The position numbers and the translations under genes are program-made. The notes under the pieces were generated by a model. That model was given only the letters and a program-made list of their open reading frames with translations, ran no database searches and had not been told where the DNA came from. From Blastocladiella emersonii ATCC 22665 (lineage: Eukaryota; Fungi; Blastocladiomycota), in NCBI GenBank assembly GCA_025594325.1, contig JANHCV010000012.1, positions 310,001 through 374,000 of the forward strand: DNA of 64,000 nt, written 5' to 3'. Position 1 is the stretch's first letter. The number at the start of each line of letters is the position of its first letter. This document shows positions 1 through 64,000 of this stretch, piece by piece.

Positions 1-222
1 TCCCAGCAGAAAGTGGTTGGTGGACAGCGAGAGAAGAGGAGCACCCGCAGAGCCCGTGGCGGAAGGATTGAAGCCGACCAAGGGCGGCATCTCGGCCAGA
101 ATCTGCGAGACGAGGTCGTTCGTCGGGGCGTCCAGGCCGGTCAACGCCGGCGGGGCCGGAAGCTGCGGCTGCGAGCCCGGCGGCGGGCCTTGCACCGACT
201 GCGAGGTTTCATTCGATGCCAT
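1..222 (-). CDS. 5' part of a host hypothetical protein running off the window start
   Basis: ATG at 222 opens MASNETSQSVQGPPPGSQPQLPAPPALTGLDAPTNDLVSQILAEMPP..., stop-free to position 1; no recognisable domain. Confidence 0.3.
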   Translation of the reverse strand, partial: MASNETSQSVQGPPPGSQPQLPAPPALTGLDAPTNDLVSQILAEMPPLVGFNPSATGSAGAPLLSLSTNHFLLG

Positions 223-1560
223 GGTGTGTACAGTGTGCGAGGGAGGGAGTGGCGAAGGGCGCCGAGTCCCTGCGGCGAAGACCGCGGCGAAGACCGGGGC
301 GAGGTGGCGCTTTCGAGCATCATGTGAGTGGCGTCGCGCGACCCCAATCCGCCCTTTCTCCCCCGCTCCCCTCCCACTTGCAAATCTGCCATGTATCCCG
401 CGCTATGACTTCATGCATACTATTTTAAAGAGGATTGTCGCGGTGTTTACTACTTTCGAAACGCAGACCGTCGCGCCGTTCATGGGGGCGTTCTTGCGAT
501 TCCGCTGGGCGTCGGCCACTTGCACTCGATCGACGCCCGCGGAGCACGTTTTCATCATGTATTGCGGCTCCTGCACAGCAATTCCCTCGTGTTCGCCGGC
601 CTGCTTGACCCTCGCGCGTCGCGCGTGAGCGGGAACTTGACGCGGATTGCCTCATAGCACGCGGTTGGGGCATACTGCTCTTCGACGCGCTCAACATGCT
701 GCTCAGCCACCAGCGCTACTTTCACTTCCACTTCCACTTCCTCGCCTTTATGCAACGGCCGTAATCACAGGTGGCATCCATCGGTACACTGGGTTCGCGC
801 AAGCACGCTTGGGCGTCTCCTCAATCTCTGGCGCTGAATGCTGCTGGTGCTGGTGGTTAAGCTTGGCGACGGCTGCCACAAGCTCGAGCGCGCGCTTTGT
901 GAGCGGAGTAACCTGTGCGACAGACACGGCGTAAACGATGATCGCCTTGTTGCAGCGCGCAGTAGCATCGGTGAGGACTTGGTAGCGAGCTGCTCCGCCG
1001 TTACGGACCGCCAGGTCACCGCGATTATCGACGCGTGCGCCGCACGCGTCTTGGTACCGGCCACGGACGGCGCGCGGAACGTCGTCAAGCACGCCACGCT
1101 GCTTGCGGACGCCGACGCCACGGCCGCAATGTCTGTTTTGAAACCGTTACCATTCCCGCGTCAGTCAGGGGTCCGTTGAGCGCGTCGTGCTGCCCGCGCT
1201 CGCAATGAGGAGGAAGGCGATGGCGCCCGGTACATTGCGCGAGACGATGGAAGCGGCTCTCGCAGGGCCCAGGCGGCCGAGACTGTCCAGTAGTTTGCGC
1301 TCCGCCACCCTGGGTGGAGCGTTACTGAAAACGCGATCGCGTCGCGCACAAGGGCACAAGCGAGCAGGTCGTTGTCAGCGGGAGCATTGCATTGGCAAGT
1401 CAGCAAGTGGTTTGCTTGAGTACCGACGGGTTTGAGGCAGAAATGGATCAACGAATGGTGTCGTGTCCTTACTTCAAATCATTGTCCTTCCTCAACCTTC
1501 GCGAGCATGCGGTCTGGCAGAGTCATTGAGATGTATTTGTATCGACAGACAAAGCTGAGC

Positions 1561-3210
1561 TTACGCTTGCGCGTGGGAGCCAGAATCAGATTTGCCTCGT
1601 CCGCGGCCACCGCGGCGACGGCGCCGAGGCAGCTTCTCTTCCTGCGGATTCTGGGGCACCTGTTGCAGTGGCTGCCTGTTCTGGGCAACCGCCGCGGGCA
1701 GCGCGTTGACCTTTGCGATCCAAGCCTGCCGCTTGTGCCACTCGTTGATGCGGTTGCAAAGCTCCTCTAAATCGTCGTATTCATAAAACTTGAAGTACGT
1801 GACGTTGCTGCTCCGAGGTACTCCGTGAGAATAGAAAGGAAGGGCGATTTCCTCGCCGTCGGTGCTGAAGTACCCGCTGCATCGGCGCACGAGTTGCTGA
1901 TTGCCCGTCTTCCCAACGGCGACTTGCTTCCACAAGTACTTGGGCTGCATGAAGTGGAAGAGGACTGAGAGCCGGTGGTCCCATGCCGCGAGACCATTTA
2001 CCAAGTCGGCGCGAAGCCAAGCCTTCACCTGGTCGACCTGCTGCTTTTGGACCGCCTTGAGCGGGGCGGGAGACGTGTCATCGGTACCGATGAGAGCTTT
2101 GATTGCTTCGGTGGGGCGCGGCGGGACAGGCGGCAGCGCAAGTTTGGGGCGAAAGTCGGCGATGACAAGGTTGCAGAACGCCTCGAACGAAATTGTGATT
2201 TTGGGGGAGGTCGCAGGGATGACGGGGGTGAACTTCTTGAGCGGCACAATGAAAGGAATGTCGTAGTGCTCCGCGGGGATGACCCCGTCTTGGACGAGCG
2301 ACTCTTGGACCGCGGGAAGTGCAGCAAGCATATTGAACGGACGCTCCAGGTCGAGTTCCGGTCCGAGGCGACGATTGACCTCCTCGGTCATTTCCTGGTG
2401 AACCTGCTTTGTGTTCCAAGTCGGGCGGGACGGTCGCTTGGCCTTGACGCCAGGCACACGGTCAGCCAGGTACCAATACAATTCATGTTGATGCTTGTGC
2501 TCCTCGGCTTTGGTCATTGCAGCGGCAATCTCAAACACGTATCTGTCACAGTTGCGCATCGCAGCCTCGGTCGCGATGTGAAAGTAATCGATGGCCAGCT
2601 CGCTGTAAAACAGCTCGCACCCAGCAGGGTGGTAAAGCGGCTCGGTCGGCGGGGACTGGCATTTGGCAGCGACAGCGGCCGCGTGGATACGAGTGTCGGG
2701 GACACGTTTAAGGTCGGAAGCAAGAGCAGCGTCGCAAACGCAACGAAAAACGAGCTCGACACGCTCCTGCGAATCGAGAAGATGGGCAAGGTCGCGAACG
2801 CCATAGAGGCGCTGGTACTGATCGAAGATGGCGTGCGCCTTGGCGCGACACTGCTGTCCGGCATCGTGTAGTTTGCGGAACGCATTCATGAGCTTGGCTC
2901 GAGTTGTATAGCGAGCATCAAGTCCGGGGAGCACGGTGTCGCGAAACACATCGTTGAAGGGGAACGACTCCCACTCGTCCACGCTCGTATCAACTCGCCG
3001 GTTATCACCAAGCAAAGGGCGGACTTTGGTTCCAATCGGCGCAGCAGTCAGGTTCGAAAGTAGCGACTTTGGCGGCGCGGCGGGCCCGTCATGAGCGCGG
3101 CGAGAGCCACCACCGCCTCCGCGGCCGCGCCCTCGACCTCTGCCGCGACCGCGCTCGGCTCCGCGTTGCATAGTGTTATTCATGCGTTCCATTGGTTGAT
3201 ACGATGGCAC
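1561..3210 (-). CDS. Host hypothetical protein (549 aa) with RG-rich ends
   Basis: Long ORF; GRGRGRGRGRGGGGG near N-terminus, globular-looking middle, RRRRRGGRGRG near C-terminus. Confidence 0.6.
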   Translation of the reverse strand: MPSYQPMERMNNTMQRGAERGRGRGRGRGRGGGGGSRRAHDGPAAPPKSLLSNLTAAPIGTKVRPLLGDNRRVDTSVDEWESFPFNDVFRDTVLPGLDARYTTRAKLMNAFRKLHDAGQQCRAKAHAIFDQYQRLYGVRDLAHLLDSQERVELVFRCVCDAALASDLKRVPDTRIHAAAVAAKCQSPPTEPLYHPAGCELFYSELAIDYFHIATEAAMRNCDRYVFEIAAAMTKAEEHKHQHELYWYLADRVPGVKAKRPSRPTWNTKQVHQEMTEEVNRRLGPELDLERPFNMLAALPAVQESLVQDGVIPAEHYDIPFIVPLKKFTPVIPATSPKITISFEAFCNLVIADFRPKLALPPVPPRPTEAIKALIGTDDTSPAPLKAVQKQQVDQVKAWLRADLVNGLAAWDHRLSVLFHFMQPKYLWKQVAVGKTGNQQLVRRCSGYFSTDGEEIALPFYSHGVPRSSNVTYFKFYEYDDLEELCNRINEWHKRQAWIAKVNALPAAVAQNRQPLQQVPQNPQEEKLPRRRRRGGRGRGKSDSGSHAQA

Positions 3211-3813
3211 AGTGGCACGTTGGATGAGCGCGTCAACAGCCGGCCGGAGGAGCGCAAGCGACCAGCCACACGATCGCCGACTGATCGATCACCTGACGCT
3301 CACATGATTTTTCGACGCGTCTCTCAACGCGTCTCTCGCTCGGCTCGCAGGTCGGCAAGCTCGCTGCCTCAAGTAGACACTTTGCGAAAAATTGGGTCCA
3401 TCCCAAATCTGAAAGCACCTGCAACTGGTCGGGCTGCGAACGCGTTGCGCCGAAATGCAAGGCCTGCGGCCTGCCACGCCTCTCAGCGGGTGTCACACTC
3501 GCGAACCCATGCGAAACGAGAGCCGAGCCTTTAGGCCTCGCTATCTCACGCCGGCTGAATGTTGCGAACGGCGAAATGTGCGGCGGGTCGCGGGTAAGCT
3601 CGCATGCTATTGGCGGCACAGGTCGCGCGAATTCGCCAGGCAGCTGCGTGTGCTTCCAGATTCTCAAGTGGGCCCAAGTTTGCGCAACATGTACAGTGCT
3701 TTCACATCAGGAAAGAGTATAATCAAGAAGAATTATCGATTGAACTTGCCGCAACGTGAAGTTGAGGCTCAATGACGTATCACAACAGTCGCCAGCACGT
3801 CAGCTTTGTGCAC

Positions 3814-4423
3814 TCAAGCAATATCTGTCGGCAGCGCGACCAGTGCCATCGTCGTCTCCTGGAGCCGGTCGATCTTAGTCGGACCGCGCGCGATATCGCC
3901 AAAAGCCGTGTCGCCCGCCTGGCGCGGAACGAACGTAAACTCGTACATGGTCGAGATCGCCGCTAGGTGCAGGTCGCCCCAACTAAGACCGAAAGCGAAG
4001 AGAAGCACAGCGAGTAGCGCGACAAACGAGGCCACGACCTCCCACACCTCGATCCCAATCACGGTCTGGACAAAAAGCTGCGATCCACTGGGCACCTTGT
4101 CCGTCGGCACGCCCTCCGTCTCCTCGAGCCAGCCGCCCGTGTTGGCCAGGTTGAGCAGCGTCTGGCTCCAGCCGTCGGTGCCGCTCAAGACGGCCCTTTT
4201 GTCGCCGGATGAAGAAAAGTAGGTGTTCTTGACGGTCAAAAGCGCGGTTAACCAGAAAAAAATGAGTCGCGTCTATCAATGCGATGCGCAACGCATTTGT
4301 CGCCGAGTCGAGTGTTACAATGGTCTTGGCCGCGAGCATTGAGTGGCTCGCCTTTGACGCAGTCCTCATCCCCGCTCTGCAGATGCGGCAGTCAGGCGAC
4401 GCGGGTTTTCTCATCACACGCAA
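3814..4423 (-). CDS. Possible spliced or degenerate membrane protein
   Basis: Hydrophobic segment VWEVVASFVALLAVLLFAFGLSW in 3814-4239; overlapping upstream frame suggests an intron or frameshift. Confidence 0.3.
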
Positions 4424-4499
4424 AGGACCTGTGCAACTGCAACGTCTCGCAATGAATGATCAAGAATACCAGAACCTCATGAGGTGAAATGGAAATCAT

Positions 4500-6703
4500 T
4501 CATTGCTCTTCGCCATCGTCATCGTCATCGCTCCCGTCCTCGCTCCACTCCACGTCGCGGAGAGCGGCAGGAACGAGCGTCTTCTTCCATGACGGGCTCG
4601 CGGCCGTAATTTTCAGCAGATCACGACATACCCATGTTGGGCAGACCGGGATCAACATCTCGAGAATGAGCTGTTTCGTTGGCATCGTCCATGCGCAGTG
4701 AGTCGGATCCGCCGCCTCAGCTGCAATCCGTGCCTGAAGCGCGTCGTCGCTCAAAAAACACGTCTGAAGCTTGAGGTAAGGATCAGCTAGCTGCGCCCGT
4801 CTCAGGGCCTTGGGGTACTTGTCAAGAATGGTAAAGAGGGCGAAATGCCACGGTGTCCAATGAGCCGAGTGGCGCTTAACAGAAATGCGGTCAAGCGAGG
4901 GGCCGCCCGGGCAGCGGTCGTGTTTGAGAAGCAGCACGTCAAGGTAATGGCGCGTCACAAAAAGGTCTCCCTTGCCGCCAATCTGGCACAGTGCGGCAGC
5001 ATGATGCACTGGGTCGTTGAGCACGTAAACGATCAAATCGGCAAAGTGGAGCGCGGCTTCGGTCTCGTAAAAGTCGGTGCTGCAGTAGACTTCGCGAAAG
5101 AGCTCGGAAAATAGCTTGGCCGGGTCGTGCGAGTACGGCGGGCTGATCAGTGCCTGCGCGATGGTTGGGAAGTTGCCAAAAAAATCGTCGACAGTGTTCG
5201 TGTCCCAATCATACACCTGATCGAGTCGAATGTCCAACTCGATTGCAATCGAGAACGCGAATACAATCGGTGAGGTCGCGAGTGTCCCAAAGTACTATTG
5301 CGAGAGGGTAATGGGTTAGTAAAATGACATGGCGTGAGGGAGCAATGACGGGTGAACGCACTTTGATCGAGATCGACGAACTTGTTCAGTTGGTCTCGAG
5401 GGATGACCTCCTTGGCCAAGTCAAACATGGTGCGGTCACACCGACGGAACGCACGTTCAACCTGCCGAGACAGGAGAACGTGTTTACCAATGCCAACCTC
5501 GATGAGACGGCGCATCTGGTCGCTGGTCAGGTCACGTTCTTCAAAGATTTCGGCAAGTTCCTCCTCAAATCGAAAGATCTCTTCAGCGTGTCTCGAGTGG
5601 TCGATGAGAACGCGATCAATTGGGATTTCGGGATTGAGTCCACTTGTGCTGCCAAGCGACTCGTGAACCGCAGCGATCAGCTCCGGATCCTCGCGAGCGA
5701 GAACAAGCTCGGCGTAGAAGTAAAAGTCGCGGTGGTCCAACCTCCACCCGTGAGCGTAGAGCCAGCGAAACTGTGAGAGGATCATGTCGCTGCGTAGATA
5801 AGCCATTTCGAGGTAGGTGAGAAGAAGATTGATACCATGATTGCTTGACACAGCATCGATCGCGGTGTTGACATCAAATCCGAATGGCAGCTGCTGGAGT
5901 CGTTCGAACAAGGTAAATTCCCACTGGAACAAGGCGCGTGTCGCGAGATACGCGACGAGGCCAATGGTGGGAAGCTGCTGAGCTGCCTTACACATCCGTG
6001 ACCACGCGCATAGTCCAGTTGAAACGTCCTTATACCACTTAGTGCTGCCCCATTCGCAGTTCAAGCGGTAGAGATCGAAGGTACGGCACGTCCAGGGAGC
6101 GCATGCCGGCAAAGCCGTCTGAAAGAGCGAGATAAGTCGCTCTACTAGGTCAAGCTCGCCTACCAGCACGAGAAAAGTGATAATTTGAAAGAATACGATG
6201 AGCGGGTGCCAAGAGTTGGGGCCAGAAGGGGCATCAGCGACGGCGTCGACCAGGGTCGCGACATAGGACGACCAACTGACACCCAACTCGGTCAGATTGT
6301 GATTCTGTGCGTCGCGCTGTACAGCTTGCACAAGGTGTTCGAGAAGGATCCATGACAACGGGAGGGCGGGCCGTGAAGCAAACTCACCCCGCGTAGCAGC
6401 TGCGCGGGCAGCGCGGTCAACGGAAAGCAGTTGGTCGAGGTAGACGCTCAGGTGGGTCTGGACGGGGGCGGTCGGCTGAGCCCGCCCAGGTCGCAAACCG
6501 GAAGCTCGGTTAGCTCGGACGATTATGCAGCGGAGCCAAGTGTAGTGCATTCGGCCGGACGTGGCAAGCGTGTGAATCGCGCGCGACGACGCAGCGAGGG
6601 TAGGCCGTGGGCCAGCAAGCGCCACCACGCGCTCGAGCACGTCGAAAGGGGGATCCATTTGGTTCATTGCATGAAGTGCAGTCGCTTCATCAGCTACATT
6701 CAT
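4500..6703 (-). CDS. Host F-box-like N-terminus hypothetical protein, probably spliced
   Basis: ATG 6703; PPFDVLERVVALAGP resembles an F-box start; GTGCGT...TACTAAC...TAG intron signal near 5298-5361; downstream frame 4500-5237. Exon joins not fully resolved. Confidence 0.55.
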
Positions 6704-6859
6704 TGAGCGGGATGGGGAGAAACCTCTCGTTTGCGCGTGCGAACTCGACGAGAAGTGGCAGCGCAGCAGCCGACCAGGTGACCGGCCGAAGCGCTCTCGC
6801 TCTCCCAAGGCCTCCTCCCACGGCGACCGTGAACTCTGAATCGAATGAAACTTGCTGCA

Positions 6860-8079
6860 ACAATGGCTTGGAGGAGCCTACTTGCGAAATTACCGTTCCC
6901 TACAGCGTCGTCAAGTTGATCCTTGAACGCACCGTCCGCTTGCATGACCCGCACGACGCACCCGGCCTTCTCGGGTACTTGCGCGTTTTGCCTCGCGCCC
7001 ACGCCCCCAGCGTATACAAGGCGGTGCTTCAGCGCGCTACCAACTTGACCGTGGTTGTGGCGAGCGAGCACGGACGTCTTGTTGTGCTTAAAGAATGGAG
7101 GCGTTCCAGCCTCCCGCTCGTCTACTCTGAACTAGCCTTCTCGCTTGCGTGGGGGCCAACTCTCATTACCACATCATGGAGTGGTGGCGCAGCTCTGGCC
7201 TGGAGCTAAAACTAGACAGCCGGCTTCCGAGCGCTGCCCGTATATTCCTCGATGTCGCGCCAAAGTATCCGGCCTCGATGCATCGCGAGTTTCGCGGATA
7301 CGCTCTCGCAGCAGACGCTGACGTGTACCTCGCAGAGCACTTTGACGAGCTTGCATTCGGCAAAGGGACTGTGCTTCAGCTTGGTTCGATGCGGCTCACT
7401 TGCGCTGGTGCCAGGCTTCTCTCGGACATTCTTGCGCACCCTGGCTGCGCCCTGACCACCATTATCCTAAGCGAGTGCGCTGTCACCTTGCCCCATCCAG
7501 CCTCCCGACTCGGTGCGTATTTTGGAGCTCATTCGCAATCCTCTTGACTACGAGAGCGACAAGGTCTTCACCACCTCATGGCTGCCTCGAGCACTCAGCG
7601 AGCTGTCACTCAAGGGCAATGCCTACGGGACAGGGGATCGAACAGTCGAGCTTCAGCCCTTTCCCGCGACTTTGCGCAAATTGCGCATTATCAAAGCCAC
7701 GCTCTCGCTTAAAACTGCACTTTCCCTGATTGACCCGCTCCCAGCGCAACTAGAGACACTTTCCATTATGGAGTCGCAACTTCCAAGCGAGGCGGTGCAT
7801 GTATTTGCGGAGCGGCTCTCCACGCTACGATTGCAATGTCTCTTTCTCGCCCGATGGAAACGGTCCGATATTGATGCAATTGTGCCGCATCTCCCCGAGA
7901 GTCTTGATCGGCTCTGGCTCGCCTGGTGTGAGCTCGATGATGCGTCTTCCGTCCCAGCATTTGCGACGAGCCTCTCACGCGGGTTGCGCACCCTGATCTT
8001 GTTTGGAGCCACGATCGAGGACTCCAACGCAGCCGATTTCGGTCGAGCGTTCCCCGATCGCTTAGGACCCTTAAACTGA
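6860..8079 (+). pseudogene. RNI-like LRR family gene with two frameshifts
   Basis: Frames 6607-7209, 7149-7547 and 7513-8079 join into a paralogue of 29469-31027 (AW..HYHIMEWWRSSGLELKL, LPAQLETLSI repeats); shifts near 7150 (G5 run) and 7490. Confidence 0.65.
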
Positions 8080-8832
8080 AACCCCAAAAGTGAACGGTTC
8101 CTACGGAGCCATGAGACTGACCAAAGGATCCCCTTCCTTTTGCTATTGCTTATATTTTCTCCGTGCCGAATTTAGGGCTGAAAGTACACTCTATTCATTT
8201 TTGTTTTACTCTTTAGGGTCGGCGGGCGGTGGAATCGCGGGCATAAGCGTCGCCCACGGCCAACGTGCCCCGCTGCGAAGCGCGTTTATCATGCGTTTCG
8301 CGTTGATCCCTTCTTGTCAAGCCTTGTCGCCAGGCTAGTTCAACGGCTGGTCAACCAACTTCGGGCGAGGCTTACTTTTGAAATCATTAGACTGCGCCGA
8401 AAGCGTCGCAGTATTGCGCGGCGATCAAGGTGTAAGACCCCGCGCTGTGCCAAACTCGCGCGGGCACACGCGCGACTGTGTGGCGCCGCCACACGCGCGA
8501 CGCGTTGCGCCACACTGACGCAATGAAGAGGCTGGCATGAAAAGCTCATGTAATTCATATCATAATAGACCGTCAAGAGCGACTTAAATCGTGGCCAGAG
8601 GACCGCGTGCCTGCATACGTCTCCGACCTGAGAGTCATCGGCGCGAGTTGCTTGATCGCGAAGATGCCCGCGTCATACGAGATGTTCTCGTAAGCGAGCA
8701 TCAGCTGTGCGAGCCAGCTCGCATCGACGGCTGCATCATCAAAACCTTCGTCCGGGAACAGTCTGAGGATTTCAAGCGGAAGCCGGCCGCGGCTGTGCGA
8801 AAGAATTTGGACGACGCCGGCCAGGTCGGTAT

Positions 8833-8858
8833 TGCCGTATCCCTATAGGGATACGGCA
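8833..8858. repeat. Left terminal perfect palindrome TGCCGTATCCCTATAGGGATACGGCA
   Basis: 26-bp self-complementary sequence at the outer edge of the TIR. Confidence 0.95.
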
Positions 8859-9603
8859 CGCGGCTGCCCTTAGGGACTTCGCCATCGAGTCGCGATTCAC
8901 CCGGGGCTCCCAATTGAATTCCCGTTGCTTACCCCGAGTGACACGTCTCATTGCTTACCCCAAGTGAATGAATCCCCGTTGCTTACCCCAAGTGAATGCT
9001 ATGAGTCATGCCGAAATCCTTAGGGATTTCGCCACCCGGACCGGAGGCCGAAGGCCGAAGCAGGTGGGCGGGCGGGCGGCGGCGGGCGGGTCACGTGGAT
9101 CACGTGCACATGAACGGCGCGGCGACGCGACCACGGAGTCACTCTACGACTTGGTCGGCGACTTGGTCGCGGCAATAGGCCCTTGAAGGCTCTCGGAATA
9201 ATTCCACGAGAGGTCGGCGACTGGTCCAAGAACGCGAGCGGCGACCCAGGTCGGCGACCAGCCCCGGATGGCTCATCGTGGCCACCACCTTTGAACCGTT
9301 CGCCGTAAGCCATAGACGGGACTGGACGGGACTGTCCATTGAAAACTCGCTCGGGCTAAGCAGTGGACGTCAGGACGTCACTAAGGGGGTGTTTTGAAAA
9401 GTTAGCAGGGAAAGGGGGGGGAAGTGACCACTCGAGTGACAACTTCCCCCCCCTTTCGAGTCTGGAGAGGTCAAAGACCCCCTTCAGTCCCGTCCAGTCC
9501 CGTCCATGGCTTACCCCGAGCGAGTTTCAATGGACAGTCCCGTCCAGTCCCGTCCATGGCTTACGGCGAACGGTTTGATGGAGCGGGCGGGGACGGCGGG
9601 TCC
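8833..9603 (+). repeat. Left terminal inverted repeat
   Basis: Reverse complement of 24711-25428; an identical 97-aa spurious ORF appears at 9020-9313(-) and 25002-25295(+); the match ends at GGCGGGTCC. Confidence 0.95.
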
Positions 9604-9678
9604 AGGCCAGGCTCCTGTGAACGGTCGCTGCGAGTACAGAAAGGTCAAAGTTGTATTACAAGGCAGTCGTAGGAGTCG

Positions 9679-11985
9679 TTACATCTCGTCGTCGGACAGC
9701 TCAAGGGTGTACGGCCCACGGTACGTGTAGATGGCAATCTTGCGGCCAGCCACCCGGCGACGCTTCACCCCAAAGAGCTCCTGCTTGTCAGCTGGGTTGA
9801 CTTCCTGCTTGAGGTACTCGCCAAACTTGTTCTGCGGCATTGGCTTGCGACCAGGGTAGCGGGCCGCGATATACTCCTGGTAAAACTTGAAGAGCGCGTC
9901 TGCCTCGAGCTCCTGCACGACTTCAACCCGCTGCGTGTGGTCCAGGAGGTTGAGCGGGAAGCCGCCGTACTCCATGATCTCCATGGCCAGCGCAGGGACC
10001 GGCTCCAGCGCCGCCATCATGGCGTTCTTGCGGGCCTGGTTGCGCGGGAAGTTGGTCAGCTTGAGGTGCGAGAGGTCAAGGCGCAGGATGTAGGTGTAGA
10101 TCTCGTCGGCGTGGTCCTTGACAAAGGCGCTGAGATCCGCAAAGTAGTTGACGTCCTGGCACTTGATGTTGGACATCTTAAGGACGAACTCGCGGCGACC
10201 AGTCTGGGTGATCGGCAGCACGTCGCAGTTGTTGGTTGCAATCATAAAGTTGTTGACGTTCTCGATGGCCTTGCGCTTCATGTACTTTTCGTTGACCATG
10301 AGCTTGCTCTTGGTGACCATGCTCTTGAGCTTGTCAAACGCGTTCTTGAGCTCGCCTGGCGTGCTGGAATTCATCTCGTCAAACAGGACGAGCATCTTGT
10401 GGGCGATCTCCGAGTTGAACTCGCCCTTGAGCCACGTCACTCCGTTGTCAATGGTCACGGCGTTGTTCTCGCCAATGATGTTCTCGACCAGGAGGTCAAA
10501 GAAGATGCCCTTGCCCGTGCCCTCGAGACCCGTCAGCAGCAGCACCACGCCGTTCGCCTTGCCCGTGGTGAGCAGGCACTGGATCCACTTGAGGACGTAC
10601 TGGTACTCGAGCTCGTGGCCGCTGCAGACCACGTCGCGGAGGTACTCGAGGTACATGGCGATCGACTCGGGCGCAATGTCGCGGCCAAGGTCCGTGGCCA
10701 GGAACCCGGAAAACGCGTTATAGTAGTCGATCAAAAGGCCGTTCTGGTGCGACGGGCCCCACTGCGGCTTGTGCATGTCAAAGATGAGCGCCTTGACCTG
10801 CGGCGCGTAATGGACGGCCCGCGCGCTGCACGCCTTCTTGACGTTGTCCTCGCCATTGACTGCCCAGTCGTCGGTCACGGTGCGGCGAAAGTACATCTCG
10901 CCGACCAGGTCCTTGCGGACAAACTCGCCCACGTACTTGATCACGGCCTCCTCCCACGACTCCGTGTCCTCGTCCTTCTTGCGGCTGACGCAGTGGCCAA
11001 TGACCTTGTTGATCCACTTGTCGTTGTAGTGCGGGTCGAGCGCGAGCTGCGCAGCAACAAACGCGGCTGGGTCCTCACAAAAGTCGGGGAGCTTGCCCTT
11101 GTCCTTGGACTCGGGGACCACGATCTCCTTCTCGTCCCACTCCACCTCAAAGCCCGTGTACTCGAGCGTGTTGGCGGACATCTTGGCGAGCAGCTCGGCG
11201 TTGATGCGGTCGTCCTTCTTGACCATGAACCCGTCAAACACAAGCACGCTTGGCACAAGGTCGTTGGCGCGGGCAAAGTCGATGGCGCGCATCAGGAGGA
11301 TCGACTCGACGGCCTGGAACAGGTTGGAGAGCACCGAGCCCTTGTTCATGGTCTTGTCCTTGCGGGGCTTGGACGCCTTGACGACGTGCGGGAAGTCCTT
11401 CTCGATGAGCTTGTACAGCGAGCCGTACAGCATGTGGTGGAAGGCCGCAAGCTCGGGGTGCACAGCGTCGCGGTCGACAAACTCGTTGAACAGCATTGAG
11501 AGGAACTCCTGCTTATCCCCGAGCCCCCACTTGGCCAGCGCGGCCGTGCGGTCGGCGAGGTACTGGTCAAAGACGCCGTGGCCGAGGTTGTAGTGCTGGC
11601 AGACGCCGCGGAGGATCGACGGCGCCGCGCCCTTCATGTCGAGGTCCTGGAGCACGCCCTTGGCCAGCGGGCAGCGGACCAGGTCCTTGCTGAAGCTCTG
11701 GAGCGACGGCGACGTGGCGTAGAGTCAGCCAAACTTCTTCTCAACCGAGGTCGACCGCGTGGTGAACGAGTACACGGTCTCCTTGCCGTCGCCGTAGCTC
11801 GCCTTGGCCAGCGCCGCGTAGGCCTTGAGCTTCTTCTTGACCTCAGCGTCGACGCCCGAGTACCGCGCGCAGAGCCCGTCGAGCACGTCCTTGTTGTAGT
11901 ACTCGCGCAGCACGACCTGGCGCGAGTCCGTGAACATGGACTTGGTGTAGTCGAGGGTCTTGGCGATCTTGGTCAGCTGGGGCAT
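9679..11985 (-). CDS. TVpol (PolA-like primase-polymerase) fused to D5-like SF3 helicase; one in-frame TGA at 11725-11727
   Basis: ORFs 11725-12132 and 9679-11655 are in the same frame; joined motif FG*LYATSPSLQ (GRLY), DLDMKGAAP, VFDG; helicase Walker A GLEGTGKG, Walker B LFDE, motif C ATNN; likely start ATG 11985. Confidence 0.85.
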
Positions 11986-12158
11986 GGCCGAGTAGTTACA
12001 GTTGAGCGCAGAAAAAAGCATTGTGCTTTGATGCGGAATAACGCAGTCGGGAGCGGGGGCGGGGCCGTGCTTTTGAAGCGCCGCGATTATCGCTATTGGC
12101 TGCTGGCCGTGTCTGGGGGTCTGGAGATGCAAGGTCGGGGGTCAGGTCGGGGGGGTGC

Positions 12159-13617
12159 GGCAAAATCACTGACCCCCATGCTCCCGTCTTGGGAGCCAAT
12201 CACGGCTCAGGTCACGATCTGTGCAAACCGTGACCTGGGCTGCGACTGACGGCAAAATCACTGACCCCCATGCTCCGATCTTGGGAGCGTATCGCGTCTC
12301 AGGTCACGATCTGTGCAAACCGTGACCTGGGCTGCGACTGACGGCAAAATCACTGACCCCCATGCTCCGATCTTGGGAGCGTATCGCGTCTCAGGTCACA
12401 ATCCGTTCAAACCGTGACCTGGGCTGCGACTGACGCCAGGGTCGCCGACCCCCATGCTCCGATCTTGGGAGCGTATCGCGGCCCAGGTCACGATCTGTTC
12501 AAACCGTGACCTGGGCCGCGACTGACGGCAAAATGACCGACCCCCATGCGCCAATCTTGGGAGCGTCTCGCGGCCCAGGTCACGATCTGTTCAAACCGTG
12601 ACCTGGGCCGCGACTGACGGCAAAATGACCGACCCCCATGCTCCAATCTTGGGAGCGTATCGCGTCTCAGGTCACGACCCTGAGACCGTGACCTGGGCCG
12701 CGACTGACGGCAAAGTAACCGACCCCCATGCTCCGATCTTGGGAGCGTATCGGGTCCGAGGTCACGATCCGTTCAAACCGTGACCTGGGCTGCGACTGAT
12801 GGCAAACTGACCGACCCCCATGCTCCGATCTTGGGAGCCAATCACGGCTCAGGTCACGATCTGTGCAAACCGTGACCTGGGCTGCGACTGACGGCAAAAT
12901 CACTGACCCCCATGCTCCGATCTTGGGAGCGTATCGCGTCTCAGGTCACGATCTGTGCAAACCGTGACCTGGGCTGCGACTGACGGCAAAATCACTGACC
13001 CCCATGCTCCGATCTTGGGAGCGTATCGCGTCTCAGGTCACAATCCGTTCAAACCGTGACCTGGGCTGCGACTGACGCCAGGGTCGCCGACCCCCATGCT
13101 CCGATCTTGGGAGCGTATCGCGGCCCAGGTCACGATCTGTTCAAACCGTGACCTGGGCCGCGACTGACGGCAAAATGACCGACCCCCATGCGCCAATCTT
13201 GGGAGCGTCTCGCGGCCCAGGTCACGATCTGTTCAAACCGTGACCTGGGCCGCGACTGACGGCAAAATGACCGACCCCCATGCTCCAATCTTGGGAGCGT
13301 ATCGCGTCTCAGGTCACGACCCTGAGACCGTGACCTGGGCCGCGACTGACGGCAAAGTAACCGACCCCCATGCTCCGATCTTGGGAGCGTATCGGGTCCG
13401 AGGTCACGATCCGTTCAAACCGTGACCTGGGCTGCGACTGATGGCAAACTGACCGACCCCCATGCTCCGATCTTGGGAGCGTATCGCGTCTCAGGTCACG
13501 ATCCGTTCAAACCGTGACCTGGGCCGCGACTGACGGCAGAGTCGCCGACCCCCATGCTCCGGTTTTGGGAGCGTATCGCGTCTCAGGTCACGATCCGTTC
13601 AAACCATGACCTGGGCC
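12159..13617. repeat. Tandem array of 16 x ~92-bp units with internal palindromes
   Basis: TGACCTGGG anchors at 12231, 12323, 12415, 12507, 12599, 12689, 12781, 12873, 12965, 13057, 13149, 13241, 13331, 13423, 13515, 13607. Confidence 0.95.
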
Positions 13618-13724
13618 CTCCCACGGTCCCTGACCCTGACCCAGGCCCAGCTACCCAGAAAAAAGAACGTTGCGTTCAAACGCACTTGAGCCCATGGAGC
13701 CTTTTTGTTGACAGTCAGTAAACC

Positions 13725-14963
13725 ATGTCGCTCGACTCTCTTGCCTCCCAGGTCGCCATTGCCCTTGCCCAGCATGTCGCCGCGGACGTGGTGCAGCAGG
13801 TCATGGAAAAGCTCCAGCCCAACGAGCACAAGGACTTGGAAGCGCGCTACAATGACTTGGTCGCGAGCCACAAGGACTTGGTCGCGAGCCACAAGGACTT
13901 GGTCGCGAGCCACAAGGACTTGGTCGCGAGCCACAAGGACTTGGTCGCGCGACTCAAGACCATCGAGTCACGTGACCCAGATCACGGCGCCAATCAGCGA
14001 GTCACTCCCATGGAAGTTGACACCCCGGAGCCGCCCCAAGTCAAGTTCGCCGAGCTGACCAAGGAGGCCATCGAGGCATGTGTCAACGCGCCCGTGGTGA
14101 ACAAGAACGGGGAGCAGGCTACGCTGAGCGACATGGACAAGGCGAAGACGACTCGCGTGCTCCTTGCATTTGCCAAGTCAGGCATGGACATCCAGGACGT
14201 CGAGGCCGTGTCCAAGGCCGTGGCCACGTACCGCGCGACCAAGGGGTCCAAGAACGTCCAGGGCCTGCAGGTCGAGACGCTCAAGGCCTTGGCCAAGTAC
14301 TGTACGTGGAACGGGTGGACTGAGCTTGGGGCCAAGTACACGGAGGCCAAGAAGCGGGACGCCGACGCCAGCGTGGACGTGCGCAAGGAGCTCAAGTCGG
14401 GCGCCCTTCCAAGCCGTGCCGTTCTGCTGGCCGCCGCGGTTGCTGCTGAGAAATGGGACAAGCTCGAGTGCACGGGCACCATGCGCTACCTCCGCCTGTA
14501 CCTCCAAGTTGTGTGCGCGACCCGCAGCGACCTCGCGTTCCTGACCACAGCCCCAAGCGACAAGTACCCATCCTACAACCCCGAGACCAAGACGCTGGCT
14601 GGCCCAATCTGTGTCAAGACCGAGGGTCGTGGCTATGAGTTCTCGCACGTCATTGCCAACCCCAACGTGGCAGACGCCCTGGAGCGGGTCATGGCCAAGC
14701 GCAAGGAAGACGGCTACGAGCTGCTGTTCTTTGACTACACGATCAAGGACCTTGACAACGCCAAGGTGAACACGGCCATTTGCAAGGACTGGTCCAAGAC
14801 GATTGGCCTTGCTACCAAGAAGCTCAAGTTTGACGGGTGCGGCGTGCAGCAGATCCGTTGGATTGCCGCGAGCGAGAACGCCGGGGCTTACGCGGCCATT
14901 GCCCAGCGCGCCAATGAGATGGGTCACAGCGTGCCTGTCGCCGTCGCCCACTACATGGTGTAA
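13725..14963 (+). CDS. Tyrosine recombinase with N-terminal heptad repeats (412 aa)
   Basis: ATRSDLAFL (first Arg), VKT (Lys), QQIRWIAAS (second Arg), MGHSVPVAVAHY (His and Tyr 9 apart; Arg to His 23 residues, YR-like spacing). Confidence 0.75.
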   Translation: MSLDSLASQVAIALAQHVAADVVQQVMEKLQPNEHKDLEARYNDLVASHKDLVASHKDLVASHKDLVASHKDLVARLKTIESRDPDHGANQRVTPMEVDTPEPPQVKFAELTKEAIEACVNAPVVNKNGEQATLSDMDKAKTTRVLLAFAKSGMDIQDVEAVSKAVATYRATKGSKNVQGLQVETLKALAKYCTWNGWTELGAKYTEAKKRDADASVDVRKELKSGALPSRAVLLAAAVAAEKWDKLECTGTMRYLRLYLQVVCATRSDLAFLTTAPSDKYPSYNPETKTLAGPICVKTEGRGYEFSHVIANPNVADALERVMAKRKEDGYELLFFDYTIKDLDNAKVNTAICKDWSKTIGLATKKLKFDGCGVQQIRWIAASENAGAYAAIAQRANEMGHSVPVAVAHYMV

Positions 14964-14983
14964 CTTTTGTCTGTTGTATTGTA

Positions 14984-16096
14984 ATGTACCCACACAAAGA
15001 ACCTTTGACTGCTGAACAGACCGAGTACCTGACAGACTTGTACTACAAACGCGGCCACGTCGGGGTTGGGATCCACCGGCTCTTTGACATTGTTGACCGC
15101 GAGCATACAGGGAAGCACATCTACCGCGCCCAGCTCGAGCGGTGGCTCAACGACCAGTCCGTGTGGCAGCAGTACAAGCGCGCACCACAGAAGCGGCAAG
15201 ACATTCGAAGCATCAGCTCAACCAGTCCGGGACGCAACTTCCAGCTTGACCTCATTGACATGGGCAAAAACGGTACGTACAAAGGCTTCCATTACATTCT
15301 TACGTGTGTCGACCTCGCGAGTCGGCGCGTCTACCTACGCCCAGTCAAGACCAAGGACAAGACGCGGGAAGCATGGTCTGGCGTGGTCGCCAAGCACAGC
15401 CTTGTACCTGCCACAATCCAGACGGACAATGGCACCGAGTTCTTTGGCATTGAGGCCGGGACCGACGTCAAGCACATCAAGGGCAAGGCAGGCGTGCCAT
15501 ACGGTCAAGGTGTTGTTGAGCGTATGAATGGGACCATCCGCCGGATGCTGACGCCGTGGCTGTCCATCCCAGGCAACAACGACTGGCCCAAGCACCTCGA
15601 GACCATTGAATCTGTGATCAACAGCAGCAAGTCAAGGGCCACGGGCAGGGCGCCCAACGAGTTCCATGACATGCCCCGCGAAATGGCCAAGGACACACTC
15701 AAGGCGATCCGAGCTGCCAAGGGCAAGCCAGAAGGCGACCCTCTGAGCGCGTTGCTGAAGGTAGGGGCCCAGGTCCGAGTCCGCGAGCCGTACAAGACTG
15801 CCATGGAGGCCAAGGGGAAGCCGGTCTGGTCGCCAACTGTGAGCCAGGTCCAGGTTGTGCGCAAGGGGTCAGGCATGAGCAATCCAAGCTACAAGGTCCA
15901 AGGTCTCAAGGGCTTCTACCCTCGAAGCGACGTCCAGCCAGTCACAGCAACCCAGGACCCGCCGACCAGGCCACGCATGGCCCCAAGTCTTCCAAGGCCC
16001 CCTGTTGCGCGCACCCCGGTCACACCAAGGGAGCCCTCGACCCGGGTCAGGCGCGTCCCAGTCCGAGTCCAAGAAAAGTGGGACCGCGGGCTTTAG
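14984..16096 (+). CDS. Retroviral-like (rve, DDE) integrase of Polinton type (370 aa)
   Basis: FQLDLIDM, YILTCVDLASR, IQTDNGTEF, QGVVERMNGTIRRML; C-terminal SH3-like VGAQVRV...WS...YKV..GFY. Confidence 0.93.
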   Translation: MYPHKEPLTAEQTEYLTDLYYKRGHVGVGIHRLFDIVDREHTGKHIYRAQLERWLNDQSVWQQYKRAPQKRQDIRSISSTSPGRNFQLDLIDMGKNGTYKGFHYILTCVDLASRRVYLRPVKTKDKTREAWSGVVAKHSLVPATIQTDNGTEFFGIEAGTDVKHIKGKAGVPYGQGVVERMNGTIRRMLTPWLSIPGNNDWPKHLETIESVINSSKSRATGRAPNEFHDMPREMAKDTLKAIRAAKGKPEGDPLSALLKVGAQVRVREPYKTAMEAKGKPVWSPTVSQVQVVRKGSGMSNPSYKVQGLKGFYPRSDVQPVTATQDPPTRPRMAPSLPRPPVARTPVTPREPSTRVRRVPVRVQEKWDRGL

Positions 16097-18036
16097 AGCA
16101 TGGCCCAATGGCTTTGAATGATGACCTGGCAGTCGTTGGCAACTGCCACCAACGGGATCCAGATGAAAGAGTAGCTCTTGGCCGCGTCAAGGTACTCGAT
16201 GCTCAAGAACTGAAGGAACTGGACGTTGCCTTCAGCGCGGCACCCGGTGACAAGCGACACTGCAATCATGTCCGTCATGTTGTACAGCGCAAAGTTCACA
16301 GTGTGGGATCCAGGGAGCGTGCCGTTTGCGTAGTAGCCCTTTGCATGGACAAGGTAGTAGCCACTGACAGGGGGTTTGACGCATCCATTGATCACGGACG
16401 TGAACGCGCCCGCCGTGGACTGGAACGCAAAGGTGGCCGGACCTGTCGACGCTGTGCCGCCAATGATCTTGCCGCCCGTGGTCACTCCGTTTGTGGAGCG
16501 GTGCTCGGCCTGAGCAACGTACCGGGTCAGGCTGGACCGCGAGTCGACGTACGCCTTGTTTGCCGCGTCAGTGCCTGCCACGGGAGCGAGGTCAAGGGTG
16601 AGCTGCCCTGTAAACCGACCAGTGCCATTGACGCGGAGCTTTTCTGTGCCAAGCGTCGCCGAGCCCACGACCACGTTGCCGCCACCTGCCACAAGGGAGA
16701 CCCCGCCCGTGGTCGCGGACGCAATCTCAATGTTACCCGCCGCCGTGCATGCCAGGTTGCTCTTGAGGACGCCTGCCTGCTTAAAGTCGACGTACGTCAA
16801 TGTATTGGCAGCTGAGTCAAAGACAAGGTTTGCGCTCGTGGCATTTTGGACCAGGACGTTGGGCACAGTCAGTTGCTTGCTGACTCCAAGACCACCAGCA
16901 ATGGTGACTGCTCCAGTGCTTGACGTCGAGCTGTCCGTCGTATTCGCAAAGGCAAAGTCAGCGCCGAGCCCAAGGGTGGACTGGGGGAGCGTGCCAGTGA
17001 CCGAGGCCGCGCTCACGGCTGTGACCTTGGCCGAGACGTCGGGGAGTCGTGCCAGGTCAATGGTCCCTGCAAGCTTGGCCGAGTCAATGCCAGATGCCAG
17101 CTTGGCGTTGGTCAGGGTCCCGTTGGCGATGCGGGCAGGGTCGAGGGTCCCAGTGAGCTTGACCGCCGACACGTCCGTGACCTTGGCGTCTGTGACTGCG
17201 CCTGCTGCCAGCTGGACCGTTCCAATGGACCCGACGTTGAGCTTGGCCCCGTCAATGCCAGTTGCCAGCTTGGCGTTGGTCACAGCCGCGTCTGCCAGGA
17301 CCGAGGTGCCGACTGTGCCGGCTGCCAGCTTGGACCCATCAATGCCAGTTGCCAGTTTGGCGTTGGATACGGCTGCGTCTGCCAGGGCTCCCGTCCCAAT
17401 AGTCCCTGCAACGAGTTTGGACCCAGACACGGACGCGACCTTGGCATCCGTGACTGCCAGGTCAATGAGAGCTGCCGTGCCGACTGTGCCTGCCACGAGC
17501 TTGGACCCGGACACGGACGCGACCTTGGCATCAGTCACTGCGCCGTCTGCCAGGACCGAGGTCCCGACTGTGCCTGCCACAAGCTTGGACCCAGACACGG
17601 ACGCGACCTTGGCATCAGTCACTGAGCCGTCTGCCAGGACCAAGGTCCCAACGGCTGGGAGGTTGGACGCACTGAGCACGCCCACGACCTTGGACGCAGA
17701 CACAGTATCCAGCTGAGCATCAACGAGCTTGCCTGTGACCTGCCCTGCTGTAATGGTCGCGACCTTGTCGGCCGTGACGCTGGCCGGGAGCAGCTGTGCC
17801 GTGCCGACCGACTTGACAAAGAGCCCTGCTGCGCCCACGCCAAGGGTCTGGTCGTCGACCTTGGCCGAGACAGTGGTCCCTGAGACTGCCACGCCAGGGC
17901 CAGCAACAGGTGCACCGACTGTGGCATACACGGTACTGATGGCCGCGTCGACGTATGCCTTGGACACGTCAGAGACCCCAGTGGCAGACACGGTCAGAGA
18001 CGCAGTACTTGAGACGTTAAAGATATTCTTGACCAT
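16093..18036 (-). CDS. Fibre/spike-like protein (~647 aa) with 28-aa repeats and C1q-like head
   Basis: Start ATG 18036; KAYVD motifs twice; LADGAVTDAKVASVSGSKL repeats (84-bp period); TTDSSTSSTGAVTIAGGLGV; C-terminal PVSGYYLVHA. Confidence 0.75.
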   Translation of the reverse strand: MVKNIFNVSSTASLTVSATGVSDVSKAYVDAAISTVYATVGAPVAGPGVAVSGTTVSAKVDDQTLGVGAAGLFVKSVGTAQLLPASVTADKVATITAGQVTGKLVDAQLDTVSASKVVGVLSASNLPAVGTLVLADGSVTDAKVASVSGSKLVAGTVGTSVLADGAVTDAKVASVSGSKLVAGTVGTAALIDLAVTDAKVASVSGSKLVAGTIGTGALADAAVSNAKLATGIDGSKLAAGTVGTSVLADAAVTNAKLATGIDGAKLNVGSIGTVQLAAGAVTDAKVTDVSAVKLTGTLDPARIANGTLTNAKLASGIDSAKLAGTIDLARLPDVSAKVTAVSAASVTGTLPQSTLGLGADFAFANTTDSSTSSTGAVTIAGGLGVSKQLTVPNVLVQNATSANLVFDSAANTLTYVDFKQAGVLKSNLACTAAGNIEIASATTGGVSLVAGGGNVVVGSATLGTEKLRVNGTGRFTGQLTLDLAPVAGTDAANKAYVDSRSSLTRYVAQAEHRSTNGVTTGGKIIGGTASTGPATFAFQSTAGAFTSVINGCVKPPVSGYYLVHAKGYYANGTLPGSHTVNFALYNMTDMIAVSLVTGCRAEGNVQFLQFLSIEYLDAAKSYSFIWIPLVAVANDCQVIIQSHWAML

Positions 18037-18056
18037 GTTTAACTTAAGCAAACAGA

Positions 18057-18308
18057 ATGATTTCCAGCGACCATGACCTGAGCCTGGACAAGTGGCAGGA
18101 GCACCTCGCCGGGACCATGCCTGTGCCAAGCAGCTGGTACAGCAAGAGCGACGAGGACAAGGCCAAGTGGCTACGGAAGCGCGACCGCAAGGCCAACCGG
18201 TACACACACGTCAACGACGAGGCAGCGCGGGCCGAACGGGTCAAGATCCGGATCTACAAGGCACTCAACGCCAAGCGCCGGGACCAGGGGGCAAATAGCA
18301 CCGTCTGA
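18057..18308 (+). CDS. Small basic viral hypothetical protein
   Basis: Lys/Arg-rich 83-aa ORF with C/G-ending codons like its neighbours; start may be the second ATG at 18117. Confidence 0.45.
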   Translation: MISSDHDLSLDKWQEHLAGTMPVPSSWYSKSDEDKAKWLRKRDRKANRYTHVNDEAARAERVKIRIYKALNAKRRDQGANSTV

Positions 18309-18385
18309 GGGACAAAAGGCACCTGCCACGGGGAAAAAGGTACCAACAGGGGGACGTTTTATTTTCGGTCCATACAGTAACTATC

Positions 18386-20101
18386 ATGGGCCGAAGAACA
18401 GTACCAGATCTACTTGCAAGAGTGACCAAGGCAACTGGTGGGCGCATCACGGCAGAGCGCCTTGTAGGGCAGAAGATCAAGGCGACCATTGACGGCCGCG
18501 AGTACACGTTCCCCAATGCCAAAGAGCTCCTCGACGTCTGGGTGCCTTACATCCTTGCCTTTGACTACAAGGTGACGCCCGAGAGCTATGCCAACGACTT
18601 TGACCGCAAAAGAGGCGACTCGCTGTTCTACCTCAAGCACCAGGACAGCGTCACTGGGTACGAGGTCAAGGACCTCCAGGAGCACGTCCGAGATACGCTT
18701 AAAGCGTGGGAAGAGCACCAGGCAACGGGCAAGGTTACTCGAGTCCCAGTCGCTCCACCAGCGGCAAGTCCTGGACCAGAGCCCCCCGAGTCAGCCACGG
18801 ACAGCGACAGGGGTAGCAGCGAAGAGGAACGCGACGAGCTGGCAGAAGAGATCTCGCGAGCCCTGGACGTCATTGACGAGGACGCTGTACCAGACCACTT
18901 GCTCCCCGTGCCTGTCCGGCCAGTCATGCCCGAGCAGTACCCAGTTGAGGCTGGCGACTACGTTGGCCAAGACATTGACGAGTACGGCGCCATGATCCCT
19001 GGCTGGTAACTGATCCAGAACGACAATGACGGCGGCAACGACCTCCCACCACGACTTGATGACGGCACACGCGACATTGTGGTCATGCCACCAAGCTATG
19101 CCCCTGACGTGGCACAGCGACCAAGCGTGTACAACGAGGGTCACGTCCACCCGGCCATGGACGAGGCACGCATGATTGAGGGCTCCAAGGACTTGCAGGT
19201 CTACAACCCCGAGCGGGCGCTGATGACCACGGACGACATGGAAGTCGACGTCGTCCAGAACTTTCAACAGTTCAACCAGTTCGTCTACAACAGCTACACG
19301 CAGCAGGACACCCAGAACATTGACATGCGGCAGTTCATCACCCAGTATGAGAACAACTACTACGAGCAGAACGTGGACATGCGGCAGCAGATCCTGGTCC
19401 AGTACAACAATGACCCAAACGTCATGGCCGCGCTTGAGCTCATTGCCTCGCAGTTTGCTGGGTCCCAGGTCATGCAGTACCAGGCGTACCAGGCGCTCAT
19501 TGATCAGACGGCGGCCGCTCAGGGACTGGCCATGGACTCGTTTGCCAACCTCGCGTCCAGGATCGTGGACACGCTCTGAGCCGAACGCAACGACTTTGTC
19601 CGCCAGATCGACGCTGGCAATCGCGCGATTGTGTCCGAGATTGCCACGGGCATGTCCTCGGCGCTCAGCAACCAGCAGGTGCTCATGAACCAGCTCGCAA
19701 GCGGCGTCCAGGGCGCGATCCAAGGGCAGACCCAGAGCAACGAGGCCATGACCAAGACGCTCCAAGACCTTGGGTCCAAGCTGGACACTATTCCTGCACC
19801 CCAAGTCGTTGTCCAGCCTGCTGACACGAGCAGCCTCGAGGCCATGATCAGGGAGCTCGCCGCGCAAAACAATTCCGGTGGTACTTCTAAGAAGACCGAC
19901 ATGCTCCTCGAACAGATCCTCAAGCAACTGGGCTACAAGAAGCCGACCGACGCGAAGCTGTTCACGGACAAGCGGGCAGCGGGTAGCGGGCTGACGGCGC
20001 CCAAGATCCAGCGTCACCAGAAGATCCCTGAGCGGCCCGTCAAGCAGGTCCGCGAGACCCCAAAGCGCAGCGGCATTGTCTTTGACCTTGGCTGGGACTG
20101 A
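18386..20101 (+). CDS. Single 571-codon viral gene split by TAA (19007-19009) and TGA (19577-19579)
   Basis: ORFs 18386-19009, 19079-19579 and 19631-20101 share one frame with coding-like linkers and no T-rich intergenic tract; Q/N-rich helical C-terminal half. Confidence 0.7.
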
Positions 20102-20127
20102 CGCCCTTTTTTGTTTGCAGTCTTTAA

Positions 20128-20925
20128 ATGTACGACATTGTTGCCATTGACAACGGCTTTACACGCAACGACGATGGCGAGCCGCTGCCAATCCCCAAGC
20201 ACCCATTTACCATGAACGTCATTGGCGCCAAGGGTCAGGGCAAGTCAACGCTGATCGCGAACATGGTCTGCTTCCCGCACTTTTACAAGGGCCAGTTCGA
20301 CAACATCTGGGTGTTCAACCCAACATTCCACGCCAACGACAAGTACGAGTACATTGCCAGTCAACCGATCCTGCGACCGCCCAAGAAGGAGCGCAACGTG
20401 CTGGACCCCCAGGAGCGCGACCCGGACCGGCTCAAGATCAAGCCAAGCTGCATTGTCACAGACCCCGAGCAGTTCATCCCAACCCTGCTCAAGATGCGCC
20501 AAGACCTGACCAAGACGTTTGAAGAGTCTGGCAAGAAGGCGCTCCAGGACCAGCTGCTGATCATCGACAACGTGCTCGGGCTCAAGCTCCTGAGCCACAA
20601 GACGCTGACCAACTTTCTGTGCAACTCGCGGCACTTAAAGATCAGCTGCATCATTGGCGTCCAGCGGTGGTGTGCCCTGCCCAAGACTCTGCGTATCAAC
20701 TGCTTGTACAGCGTCGTCTACCCAATCTACGACAAGACTGAGGTCCAGACGCTGCACAAGGAGATTGGGTCGCAGTTCGACCTCAAGGAGTTTGAGGCCA
20801 TCATCGAACAGCTCTTTGACACGCGTACTGGCAACACAAAGCGACGCTTCCTGGGCGTCAACAACCAGAACCCGCCCAAGTACCGGCTCGTAGACAGCTT
20901 CAGCGAGTGGATCGTGAAGGGATAG
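20128..20925 (+). CDS. A32-like (FtsK-HerA) DNA packaging ATPase
   Basis: Walker A GAKGQGKST, Walker B LLIIDN, NSRHLKISCIIGVQ, LPKTLRINC. Confidence 0.92.
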   Translation: MYDIVAIDNGFTRNDDGEPLPIPKHPFTMNVIGAKGQGKSTLIANMVCFPHFYKGQFDNIWVFNPTFHANDKYEYIASQPILRPPKKERNVLDPQERDPDRLKIKPSCIVTDPEQFIPTLLKMRQDLTKTFEESGKKALQDQLLIIDNVLGLKLLSHKTLTNFLCNSRHLKISCIIGVQRWCALPKTLRINCLYSVVYPIYDKTEVQTLHKEIGSQFDLKEFEAIIEQLFDTRTGNTKRRFLGVNNQNPPKYRLVDSFSEWIVKG

Positions 20926-20965
20926 ACCGCCGACTTTTTTTTGTTGCAGTGTTCTAAACCAAACC

Positions 20966-22186
20966 ATGTCCAGTACCAACGCCCAGTTCTCGCAGGTCCT
21001 GTCCAAGACGCTCCCTCCCGAGATGTCGTTCACCCTGCCCAAGGAGTCTGTCTATGCCGAGCGCCAGACTGTCCAGTTCACGGCTCAGGGCGGCCCCGAG
21101 TTTGCTCCTGGCAACAGCATCAGCGTCCTGCTCCCGCCGCGCGACGACATGATGGACACGCACTGTACTTTCCTGCAGTTCTCAGCCAAGACCACGGACG
21201 CCAACGTCGCCTTCTGCAATGGTATCTTCAGCGTCATTGACTGCGTCCGCATCTACAGCGCGTCTGGTGCCCTACTCGAAGAGCTCCCGTACTACAACCT
21301 GCGTCAGCGCATTGAGGCCGACGTGACAGTCCCCCAGTACCTCAAGGACTCGTGTCTTGGCGTGGCACAGGGCTACTTTGCGTCCGGCGCCGACAAGTTT
21401 GCTGTCTTGTCTGGGCTGCACCGGTACATGCTGCCCATCAAGTCGGCCCTGCTGGCAAACCAGAAGCACCTCCCCATGAAGTACACAGGCGGTATCCGCG
21501 TCGAGTTCACCCTTGCGCCTGGCAGCGACGCTTGAGTGGTCAAGAACAATGCCATCCCGGGCTACACAGTCAAGGACGTCTGCATTGTCTCGGACCTGAT
21601 CAAGCTCAACGACCAGCAGATCGCGGTCATGGACGCGGCCTTCAAGAAGCAGGGGCTCAAGCTCTTTGGTACGACCTACAACCACCACTTCCTGAACTAC
21701 TCGGTGCCCAACTCAACGCTCAACGTCTCGGACCGCTCTGCCTCGCAAAAGGACATCCTGCTGTCGTTCCGCGACAATGCTGTGCTCAATGACAACTCCA
21801 AGGACTCGTTCCTTCGCGCCAAGACCATTACCACGTACCAGTTCAGCGTAGCCAGCCAACTCTTCCCTCAGCAACCTGTCCGCTGCGACGACTACGCGTC
21901 TGAGGCGTTTGTTGAGCTGACCAATGCCTTCCATGGCCACGTCATTGGCGCTGGCCTCACAGTTGACAAGTTCAACGCGCCGGCCGAGGGTACCTTTGTT
22001 GTTGGCCGTGACCTTGAGTCGAGTCGCACCGTGGTGAGTGGCGACAAGTCATGCAAGTCGCGGGCCGTGGACATGCAGGTGATCCTGACTTCAAGCGTGG
22101 CCCCAAACCAGCGCGTGGACGCCTTCATTGGCATCGACGTGGTCTACGAGTTCCTGCCGACTGGCGAGATCAACATCTACAAGTAA
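20966..22186 (+). CDS. Double jelly-roll major capsid protein, PLV type; one in-frame TGA at 21533-21535
   Basis: 20966-21535 and 21536-22186 are contiguous in frame (406 codons); FCNGIFSVIDCVRIY..GALLEELPYYN, LPMKYTGGIRVEFTLA, YQFSVASQLFPQQPV; position between ATPase and minor capsid. Confidence 0.85.
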
Positions 22187-22228
22187 CGGCCCTGTCCTTT
22201 TTTTTCTTGCGTAGAGTTAAACCCCGCC

Positions 22229-22495
22229 ATGATCTTCTGCAACCTATGGACCAACTTTAGCAACGTGCTTGGCCAAGTCGGGTCCTTTGTCAACAAACAC
22301 ATGCCAACCGTGCTCAAGGGCGTCAAGACCGTGTCCAAGTTCTTTGAGCGGTCGCACAACCCCGCCGTGAGCTCCATTGCGCAGATGGTGACCAAGGGCG
22401 CCGACCTCGCCCAAGACATTCACACCTGGTACAACCGACCAACGAGCGAGATTTTTGAAGCAGACGCCGACGACACAGGCACGGCCGTACAATAA
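22229..22495 (+). CDS. 88-aa viral protein with amphipathic N-terminus
   Basis: Own upstream T-tract and ATG; LWTNFSNVLGQVGSFVNKHMPTVLKGVKTVSKFF shows helical hydrophobic periodicity. Confidence 0.65.
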   Translation: MIFCNLWTNFSNVLGQVGSFVNKHMPTVLKGVKTVSKFFERSHNPAVSSIAQMVTKGADLAQDIHTWYNRPTSEIFEADADDTGTAVQ

Positions 22496-22513
22496 ATTGT
22501 TGTCTTTGTTTAA

Positions 22514-23257
22514 ATGTCCGAGTACAAGACGCTGACCATCTGCAGCCGCGACCTCAAGAACGGCATCCTGTACCTGCCACGACCCCTGTCCGTGCGCGGC
22601 GTCAAGGTCAACTCGGCGTACCTCTGCAACAGCTGGCACACGGTCAACTCCAAGGCCAACAAAGTGTACCTGACCCAGAGCCGAGGCGCGCTGACGTTCC
22701 CTGGCACCATCACAGTCCCCGACGGCAACTACACAGTCGATACGTTCACAGCCACGCTCAAGAGCCTGCTCAACAACGCGCCCTTGGCGTACCTCTGGCA
22801 GGGCACCTGGGACGTCCAGGTTGACTCGACTACCCAGAAGATGCGCCTGGCCAACGACACGGTCGACTTTACAATTGGAACAGGGACGGCGTCGCTGAAC
22901 GTCCACATGGGCTTTGTTGGAGCGTATGGCTACAGCAAGGTCCAGTACGCGTCGGCGCTGGTCAACATCTCGCCCATCAACCTGCTTCACATCTACTCGC
23001 GCAACCTGGGTACCTGGCTCGCAGACAACATGTACAGCGCTTACCCACAAGACAACGGCGTACTTTGTAGCATCCATGTCACGCAACCCTTTGGCAGCTG
23101 GTTTGAGCATCGACCACACATGGGTGACTACTTTCGCTTTGACGCGCAGGGACAGGCCCAGCAGATTGACTGTATTGACATTGACGTGGTAGACGAGAGC
23201 CTGCGCTCTGTTGACTTTCTCGGCCAACCCTTCTACGTCGAGCTTGCGTTCATCTGA
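22514..23257 (+). CDS. Minor capsid (penton, single jelly-roll) protein
   Basis: LTICSRD, VKVNSAYLCNSWHTVN..NK, TITVPDGNYT...LKSLLN, LHIYS, IDIDVVDE..VDFLG. Confidence 0.8.
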   Translation: MSEYKTLTICSRDLKNGILYLPRPLSVRGVKVNSAYLCNSWHTVNSKANKVYLTQSRGALTFPGTITVPDGNYTVDTFTATLKSLLNNAPLAYLWQGTWDVQVDSTTQKMRLANDTVDFTIGTGTASLNVHMGFVGAYGYSKVQYASALVNISPINLLHIYSRNLGTWLADNMYSAYPQDNGVLCSIHVTQPFGSWFEHRPHMGDYFRFDAQGQAQQIDCIDIDVVDESLRSVDFLGQPFYVELAFI

Positions 23258-23288
23258 CGTTGACTTTTATTGTTGTCTTACTGTAAAC

Positions 23289-23390
23289 ATGATCCTCGAG
23301 ACGCTCCTTGTTGCGACCAACGCCCTGATCCTCGTAGCCAACCTGGCCATTGTCGGGTACACAAGCAAAGTATTCCGCGTTGTAGAGTAA
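23289..23390 (+). CDS. 33-aa hydrophobic peptide (not in ORF track)
   Basis: MILETLLVATNALILVANLAIVGYTSKVFRVVE*, preceded by the same T-tract and TAAAC-ATG context as other viral genes. Confidence 0.5.
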   Translation: MILETLLVATNALILVANLAIVGYTSKVFRVVE

Positions 23391-24033
23391 GCAACAACAT
23401 GTGCTTTAAATTCTTTCTGCAAAGGCATAGTAAGACACAGGACAATGAATACTGGCTCTACTGCATCAACGCCCCGCGCACCTTCCACGAGCATCCCTTG
23501 GACTGGCCGTCTGGGCCCCCAGTCAACAGCCAACTACACGGCCATCCGCGACGTGGCCCTGCCAGGTGCCAAGGTTGTGTACACTGTCTGCTTTGAATAG
23601 ATCCTTCAAGTTAACTTGGTTAGCTACCTTGAAGCCTTTACTGGTCGCTCTCAGACTACCCGCCGGTATGTGTACTTGTGCCCGCAGCATGGGTACACAA
23701 CTTGGGCCCACAGCAGCTCATTGTCGTAGACCCAGCTGGGAGCATCGTAGTGATCGCACGGCGGCTTGGGCAGGGGAACAATCTCTTTGATACAGCCTCG
23801 CATGGTTACAGTAGTCCAACAAAGTTTAATTCAACAAACGCGTTCAACACACCTGGCATGACGTAGCAACGGGACACACTACGGCAATGACATAAAGTAG
23901 AAATAAGGGGTGCTCCGCCCTGTCCAGGAAGCGTTGGCCAAGCGCCTCCCAGACTGCTCCATGCTGGAGGTCTCCTTTCATGGTGGCCAGCCACTAATCA
24001 GAGTTCCAACACGGAGCAGGCATCATTGCTAAT

Positions 24034-24222
24034 ACTCATCGAACCACACAGCGCCAACACACCCAAAAGCCTGTGGAATACTGTTGGTATCCCACAGTGA
24101 CTCATCGAACCACACAGCGCCAACACACCCAAAAGACTGTGGAAGACCGTTGGTATCCCACAGAGACTCATCGAACCACACAGCGCCAACACACCCAAAA
24201 GAGAGAGAGAGAGAGAGAGAGA
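24034..24222. repeat. 66-bp tandem repeat x3 followed by (GA)11
   Basis: ACTCATCGAACCACACAGCGCCAACACACCCAAAAG at 24034, 24100, 24166; GA run 24201-24222. Confidence 0.9.
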
Positions 24223-24574
24223 GGAATGGATCAAAGAGCACTGCATGGGTAGCTAATCCAAGCAGCATCCATGATCCAGACCAAGACAGGAGTCAACCAA
24301 GTCTATTGCTGTGCACAAGCAGATAGCCCTGTAAAACTCAAGCCAAAGGAATAGGGAAGTGGCCACCCACAATGTTGGCCATGCACCCATACCAGAAGCC
24401 TACTGCAAGCATTGGGCGCATTGCAAAGATGGCCTATACACTTGGAGCAGGGCTTGAGGCAGTGAATCTGTGACATGGCTTTCATAGTGAGTGGCAAAGA
24501 GCAGTTCTCAGGGCGGGGGGAGCGGGGGGTTCTTATAGGGCCAGGGTTAGCGAAAAATCCCTCACAGGGCCCTG

Positions 24575-24705
24575 ATCTGGCACCCCCGACCCGACCCCTG
24601 ATCTGACCCCCGCCTGACCCCGTCACCTGACCCAGTCACCTGACCCCGCCTGACCCCCACCTGACCTGGCTGCCCTGACCCTCCATGACCTGGCACCCCC
24701 AACCA
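24575..24705. repeat. CTGACCC(C)-rich short-repeat cluster
   Basis: About ten TGACC motifs just inside the right TIR. Confidence 0.75.
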
Positions 24706-24710
24706 CGGAC

Positions 24711-25428
24711 GGACCCGCCGTCCCCGCCCGCTCCATCAAACCGTTTGCTGTAAGCCATGGACGGGACTGGACGGGACTGTCCATTGAAACTCGCTCGGGG
24801 TAAGCCATGGACGGGACTGGACGGGACTGAAGGGGGTCTTTGACCTCTCCAGACTCGAAAGGGGGGGGGAAGTTGTCACTCGAGTGGTCACTTCCCCCCC
24901 CTTTCCCTGCTAACTTTTCAAAACACCCCCTTAGTGACGTCCTGACGTCCACTGCTTAGCCCGAGCGAGTTTTCAATGGACAGTCCCGTCCAGTCCCGTC
25001 TATGGCTTACGGCGAACGGTTCAAAGGTGGTGGCCACGATGAGCCATCCGGGGCTGGTCGCCGACCTGGGTCGCCGCTCGCGTTCTTGGACCAGTCGCCG
25101 ACCTCTCGTGGAATTATTCCGAGAGCCTTCAAGGGCCTATTGCCGCGACCAAGTCGCCGACCAAGTCGTAGAGTGACTCCGTGGTCGCGTCGCCGCGCCG
25201 TTCATGTGCACGTGATCCACGTGACCCGCCCGCCGCCGCCCGCCCGCCCACCTGCTTCGGCCTTCGGCCTCCGATCCGGGTGGCGAAATCCCTAAGGATA
25301 TCGCTATATTCATTATGAGTCACTCGGGGTAAGCAATGAGATATCACGTGGGTTAGCCCGGGTGGATAGAGTCCAGAGGCGAAGTCCCTAAGGGCAGCTG
25401 CGTGCCGTATCCCTATAGGGATACGGCA
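24711..25428 (-). repeat. Right terminal inverted repeat
   Basis: Reverse complement of 8833-9603, with a diverged subterminal segment near 25300-25377. Confidence 0.95.
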
Positions 25429-25429
25429 C
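25402..25429. repeat. Right terminal perfect palindrome GTGCCGTATCCCTATAGGGATACGGCAC
   Basis: Same 26-bp core as the left end, extended to 28 bp. Confidence 0.95.
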
Positions 25430-25496
25430 CTCACTCTCTGACTTTCTGCTTTTCTTGACGCAAAGAGTGCGGGGCTTTGCCCAAGCTATAGGCGCT

Positions 25497-28400
25497 GCGA
25501 TTTCGTTTTGACGCTCGTCACGTTACAGTCACACTTTTCTCTATGACATCACTCCCCGTGTCGCGTTGCGCCACTTCGCTTCGGCTCTCGCTTCCGCTCC
25601 GCTCCCCTCCCGTTTGCTCTCCTTAATCGATGATGCTGAATTACTCTACGCAATGGATCTCATAAATCATGAAATCGACGGCAGGCTGGTCCCGTCTCTC
25701 CTGCAGCGCTTTGGGTGGCGCTCGCGCGGCAACGTGCTGTGCTCGACTCGGCCGTTGACTTGAGTGTTCCGCTGGCACCGCTTTTGCACTCTGCTCTTGC
25801 TACTGCACAAGTGCTGCTTAGGCGAGCTCGCCGAGTGGAACAGCGTGTTGTGGGATGCTTTCACGGTACCTGGGCCTTTCAGTGCCTTGTTTCCCGTGGT
25901 GACCCAGGCTCAAAGGCGATGCTATTTGTGTTCTAGTTCTTCCCCTTGTGTCGAAAAACTCGTTTTTCTTGACCGCCGTTGCCGCCACTATACCGCCGTT
26001 GTGCCCGCCCGGCGACCCCTCGCGTCCTGTTCACTTGCCGCGGGACGTTTCGCTGAGGGAAGTGGCACAACGAAGTCGCTTAAACCCTCGCGACGAGCGG
26101 TTACGCGGTATCTCTGCTTCGGCGGCCTGGGATTCGAACTTCATCACGAGCGAAGCGCACATCTGGCTTTGCTCCAGCGCAATCACGCGCGGCTCATCTG
26201 CTGCGCTGCTGGCCGCTTCTTACCTCGACCCTGCTACCTGCACAGCGGCGAAACGTGTTATCGATTCACTAAGAACTCCTTGTCAAGGTCTACCGAGCAA
26301 CTGGAGGCGAGAGAAAGTCGGCTGAGCAAACCGTCGCGACCGCGGTTGGAACCGTTGATGCTAGCTTTCCACCGACGGGCGTGCGTCAGTACAATTTTGC
26401 CAATCCTCACGTTCTCCGGGGTTTCGCACGACGATGAGGATCGCTCCGTCAGCAACTTTCATCAGGCGAACAAGAGCGAGACAAAGCGCTCCGCTCATGC
26501 GCGCATCACAACAAGACGTACACGATATCCATCCATCTGCGCTAGAGTGCCTCGTGTCGCTGTCAGCGACATGCCGTGGGCACCGTAACCCACGTCAATC
26601 CTTCGCGATCCTTCCACCATAGATCCGCTTCATCCGAGCTCTGTTGTTCCGTGCCCAAGGAGGCGAGCTCACGCGAGGTCTCGAGCTGGCTCATGGCGTG
26701 CGACGCGAACGGAATCATCGTTGGTCGCGTTCTTAGCGGAAAATCGACGCGTTAGTCGAGATCGAGTCTTCGCGTGCATTCGTTGTGCATGGTACATTCT
26801 GTTAGTTCACGATCGCCGACTGCTCTATTTTCGGCTCATTCAGAACACCAGCATGCTGAAATGAGCGAGTGGCTCGCCTTGACGCGTCTGTCACAAATCC
26901 GATCTCAGTTGCCTTGGGCGCGCTGGAACTACGCGCCTCGCGCGCGTATGCTGCATTGAGGCGATGTTGAGTGTAATCGGATTGGCGCCCACAATCAAGT
27001 CGCGCTAGCGCTCGATCGAAGCCACCATCACTCAAGCCAGTTCGTGTTTGTGCGGGCTTGATCGCAACTCGCTCCACAAGGAGTCGCTCCCGCAACTTGA
27101 ACAACGATCCGCTCAGCGACCTTCAGCTATCTCCGCCACGTCCGTAGTCGACTTGATCCACCTCAAGAGCAGGAAGACGCACAAAAGCGCGAAGAAGGCA
27201 TGTTGCAACGGCCCCAACGCGTGGTTCTGACGCGTCACGACTCTTTCTTTCGAGCCCCTTTGAGTAATGCGAGTCAGAAGCATGTTCTCAATCTGCACTA
27301 CGTCTGAAGCGAGTTCCGTGTCTCTCAGTTCACAAATCATGCAGTTCCTTGCATCGCGCGTCCACGACGCGTCTGGAGTGCCGTGTGATCGCGGCGAGAG
27401 GGCACTTGGGCAAAGCCCCGCACAGTTGACACCCGAACGGAGTGAGTGGTGGAGGTACTGGCAATGACGCGATTTCGTGGCAACGCTCGTCACGTTACAG
27501 TCACACTTTTCTCAATTACATCACTCCCCGTGTCGCGTTGCGCCACCTTGCTTCGGCTCTCGCTTCCGCCCCGCTCCCCTCCCGTTTGCTCTCCTTATTC
27601 AATGAAGCTCATTTACTCTATGCAATGGACTCCATAAATCATGAAATCGACGACGCGCCGGTCCTGTCCCACCTTGGCGCCTTTGGGTGGCGTTCGCGCA
27701 GCGAAGTGCTGTGCTGTGCTTCGTTCGACCGTTGGCTTGAGTGTTCCATTGGCATCGCTTCCGCACTTTCCTCTTCAAGGTGCACGAGTGCTGCTTAAGC
27801 GAGCTCGTGAGCGGAGAAGCATGCCGCGGGATGCTTTCACGTTGCCTGGGCTTGCAGTGCCTTGTCTCCTGAGGTGACCCAAGCTCGAAATTCTTGCTCA
27901 TTGTGTCCTTATCCTTCCCCTGCTGTTGATGGACTCGCTCTTCCTGCGCCGCCGCCGCCGCCGCTATTACTACACTGCCGTTGTGCCCGCCAGGCCTAGC
28001 GTCGCGTCGCGTTGCGTCGCGTCCTGGCTACTTGCCGCGGGACTTTGCGCTGAGCGAGCTCTATTTGATGCGCGCTGCGAATCATCATGACGTTTGACAT
28101 TGATATGCTTCCCATGCAATTTGTGCACGTCGACCACTGCGCAGCTGAAGGCGAGCGAAAGTCGGCTGAGCAGGCCGTCGCGGCCGCTGATGCCAGCTTC
28201 TCACCGACAGGCGTGCGTCAGCACGAGCTTGACAGTCCTCCCGTTCTCGAGGTTTCGCGCGACAGCGAGTATTGCTGCATGAGCAACTTTCGCCAGTTGG
28301 ACAAGTCTGAGACGAAATGTAACGCTCACGCGTGCATCATGATGCACACGATGTTGATTAGCGCTGACGCGTCCCACGTCGCAACGAACGTCATCCCGTG

Positions 28401-29324
28401 GTCCGCCCTATCGCTCGTCGACCTTGCGCAACCGTTCCACAGTAGGCCCGCTTCATCTGAGCGCTCTTGGTCCGTTTCTGAGAAACCAAGCTTGCTCGAG
28501 GTCTAAATCTAGATTGTGGCATGCGATGCACACGGTCACATTGTCGTCTGGTTTCTTAGATGAAAGCTCGTCGCGTTGCAGGAGACCACGGGGAAGTTGA
28601 GTCGCTGGAAGCGTGCGCTAAGTGAAGGAAGTCTTTCTCGCACATTTTTGCGGTTGTCAGCTGCTCCCTCCACGGCGCGCGCTTAATATGAACTTCTCGC
28701 TGTCCGTGGTCGAGCGGCAGCCCGTCGCGCTCACGCACGTCGCACGTTTGAGCTCAACGGCCTTGAACGCAGGATGGTCTAGCGCTGCAAGCGTAAGGAC
28801 TATTCTGGGACGCGTTTGAAAGCACTCGCCACCCATGGCCAACCAGCATGCCGCGCACAAGTGCTCCATCAAAAACACCATCACTGAAGCGTGGACGGCC
28901 GCGTTTGTGTGCGTGAGCGCAGCTCGCTGCACAATGATTTGCTCCCGAAGCTGGAAAAGCGATCCGGTTGGCAACCTTCAGTTTACTCCGTCCCGTCCGT
29001 AGTCGACTTAATCCAGCTCAACAGCAGGAAGGCGAGAAAAAGCGAGAGAAGTAGGCGTGTTGGGACAGCTCCAACGCGCGGTACTGACGCGTCGCGACCC
29101 TTTCTCTCATGCCCCTCCATGTAACGCGGATCCGAAGCACGGTCTCAGTCAGCGCTACTACACCTGAAGCGAGTTCCGTGTGTTCCACTTCATTTGTGCA
29201 GTTACTTGAATCACGCGTCCATAACGCGTCCGTTGCGCCAAGTGATCGCTGCGAGAGGGCTTTTGGGCAAAGCCCCGCACAGTTGACACCCGAACGGAGT
29301 GAGTGGTGGAGGTACTGGCAATGC
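25497..29324. repeat. Diverged ~1.9-2.0 kb tandem duplication of degenerate coding sequence
   Basis: Units start GCGATTTCGT...ACGCTCGTCACGTTACAGTCACAC (near 25497 and 27470) and end GGAGTGAGTGGTGGAGGTACTGGCAATG (near 27466 and 29322); shared ASALASAPLPSRLLSL peptide; broken frames. Confidence 0.8.
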
Positions 29325-29468
29325 TCGTTCGTTTCCGACGCGGTGCTCACTCGCGCGTGATGCCGCGTGCGGCGAGGCTTGACTCCGACCACAAGCAATT
29401 TTCGAGGGAGCCGGCGCCATTCCCTTCGCGCTCCCTTCAACCCCCTCCACACATGAATCTAATGCAGA

Positions 29469-31027
29469 ATGAATGAACCAACTCCATGCAACGTCATCAG
29501 CTTGGGCACTCTCAGGATTCCTTATGTCGCCGTCGCCAATATTCTCGTGCACGCGGTCCACTCGCTCAAACCAACCGACACGCCGGCCGCGCTCGAGTAC
29601 ATGCGGGTCCTGCCTCTCTTCTACTCGAGCGAGGTGCATCGTGCAGTCTTGTACCACATGGAAGACCTTTCAATGGACAAGGCAAGCTTGCGCGGTCGGG
29701 TCGACCTGCTTGACCGGTGGGTTAAGTCTGGTTTACCGCTCAATTACAGCGTCCGCGCTCTAAATGACGCTTGGGAAAATCATCATTACGACGTGCTTGT
29801 GTGGTGGCGCGAGTCGCGGCTCCCGCTGAAGCTCTTCCCTCACATGCCAGCACCCGCGCTGATGCTGGCCTTTCTGGACCTTCCCGCTAAAGGGCAGCGT
29901 CGGGGCCAACCCGGGCTTCTTGGTGCGTCCACTTCATTTATAGAAAACAATTGAACTCAAGGCTCACTTGCATGGCACTGTAGTTTCATGGATGTCCCTT
30001 GGAGTCACACGGCGATATGCTTGTGCACAGCCTTTACGATGAGCATGCCTTGGGTTTCTACGGTCAGCTCGAACTTGACTCGGTCCGGCTCACTCGTGGC
30101 GGGGCTGACCTGATCGCCCACCTGCTTTCCCAACCCGACTGTACCGTGGACGAGGTGCTCTTCGAGAACTGCGTGATCACTCTACCGCTCATCCAGGCCA
30201 TGCGCTTTCCGAGCACGATCCGCGCTGTCTCTCTTACGGATATCCCAATTGACTACCAGGCCGACCAACTCGTTGGATCCTGGCTTCACGAGGGACTCGA
30301 GTCGCTATGCCTCAAATCCATTGAGACTGTGCGCGGGACCGAGCTCGACCGCTTGCCCGCCTCGTTGATCGCCTTGGACATCTTCGACTGCACACTTTCG
30401 CCCTCTGCGTTTGACGCGCTCGTACGCGCACTGCCGGTTGGACTGAAATCCCTCACTATCAATTGCACGTCAATGCCAAACGCTGCGGTGACCTTGCTGG
30501 CCGAGCACTTTCCACCAACCCTCTCACGGCTCGTGCTAGACAATGTTGACCTTGACGAGGTCAACGCTCGAGCACTCTTGGAACACCTTCCGCAAAGTTT
30601 GAAAACCCTCAAGCTGCCCAAGGTCCCGCTGGGCTACTGTAAGCACATCGAGACGTCCGCCGCCGTCGTTCTCGCCAAGCACATGCCGCCGCAGCTCGAG
30701 ACGCTTGAGCTGCGTTGGTGCAGCCTCGACACGCCGCAGGCTCTCGCTCCTCTCGTTCGGGCACTGCCGAGCACATTGCGCAACCTCGACCTTTCTTCAA
30801 ATTGTATTGCGGTGGGTGGCGCCAAGGTGCTCGCTTCAAATATGCCTCCCAATCTCGCTGCGCTGCGACTCGAGCGATGCTGGCTTGACGAAGAGGCGTT
30901 ATGGCATCTCATTCCATCGCTCCCATCGAACCTGAACTCGATTATGCTCACGCGCAACGGGGTCTTTGGGCCCAGCGTGCGCGAGGCGTTTGTCAAGCAG
31001 TGTCCGAACAGCAGCTTCATTCACTGA
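29469..31027 (+). CDS. RNI-like LRR protein, probably spliced near 29923-29983
   Basis: LDRWVKSGLPLNYS...VLVWWRESRLPLKL N-terminal module; repeated LPxxLxxLxL units in 29999-31027; exact splice phase unresolved. Confidence 0.75.
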
Positions 31028-31262
31028 ACCGTGGTCATAGGCTGACGCATATCCTAGACCGAATACACACCTTTGCTGGCACGAGTACGTCTCCTATTCA
31101 TCTTTCGTGTTAGGACACGTGCGCTGGTGGTAACAGTCGTTGCCATCGTGCGGGTCCTGGAGCACGTGTGGCGCGCCACGTCAGCGACGGCGGGTGCGCG
31201 CGCTTTGAATCCAGCGGGAGAGACTCACGCCGACGCAGCAATCGAGGCGCAAAGCCGATGTA

Positions 31263-32441
31263 TTAGAAGACCTGGCGCACATTCAGATTGATCCGCGCCT
31301 TGCGCGCGCGGAGGTACTTGACAACCATGCTCCACTCGGCGTCCGCGCTCTGCTCCTCTGTCTCGGCCATCCAGTCCGGGTACTCGTCCTCGAGTACGCG
31401 CGGGATCCCGTGGAACGCGCGGCGAGCTGCTCCGCTCATGACAACGGCGTCGCCCGACCGCAGCCGCAGCGCCATGGGCCGCGTCGCGCGCGTCTTGCCG
31501 CCGACCACGAATATGGCCGATGCGCCGAGTGAGACCGAGACAAGCGGCGCGTCGCGGTTCGGCTCGCTCTCGTCGACGTGGCCCATGAGCGCGTCGCGGT
31601 ACCCGTACACGTTGAGAACGCCGGCCTGCGCCACGTACTGCGTGCCCGGGTACCGCGTGCCGACCTCGATTCCGCGATACGTCGCCGACTCGACAGCTGT
31701 CGCGACGGCGCGCGCGAGGCCCGCGAGGTCGGCGGGGAACGGGAACATCTCGGTGCTGCGGTACGTCTTGCTGGCCCAGTGGTACTGGTACCCGAGCGTG
31801 CACCAGCGCAGGCGGTCGAGCAGCGCGCCCGCGGGGAGCGGCGTCAGGTGCGTCGGCGGAGTCCCGCGCGCGTACGCCCCGCTCGCGTCCTCGTCGCTGT
31901 CGTCGCCATCGGCGGGCGGCGGGCGCAGCGGGATCTCGTCGGTGGAGCCGGCAGCGTGCAGCGGCCACAGGCCCGAAGCGGGGATGGCCCAGTGCGCCGA
32001 CATGTCGCACTGGTTGGGCGGCGCCGTGTACGCCGTCAGCGACCGGCGCGCGAGGTGGCGCTGCACCGCGGGCGGGAGCGCGGCGGGGAGGTACAGGAAC
32101 CCAGGGAAGCCCGGGAAAGCGATGACGGGCGGTCGTGCGCCGTCGCTGTGGAGGTCGAGGTCGGGGAACTCGGCGGCGAGCAGGTCGCGCACGCTCGACT
32201 CCGTCTCCACAGCGACGGCGCACGGCGGTCGGCCCTCGGGCACGTCGGGTGGCGCACTCCAGTCCACATCACCTTCATCCTCGTTGGGATCCCACTGCGT
32301 CCAGTCAAACACCTCGGCGAGGTCGAGCGGCGAGTAGCGCTGCTTGTACTTTCGCTCGACGGCGCGGAACGGCGTCTGCCCCGCGATGCTCGCCGGGTCG
32401 GGCGCCTGCATCGCCATCAGCTGCTTCTTCTTGCGACCCAT
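31263..32441 (-). CDS. ALKBH1: AlkB homologue 1 (Fe(II)/2OG dioxygenase)
   Basis: LRWCTLGYQYHW, AGVLNVY, LMGHVDESE (HxD), PLVSVSLG, LRSGD, FHGIPR, RINLNVRQV. Confidence 0.92.
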   Translation of the reverse strand: MGRKKKQLMAMQAPDPASIAGQTPFRAVERKYKQRYSPLDLAEVFDWTQWDPNEDEGDVDWSAPPDVPEGRPPCAVAVETESSVRDLLAAEFPDLDLHSDGARPPVIAFPGFPGFLYLPAALPPAVQRHLARRSLTAYTAPPNQCDMSAHWAIPASGLWPLHAAGSTDEIPLRPPPADGDDSDEDASGAYARGTPPTHLTPLPAGALLDRLRWCTLGYQYHWASKTYRSTEMFPFPADLAGLARAVATAVESATYRGIEVGTRYPGTQYVAQAGVLNVYGYRDALMGHVDESEPNRDAPLVSVSLGASAIFVVGGKTRATRPMALRLRSGDAVVMSGAARRAFHGIPRVLEDEYPDWMAETEEQSADAEWSMVVKYLRARKARINLNVRQVF

Positions 32442-32508
32442 AATGTCACGTTGCAGCAAGTTTACATGTGATTCATGGAAGTCAGAGAGTGTATGGGTAG
32501 AGAGTTGA

Positions 32509-33558
32509 TCAGAGCTCGCCACGAAACGTCGCATCGACAACGCCGCCGAGCGCCGCGTCCACCTCGCGCACCACCCCGCGCATCAAACCGGCGAAGATGA
32601 GCGACTCGGCCCGGTCCACGAGCCGGAACAGCTCGGCGGGGTCGCGCACTCCGTAGTGGTCGGCGACAAAGTCGGCGCGCGACCGGCGGTTCGCGTGGAT
32701 CCGCGCCGCGCGCGCGACATCGACGGCAAGTACGGCGCGGTCGCGGTCAGCGGGGAGAAGCGGGTGGACGTGCACGCGCGTTGTCCGGGTCGAGATGAGC
32801 GGTGGTGCGGCGGCGGTCGAAGCGATTTCGATGAGGCCAGAGGGCGGCCCGGGGCGCGGTTTCCGTCGACGCGAGCGTGGTGTTGATGGAGCTTGGACTA
32901 GAGGAAGCGCTGCGGGCATAGCTGGTGGCGGCGTTCGCCCAGGAGGTACGACGGAAGGTCGCGGTCGGCGCGGGGTCAGCGCGATCTGCACCACGGGCGG
33001 TTTCCGCGGCGGCGAGCGCGGTTGCGGCGGGTCTGGCGGATCGTCGGTTTGGATAGCAATGGCCTGTACCGTCCTTGGAGGTGGTGGTGGCGATGAAGAC
33101 GGCGGGAGCAGAGGTGGAAGTATAGGCCAAGCGTTCGACGCCGCGATCCCACGGTCGGGCGACCGCGCCGCCTGCTTCTGGCGCGTCCGCAGCATGCGCA
33201 GGAGGTCGCCAACAGCCGGAACGTCATCTCGCGGTGGTGACAGTAGAAGGCGGAGCGGCTCGGGCGGAGGCGACGGCAGCGGCCGTGGCGGGTCCTCCTG
33301 CCTCACGGCGACGGGCTTCTTGGTCGAGGAGACCCGCGTGCGAGGGCCACGCCGCCGCCGCGCCGCGAGTTGCTGCTCTTGCTGAATTCGCTGCTCTTCG
33401 ACGGCGCGGTCGCGCAGCCGGCGCAGACGAGCGTCGTACGCGGCGAGCTCGATGGCGCCCGCGTTTGCGTCGCCGTCGGCGGTCCCGCGCGCGCCCAGGG
33501 CCCGCGGGCGGAGGCCGGTACGTGTTTGCGGCGGCTTGCTTGCTGTCAATGGATACAT
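32509..33558 (-). CDS. Proline-rich hypothetical protein with helical C-terminal motif
   Basis: Long ORF from ATG 33558; C-terminal LIFAGLMRGVVREVDAALGGVVDATFRGEL. Confidence 0.55.
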   Translation of the reverse strand: MYPLTASKPPQTRTGLRPRALGARGTADGDANAGAIELAAYDARLRRLRDRAVEEQRIQQEQQLAARRRRGPRTRVSSTKKPVAVRQEDPPRPLPSPPPEPLRLLLSPPRDDVPAVGDLLRMLRTRQKQAARSPDRGIAASNAWPILPPLLPPSSSPPPPPRTVQAIAIQTDDPPDPPQPRSPPRKPPVVQIALTPRRPRPSVVPPGRTPPPAMPAALPLVQAPSTPRSRRRKPRPGPPSGLIEIASTAAAPPLISTRTTRVHVHPLLPADRDRAVLAVDVARAARIHANRRSRADFVADHYGVRDPAELFRLVDRAESLIFAGLMRGVVREVDAALGGVVDATFRGEL

Positions 33559-33697
33559 TGCATGGTGTAGGTGGGGTTCGGGGAGGGATGGGGAAAGCGG
33601 CGACGACTTCAAGGACGCGTTGCGCGCGCTGCGGCCCGACCTCTCCCCGCAACGAATCCGCTCTCCATGTAAACTCGACCCGACCTGCTGCAACATT

Positions 33698-34427
33698 ATG
33701 GGAATTGGCCTCTTTATGACATCGCGCATGCGCGACTTCTTGCTTCATGCTGACGTGAGTGAGCCGACACGTGCGACGCTCGCGCCGTTCCTCGACCACC
33801 CCTGCCTCGACGACGACCACGTCCCGTTCTCGGTGCTGCTAGCCTGTCACACGGAAGCTGTGACGAGAGACACGTCTGGGGAGGGTTTGGTGCCGCCGTT
33901 TGACGAGCTGACCCGCGGGTCGCGCGTCTACTTTGCTCCACCAAAACCCAAGCCCAAGGTAATCGTTTCCGTGCGAGGGCCTCGTTACGCGCGGCCGCTG
34001 ACCGCCACTTGCGACTAGTCGCCCGAGCTGCAGCGTATCCTCGACGTGATCCGTGCTGAGCAAGAAGAGTCAGAGTACGAGCGCATGACCGGCCGCCACC
34101 TCAGCGACAGTGACCTCGCGTCGCCCGATGCGGCGCAGCTTGGCGAGGACCCCAAGGCCGTGTCCAAGGTCCTCATCGGGTCCTTCAACGTCTTCTTCAC
34201 CGCCGCGTCCGTCTTTGTGGCCGTCATGTGGATCGGGCCGACCATCTCGGACAACGTCGCCTGGGTACGCTCCGCCTTCCATATCGCTCGTAAGGGACAA
34301 GCGAATGAAGACTAACACTGAATTCCGGCTTTAGCGCGTCATGGCCGCATTCAGCCTGGCCATGATCATCCTCGCCGGCGAGGGATGGCTCGCGTACCGC
34401 AGCGCCTTTCAGCGAAAAATGGAGTAG
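33698..34427 (+). CDS. VMA12: V-ATPase assembly factor Vma12/TMEM199; introns 33959-34018 and 34265-34334
   Basis: ELTRGSRVYFAPPKPKPK/SPELQRILDVIRAEQEESEYERMT, then two TM segments ending LAGEGWLAYR; GT-AG introns restore the frame. Confidence 0.8.
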
Positions 34428-37400
34428 CCTACCCCCATCCGCCTGTTCCCGAGAGCGCCGCCGACCACTTGATTGTCAGGACCATGTTCAGAAGGCTCGG
34501 CGGGTCGATTCGTTTCGAGTGTGAGGCAGGACAGGTGAGCCAGAAGCGGGGGAGGTCGAGCCCGATATGAAGGCAGCACCTCTCTTGTACGCGGCGAAAG
34601 CATGTCTCGCAATCGCCGCGTGGCATCAGCATGACCGCGTCGCGACTCTCGTGGGCCGAGCACCTTCCACGCGACCATCTCGCGAAAACCGAGGCCTGCT
34701 CCGCGCAGCATCATCATCAGTCCATCCGCGAGACGAGCCTGTCTATCACACGCGCTGTGGTTCGGCAGATCAAAAAACAGGGCTGTATTTTGGTAGAACG
34801 TCCACTCCTTCTCAGACTCTTCCGCTCAGTTGCGGGCGGTTACACTAGGATCACACACACAACAGTCACACGAGAACACACTCAAAACGACAATCACACG
34901 CGCAAAGGTCGGCCACGACACCACTTACTGGCGGACCCAGGTCTTGGACTTGGCGGGGATCGGGGCCACGTCCGACTGGGCGCCCGAGGCGCTGATGAGT
35001 TTGCACCCGCCGAGCACCAACGTGTTCATGTCCTTGGACTTGGACGGGCAGACCCACGTCTGCGAGATGGTCCACTACGGGTTCATCCAGTAGCTGACCG
35101 TCATGCCGTCGGTCTTGCCGCCGACAATCCTGATCCTCAACGGCGAGGCGCACGGCGTTGCGGGAAACCCGTGTGTTATGCCGCCGTGATGGATCAACGT
35201 GGCCATGGCAGCTGCTCGACTCCCACCCGCCCTAATCGCTTTGAGCCTCCGAGGTTCACCTGTGAACATGAGTCATGTTCACAGGCATATAACTGCCAAC
35301 GGAGGGATGACAATCAAAGGGGCTGCCCTGGCCTCACTCCAGATCTATGGCTCTAACAGTCTATGGTGCAAGAAGCCTAGCGTCCGTTGTGATGAGGCGT
35401 ATCGTGGAATGTTAAAATTCTCCTATGTGTGAAAATCGGGACCGAATACAACATGATTCTGCATCGTCATTTTCCCCTCGGAGGCGCTGCAAGGAACGTG
35501 CGCTCGCTGCTGCTAACACCGCCACTATTTAGTTGAACTATCCGAATTGGATCTTTCGGAATAGCTGCACGCCAATACTTGCCCCAGGACGTTGCATTTG
35601 CCCTTCTAGGGTTGTTCCAGGGTGGTGTCAGGGTGGCGCAGCGCGAACGAGTTGAGTCAGGAGGTGTGGCGCAACGCGACTTTCACTTCACTCGACTTCA
35701 ACTTGAGCAGTTCGCCTCGCAATGTGTATGATGAACATTTTCTGGGCCTGAGAGCAATTATGTGGGCAGGTTGAGGAGATGGGCGAGCGGAAAAAAAACG
35801 TGCAACGCGAGAGAGAGAACCCCCTCTCATTGGAACGCGGAGTGTATTGAGCAAGCAGGACTGAGATCCGTGGATACAAAGGCAGATTTGATAGCTTTTT
35901 TATGTTCCTGGCCATCAACGGCAACATCGTAGTGAGGTCGCGTGCCCACGCGCGGCTGTGAAGACGGCGATCACGAGTCCGCCTGTCAAATCGCGTCGCG
36001 TCGGCGATTGCCGTGGTCGGGATTCTCGCCGTTTTGGGAGGGAGCGTCTCTACCCATGCAGCGGCTGTCAGCGCCTTCGGACGCGAGTTCGAGGCGAAAG
36101 CCATCGTTTACACGCGCTCAACTGCGAAAGATGGCACCGTGGCCGGTGCGCCGCACAACTGCGGCCAAGACTCTCGAAAATGACGACGTCGGCGTCCGTA
36201 CTGGAACGAGATGCAGCTTGCGCACAACATTAATGATAGTTTACATTATGAGACTCAGGTCCGGCTCGATCTGCCGTGAGTGCCGGTCGGCAGTGAATAT
36301 AAACGGGGTGTGCCCGTGGAATCACGAAGCGTGCGCGACGAATCACAGCTGAATCCCATGAGGGTATAGATGAGGTAAGCTGAGCGGAACAGGGGTCAAA
36401 CGTTGAGGAGCAGCAGGACAGGAATCGAGGCTGAGAAGCGTGTGTGAGGCAGAACGAAAGCATGCCTCGTATCAAGCGGTCGAGAGCAGATAATTGGAGC
36501 GCGACGACGACCCAAACCTCACGCAACTCAGCCTTCTGCGTACATGCCGGGTGAGAGGGGAGAAAGCAACAAAAGGTTTGTTTTGCCAGCCCGGGATGAT
36601 AGCCTCGCTTTGTTGGCTCGCCTCGAAACATCTGCAGTGGAATAGGTCACTACTGTAAGATTCAACCCTCGCAAAGGGAATCGAACTCGATGACTTCCTT
36701 AACTGCAGATGGAGTCCCGCCTGGCTCAGCCACGCACCGGCAACGTCTCCTCGACCAATCCGAGCCTCGTGGTTGCGGACGGATTGGCCGGGCACGGTTT
36801 GATCCTTGCCGACCAAGCGCCGCCTCGAAAAGGTTGGCAGATCGGCGTTGCGGCAGTGCGATGCGAATGGTGCGATGGCGCGGTGCGAGACGAGACGCGA
36901 GACGGGAGACATTTTTGTCTCCCGCCGCATCACCTGACCGACGCGTCGCGCGCGACACGCGTCGGGGGTACGCGTTACCGTTTTGACTCCCCTCTCTCTC
37001 CCTCCTCGCTCTTAAAAAGTTTACTTGAGCCAGATAGACGTTTCGCGTCTGGTCTTTAATCGAGGGCTAAAGCCCTTCGCCACGTTGGGCAACGGCTCAC
37101 GCAAGAGGCTTTGGCCTTCTGTGAGTCGCGCGTGACTTTGGAGGACGGCTTTTGCATCCCCGTTGCGGATCAGGTATTTATTTACCTGAGGGACCGACAC
37201 GTCGCCCGACTTTGACGGGTTGCGCGACTCGTACGCGACCATGGTAGAGCTGCGGACGGCAACGGCCAGCGACTTTAGTGAAGTTCAACCGCCGCAAGCT
37301 TCTTGGGCGAGAGGTTGAACGCAGCGGCGATCATGCGCGCGTGCTCGCGTCGCGGTACTGCCGGTCGCCACCGTCTGCAGGACACGCAACAAGTTCTTCT

Positions 37401-38178
37401 GGATCGCCGCCGCACCAAACGGTGAGCGTAAGCAAGCTGTTCGAGTTCGGCGTCAACATAAAGAAGACGTGGGGAGGCCAAACCGTCGCGTCAGGGCCGT
37501 GGCGCGCTGGCCGAGGTCGCGTCGCTTGCTGTTGCTGCCCCGAAACTTGGTCAAGTTGAAGGACGACGACGTAGAGAGCTCGAGCCGAGCAACGTACCGA
37601 CAGCTGCGTCTGGCTGTGGCCCGCGTTCGGATTCCAACGCTGACTGCAGGTTTTCGGTCCTGAGACTAGCGGTCGTAGTCGCCACGTTGGTTTTCAGCTT
37701 GACGCGGACGCGGATCGAGTCGGCGACGCGCTTGGTCGCGACGAGGTTAATGGAGGTCACCATTCTCAAACAATTGGTTGCCGTCTGCACCACTGCCCGC
37801 TGTGAGGGGTTTGATGGTTCGACTTTTTTTATGGAACATTTGATTCAATCCTTAACAGCGGTTGTAACCTGCAAGCAGAGTATCCACTGTACGACAGTCG
37901 CCAGCCTTTTCTGGCCGAGCTTCATTACAGCAGGCCCGGACCACGCACGTCGAGGAGCAAAGGGGAAGTAGGTAGGGAAGGGGGGGGGGAGGATAGGGCA
38001 GACAGACGGGCCGATTCAGACGAGGAGCGTCAAACGAGCAGTAGCGAGAGAGAGAGCGAATGAACAATAATTGAGACCGAGCAGGGCGACATGCTGGGCT
38101 GGCCAGCGAGAGAGCGAGGTGGTTTGATGGTTCGACGTAAAACACGTTATATTCAACACGCAAAGTATACGGCGGCCA

Positions 38179-39879
38179 TTAAAGGGAGAGACTGCGAAGG
38201 GCCGTGTTGAATCGAAACGAGGGCGGCGAGACGGCGTTGATCACGGACTGGCCACTGCCAGTGATCTGAGTTCCGCTGATACTCAAGATTGAGAGCGAAG
38301 CCGGATAGTTGGAGGCAAGAAGCCGCGCAGATCGGTCGGTGATCCCCGTGTTGAAGGCCAGGTGCAGCGTATTGAGTGACGCTGGTAGAGAAAGTGCAAG
38401 CGCTTCAAAGCACTCGTCGTCCAACTCCACGTTCTCCAGAATAAGCTTTGAGAGCTGCGGAGGCATGTGCGCCGCGAGCTGTTGGGCGCCAAGGATCCCC
38501 ACGCGTCCCTTGCGCACGGTGAGCTCGAGCAGCGATGGAGGAAGGTGACGCATAGCCGAGGCAAAAGTTTCCGGGGTCCAACTGCGAGCGCTGATCCGCA
38601 GTCGCTGAAGCGTGCGTGGGAGCTGCTCGACGAGCGCCGCGAGCGTCTGTCCATCCGCATTGGAGTGATCGACGCTCAGCACCTTGAGCGAGGGCGGGAT
38701 ATGCTGCGACAGACTCGTCACGCTTTGGTTCGAGAGCGAAGTGTACTCGAGAAGCAGCGAAACCAGGGTGCTGGGGAGTGCGTCAAAGGATGTGAACGCG
38801 TTCGCGGACGGGCGGCTGTTGGAGCAGACATCCGCGCCGAGATTGAAGCGCGGAATCATGCCGAATTGCCCAGGGTCCAAATGGTTGTCGCTCACGTTGA
38901 GGTAGCGCAGCGAGGCGGGCAGGTGCGGGCAGAGCTGAGCGAACCCTTGGCCAGTGAGTTCCGTCCCAATGAGGGTCAGGGAACGGATTGTCGACGGCAT
39001 GCACTGGACGATTTTGAGTGCTCCGGCGTCACCAAGCGAGCATTTGAGCAACGTGAGCTTGGTCATGGTCGGCGGAAGCTTACGGAGAAGAAGCGCGTCA
39101 CCAAGCGGATTAGACAGCGAGTAGTCCGAGATCTCGAGGATAGCCAGTTGAGCGGGCCACGACCAGCTCGCCGAGTACGGCGACAGACCCTGGCAAGGGA
39201 ACCATTCGGCGGTGAGCTTGAGTTTCCGGATAGAGTCGGGAAGGCGCAGCGCCATGAACCGCTGAGCGTCAATCGTGCAGCGCGAGAACGAAGCCACCTC
39301 GATGGCCCGAGGCGATCGAGACATTGCGTCGTTGAGGATACGGACTCCCTCGTCATCAATCGTTAGGTAGGACAGGGAGAGGGTGTCAGTGAGCCCGTTC
39401 TCGAGAGGGTAAGCCAGAGTCCGGATATTGTCGTTGACCGCCGCAGAGTAGAATTCCATCTCGGGAGTGATGCCGAGCGCCCGACGTGCTTCACTAGGGA
39501 GCACGGCAGGGAGCTTGAGGGCAAGATCCGAGTCGCGCCACCACTCAAACATGCGCAAGTCCATGTTCTCTGCGGCATACTTTATGGCGTTCATCGAGTA
39601 ATCAAGCGGAAGCCCCGAGCGGACCCATAGGTCAAGGAGTGCGAAGTTTCGAGTCGCGCTCGCCTCGTCCATGGTGCAGCTCGGCGAGCCCGTGAGGATG
39701 GTGCGGATGACGGCAGGACACTGCTCGTGCAGCGTCACGCGCGCATACTCGGCAAGCCCGGGAATGTCATGCGGCCATTCGCGGAGGTGCAGCCGAACCG
39801 CGTGGACGAGAATCGGCTCGAGTAGTCCAGCAAGAAACAGTCGCCGTGACGCCGTTGCAGTAAGTTCATGAGCTTCCAT
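38179..39879 (-). CDS. RNI-like LRR protein (~566 aa)
   Basis: LDLWVRSGLPLDYS...MFEWWRDSDLALKL module plus many LPxxLxxLxL repeats; likely start ATG 39879. Confidence 0.8.
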   Translation of the reverse strand: MEAHELTATASRRLFLAGLLEPILVHAVRLHLREWPHDIPGLAEYARVTLHEQCPAVIRTILTGSPSCTMDEASATRNFALLDLWVRSGLPLDYSMNAIKYAAENMDLRMFEWWRDSDLALKLPAVLPSEARRALGITPEMEFYSAAVNDNIRTLAYPLENGLTDTLSLSYLTIDDEGVRILNDAMSRSPRAIEVASFSRCTIDAQRFMALRLPDSIRKLKLTAEWFPCQGLSPYSASWSWPAQLAILEISDYSLSNPLGDALLLRKLPPTMTKLTLLKCSLGDAGALKIVQCMPSTIRSLTLIGTELTGQGFAQLCPHLPASLRYLNVSDNHLDPGQFGMIPRFNLGADVCSNSRPSANAFTSFDALPSTLVSLLLEYTSLSNQSVTSLSQHIPPSLKVLSVDHSNADGQTLAALVEQLPRTLQRLRISARSWTPETFASAMRHLPPSLLELTVRKGRVGILGAQQLAAHMPPQLSKLILENVELDDECFEALALSLPASLNTLHLAFNTGITDRSARLLASNYPASLSILSISGTQITGSGQSVINAVSPPSFRFNTALRSLSL

Positions 39880-40481
39880 GATTGAGTTGATTTCGATATG
39901 GTGTGCGAAAAGCGAGAGGTAGCGATCGTGCGAGATGTGCTGCGCCTGCTTCGCAAGCCGTGGCGGATGACGTAATCGAGTCGACGCCACGCAGCAGCGT
40001 GACGCATCGCCGAAACGGTCCTGGCGACGCGGGGGCTGACGCCGGACCCCTGACGCCAGGTCGGCGGCGGTCCCAGCTAGACTCGCGTCGCGGCTGGCGT
40101 CAGCCTCGACCGGACCTGACGCCAGGTCTGACGCGTGGGGGTCCGGTTCGCAACGCGAGGGTCCCGGCTCTCCGCCATGTATACCCCGACCACGAACCAT
40201 GAATCTTATTCTTCTCCAACTTGATGCAACTTCTTTATGAGCTACTACGAGGGACTTTGACGCGGCGAAGAGAGGTTTTGCGATCCAACTCGTCGTCGGA
40301 CCTCGAGGAAGGGTCGTTCGCGGGCGCAAAACACGCCAAGTCACCGCCGCGGTAGTTGAGAGAACGAGGGCATGTATTTCAACCAGTGGCGCACGCCACG
40401 CGCCGCAGCTCGTTCTCGTTGCTAGTTCTGCAAGGGACGGCGCTCGCTACGCGCCGCCGCCGCGGGCCCCGATCGGGTCCC

Positions 40482-41991
40482 CTACACCACCACCTCGAGC
40501 AGGTCGCGCTCCCACAGGTACGCCATGAGCGCGGCTGACCCCGCGCAGTCGAACGGGTTGAGCAGCCACTCCCGGTACTCGCTGTCGAGCTTGAAGTTGG
40601 CTGCGCCTGCGGTCGTCGGCGCCGCGGGCCGATCGTAGTTGGGCACGACGTGAACATAGGTCTGGAAGGCCGCCACGCTCACGGCATGGTAGCGACCGAG
40701 ACCCATCCCCAGCACCGCGGGATGCAGGGCGAGGACCTGCACTGGGATGTTCTTGTACGTCATGTTGCCGCCCGGCGCGTCGTTCTGGACGCGGAACTGC
40801 TCGACGATGGCCACGTCGTGCTCGGTGCCGTTGTGCGTGAAGTGCAGCGCGGCGGCCGGCTTCCCGACGCGGTACTTCTTGTCCGACGTGAGATACTACC
40901 GTACGCGAGATAATAGCAGATGTTAGCGACCGAACGATTCGGGTATGAGCACAGCCAGCAGCGTACGATGACCCAGTCCGCGTGCGTCTTGCCGCGAGTC
41001 GGGAACTGGCACTTGCCCGTAAGCTGCTCGTTGCGGAACCCGCCGAGCGAGAAGGCCTCGAACGAGATTGCCTTGGACATGAGGAACTACACGCATCGCG
41101 AGCCGGGGAGCGTCAGTTCCTCGTCACGTTGATGCAGATCGCGCGCACGAGGGTACCTTGCCGTCGTCGGGGCCCAGCAACGGATCGTCGGCCGCGCGCT
41201 GCGCCGAGAGTGCAGCGTCCTCGGCCAGGTAACCATGGAGGATCTGGGCGAGGATCGGGATACGGGTCGAGAGCTGGCCCACGCTCGAGCTCGCGGTCGT
41301 GCCGAACGAGAAGTGCACCTCGCGCCCGGGACCAAACTTGATGCGGTCAAACGTCGTAGGCCTTGAGCGTGGTCAGGCGCACGTCGGTCAGGTTGTTGAG
41401 GATCTCGTCCATGCCCTCGTATTCCTGTGATGCGATGGTTACGACGCGAGCGTTAGTGATGCTCCGCGGCGCGCGAGAGTCAGCGATTCTGTATCGCGGG
41501 GTCACACTCCCTCACGAGCGCGCGCGCACGATCGCCTGTAGGGCCTCGCACGAGGCCACGCGTAATAACATCTGCTCAGTCGAGGTCGCCGTGTGGTTCG
41601 TGAACCTGGCCACGGTCTAGGCGTTGAACTGGTACATGCGCTCCCTCGCCTCGGTCGACAGGTTCGTGGTGGGGCCGAAGCGCTTGATGAACTCGACGTA
41701 CTCGCTCAGGCAGTGGTACTTGGGCGTGTGGATCATGGTGTAGTTGTTGAGGCGCGCACACACAAGGCGAGCGGCCTGGTCGAACCAGCCGAGGGCCAGT
41801 TCAGCGTACTCGGGCGACCGGTCACGCGGCGCTGATCCGCGGAGCAGAGTGCAGTGGAGCTCATAGAGCGTGAGAAGTTTGGACTTGACGAGTTCCGACG
41901 GCGAGATCGGGGCTGTGTGAGCGCAGACACACGGATTTGACCGTTCCAGGCATAGCAAGAGGTAGAGCTCGACACTACGGGTCGGTTGCAT
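40482..41991 (-). pseudogene. CACTA/Plavaka-type transposase C-terminal remnant
   Basis: TPKYHCLSEYVEFIKRFGPTTNLSTEARERMYQFNA*TVARFTNH (PKxH..FG..STE..ER motif, stop at 41617-41619); AIVEQF...YVHVVPNY C-terminal motif. Confidence 0.75.
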
Positions 41992-42869
41992 AGAGTCGCA
42001 GAGTGAAGTGGCATGGTACGTTGAGCGGTGAGGGAGGTCTGAAGGACGCGAAGGTCACGCCACGTGACGCTTTCGTCCGCCGCCGATCCTTGTTCAGCGC
42101 GCGCGTTGGGCGCGGATGGCTGCCGCTCCCGCCGAACCGCCAAGTCCCCGCGCGACCCCACCTAGCACCATGCATTCGACGCACCCATCCCCTCCCCATC
42201 GCATGCAGCCCTGCCCGTACGTTGCCCACACCGCGCCGGCCAACGCGGCGCCCGCGTCGTGAGGCAGCCTTCGCCGCCTCGCTCGCCATGCCCGAGTCGT
42301 GTCCGCGCCCTCCACGCTCGCCTAAGACGACGAACCGACCCCCGAGACGTGCCCGGGGCCACCAAGGAGGCGTACGTCGCCGCTGCGGCGGTGCATCCGC
42401 GTCGTGCTGAGTCGCCGCGAGCGCGCGTTTTCCGTCGACTTATCCGCCCCACTTCTGCCCTTCCTTTCGACACTCATCGACCTCGCCACGCGCGGGACCG
42501 CTGCCGATCGTCCTCCGCGGCGGATCGGCTCGGTTCCGCCTGTCATCACCCCCTTATCACTCGCCGCCTTGAACACGTCGTTCGAACCACGCTGACCCGT
42601 CCCCTTCGTCACCTCACTCGTCCAGATCTCCGCCCACCGAGCGATTGTGTCGACCAACGCCTCGAAAACACCAAGTGCGCCTCGTTTGACGCGATCGACC
42701 GCCTCAGTGACGCGCGCAAGGCCGAGCATCCGCTTCGACCAAGTTGTTCGACAAGGGCCTCACTAAGCGCGTGCACGGCCGCGTTCGACAAGGTGTGCGC
42801 GTGTATCACCGCGGCTACGACGTGACCCGCTTTCTGACGCGTCCTCGGCCGTGTAGCAACCGCGTTCCT

Positions 42870-43560
42870 CGCCGACGTGATCAAGGTCGCCAAGCTCCCT
42901 GGCGATGCGGTACGCTTTCTCACTTGCTGCGGGTGTCGGCACTCGTGGGCGCCGTCGTCCGCGTGCCCAAGGCGTCGGCGAGGCCAAGCTCGACTCGATC
43001 ACCGACTGTACCGCCATGGTCACCAACGACGCGTCCGCGACGGCCGAAGACCTCGAGCAACGGCAACCACGGCCCCGACCATGGTCATCGACTCTGACGT
43101 GCTGTTGCTCGGACTCGCCAAGGCGTTCGAGGTCAAATACAGCGAGATCCAGGGCATGCTCGATCACGGTGCGTTCTCGACCTGGTCCGCGGCCTAGGAC
43201 GCGCGCTTCGAGCCCCTCGCTAACACACACGTACGCGTCTCACTGCAGATCAAGCGGCAGCTTGCTGGCGCCAACATCGACAAGACCAAGGTCCTCGACT
43301 CGCTGCAGTGCAAGGACAAGTCGTCCTTGACCACCAAGACCACGCGGTACGTCTCTCGCGCTTAACCACCGCTTCGCCCCGCCTCGCTGACCCCGCGCCC
43401 TTCCGCACCAGGGCAACGACACTCGGCGGCGCGGAAGTCCAAGCTCGACTCGCTGCGACGGTCGGTGACCGTGGCCATCGCCGACGCCAAGTGCGAGATG
43501 ACGTCGCTCAAGGAGATCAAGGGCGCCAGCCTCCGCGCGGCCATCAAGCGCACCCGCTCA
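42870..43560 (+). pseudogene. Degenerate accessory gene of the transposon
   Basis: Fragmented coding-like frames (MVIDSDVLLLGLAKAFEVKYSEIQGML; AIADAKCEMTSLKEIKGASLRAAIKR) with stops and shifts. Confidence 0.4.
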
Positions 43561-45947
43561 GCCCGATCAAGATCGACTGCCACGTCGAAGGTGGGCGGGC
43601 GGCCACGGGTCGGCGGCATCGAGACCGAGCTCAAGCACTCGTTCCCGCGCATCAAGGAGTGGCGGCGACGGCGGCCGCGGAAGAGCTCGGGCCGCGAGCG
43701 CCGGGTGGGCGCGGTGGCGGCCGCGAGCAGCGGCGTATCATGATTAATACAGAGCTATTATTCGAATCGGTCTATCGGAATGCCTATCAGGGTGAGCACG
43801 TGATTCTATATTGAGGCGCAGCGCGTCCGGCGGCGCGAACCAGGCGCGACCACCCCTGGCGCGACCTCTTGCGCCAACGTTTGCGCGAACCGAGGCCCGG
43901 GTTTGCGCATACATGGGGTCTCGATGGTGCCCAACATAGGCCCCTTTGCGCAAACCCTCGCGCAACGGGTCGCGCAAGGGGGGCTCGCGCAAAGGTTTGC
44001 GCCAACTGATGCGCAAGGGACCAATGGCTGGGAGCCGTTTCGGCGATGCCAGCTCGGCGACTGGAGCGAGCAGGTCCTCAACACAGCGCGTAACTCGGTG
44101 CGCGACGCGTCGAACACGATGCCTGTAGCGAAACACGCGCGGCGCCTCGAACCTCAACCTGACAAGTCATTTGATCTCGAAAGCGTTGACCTCGTGCGCA
44201 AGCCCTCAGCAAACCGGACCATTTCTTTGGTGGCAGCTCGTCATTGAGAACAGCGATCAAAGCGACCGGCGCATGGTCAACTTCGCGAAACTGCTTCCAT
44301 TGAGCAAGACGGACCACATCCCGTTAACTCAACTTCGAACTCCAATAATATTGCCAGCCAGCCTAGTAGACTACTGCTGAGACAGAGTGTGCAACGCACG
44401 CACCCCTAGCTTAAACTGACGGCTCTCAATGTAGTCGATTGTTTCCTGGCTCAAGTTCTGGGTTGAGAGTGTAACGGTGGCGCCGTCGGCTCAACGCTAG
44501 TTTAGCATATCTTTCTTTTTATCGACTTTCATGTTTGAGCTGCTCAATCAGCTGGGCGAACATGTGGTGTGTGAGACGCGACGAACTATAATGTGACGCC
44601 CACGTAAGGATGGCAAGCACGTGAACCGCGTCGTTTCGCCGCGCTCGTCAACCCTCTCCTTGGCGACCAATGTAACACAGCAGCATGGCAATTGATCAGA
44701 ATGTAAAAAATGCCTTTATGATGTAGTTCGGAGATTCAACGCGGAGCTAATCACTCTGTCGCACCTGGAGGATGGTCTCAGTCCCAAACGCCAACTTCTA
44801 TAACAGTGAGCCGCTCGCTACATACTCAGAGTCTACACTTGACGTGGTGCGCGACAGGACGAACCCAGGGATTCAACGGTATTGCGTCCAGCGAGACAAA
44901 CCTCTGCGCACAAACACAACGGTTGGGTTATCAAAGATTTAGCTGACGTGACCGCAAAACAGGGAAAATGGGTGAATGGTGAAAGGAATCGAGGTGTGAA
45001 AACAGGCGGCAAAAGTAAAAGGCAAATGAGCCACAAACAGCGAGCAGTGTGGCACGCAACGGGGCAAAGGTAAAGGCCAAATACAAATGACGATTGGCCG
45101 TTACTTGCAATCGACTAGTGCACTGACAAAAAAACGAAAGAGCAATCAATCGCAGAAAAAGGAAGAGAGAAAAGAGGCGCTTCGCGCACGGAGAAGAATC
45201 AGCTGGAGCGTAGCTCCAGCTGAAATATCTGAAATCGTCCCAAGGACGGCGTGGTTCGGCAAATGAGAGGATGATAAAGAAGCCGAGCGGTTGGCGCATG
45301 CGATGGGACGGCGGTAAGCGTGTGTGTGTAGTTGCGGCGTGGTGGTGGCGACGCGGGGGCGGGGCCGGGTGTGAAAACGTGAAAAGCCAGCGCGTCTGGG
45401 CAATGGGTGGAGTAAAATATAGAGCCGCGCCGGGGAAGCTGCACATAAACTACTCTAGCAAGACGTGCGGCTTGTGGGAGCGTGCGTGTGGTGTGCCAGC
45501 CGTGCCCGCGCCGCGGCGCTTTCCAACTCATTCCCGATTTCGATTTTGGTGGCTCCCCACAAGTACATTTGTCCATTTCGAGTACCTTGAAGCTAGTCTC
45601 GGTGCATAAACTTGCATGGGCGGCAAGCGGGGAGTGGAAAGGGGAGGGGGGAGCGAACTCGAGCGGCGCCGCGTCCGCCCACCTCCCAGCTTCCCAGCAT
45701 CACGTGATGTATGCGGATGACCGGCCGAGCACGCGCGAATCCGGATTCGCATCGTATAAGCCGAAGTCGTACCGGACGTATCGGAGCCGCTTTGATCATC
45801 CATCGAGTAAGGAAAAACGCGTAAAAACGCGTCAAGTCATGTCCAATGGGCAACCGCGTTGGTCAGCTATGTGGGGGGCTTTCGCGCCGCCGACCCGACC
45901 CACTCGACCCACTCACGCGCGAGTCAGGCAGGGTAGAGCTCTTCGGA

Positions 45948-46062
45948 AGGGTTCGAGGGTTTGAGAGGGTTTGAGGGTTCGAGGGTTCGAGGGTTTGAGG
46001 GTTTGAGGGTTCGAGGGTTCAAGGGTTCGAGGGTTCGAGGGGGTACAAGGGTATAAGGGTGA
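45948..46062 (+). repeat. Degenerate 8-bp tandem repeat GAGGGTT(C/T)
   Basis: About a dozen copies decaying at the 3' end. Confidence 0.85.
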
Positions 46063-46508
46063 GGTTTCTCGTCCTGGAGACGTGGCTTGGTTAGCGGGTG
46101 TGGAGTGGGATCCGGTTAAGGTACATGTCTTGAGGTGCACTGGGGAGATGATGCTTCGTTCGACCCCCGCCGTGGCAGGGCGGGACGACGTTGAACTTTG
46201 AGTAAGCAATTTGACATCCCCCGCACCGAAAAGGAGAGTACCACCGGACAACCCGCGAGTTGCACCCGCTGATCAAGTTCACCAGTATTATTGTTTTCGA
46301 CTTGGAACATTTCATGTTCGCTTTTTTTCGGGTTTTGAATACGATTTCTCTCCACGACCGTTTCTCTCGCTCTCCCATGGATGTCGGATTTGCTCGCTGC
46401 TGCCTGTTGCGCGGTCGGCACGTCAAGGGATCAATCGTTCAATTCAAGCTTGGGATGTGGAGAGCTCCTCTGCTCTTCTTCTCCGAGAATGCCTCCTCCG
46501 TGTCGTCG

Positions 46509-46570
46509 CGAGTCTGCGTTGCAAGTCTGCGTTGCAAGTCTGCGTTGCGAGTCTGCGTTGCGAGTCTGCA
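46509..46570 (+). repeat. 13-bp tandem repeat AGTCTGCGTTGC(A/G) x4.5
   Basis: Units at 46511, 46524, 46537, 46550, partial 46563. Confidence 0.85.
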
Positions 46571-47549
46571 GCGCGAGCGAGTGTGCCGACGCACGCCTCA
46601 GATCCCAACCATTTAATTCATTCTTGGTCCGTCCAGCAAGCGACTCGATGAAATGTGTGGCGGCTCCGAGTCGAGTTATGCGCGACCAGGCATGTCGTTC
46701 AGCACCAAGCAGGAATGCAGCAGATCCGGCCCGGCCCACCAAGAACAACGGCGCTCTCAAGCTGCTGTTGCTGCTGCTGCTCAGGTTGATCACCGAGATG
46801 GTCGTCGAGTCGCGCGGGTCAACGCGCTGGCTGGCCGCCGGCCCACGACGACGGCCAACACAAGGGCGACGACCCGCGAGTGAGCGCGCGCGACCAACGG
46901 CTGGCCCAGCGACATGGATGGAGAGAAGAGAAACTAACCGTTCTCGATTACGAGGTTGACTACTACGACTAACTACCTATTCAACCTCGGGGGTAGTAGT
47001 GGTGGCGAGACAATCGCCGCGCGCAGAGCCGAGAGAATGAATGAATCCAATCCATTCGCGGCCGTTGGCCGCTCGCGGATGGGCGACGGCGAGCGGGCGG
47101 GCTACTCTGCAAGATGCGAGAGAGAGATAGGACGGCGGCGCGCGTGCACACGTGTTGAGACGTGGAGGGAGAGCATTTTGACGGTTTGACTCTGAAATTT
47201 CTGAAATCGTCCCAAGGACGGCGTGGTTCGGGTACAGAAATCTTCGTCGGGCTACATTGAACCGCAATGGGACGTGTGCTGGGGCTGGTCAATCGCAAAA
47301 GTTTTGTGAGGCGTAGTGGGACGAAGGAGACCACGGTCAACTGATCACAGTTGCTTGTCCTAAACATAGTCGAATGGTAAAGCAAAAACAGTGTATTGTG
47401 TCAACCCGCACGCGTAATGGAAGGAAATTAACGGGCAACGTGATTGACGCTCGGGTAAAGCGGCAGCAAGAGCGCGCGCTTGAGTTCTGGCTTGAGGCAC
47501 GCAAAGGCCGCGGCCGTGGCGCTAGCAGTCTGCTCATTTCCAAGTTTGG

Positions 47550-50420
47550 TCGAAAGATGCTGACCAATAGTGAGCAGCGCGCGATCAATCAACGTCGAGG
47601 CACACTAAGTCAAGTACTCTTCAACAACAACGGGGAAGCTACCAGTCCATTGAAATTCGGGGAATTCTTTTCCGGCCGCCCGCTTGTATGCGGCCTCAGA
47701 CCGTTTGAGCAGCTTGAGCAGTCGCTGGGCCGACGCGCGCTCAGCGGCCGAAGCAGTCGATTTGGGCGGTATAGGCGGTACGAACAAGTAGCTTACCTCA
47801 AGCGCGGGCGTTATCCAGTCAGACCGACCATGCTGCGGGATAACCACAGGTCGATGCACAAAGATGACCGCGAGAGCGCAACGAGGACCAGGGTTTGTGG
47901 TAAGCTTGACAGCGAAAGCGCCGTCCTGAGTAGCGGCGGAGTCAAAAAGCTGCATAATGACGACCTTGAGCGTGGCCGCTTCAGACACGGCCATTTCGTT
48001 GCCGTCAATCAAGCGTACGGCTGGCACACTAATCGAGTTGGTCCCAATCGGCCATTCAACCGCTGTGAACATGTCGCGAAGCGTCGTAAGCAAAAGGCAT
48101 ACATGAACTTGGACATCCGCGTCGAATCGGGGAACGGCGCAAGCTTTGGGACCAGCGGGCCAAGTCCAAGCCTGGGCACCACTGCATTCAAAGTCTTGTG
48201 AATCGTGGCTGTCACGGTCCGGGCTTTGCGATCAACTTTGACGCTCATCACGTAGGCAACGTATGGCAGACGAAGGGTCATCGCCTTGCCGTCAGTCAAA
48301 AGGTAAATTTTGCCGTGCAGGTGCTCGCAGTCATGAGTAATCGCAAGCTTGATAGGGATCTTCGCACGCGCAGTCGGAATGGCAAGGACAAGTTGTGCGA
48401 AGTCAGCACCCTTGTTGGCAAAGTGAACTACCGGCAGGTGCCAAGGTTCGGGTCTTGATTGGGTTGTGATGCTTGCCGCGTATTTAATGATGCCGCGGAG
48501 AGCGGACTGCAGGTCAGTCACAGGGACCTCTGCCGTGAGGACAGCGGCTGAAGCAGCAATCTGGCCGCCCTTGCCCAAAGAGAGCCGATTGCTGATGCGC
48601 AAGGGCTTTGTCATATCAAAAGAACTGGATTGTTTCGCATAACTTGGCGAAAGGACGGCGCGAAGCGAGAAGAGCGGGTCGGTGAAGCGCTTGCCGAAGT
48701 CGAGGTCAAGGTACCACGTCGCACGGATCGCCCCGGAATCGGAGTCATTTCAGACTGAACGCGGGCGTGGTGAAGGTGCCTGTAGTTTGGAAGTGTGACG
48801 TGAGTTGCTGGGTACTATCTCAGTCACGTTTCAGTGGGACGTCGTACCAAGCGCGTATGTTTCCTTTCGATCCTCCCTGTCCAAGGCCAATAGACGGTCG
48901 CAAATGGACAGGAGGAAGGGCGATTCCGTCGCAGCAACGAGCACTTTGGGGATCGCAAGTTTGCCAAGAACGACGCCACGGTACGACGAGACCCCCTGAG
49001 CATTGTTGCGCCTGTTAGGCGCAAAGGGCCGAACGTGCGCAAGCCAGTGGTCGAGATCGCCGCCATTCTCCTCGTACAGAGCGACTCCGAAACGTACTGG
49101 AAGTGCGGACGCCGGGAGGCGAAAAAGCTGCTCGAAGAGGTCAAACGCGTGTGTGTATTCCCGCTGAATCGGTTGATTGGCATGCAGAATGAGGATCGAT
49201 TTGTCGCCCGTAGCTGAAGAGATGTGCTTGAGCAGAGGGGAACCGTGCAGGACAAGGTTCAGTCCACCGCAGCGATCCATGAGCGAAGACGTGTCGATGG
49301 CATCGAAGCGCTGTTTGGGATCCGCAAGAAGCTTCTCCATAACAAGAACGGTGGGGCCAAGAGTAAAAGTGAGAGTGTGCTGCGGCTCGCGTGAAAGGCT
49401 TGGTTCGCTGGAACCACAAGCTGCGGGCTTGAATGCCTTGGAGAGAGCGCGTACCCACACCTGTAGCTGGTCGCACATCGATTGCTCGAGACGGCGACGG
49501 CTCACGTCAGGAATAAAGCCAGTAAAGGGAGCCATGGAGCCGCTGTGAAGGGCGCCGCGAGGACCAAAGAGCGCCGGGTTGAGCTTCAGCTTCAAGTCTG
49601 CGGTGCGACCGTGCTTGGTAAAATAAACGCCCTGCTCGATGAGGCAATGCGCCTCGGACCGCACACGCATGACCTGGGAAGGCTTCAATGGAGAGGTGCA
49701 ATCGAGAAGCGCGTGCGACATCGCCTGGTCCTGGATGCTGTGTAAGAGCTGGAGGGTGCTGTCCTTGTTAACGCAGTCTGGCGTATGGCTCCCGCTAAAG
49801 TTCAATGTGCAGCAGCCGGTGATGAGCGGCGACTTGAGCGTCGATTGCCGCGTCGCCATGAGATCAGCCGATTTGGGAAGAGTGTCGTGCGTCGCAATCC
49901 AGCGCCGCCAGCAAACGCAAACAGATTCGTGCGTAAATCTGTCGAGTACGCGGACCCGCGAGGAAGATGCGAGCCAGTCGAACTTGAGGCAGGCCTGCAG
50001 CTGGTCGCGCCAAAGGTCGTACGCGGCGCGGTCCAGGTGGTCCGAAAACCATAGCTGCCCGATGAAGCGGTCGAGCGTCGCGCAATCCAGCGAAGAGCGC
50101 ATGATTGCGTAAAGAATCAAGAGCGAGCGGGCAACCGCCTCCGGGCTCTGCGTGTTGAGCGTGAACGACATGGTCGCGCGCGAGTTCCTACGCTCCGCTT
50201 CGCCGAGCGTGTGCGCGACCGAGCGCAAGTCAATGACGTCGCCAATCAAGGCGCTGAGGTTACGCTCGGGAGGACTCGCGTCATGGTAGAGAAAGAGGTC
50301 GGCGGCGAAGGTGTCGCGGAACGGATCGTCGCGACCCGTCGGCTCGGTGTAGATGGCTGACGCGCTCGTCTGAGTCGGTATAAAGTCTGCGGGCAGTGCC
50401 ATTGCAAGAAGTTCCTTCAT
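47550..50420 (-). pseudogene. DUF4470-like N-terminal domain gene with disrupted C-terminal part
   Basis: LIGDVIDLRSVAHTL...FTLNTQSPEAVARSLLIL resembles DUF4470; intron ~48779-48846; frameshift near 48100 and stop at 47605; C-terminus paralogous to 53183-54600. Confidence 0.55.
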
Positions 50421-50687
50421 AAGCGTGGCATAGACCAGGGGTGGAGAGAGAGGGCGAGAGTGTGAGCGCGCTTGCTGTCGCGTCGAGGGCGCGCCGCGCG
50501 GCGTGGGAACGCCAGCTCCTGATCAATCACATGATATCGCGACGCGTCTCGAGGCTCGTGTTAATGAGCGACGCGTATACATTTGCACAAAAAAAAGGGA
50601 AAACTGATACATCACACTACTTGAGCTGACAGGAGAAACAGTGCGGGACAACAAACGGGCGACACGGCGACAGCGCAAAGTCTGGCC

Positions 50688-52876
50688 TCAGTTGACGACG
50701 TTCAGGTACGCATAGACGATCAGCTGCGGAGCTGGATTCGAGCAACGAGGCTCCTTGATGGTCGCTGCCGCCTCGCGCCAGCTGGGCGTCCGCGTGACGA
50801 ATTCGAGCACAAAGTCAGGAAACTCAAGGTAGGTCTTGGCCATGGTCAAGTTTTTGCGCATGGCCTGCGGGAGCACCCACGCAACAACTGCTGCCACGTC
50901 GTAAGCGAGGAACCGCTTGAGCGTCGCAGCGATGAGTGACTCGAGGCTCGGCTGTTTCGGAAGCCTGTAGAGAACCTGGGAGAGGCAAACGCCAATGAGA
51001 TCGGCAGTCACCATGGGAAGGCGTTCGGGGACGCAAGGCATCGTCAGGAGCATATGAAGCGCGTTGTTGAAAATGTCAAAGATCATGCCCTCGATCGGCT
51101 CATAGAGGCAGAACTCGGCGATGCAAGCCACAGCGAGGGGCCAGCGCGTCGTGTGCGGGTCAAGAAACCCGAGCACGCGCCAGCTCGAGATCGGTTTCAA
51201 GTACGCGCGCCACTCAAGGTCGAGTGGGCAGATCACAAGCGCGAGGAGGTGGGCGAACATACGAGAGTGGGTTCCGGCCTGGCCTCGGTCAAAGAAGAGT
51301 TCAATCGTCTCAAAGAGCTCATCAACTGAGACGGACGCGAGGATGCCGCCAATATTCTTGCGCGTTGTGATCATCCGCTCGATGCTGATCGCAAGCATGT
51401 CGGGGACATCGAGTCCAAGCAGGCGCCACGTGCAAACCATCTCCGCCGTGTCCATCTTGAGTGGCTCGCCGTATCCAGCAAGTCCAAGCACGTCGACCCC
51501 GCCCAGGGAATCAAACAGCTTGTGCTCACGCGTGGCCTCGAGGAACATGAGGTCCATGGCTACACGCGGGCGCGTCCCAATAAGTTCATGCGGAGCGGAA
51601 GCAGTCGACTCGTGAGCGCGAACGTACTGTGGGTGGCGACGGCCTTGATTCCGCCGTCTGGCTCAAGGTCCTTGAGCAGCCGAACGACGTCAGCACGAGG
51701 TCCGGGCTGAGCATGGACGCGCATAAGCAGCTCGCCGAAATTGCCCTCGAGGAGCCCAGCTCGCGCCAGTCGAATCGCGGGTCCGATGTGGCCGTCGACG
51801 GCGTAAGAAAGAGCGACATCAGCAACGCGTCCTTCGGGCTGAGCGGTGCGAGAAGCGTCGACCGCATCAAAAATCGTCACGAAAAGATCAGGGTCGGACG
51901 ATTCATCAAGGAAACTCGTAATGAGCGGGATGGTACGAACTGCACGAAGGTCGGCAATAATGAGCTTGATCAATGTACATGCGGGATCGGCGTGACCGCG
52001 AAGATGGCGAAGGGTGCTCATGAGGGGAGGCACAAGCTTGCGGTATTGCTTGAAGAACTTGGGCAGATCAAGCTTGGTGTCCAGTGCGGCATTGATTGCG
52101 AAGAATGCGTCCGGGTTCCACTTAAAGAGCGCAGCCAGCGCGAGAGCGGTACCAAACGTCGTCTTGATTTTGAAGCTGACTGCGAGGTAGACAAACTCGC
52201 GCTGTGTCTCGCGCTCATCGAGCCACATTCGCGCCCACGTTTGGAGGGGAAGCTCCGTAGTGCGAAGCTCCGGGTAGAGCGTGAAAATGTCGTCGAGGCA
52301 GCTGAGCGTGGCGTGAATGTCGTTGATGTGGAGAAAGAAGAACGGAAGCGTGAGGCTGAGCGGAAGCGAGCGGAGTCCGAGGCACTCCAGATGCCACCTC
52401 GGTCCAGCTAGCGAGTCGAGCATTTTGGCCATGCACTCGGCCGAGTCCACACCGGGTGCGCGCCGGCGGTAAATGACGCTCAAAACGGCGGGCGTGAACG
52501 GGTGCCGCGACCGCGCGCGAACGACGAACGCATTGCAAAAGCCGCGGTGGATCGGCGAGTCTTCAAGCGTGAAGCCCAGGAGCGACTTGAGGTACCAGGC
52601 GAACGGCATCTGCAGCTGCGCGGCCGCGGGAAACGCCAGGTCGAGCATCGGACCGAAATTCAGTTCCCGTGCCAAGCCGCTCGTTCGGTAGGACTCGAAG
52701 GGCACGCTGGCAATGGCCTGGCGAGCCCATGCGGCCTGCGCCACTTGGGAGCGAGCTGCGCCGAGCAAAAGGTTCGACGCCGCTGCGAAGCGCGCAGATG
52801 CCGGCACAAGTGCAAGAACGTTCTCAACGAGATTTTGCGGCAAGTCGCGCATGGTTACATTCATTGTGTGTTTCAT
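50688..52876 (-). CDS. Host F-box-like N-terminus hypothetical protein; intron 51560-51627
   Basis: MRDLPQNLVENVLALVP start; GTACGT...GTAG intron joins 51560-52981 to 50688-51557 in frame. Confidence 0.65.
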
Positions 52877-53182
52877 GGCAGGGTCGTCGGGGGAGAGCGG
52901 GCGGACGGCTCGGCGAGCAGAAACGGAGCGATTATTGCGCAAGCCACACGTCACATGTTTTCGGAACACGTATCGCAGCATGTCCCGCGCACCGGCGGCA
53001 GCTCAACCGAGAGCATGGTATGCAGCACACTGGAAGCCCTTCGTTTAGAGAGCGGGCGGCAACGAGTACTTCGACTACGGACCGAGCCCCACCTTCCTCA
53101 AGCGCCTGCTCTGCAAGCCTCACCGGCCGGTTAGTTAGCAGTAGCATAACAAACTGAGAGTCACATAGTGTCACAAATCGAA

Positions 53183-55565
53183 TCAAGAAACAAAGCTCGG
53201 GAACAGCGGCAGCAAGGTCGCGCGCCACAGCCCCTCGCGCAGGATCGCGAATGATGCCTTGGTAGCTGTGGCGAGCTCTTGCGCTGCAGGACTAGCGGTC
53301 ACAAGCTGGTCAGCTTCGGCTACCGAACGATCGACTGTAGCCGCATGGCTAAAGTCGAGGTACTCGCCAATCGCGTCTGCGCTCGCGGCCTTGCACTCGA
53401 TGGCGGGGAATGGCTGATTGTACACGCGGCGGTAGGCATCCTCGGCCAATTTGACAAGCTTGCGCAGACGCTGCACACTGCGCGACGCGGCCGACGAGGT
53501 CGATTTGGCCGACATGGAAGGGATGTAGAGGAAACTGACGTCCAGCGCTGGCGTAATCCAATTGGACTTGCTGTGCGGCGGGAGGACGACGAGTCGAATC
53601 ACAAAAATGATCGCAATGACGCCGCGCGACGAATCTTTGGCGTGAAGTTTGATGGCGCACGCGCCGTCCTGCTTGGCCGCAACATCGAACATGCTTTTGA
53701 TCAAAAGCTTGAGCGCAGCAGTGTTCCATGCAGCATGGCGGGGAGTCCCAGCAGTTGGTGCGGGTGGCAAAGCAGCGGCGCCGCCAGTCAGGAGCTGCTG
53801 GCAATTGGCAAACATGCCTTTGAGCGTGCCATGTGCGACCTCGCGAAGAAAATTTGACGTGGAAGAACCGTCCATGTTAGGGATCAAAGCCAAGCGGGGA
53901 ACCAGTGGCCCAAGTCCAAGCGCGGGAGCGACAGCATGTGAGGTCCGTTTGATGGAAACCGTCACCATTCGACTCGCCCGATCGATTTGAACGTCAGTCG
54001 CGGAGCCGGCGTAAGGCAGCCGGAAGGTTTGCACACGGTTGTCTACGAGGAGAGCAACGGCACCGCGATATTGGGCAAGCGTGTGCCTTGGCACTGGGTT
54101 GACAGCAACCCGCTTGCGGCCACGGGGTATGCCAAGATCCAAGCACACGAATTGTTCGCCCTCGCCTTCCTCCATGACCATGTCGTCGAGCGTGCGCACA
54201 GGCAGGTGCCATGGCAGACGGGGCGAGGCGGAGCATGGAGCTGCGCGAGCGTGTTGCAAAATGCCCCGAAGCGCGGCCTGCAAGTCATCGATGGGGACCT
54301 CAGTGAGGGCGACGAATGCGGCAGATAAATCATTGCCCGCGCCAACCATAAGCTCGTCGCTGATGCACACAGGCTCTGGATCACTGGTGCCGCGCGCCGG
54401 GCTAATGTAGTAAGCAGGGACCGCATAGAGCGCGAATCGGGGCTCCTTGACACGCTTGCAAAAAGCGGGGTCGAGGTACCAGCTGACGCTCACTGTGTCC
54501 GAAGCAGGATCATGCACGACGTTCAAGCTGTGGTAACGCTCCACCGGTTGCTCATCTCCGGGCGATTTCACAACAACGTGAACCGCAAAAGAACGGAACA
54601 TGGCATGGGAATCGCGAAGCTTAAATGTTGCACTCGCACGGAGGACGCGTTTGTTTGAACCAAGGGCGTCCTTTCCGCAGCCAAAGCCGTGAAGTCGCGC
54701 GATCAAGGAGCGCTCGGCGGTCATGATCTCCTCGCCGTCGTCGGCGAAAAAGGACTCGAACCAGTCCAAGTGCGGAGGAAGCCAGTCGCTGCCATCCACA
54801 GTGTACAAGAGCTTTTCGCTGCGGAGGTCAAGCTCCTTGACGGTGGCCGGAATCTTGAGGGTACAGAAAGCGTCAAAGTCGATGCCCGTCGCGTCGTCAA
54901 TGATGAGCTTGCGCACTCGCTGCGTGGGAGAGACGAGCGCTCGTGCAAGAGCATTGAGACGAGGAGGATCAAGACGCGAACGTAACTCGACTTCGGTCAG
55001 CTTTCCAAGACGAACGAGATGCAAGGTGTCAGCGAGCGTTTGATCGACAGACAGTCGCATGTCCTTGAAGCGCTACATGAGACGCGCCAGGTTTAGAGGA
55101 AGTCTTTTCCACGTCGCTTGAGGCTCAAAGCGCGCCAAACCTTGCCGTGGGGTTGCCAGCTGAGCCACGTCATTTCCGGGCGATTTGAGTCAGGCTCTCC
55201 ATGTGAGAAACCGAAAAAATACCAGGTTTACGCTCGAGCGGGACCAGAGACTTGCGTAGCCACTGAAAGGCGGAGAGACATCCGTTCTCAGCCGCCGCCT
55301 CAACAGCCTTGAGCGGGACAAACAGAAGCTGCCCGGCCCGGTGCCAGATGCTAAGAGCGCGGAACTGGCCGGCGTTGATGGCATCCATAAGCGGGACGGA
55401 GGTCACACAAGCGTCAATGGTGCCGCGCAGATTTGGCAGGTCGCGCAGCGGCGCCACGCAAGCGTACTGCATAAACGCCTCGACGTCAAGCGGGTTGTGC
55501 AGCGCCACGGCCTTGCACAAGATTTTGTCAATGACCGAGTAGACGTGTAGCTTCATTGGCTGCAT
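53183..55565 (-). CDS. Chimeric gene: ankyrin-like/LRR family N-terminus plus C-terminal domain shared with 47550-48780
   Basis: 55170-55565 carries the family module (AAENGCLSAFQWLRKS); intron-like GT..AG segments at 55073-55226; WYLD, PWHLPV, LGLGPLVP, WITPALDVSFL shared with the upstream paralogue. Confidence 0.6.
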
Positions 55566-56959
55566 TTACGCGCGGGTGGCGGCGTCGAACGGGGAGAGCG
55601 AGGACCGGCCGCAGGAGCGCGCGCAAACTTGACCTCGCGCCATTTGCCGCTGCCGGCCCAGAGCCGGCCGCACTCTATTGATGCTCACTCCCCATGAATC
55701 AAAAATTGATGAACCTTGCTGCAACGGATCACCTTGCACTTGCTATTTATCGTGGCGGCGTCGGAGCGGCAGTGAGCCTGGCTGCATTCTTGAACTGCCC
55801 TCCTGATCATGCCTCGTTGCGGTCTGGCTGAAGCTGGCACGCCCAGTCACCACCTGGTCCGCGTTGTAAGTGCTGTATTTTTTGTCTTGAGGCATGGACC
55901 GAATCCGATCTCCAAAGGCTGTGCGAGGTCGAGCCGAAATCGCATCGCATACCGTAGTAGCGGCGTCTGTCTCTTGTCCTCTTCCCAACGTCTTTCAGAA
56001 ACCAAATGTATACCCTACTCAACGAAATCACTGCCGCGACACGACAGCTTCTACGCGAAATCGGTTCAGTCCAAAGTCGCCGACTTCATTGCGCTCCGGT
56101 TCTGCTTCAACAGGGATCTCAGGTACCACGCCGTCAGTGGACCCAAACCCGCGTTGGGGTGCTCGCCCTATGGACGGCAAGCAACGCAGGCTGCTGTCAG
56201 TGAACAGCTGCCGGACCTCAATGATCACTGAAACGGGCAGCCAGAGCGCGAATTGCGTCAAAAACTCGCGTTCCTCAAACTTGGGGTTGTCAATGCGCGG
56301 CGAAATGGTGAGGGAAGGGCAACCGCCAGTGCACACAAATGTGAAGCTGGGAGCTCCATCAGGTCACCTGTATCAAGCGCCTTGAGGTATGGAGGCAGCC
56401 AATTGTTACCTTGAGCCCCGTCCATGACCAAAAGGTATCAAAAGCCAAGCTCTGTGACAGTAGCGGGGAGGTTTAGCGCACAGAATTGGTCGAAGGTAAC
56501 CTTGTTGCTAAAAATGACCTTGCGCACGCTCTGCACTGGCGAAGCGAATGCGCGTGAAAGCAGCTCGATACGCCAAGCGTCAAGTCCGTCACAAAAACAA
56601 ACCTCCCGTACCGCGCCGGTTTGAATGAGATGAGCTGTCGTTGCAGCCGCCTCATTGTTGAGCGTGGGCCGGAAGTCCTCAAAGCGCTAAGGTCCTAATC
56701 AGGTTAGTTATCCCGGCCTAGAGCCATAGAGTAGGTAGGGGGGAAGTTATGGAAGCGAGCGTACTCTGCCCTCTTTGCGCGTGGGATACCATGCCATGTC
56801 CTGTCCCGTGGCCAACTTTTTGGATGACAAGATTTGGGCGAGTCCCCGCCACGGGCGGACTTCTTCACTCTGGACGCACGCGAGTGGCACGCGCGCCTGG
56901 TGCAGCCACCGAAATCCAGCCAGCTGGTCGCATGCAACCGCTGCGCGAATGGCGGATTG

Positions 56960-57130
56960 CAAGATTTCGTCAAGCTTACCCAATCGTTCCAGTGCTCAGC
57001 GACGCAGCTGTATCCGCTCGGCATGTGCTGCAGCCAGTACGGGTGTGGGTTCTTGATCGCGTACTGCGGCGCTGGTTGTGTCGGGCAGTGCGACAAGAAG
57101 ACCGTCGCGGGGCTCCCAAAGTGCACTTAG
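56960..57130 (+). pseudogene. Hevein-type (CBM18) chitin-binding domain remnant
   Basis: QCSATQLYPLGMCCSQYGCG...YCGAGCVGQCD cysteine pattern, partly degenerate. Confidence 0.5.
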
Positions 57131-58059
57131 ACTGCAGACGGGCGGTTGCCGCCCCGTAGTTCATTTGGAGATTGCACAGACAATGCATGGAGTTTCATTC
57201 AATCGTCGCTTCTTGAGAAGGTAGGGAGAGATCTGGGCCAAGGAGTGCGAGGCCTTGCGCCGACCCACCAGACCGACCGCAGGCCGCGATCACGCGCTTT
57301 CCACGCCGAGGTGAACGGCGCGTCCGGCCACGCCACGGGCAGGATCCAGCGGCCGTGAGCCGATCTCTCGAGCACGCAGCTTTCGGGGCGCTCGGGCATG
57401 GCGCGCAGGTGTCATGGCGCGCAGGTGTCGGGTGCCAGTGTTGGGCGCCGTTCGGTTCTCGCCGTGCGTCATCAACCAGTCTGAGGGGCGGGATCTCGCA
57501 CGGTGGCTCAAACCCAGCCACCCGACCGCCTTCTTGCTCGCGCCGCGCTGTAAGTTCTTTGCGAAACTGCTCGGAGCGCGGATCATGCGTGTGCGGAAAC
57601 ACGCTTGTGTCGCCCTAGCGCAAGCTGTGAACCTCCAGACCAGCGCGACCCGCTTCGGATCGACGGTTCCCTGGGACTACAGGTACTCGGAACGCACGCT
57701 TCCACGAGCCAGCCCGGGCTATTCCGGTGCCACGTCAGGAACGGACGGTGCGCGCGCTGATCGCACCGCGCGTGTTCCCAGGCGAACCGGGTTTGAAGTC
57801 CCCTGCCGAATTCAGCAAGAGCTTGCGATGGGAACACGGAAACTCGGACATGGTGCGTTTGCGCTCTTTGGAACTCTGCATGAACAAGGAACTCGCCCGC
57901 GTTCGGCTCGATCCGGCGCGCTCGCGGCGAGCTGGAGCGCGGCTCGACGGCGGCCCTCCCCGCTCGCCCTTCTTCACTCTCTCCCTCTTTTGCGCGCGGC
58001 TCACTGTCGGACACGAACACGGGAGCACTTCCCACCAGCACGATACGCGCTCTCCTTCT

Positions 58060-58430
58060 CGCCACGCTCGCCGTGATCGCCGTCCTTGGCCTCGTGGCGC
58101 GCGGCGCGCTCGCGCAGGCTGTAGTTGTCGTGGACGACTTCACCAGCCCAGACGACGAGGTGAACGGCCTCGGGTACTTTCGTGGTGGCAACCTCGTCAA
58201 CCTCGATAGCACCGGCGCCTACTTCGAGGTACCACGTTCCCTGGCCCGTCCGCTGCGCCCGCTGCCACTCACTCGCCCGGCCCGCTACATAAAACCCCGA
58301 CATTGGCGTCCCGCTGTGGACCGAAACCTTCGCGTCTGAGACCGAGTGTACGGCAGTCACTTTGGTGCAGTTCGACTACGAGGCGCCGGCGGCCGAGCCT
58401 CAATTTCCGTCGGATTCCTGATGCCTGACG
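58060..58430 (+). pseudogene. Fragment of a secreted protein gene
   Basis: Signal-peptide-like LAVIAVLGLVARGALAQ then VVVDDF...NGLGYFRGG; frame lost after a probable intron. Confidence 0.3.
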
Positions 58431-59542
58431 CGGCGTGCACGGGCGGCGCGGGTCGCTCACTGGAGCACGAAACGAGCCGCATACTCGATCAAGATCGACC
58501 TCGCGCGGGTCCGTGTGATGGACCTTGACGCGCACGTCGACCGGCTCTCATTGGACTTTGAAGCGCTTCTCGCGCTTGAACCGTCTTTGAAGCCCTCGGA
58601 GGCGGTTTCGCGGATGCTCGAGCTCGCTTACGAGGCCGCCAGTTTGGACAGAGCCAGGATTGATCGGCTACATCTTCTTATTGGTCAAATCCTCTGTTCA
58701 TAGAAGAGTCTACGCCACTCAAGCACGGCTGATACATGATATGAATGCAAGTTGTGCTCTCAACGGTCGGTGTTGTCAGGCAATGGTTCGTCCCATCGGC
58801 GGACAGCAGCTTTGGCACCCTGGGACGCGGGGCCGCTCGGCGCTCGCGCAAGTCCTAGTCACTCCTCAGCGGGCTGCTCTATCGCGCCGCCGTGCCGCAG
58901 TTCAACAACACGTTCTCAACCAGCACGCACAGCGTCGCACACGACTCATCCGTCCCTCGCCGAACCGAGGCATCATGCAGTCCACGCCGCCTGTCAAACG
59001 CCGAACTCTTGGCGGGCCAACCCGTCCCCGCTTCGCCGTCCCCGGCCTCGTTCCCTCACAAATTAGTATCCCACGGAGGAGGTCGGCCCAGTCGCAATGC
59101 ATAGAGTCTCATTGGCTTAACATGTGTTTGAAACTAGGGACGCCCGGAGAGGGAACTCCGTTTGAGTCGACCGCGCAGGTTCGGCCCGCGGTGGCCGCGG
59201 CGACCACGGGCCACGGTCACGCGGGCTTCACGCTACGTGAACCGCACGTCCGCTCCGGATTTCTCCGAGCAAGGCAGCTGCTGGAGCCTCGACCGATCTC
59301 CGCGTCGCCCGGGTCTCCCTTTGAACCGTTGTCTCGACGCGCCCTTTGATGCACCGACGCGTCAAAGGCGCGCGCGGCGCGGGGCCGTCTCCCGCGCAGG
59401 GGCTGGCAAAGAATCGATGGCTACTTCGACATCACGGTCATGATCGCTACCCTGATTCGAGAATATAAGCGCGCCGCTCGCTCGCAATCCATGCCTTCTC
59501 CTCACGGCCTTCTCGCACACGACCCGTCACACTCGCGCCACC

Positions 59543-60762
59543 ATGACCCCGCAGCCCGCCATCACGACCGCGTCGACGGACGCGCTGACCGAGTCCGTGG
59601 CCAAGACGTCGCTCTCATCCACCGCGGCCACCGACGCGACCCCCACCACTAGCGGCCCGCGCCAGATCACGGGCTACGCGGCGCTGTCGGCGGGCGGCGC
59701 GCTTAAGCCGTGGACGTACGACGCGCCAGCGCTCGGCCCGAACGACGTCGAGGTGAGCATCACGCACTGCGGCGTGTGCCACACGGACCTCGCGGTGCTC
59801 GACCAGACGTTTGGCCCGACGCGGTTCCCGAGTATTGTTGGGCACGAGATCGTGGGTGCGTTGACTGTCGCTCTTTCCTCTCTCGCTTCTGCTCAACGAC
59901 TAATCTCCCACTTCGATCTGCAGGCACCATCTCGGCCATCGGCTCCGCGGTCCCCTCGACGTACCTGCACACGCGCGTCGGCATCGGCGCACAGTGCGGC
60001 TCGTGCCGGACCTGCTCGTCGTGCCTGCACGGCCTGGACAACACGTGCGCCCATGGCCCGGTGCTGACGTACAACGCGGCGCTCGCCGACGGCCGCGCGA
60101 CGCACGGCGGTTTCGCGGCCGCGGTCCGCGTGCCGCTCGAGTACACGTTCCCGCTCCCCGCCTCCCTCCCCTCGACCGCCGCCGCCCCGCTCATGTGCGC
60201 CGGCGTCACGGTCTACGCGCCGCTGAAGCGGTACCTGTCACCGGGCGCGCGGGTCGGGGTCGTCGGGATCGGCGGGCTGGGCCATCTCGCGATCCAGTTC
60301 GCGCGGGCGCTCGGCGCGGGCGAGGTGGTGGCGATCTCGACGAGTCGCGGGAAGGAGGCGGATTCCGCCAAACTCGGCGCGAGCAAGTTCGTCGTGCTCG
60401 ACTCGCCCGCGGCGTTCGCGGCCAACGCCGAGTCGGTCGACCTGCTCCTGCTCACGGCGTGCGGCAAGGGCGGCGAGCCCGTCGACGGGTACCTGTCGCT
60501 GGTCGCGGCGAACGGGCGCATGGTCGTCGTTGGGCTGCCCGAGGCCCCCGTGAGCGTGCACATGGCGAGTCTGGTCGCCCGCCAGCGTAGTATGACGGGC
60601 AGCCTGATCGGGAGCCGCGCGGACGTCCAGGAGATGCTGACGGTGGCCGCGAAGCACGGGATCGCGCCGTGGACCGAGACCAGCAAGATGGCTGACGTGA
60701 ACGCGGCGCTCGCGCGCGTACGCAAGGGCGAGGTGCGGTACCGCATGGTGCTCGAGAACTAG
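59543..60762 (+). CDS. Zinc-dependent alcohol dehydrogenase (CAD/ADH6-like MDR family); intron 59856-59923
   Basis: HCGVCHTD, GHEIVG, CGSCRTCSSC..C, APLMCAGVTVY, GIGGLGH, RYRMVL. Confidence 0.93.
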
Positions 60763-60816
60763 CCGCGATGCGCGAGTGGTGGAAGGTGATGGTGTATTGG
60801 ATGCGGGATGTATAAA

Positions 60817-62485
60817 CTACACACGATACTGCTTGTTCGATACGAGACACACGGCGGGCGCGACCTCGATTAACCCACGCCACTCCCCCCGCATCAAGTT
60901 CCGCGCGGCAGCGAACGGGTTGACCCGCGTGAGCCCGTCAAAGCAAACCCCACTCGCACGCTCGGCCGCAGTGAGCTCCGTGGCCTCGACGAACATGGCG
61001 TCGAACCGCGCCCGCCGCTCGGCGAGCGAGAGCCCCTCGACCTTGCTGTACACGATCCCGCCGTCGGCGCGCTCGAGGAACCGCGCCGCGCCCGTCTGCG
61101 CCGTCAAATTGTCGACGTGCACGGTGGCGTTCCGCGGCACCAGCCGGTCGCACGCGGGTGCGCGCGACTGGAGACACCGCATCGCGTTCCCGCCCGGGTA
61201 GTTGTGCGCGCTGGCGGCGGCCATGGCGAGGGAGACGGCGAGCGATGCGGCCAGGGAGGCAGCGAGGGCGAGCCCGACGACCACGCGGGCGCGTGGGTAG
61301 ACGCGGACGGCAGCCGCGGCGCCCGCGGCGTTGAGCAGCGGGACCGCGTAGAAGACGAACCGGGCCTCCTTGTGCGGGAGAAACGAGTAGGCCGCGACGT
61401 AGAGGGTGGCGAGGGCGAGGCACGCGCGTGTCCACTTCTTCATGCTCCTCCCCGAAACAGCCGCGAGGAAGGTCCAGGGCAGCGCACCCAGCATCAGCGC
61501 GGGGACGTGCCGCGTCGCGTACGCGTGCCACGGCGACGTGCCCCAGCGGTGGCTCTGGTTGTCGAGCGTGTTGAACTTGAGGACCGCGAGCTCGGGCCAC
61601 GTCCAGGCGGCGCGCCAGAAGTACGAGTCGACGGCGAGCGTCGTCGCGACCGTCGCGGTGCCCGCCACGAGGGCCGTCGCCACCAGCCGCCCGACGTGCC
61701 GCCGTCGCCCGAAAACCTCGTACGCGTACAGCGGGCCGGCGAGCAGGACCAGCTCGGAGCGGAACACGAGCCCGGCGAACGCCCAGCACCAGGTGACAGC
61801 GGCGGGCATCGGTGCGGCGGAGGAGCGCAGCTGCAGCCACGGCAGGTACCGCGCGAAGGCGAGATTGGTCAGGACCAGCGCAAACACGTTGGGCAGCGGG
61901 CGCGACGCCCAGAAGGGGCCGTGGAACTGCGTCGCGGTGAAGGCGAGGTACGCGAGCGCGGTGGTGCGGGACCCGTCGGCGCGGGCGAGGGCGCGCGCCA
62001 GGGCGCCGTGCGAGAAGGTCACGGCGAGGCCGAGGGTGATGCGGACTAGAAGGAGGCGGGGTGAGTCGAGGGGCGCGGTGCGAGGGGAGAGTGGAGGGAG
62101 GAGGACGGACCCGCGTGCAGCATGACCCACTTGACATCGTCGACGGGCCACCCGGCGAGCTGCATCGCCCATTTCAGCGGCGAGACGGCGGCGGCGAGGA
62201 GCAGCGGGCCGAGGAAGGTGCGCGGCACGACGCCGGGGAACTCGTGGTGGTCGTACTACGCGCCACCGGTGTGTCAGTCCCATTCGGCTCAGCGTAGCGA
62301 CGAGAACGAACCTTGTCGAGGTCAGCGCCGTGGAAGAGAATGTCGTGAGTGGCCTGCAGGTTGAACGACTCCTCGACCTTGGTGAAGGGCGCGGCGACGG
62401 CGAGCGCGGCGATCAGGGCGCCGAGGAGCGCGGTGGCTGCCGTGACGGTCCACGCCGGACATCTAACTGATACATGGTTGGTCAT
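60817..62485 (-). CDS. ALG12: Dol-P-Man alpha-1,6-mannosyltransferase (GT22), spliced
   Basis: [60 protein letters not shown]. Confidence 0.92.
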
Positions 62486-62743
62486 TGCCGTTGGCGTTGC
62501 AGGTGGTCGCTTCTTCATTTTTCTTTCGGGGCAGAGGAGGAGAGGAGACGCGCCCCGTTTCAAGTGCGTCAGGTGACGGCGGGTGACCGGCGGGGGCGCC
62601 TAGCAACGGCACGTGTGAGCTCCGGGTGCCTCCGGGCACTCGGCGGGATGCCTCAGATGCGGCGCAGGCGGGCAGTTCTGTTCCGCCTCTCTTGACAGAC
62701 AAGGAAGTCTTTTTCTGAACAGACGAGCCTGTCCCTTTTCACC

Positions 62744-63318
<575 letters not shown>

Positions 63319-63735
63319 GGTGTTTTTCTCGACCGATGTGTCCCTGAGCGTGCTCCCAATACACCGAGCCCCGTTTCTGCATATCTGCATCGTCTCTGAG
63401 TGACTCTCTAGCTAGCTCGAGTGGGCTATCGTGAGCTAGTAGTCTTCAGCCGCGTTCTGACTCTGAGCTCGACAATGTTGGTCAAGCACACTTCGGAGTC
63501 TTTGCAGGTCAAGCAATAAGGCTGTATCATGTATGTAGCGAGGCGAGGGAGGGAGGGGTACGAGGGCGACACGAGAGAGCAACGACGACAGCGAGACGAG
63601 CGAGCGGAAGGGGAGGGTAAACGGTTGGAAGAAATCAATCAAGACACACACACACAAACGGCGGGGGCACCCCCCTCTCATCACAGCACCCACCCGACAC
63701 GACGCGGGCAGGGCAAGGGAGAGAGAGGGGTCCAC

Positions 63736-63954
63736 CTACGCAATGGTACACGCGCACGGCCCGCCCATGGGCCCGTAGGGGTCCTCCTTCTTGTCGACGG
63801 TGCCCCAGACCGAGGGCACCAGGTAGTCCTTGGTGGTCTTGACGTACTTGATGAGCGACTGCGACGCGTCCGAGACGGTCAGCCGCGGCATGTCGAGCTG
63901 CTCCTTGAGCCGGTTGTTGAGCTCGAGCAGCTTCTTGAGCTTGAGTTCCGACAT
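63736..63954 (-). CDS. Heterotrimeric G-protein gamma subunit
   Basis: 72 aa; N-terminal coiled coil, [24 protein letters not shown]-terminal CAAX (CTIA). Confidence 0.9.
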
Positions 63955-64000
63955 GGCGGTCGCGGTGCGGGGCGAGAAGACGGAGGTGGCGGCGGCGGGG

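What the first reader, a model, noticed from the sequence alone, without database searches (positions are those of the whole stretch)
8833..8858. Perfect terminal palindromes suggest hairpin telomeres resolved by the element's own tyrosine recombinase
Seen: both ends finish in TGCCGTATCCCTA|TAGGGATACGGCA (8833-8858, 25403-25428), beyond which flanks are unrelated. The element has no pPolB/terminal protein, so it needs another way to replicate ends. Established: protelomerases (TelN, TelK, ResT) are YR-family enzymes that cut palindromes into covalently closed hairpins. Inference: the free genome is linear with hairpin ends, the YR is a telomere resolvase, and the outer 13 bp are an opened hairpin captured at integration.
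Basis: partly seen in the sequence, partly recalled or inferred. Interest (0 to 1): 0.85.

Follow-up and report, generated by a model that had tools for sequence, protein, structure and literature searches.

The report
Palindrome-tipped fungal provirus with integrase scar
A 16.6-kb capsid-encoding virus inserted in the genome of a likely water-dwelling fungus ends on both sides in the same perfect 26-base palindrome, which likely folds back to let it copy its ends, while its end letters and a 5-base target duplication point to its retrovirus-type integrase as the likely inserting enzyme and its tyrosine recombinase is predicted to resemble ordinary recombinases more than telomere-sealing enzymes.

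Summary
The palindromes are real (2 exact hits, none in 100 shuffles) and are the exact tips of a Polinton-like provirus (8833-25428), likely of Blastocladiella emersonii. In contigs of sequencing runs four different host flanks join at the same base. The ends read TG...CA, and the window's left flank forms a 5-bp target duplication with a flank from the run contigs whose end is identical to the window's left end. So the window copy is likely a chimera of two insertions, which explains its unrelated flanks. There is no pPolB; the replicase is a likely PolA-like/SF3 helicase fusion, so hairpin-primed end copying is plausible (about 0.5). The tyrosine recombinase keeps its catalytic residues, but its model aligns better to Xer/Cre (Z 9-10) than to TelK/TelA (Z 4.5-5.4); telomere-resolvase activity about 0.15. 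A 2026 preprint describes such palindrome-tipped, non-pPolB, rve elements in a protist, and this scan already reported two other copies from this genome. New member of a known kind.

The parts
8833..8858 (.). Left terminal perfect 26-bp palindrome; starts TG, ends CA; self-complementary 6-bp core CTATAG
   Evidence: run contigs break or change flank exactly at 8833
25403..25428 (.). Right terminal perfect 26-bp palindrome, identical
8828..8832 (+). Host 5-mer GGTAT: one copy of a likely 5-bp target-site duplication whose partner lies at another element end, not in this window
   Evidence: (flank of X1 record 4, X2 record 8, X3 record 9 ends in its reverse complement; 6-mer does not match)
8833..9603 (+). 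Left terminal inverted repeat (partner 24711-25428); 97-99% identical except a subterminal block (8884-8978) and base 8862, which mark two end types
24711..25428 (-). Right terminal inverted repeat, of the other end type
9009..9034 (.). Second, imperfect 26-bp palindrome resembling the terminal one; shares motif CCTTAGGGAYTTCGCC with 8868 (and 25393, 25297 on the other end)
9679..12021 (-). Replicase gene: likely PolA-like (TVpol-like) domain fused to SF3/D5-type helicase, interrupted by one in-frame stop at 11725-11727
   Evidence: PF19263 E 5e-20; NrS-1 helicase E 1.8e-21; both pieces colinear with intact 764-770 aa Allomyces proteins; PolA-like call rests on motifs only
12158..13616 (.). 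Array of about 16 units of 92 bp, each with an imperfect palindrome, between the divergent replicase and YR genes
13725..14963 (+). Tyrosine recombinase of the PLV/virophage/giant-virus type, 412 aa; R267, K298, R378, H401, Y410 present
14984..16096 (+). rve (retroviral-type DDE) integrase, 370 aa, intact frame, acidic triad aligned to PFV integrase
   Evidence: PF00665 E 2.2e-6, below Pfam's cut-off; PFV integrase E 4.6e-4
16093..18036 (-). Putative fibre protein
   Evidence: PF09327 E 2.7e-8
20128..20925 (+). A32-type packaging ATPase
   Evidence: PF04665 E 2.9e-11
20966..22186 (+). Double jelly-roll major capsid protein gene with a premature stop at 21533-21535; 406 aa and intact in sister copies
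   Evidence: sister P0021 resembles DJR capsid clusters and its low-confidence model hits PBCV-1, PRD1, mavirus capsids
22514..23257 (+). Putative minor capsid (penton) protein, by position and size only
   Evidence: ORF; no family hit

Best explanation
The 26-bp palindrome is the fixed tip of both ends of an integrated Polinton-like virus that lacks a protein-primed polymerase; it likely folds back into a hairpin that primes copying of the free linear genome, and the element's rve integrase, not its tyrosine recombinase, likely inserts it into the host. Shown: palindrome, terminal repeats, gene content, one constant boundary for four flanks, TG...CA ends, a 5-bp flank match across copies. Inferred steps: (1) the 3' strand ending in the palindrome folds back (11-bp stem, 4-nt loop predicted) and its 3'-OH primes strand-displacement synthesis by the PolA-like/SF3 replicase; (2) a cut after the terminal CA, 13 bp from the symmetry axis, regenerates a CA-3'OH end; the rve integrase is the simplest candidate because it is the enzyme class that cuts after CA and leaves 3'-OH, whereas a YR leaves a 3'-phosphotyrosine; (3) rve joins both ends to host DNA with a 5-bp stagger and repair copies palindrome and target; (4) the copy in this window is a recombinant or mis-joined product of two insertions; (5) the YR is a Xer/Cre-like site-specific recombinase used for something else (excision, dimer resolution, or insertion into a giant-virus genome). 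Confidence: rve-made insertion about 0.85, fold-back role about 0.55, whole model about 0.5.
For: Constant boundary: four different flanks join at 8833 with the whole palindrome, and multi-copy contigs begin or end exactly there. Target duplication: the window's left flank ends GGTAT; the flank on X1 record 4 and X2 record 8 ends in the reverse complement, 5 but not 6 letters, and these records match 8833-8862 with 0 differences, including the G at 8862 that distinguishes the left end from the right. X3 record 9 links that flank to 158 bases identical to the left end. Depth of the left-type repeat contig in X1 (329) is about the sum of these two flanks (168+149); in X2 58.6 against 35.6+44.6, a looser fit. 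Chance of a 5-mer match for a named pair about 0.001 (0.26^5, by hand), about 0.007 over all 6 pairs of 4 flanks. rve gene intact. No pPolB. PMC12220804 (passages): rve makes TSDs, YRs do not. bioRxiv 10.64898/2026.07.28.741278 (section 7): terminal palindromes next to TSDs go with non-pPolB replicases and particular RVEs, hairpin priming proposed. YR fold: Xer/Cre Z 8.9-10.2 against TelK 5.4, TelA 5.1 and 4.5.
Against: Only one TSD pair was found among 4 flanks; the partners of the other two flanks were not seen. All four runs are one sample and may be the source of the assembly. No fold-back junction was listed (table 5 empty), so nothing shows free or hairpin-ended DNA. A PolA-like primase-helicase could start internally, and elements with such a replicase can be circular (Sputnik; recalled). 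The PolA-like assignment has no profile hit and the RxxxK motif described in PMC2579912 is not evident. This copy's replicase and capsid genes carry stops, so it cannot itself run the cycle. The rve D-to-E spacing looks shorter than in PFV integrase (gaps).
Confidence: 0.5

Rival explanations
1. One reading: the free genome has covalently closed hairpin ends, the YR resolves replicated telomere junctions by cutting the CTATAG core with a 6-bp stagger, and the rve integrase nicks after the CA 13 bp from the tip, so the hairpin unfolds into the full palindrome on integration.
For: With rve doing host insertion the YR needs another job. The site has arms around a self-complementary 6-bp core, as protelomerase targets do (PMC3558466 passages). 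TelA and TelK are Foldseek ranks 1-3 by E-value (0.014-0.023), and a ResT/TelK cluster scores 0.96 by language-model features. YR genes lie within 2-6 locus tags of a capsid gene in 8 of 12 annotated YR loci listed, so the YR is a stable part of the family. bioRxiv 10.64898/2026.10.13.758929 (passages) reports YRs correlating with PolA/AEP replicases and calls the link elusive.
Against: The Foldseek E-values are tied with XerA and Cre (0.026-0.05), none under 0.001, and TM-scores favour Cre (up to 0.50) over TelA/TelK (0.30-0.35). VIA-align Z: Xer/Cre 8.9-10.1, TelK 5.4, TelA 4.5-5.1. Atlas neighbours are Preplasmiviricota proteins (0.98, 192-198 shared features) and PF00589 (180) ahead of ResT/TelK (147). 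Second-Arg to His spacing is 23 against 28 in TelA; 23 is the Cre/XerD spacing (recalled). In Halocafeteria, PLVs are said not to carry both RVE and YR, yet PLV subtype 4, which has an RVE, has the palindromes (Fig. 4A not visible), so such ends seem to exist without a YR.
Confidence: 0.15
2. The palindrome is a symmetric recombination site for the YR: because each tip is its own reverse complement the two tips are also direct repeats, so YR could excise the provirus as a circle or resolve dimers, leaving one palindrome in the host.
For: The tips match each other directly as well as inverted. Geometry 10-11 bp arms plus 6 bp core resembles dif/loxP-type sites (recalled). The YR fold is Xer/Cre-like. 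Related imperfect sites recur at 8868 and 9009-9034.
Against: A symmetric core gives no direction, and the circle junction would be a 1.5-kb palindrome. No solo-palindrome scar in the window. The 92-bp array of imperfect palindromes beside the YR gene is an alternative target.
Confidence: 0.15
3. The palindrome is only an end-recognition site for the integrase or replicase dimer, or a fold-back accident fixed in the founder of this subfamily, and has no hairpin function.
For: All ends seen belong to one young subfamily, so constancy shows common descent rather than selection; no compensatory change was seen. The Halocafeteria preprint names accidental annealing as an alternative.
Against: Perfect symmetry is kept while the adjacent block differs between end types; palindromic tips recur in five subtypes of unrelated elements and go with non-pPolB replicases.
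Confidence: 0.18

Closest known systems
Palindrome-tipped endogenous virophages (subtypes 1, 2, 5, 6) and PLV subtype 4 of Halocafeteria seosinensis (bioRxiv 10.64898/2026.07.28.741278; section 7 and passages read, figures and supplements not visible)
   Same: Palindrome at the TIR tip next to a TSD, non-pPolB replicase, RVE integrase, hairpin priming proposed
   Different: Fungal host; 26 bp against 52 nt in subtype 5; here a PLV carries both RVE and YR, which the preprint reports only for virophages
Mid-GC EMALEs of Cafeteria burkhardae (PMC8547959, passages)
   Same: No pPolB, long primase/helicase, both rve integrase and YR, 3-5 bp TSDs; YR proposed for insertion into giant-virus DNA
   Different: They are mavirus-like virophages; the word 'palindrom' does not occur in that paper's main text
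PLVs of zoosporic fungi: Spizellomyces punctatus, Allomyces macrogynus (PMC7805220, passages)
   Same: Integrated PLV genes (MCP, ATPase, helicase) in early-diverging fungi; the Allomyces helicases are 45-50% identical to this one
   Different: End structures not described in the passages seen; no named Allomyces protein among YR hits
Protelomerases TelA, TelK, TelN, ResT and the phaeovirus telomere resolvase (PMC3558466, PMC13236599; passages)
   Same: YR-type catalytic chemistry; palindromic target with self-complementary 6-bp core
   Different: This YR aligns less well to TelA/TelK than to Xer/Cre; in the Ectocarpus virus the telRL site is internal and a separate YR excises the provirus, whereas here the palindromes are at the integration ends
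Parvovirus/AAV terminal resolution (recalled, not looked up)
   Same: Terminal palindrome folds back to prime; nick opposite the hairpin regenerates the end
   Different: No HUH Rep nickase found here; dsDNA capsid module of PLV type; perfect palindrome allows no flip/flop

Membership tests
Polinton-like virus | Double jelly-roll major capsid protein | tested here: met
   on intact sister P0021 (model pLDDT 35.6, so the fold hit is weak alone; the two lines agree); no Pfam hit
Polinton-like virus | A32-type packaging ATPase | tested here: met
   PF04665 E 2.9e-11
Polinton-like virus | Terminal inverted repeats, 14-40 kb | tested here: met
   16,596 bp, TIRs about 720-770 bp
Polinton-like virus | Minor capsid protein | tested here: inconclusive
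   candidate 22514-23257, no hit
Polinton (strict sense) | Protein-primed PolB | tested here: not met
   no such family in 13 element ORFs; the only long replication ORF is an SF3-helicase fusion
rve-integrated elements | DDE integrase gene | tested here: met
rve-integrated elements | TG...CA termini | tested here: met
   that this is the retroviral-type end signature is recalled
rve-integrated elements | 4-6 bp target-site duplication | tested here: met
   absent within the window copy; one 5-bp pair across ends of the same type; single instance
Halocafeteria-type palindrome-tipped elements | Palindrome at TIR tip beside TSD, non-pPolB replicase, RVE | tested here: met
Halocafeteria-type palindrome-tipped elements | RVE of the same clades | not tested
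Protelomerase (TelN/TelK/TelA/ResT) | Catalytic R, K, R, H, Y of YR/topo IB type | tested here: met
   shared with all YRs, so not diagnostic
Protelomerase (TelN/TelK/TelA/ResT) | Fold closer to TelK/TelA than to Xer/Cre | tested here: not met
   VIA-align: TelK Z 5.4 (rmsd 6.5, 218 aligned), TelA 5.1 (7.5, 188) against XerA 10.1 (12.9, 233), XerH 9.1 (3.8, 153), Cre 8.9 (6.4, 241); Foldseek E-values tie; model pLDDT 81.8, pTM 0.65 from a 10-row alignment
Protelomerase (TelN/TelK/TelA/ResT) | Match to PF16684 (ResT/TelK catalytic domain) | tested here: inconclusive
   0 of 10 family members list it at E up to 5; 2 of 10 weakly match PF00589
Protelomerase (TelN/TelK/TelA/ResT) | Palindromic target with self-complementary 6-bp core | tested here: met
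   CTATAG core; 6-bp stagger per PMC3558466; that it is the YR's target is not shown
Protelomerase (TelN/TelK/TelA/ResT) | Makes covalently closed hairpins; free genome hairpin-ended | not testable with these tools
   only contigs of DNA runs were available; no fold-back joint listed

The most novel reading that the evidence does not exclude
The PLV/virophage-type tyrosine recombinase is a convergent telomere resolvase: these viruses replicate as hairpin-ended linear DNA resolved by the YR, and the rve integrase inserts them by nicking after the CA 13 bp from each hairpin tip. This would explain why YRs travel with PolA/AEP replicases across polisuviruses and why some elements carry two 'integrases'.
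Probability: 0.15. Interest if true: 0.8.

Novelty: new member of a known kind. Interest (0 to 1): 0.36.

Why it matters
How Polinton-like viruses without a protein-primed polymerase copy their ends is open; a 2026 preprint calls the YR-PolA/AEP link elusive and another proposes hairpin priming without a test. This family offers a short, exact end site, intact YR and rve genes and dozens of copies in a culturable saprotrophic fungus, so both questions can be tested directly. It also warns that a missing TSD in one assembled copy is not evidence of YR-type integration.

Tried and rejected
No whole genome was held, so sister insertions could not be read. Viral and metagenome contigs gave no relative: palindrome scans 0 hits; YR, capsid and replicase scans 0 confirmed of 20, 145, 117 and 183 pattern matches. 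No RNA holder listed. No fold-back joint and no empty-site joint listed in the contigs (7 joints not shown; contigs drop rare forms), uninformative. The partner flank is not in the window. The right flank is a degenerate 2-kb repeat but gave no empty-site homologue of the left flank. YR profile against solved structures by sequence: 2 unrelated hits. PHROGs: only P0010 hit an integrase family, E 0.0036. Folding of the left 268 nt as a whole is not better than shuffles (z -1.06); only the terminal stem is notable. Chance origin of the palindromes rejected. Variable P-nucleotide-like hairpin opening rejected: same boundary in 4 of 4 flanks. Paper searches: 'polinton-like'+'protelomerase' 0, 'polinton'+'Blastocladiella' 0, 'virophage'+'telomere resolvase' 2 listings of one giant-virus study, a five-term protelomerase search 0, one search listed one paper that was not read.

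Full report
Observation. The 26-mer TGCCGTATCCCTATAGGGATACGGCA lies at 8833-8858 and 25403-25428. It occurs twice in the window and in none of 100 shuffles; the expectation for one such palindrome is about 0.0016. The two copies cap terminal inverted repeats of about 720-770 bp that are 97-99% identical except for base 8862 and a subterminal block at 8884-8978. Inside the window the flanks show no duplication.

The element. Between the tips (16,596 bp) lie an SF3/D5-type helicase gene (PF19263) whose upstream frame continues across one stop and is colinear with intact 764-770 aa proteins of Allomyces macrogynus. Its N-terminal part has a conserved Arg and two Asp motifs compatible with the PolA-like TVpol domain of PMC2579912 (passages), but no profile confirms this and the RxxxK motif is not evident. 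Then follow a 92-bp array, a tyrosine recombinase, an rve integrase (PF00665 E 2.2e-6; PFV integrase E 4.6e-4), a fibre-like gene, an A32 ATPase and a capsid gene with a premature stop. An intact sister capsid resembles double jelly-roll clusters and its low-confidence model hits PBCV-1, PRD1 and mavirus capsids. No pPolB was found among 13 ORFs scanned. All 7 YR hits and all 7 capsid hits are Blastocladiella emersonii proteins, one capsid 100% identical over 95% of the query, and one capsid cluster has 26 members (15 listed). The host is therefore likely this zoosporic fungus and the family is multi-copy. It is a Polinton-like virus.

Where the element ends. Contigs of four DNA runs of one sample were laid on 8770-8990. 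Four different flanks join at base 8833 with the whole palindrome: the window's left flank, the window's right flank, a flank on X1 record 4, X2 record 8 and X3 record 9, and a flank on X4 record 13. The X3 loose end is a consensus of two records; checked by hand it equals, at 30 of 30 positions, a letter-by-letter merge of the X1 flank with the reverse complement of the window's right flank, which also shows that loose ends abut 8833. Multi-copy contigs start or stop exactly at 8833. The boundary is thus constant, and the element reads TG...CA.

How it got in. The window's left flank ends GGTAT. The flank of X1 record 4 ends in its reverse complement over 5 letters, not 6. That record and X2 record 8 match 8833-8862 without difference, so they carry the left-type G at 8862, and X3 record 9 ties the same flank to 158 bases identical to the left end. 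In X1 the left-type repeat contig has depth 329, about 168+149 of the two flanks; in X2 the fit is looser (58.6 against 35.6+44.6), and depth is no copy number. The simplest reading is one insertion with two left-type ends and a 5-bp target duplication (chance about 0.001 for this pair, 0.007 over 6 pairs; by hand). The window's right end, of the other type and with another flank, belongs to another insertion; the partner flank is not in the window. The window copy is then a recombinant or a mis-join; contigs cannot tell which. TG...CA ends (signature recalled) with a 5-bp duplication fit rve; PMC12220804 states that rve makes TSDs and YRs do not (passages). Limits: one pair, one sample, possibly the assembly's own source.

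The tyrosine recombinase. R267, K298, R378, H401 and Y410 are present and conserved in the family. The family is small by sequence: 4 representatives among 1.84 billion. The model (pLDDT 81.8, pTM 0.65) aligns by VIA-align to XerA Z 10.1, XerH 9.1, Cre 8.9, topoisomerase IB 8.9, IntI 8.8, and to TelK 5.4, TelA 5.1 and 4.5; in the second look no protelomerase is among the 50 rows shown, the last at Z 6.2. Against this, Foldseek ranks TelA and TelK first by E-value (0.014-0.023), practically tied with XerA and Cre (0.026-0.05), with lower TM-scores. Among viral models the best named hits are giant-virus YR-like proteins; the EhV-86 telomere resolvase is rank 25. Language-model neighbours are Preplasmiviricota proteins, then PF00589, then ResT/TelK. 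The Arg-His spacing is 23 against 28 in TelA. It is not filed as a protelomerase. This lowers membership more than function: a Xer/Cre-like enzyme on a symmetric core could still hairpin.

Mechanism. Best supported: the palindrome is a fold-back end (11-bp stem, 4-nt loop predicted) that primes copying by the element's replicase, regenerated by a cut after the terminal CA, with rve doing the insertion. A YR nick leaves a 3'-phosphotyrosine, not an extendable end, and a cut at the symmetry axis would not explain a boundary 13 bp away from it; a CA-specific integrase would. All of this is inference.

What is known. bioRxiv 10.64898/2026.07.28.741278 (section 7 and passages) reports palindromes within TIRs next to TSDs in four virophage subtypes and one PLV subtype, tied to non-pPolB replicases and particular RVEs, and proposes hairpin priming; its text implies a palindrome-tipped PLV subtype without YR, but the figure and supplements that would settle this could not be seen. 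PMC8547959 (passages) describes pPolB-less EMALEs with rve and YR. PMC7805220 (passages) reports PLV genes in Allomyces and Spizellomyces. PMC11296320 (passages) suggests YR action on poxvirus-like ends for dimer resolution. PMC13236599 (passages) shows a true resolvase and fold-back reads in a brown-algal giant virus. bioRxiv 10.64898/2026.10.13.758929 (passages) finds YRs correlated with PolA/AEP replicases. PMC13533422 and PMC3671162 were seen as passages and add background only. I found no paper on this fungal family or on protelomerase activity in PLVs, within a library that lacks most subscription papers. Earlier notes of this scan cover two other copies in this genome and pointed me to the Halocafeteria preprint at the same time.

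Verdict. Real feature, a fungal member of a recently described kind of viral end. The resolvase claim is the less likely reading but remains the interesting one and is easy to test. Interest 0.36.

Noticed in passing
window 12158-13616: About 16 tandem 92-bp units, each with an imperfect palindrome (17-bp arms, 12-bp spacer), with a higher-order repeat, between divergent replicase and YR genes; candidate origin or YR target. Contigs of X1 and X2 join 12098 to 13629, so some sister copies appear to lack the array.
   Followed up: partly
window 8868-8883, 9009-9034, 8915-8998: Motif CCTTAGGGAYTTCGCC recurs next to the tip and inside a second imperfect 26-bp palindrome; three copies of TTGCTTACCCCRAGTGA on the left end, one on the right.
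   Followed up: partly
window 9281-9344 and 9525-9588 (mirrored at 24726-25034): Nested 64-bp inverted repeat 180 bp apart inside each TIR, built of GACGGGACTG units.
   Followed up: no
window 11725-11727 and 21533-21535: Single in-frame TGA stops break the replicase and the capsid gene of this copy; YR, rve and ATPase frames are open. No intact B. emersonii replicase was among the 9 hits.
   Followed up: partly
window 25497-29323: Degenerate host repeat of about 1.9-2 kb in tandem (68-78% identity), high depth in the runs; the element's right end abuts it.
   Followed up: no
window 45948-46041 and 46504-46569: Short tandem arrays: 8-bp unit AGGGTTCG (11.5 copies, telomere-like) and a 13-bp unit (5 copies).
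   Followed up: no
window 24034-24231: 66-bp tandem repeat ending in a GA run in a gene-poor stretch inside the element's right part.
   Followed up: no
proteins P0026-P0030, P0050-P0057: Allomyces macrogynus and A. javanicus hold many copies of the same replicase; their elements are the natural test of whether palindromic tips need a YR.
   Followed up: no
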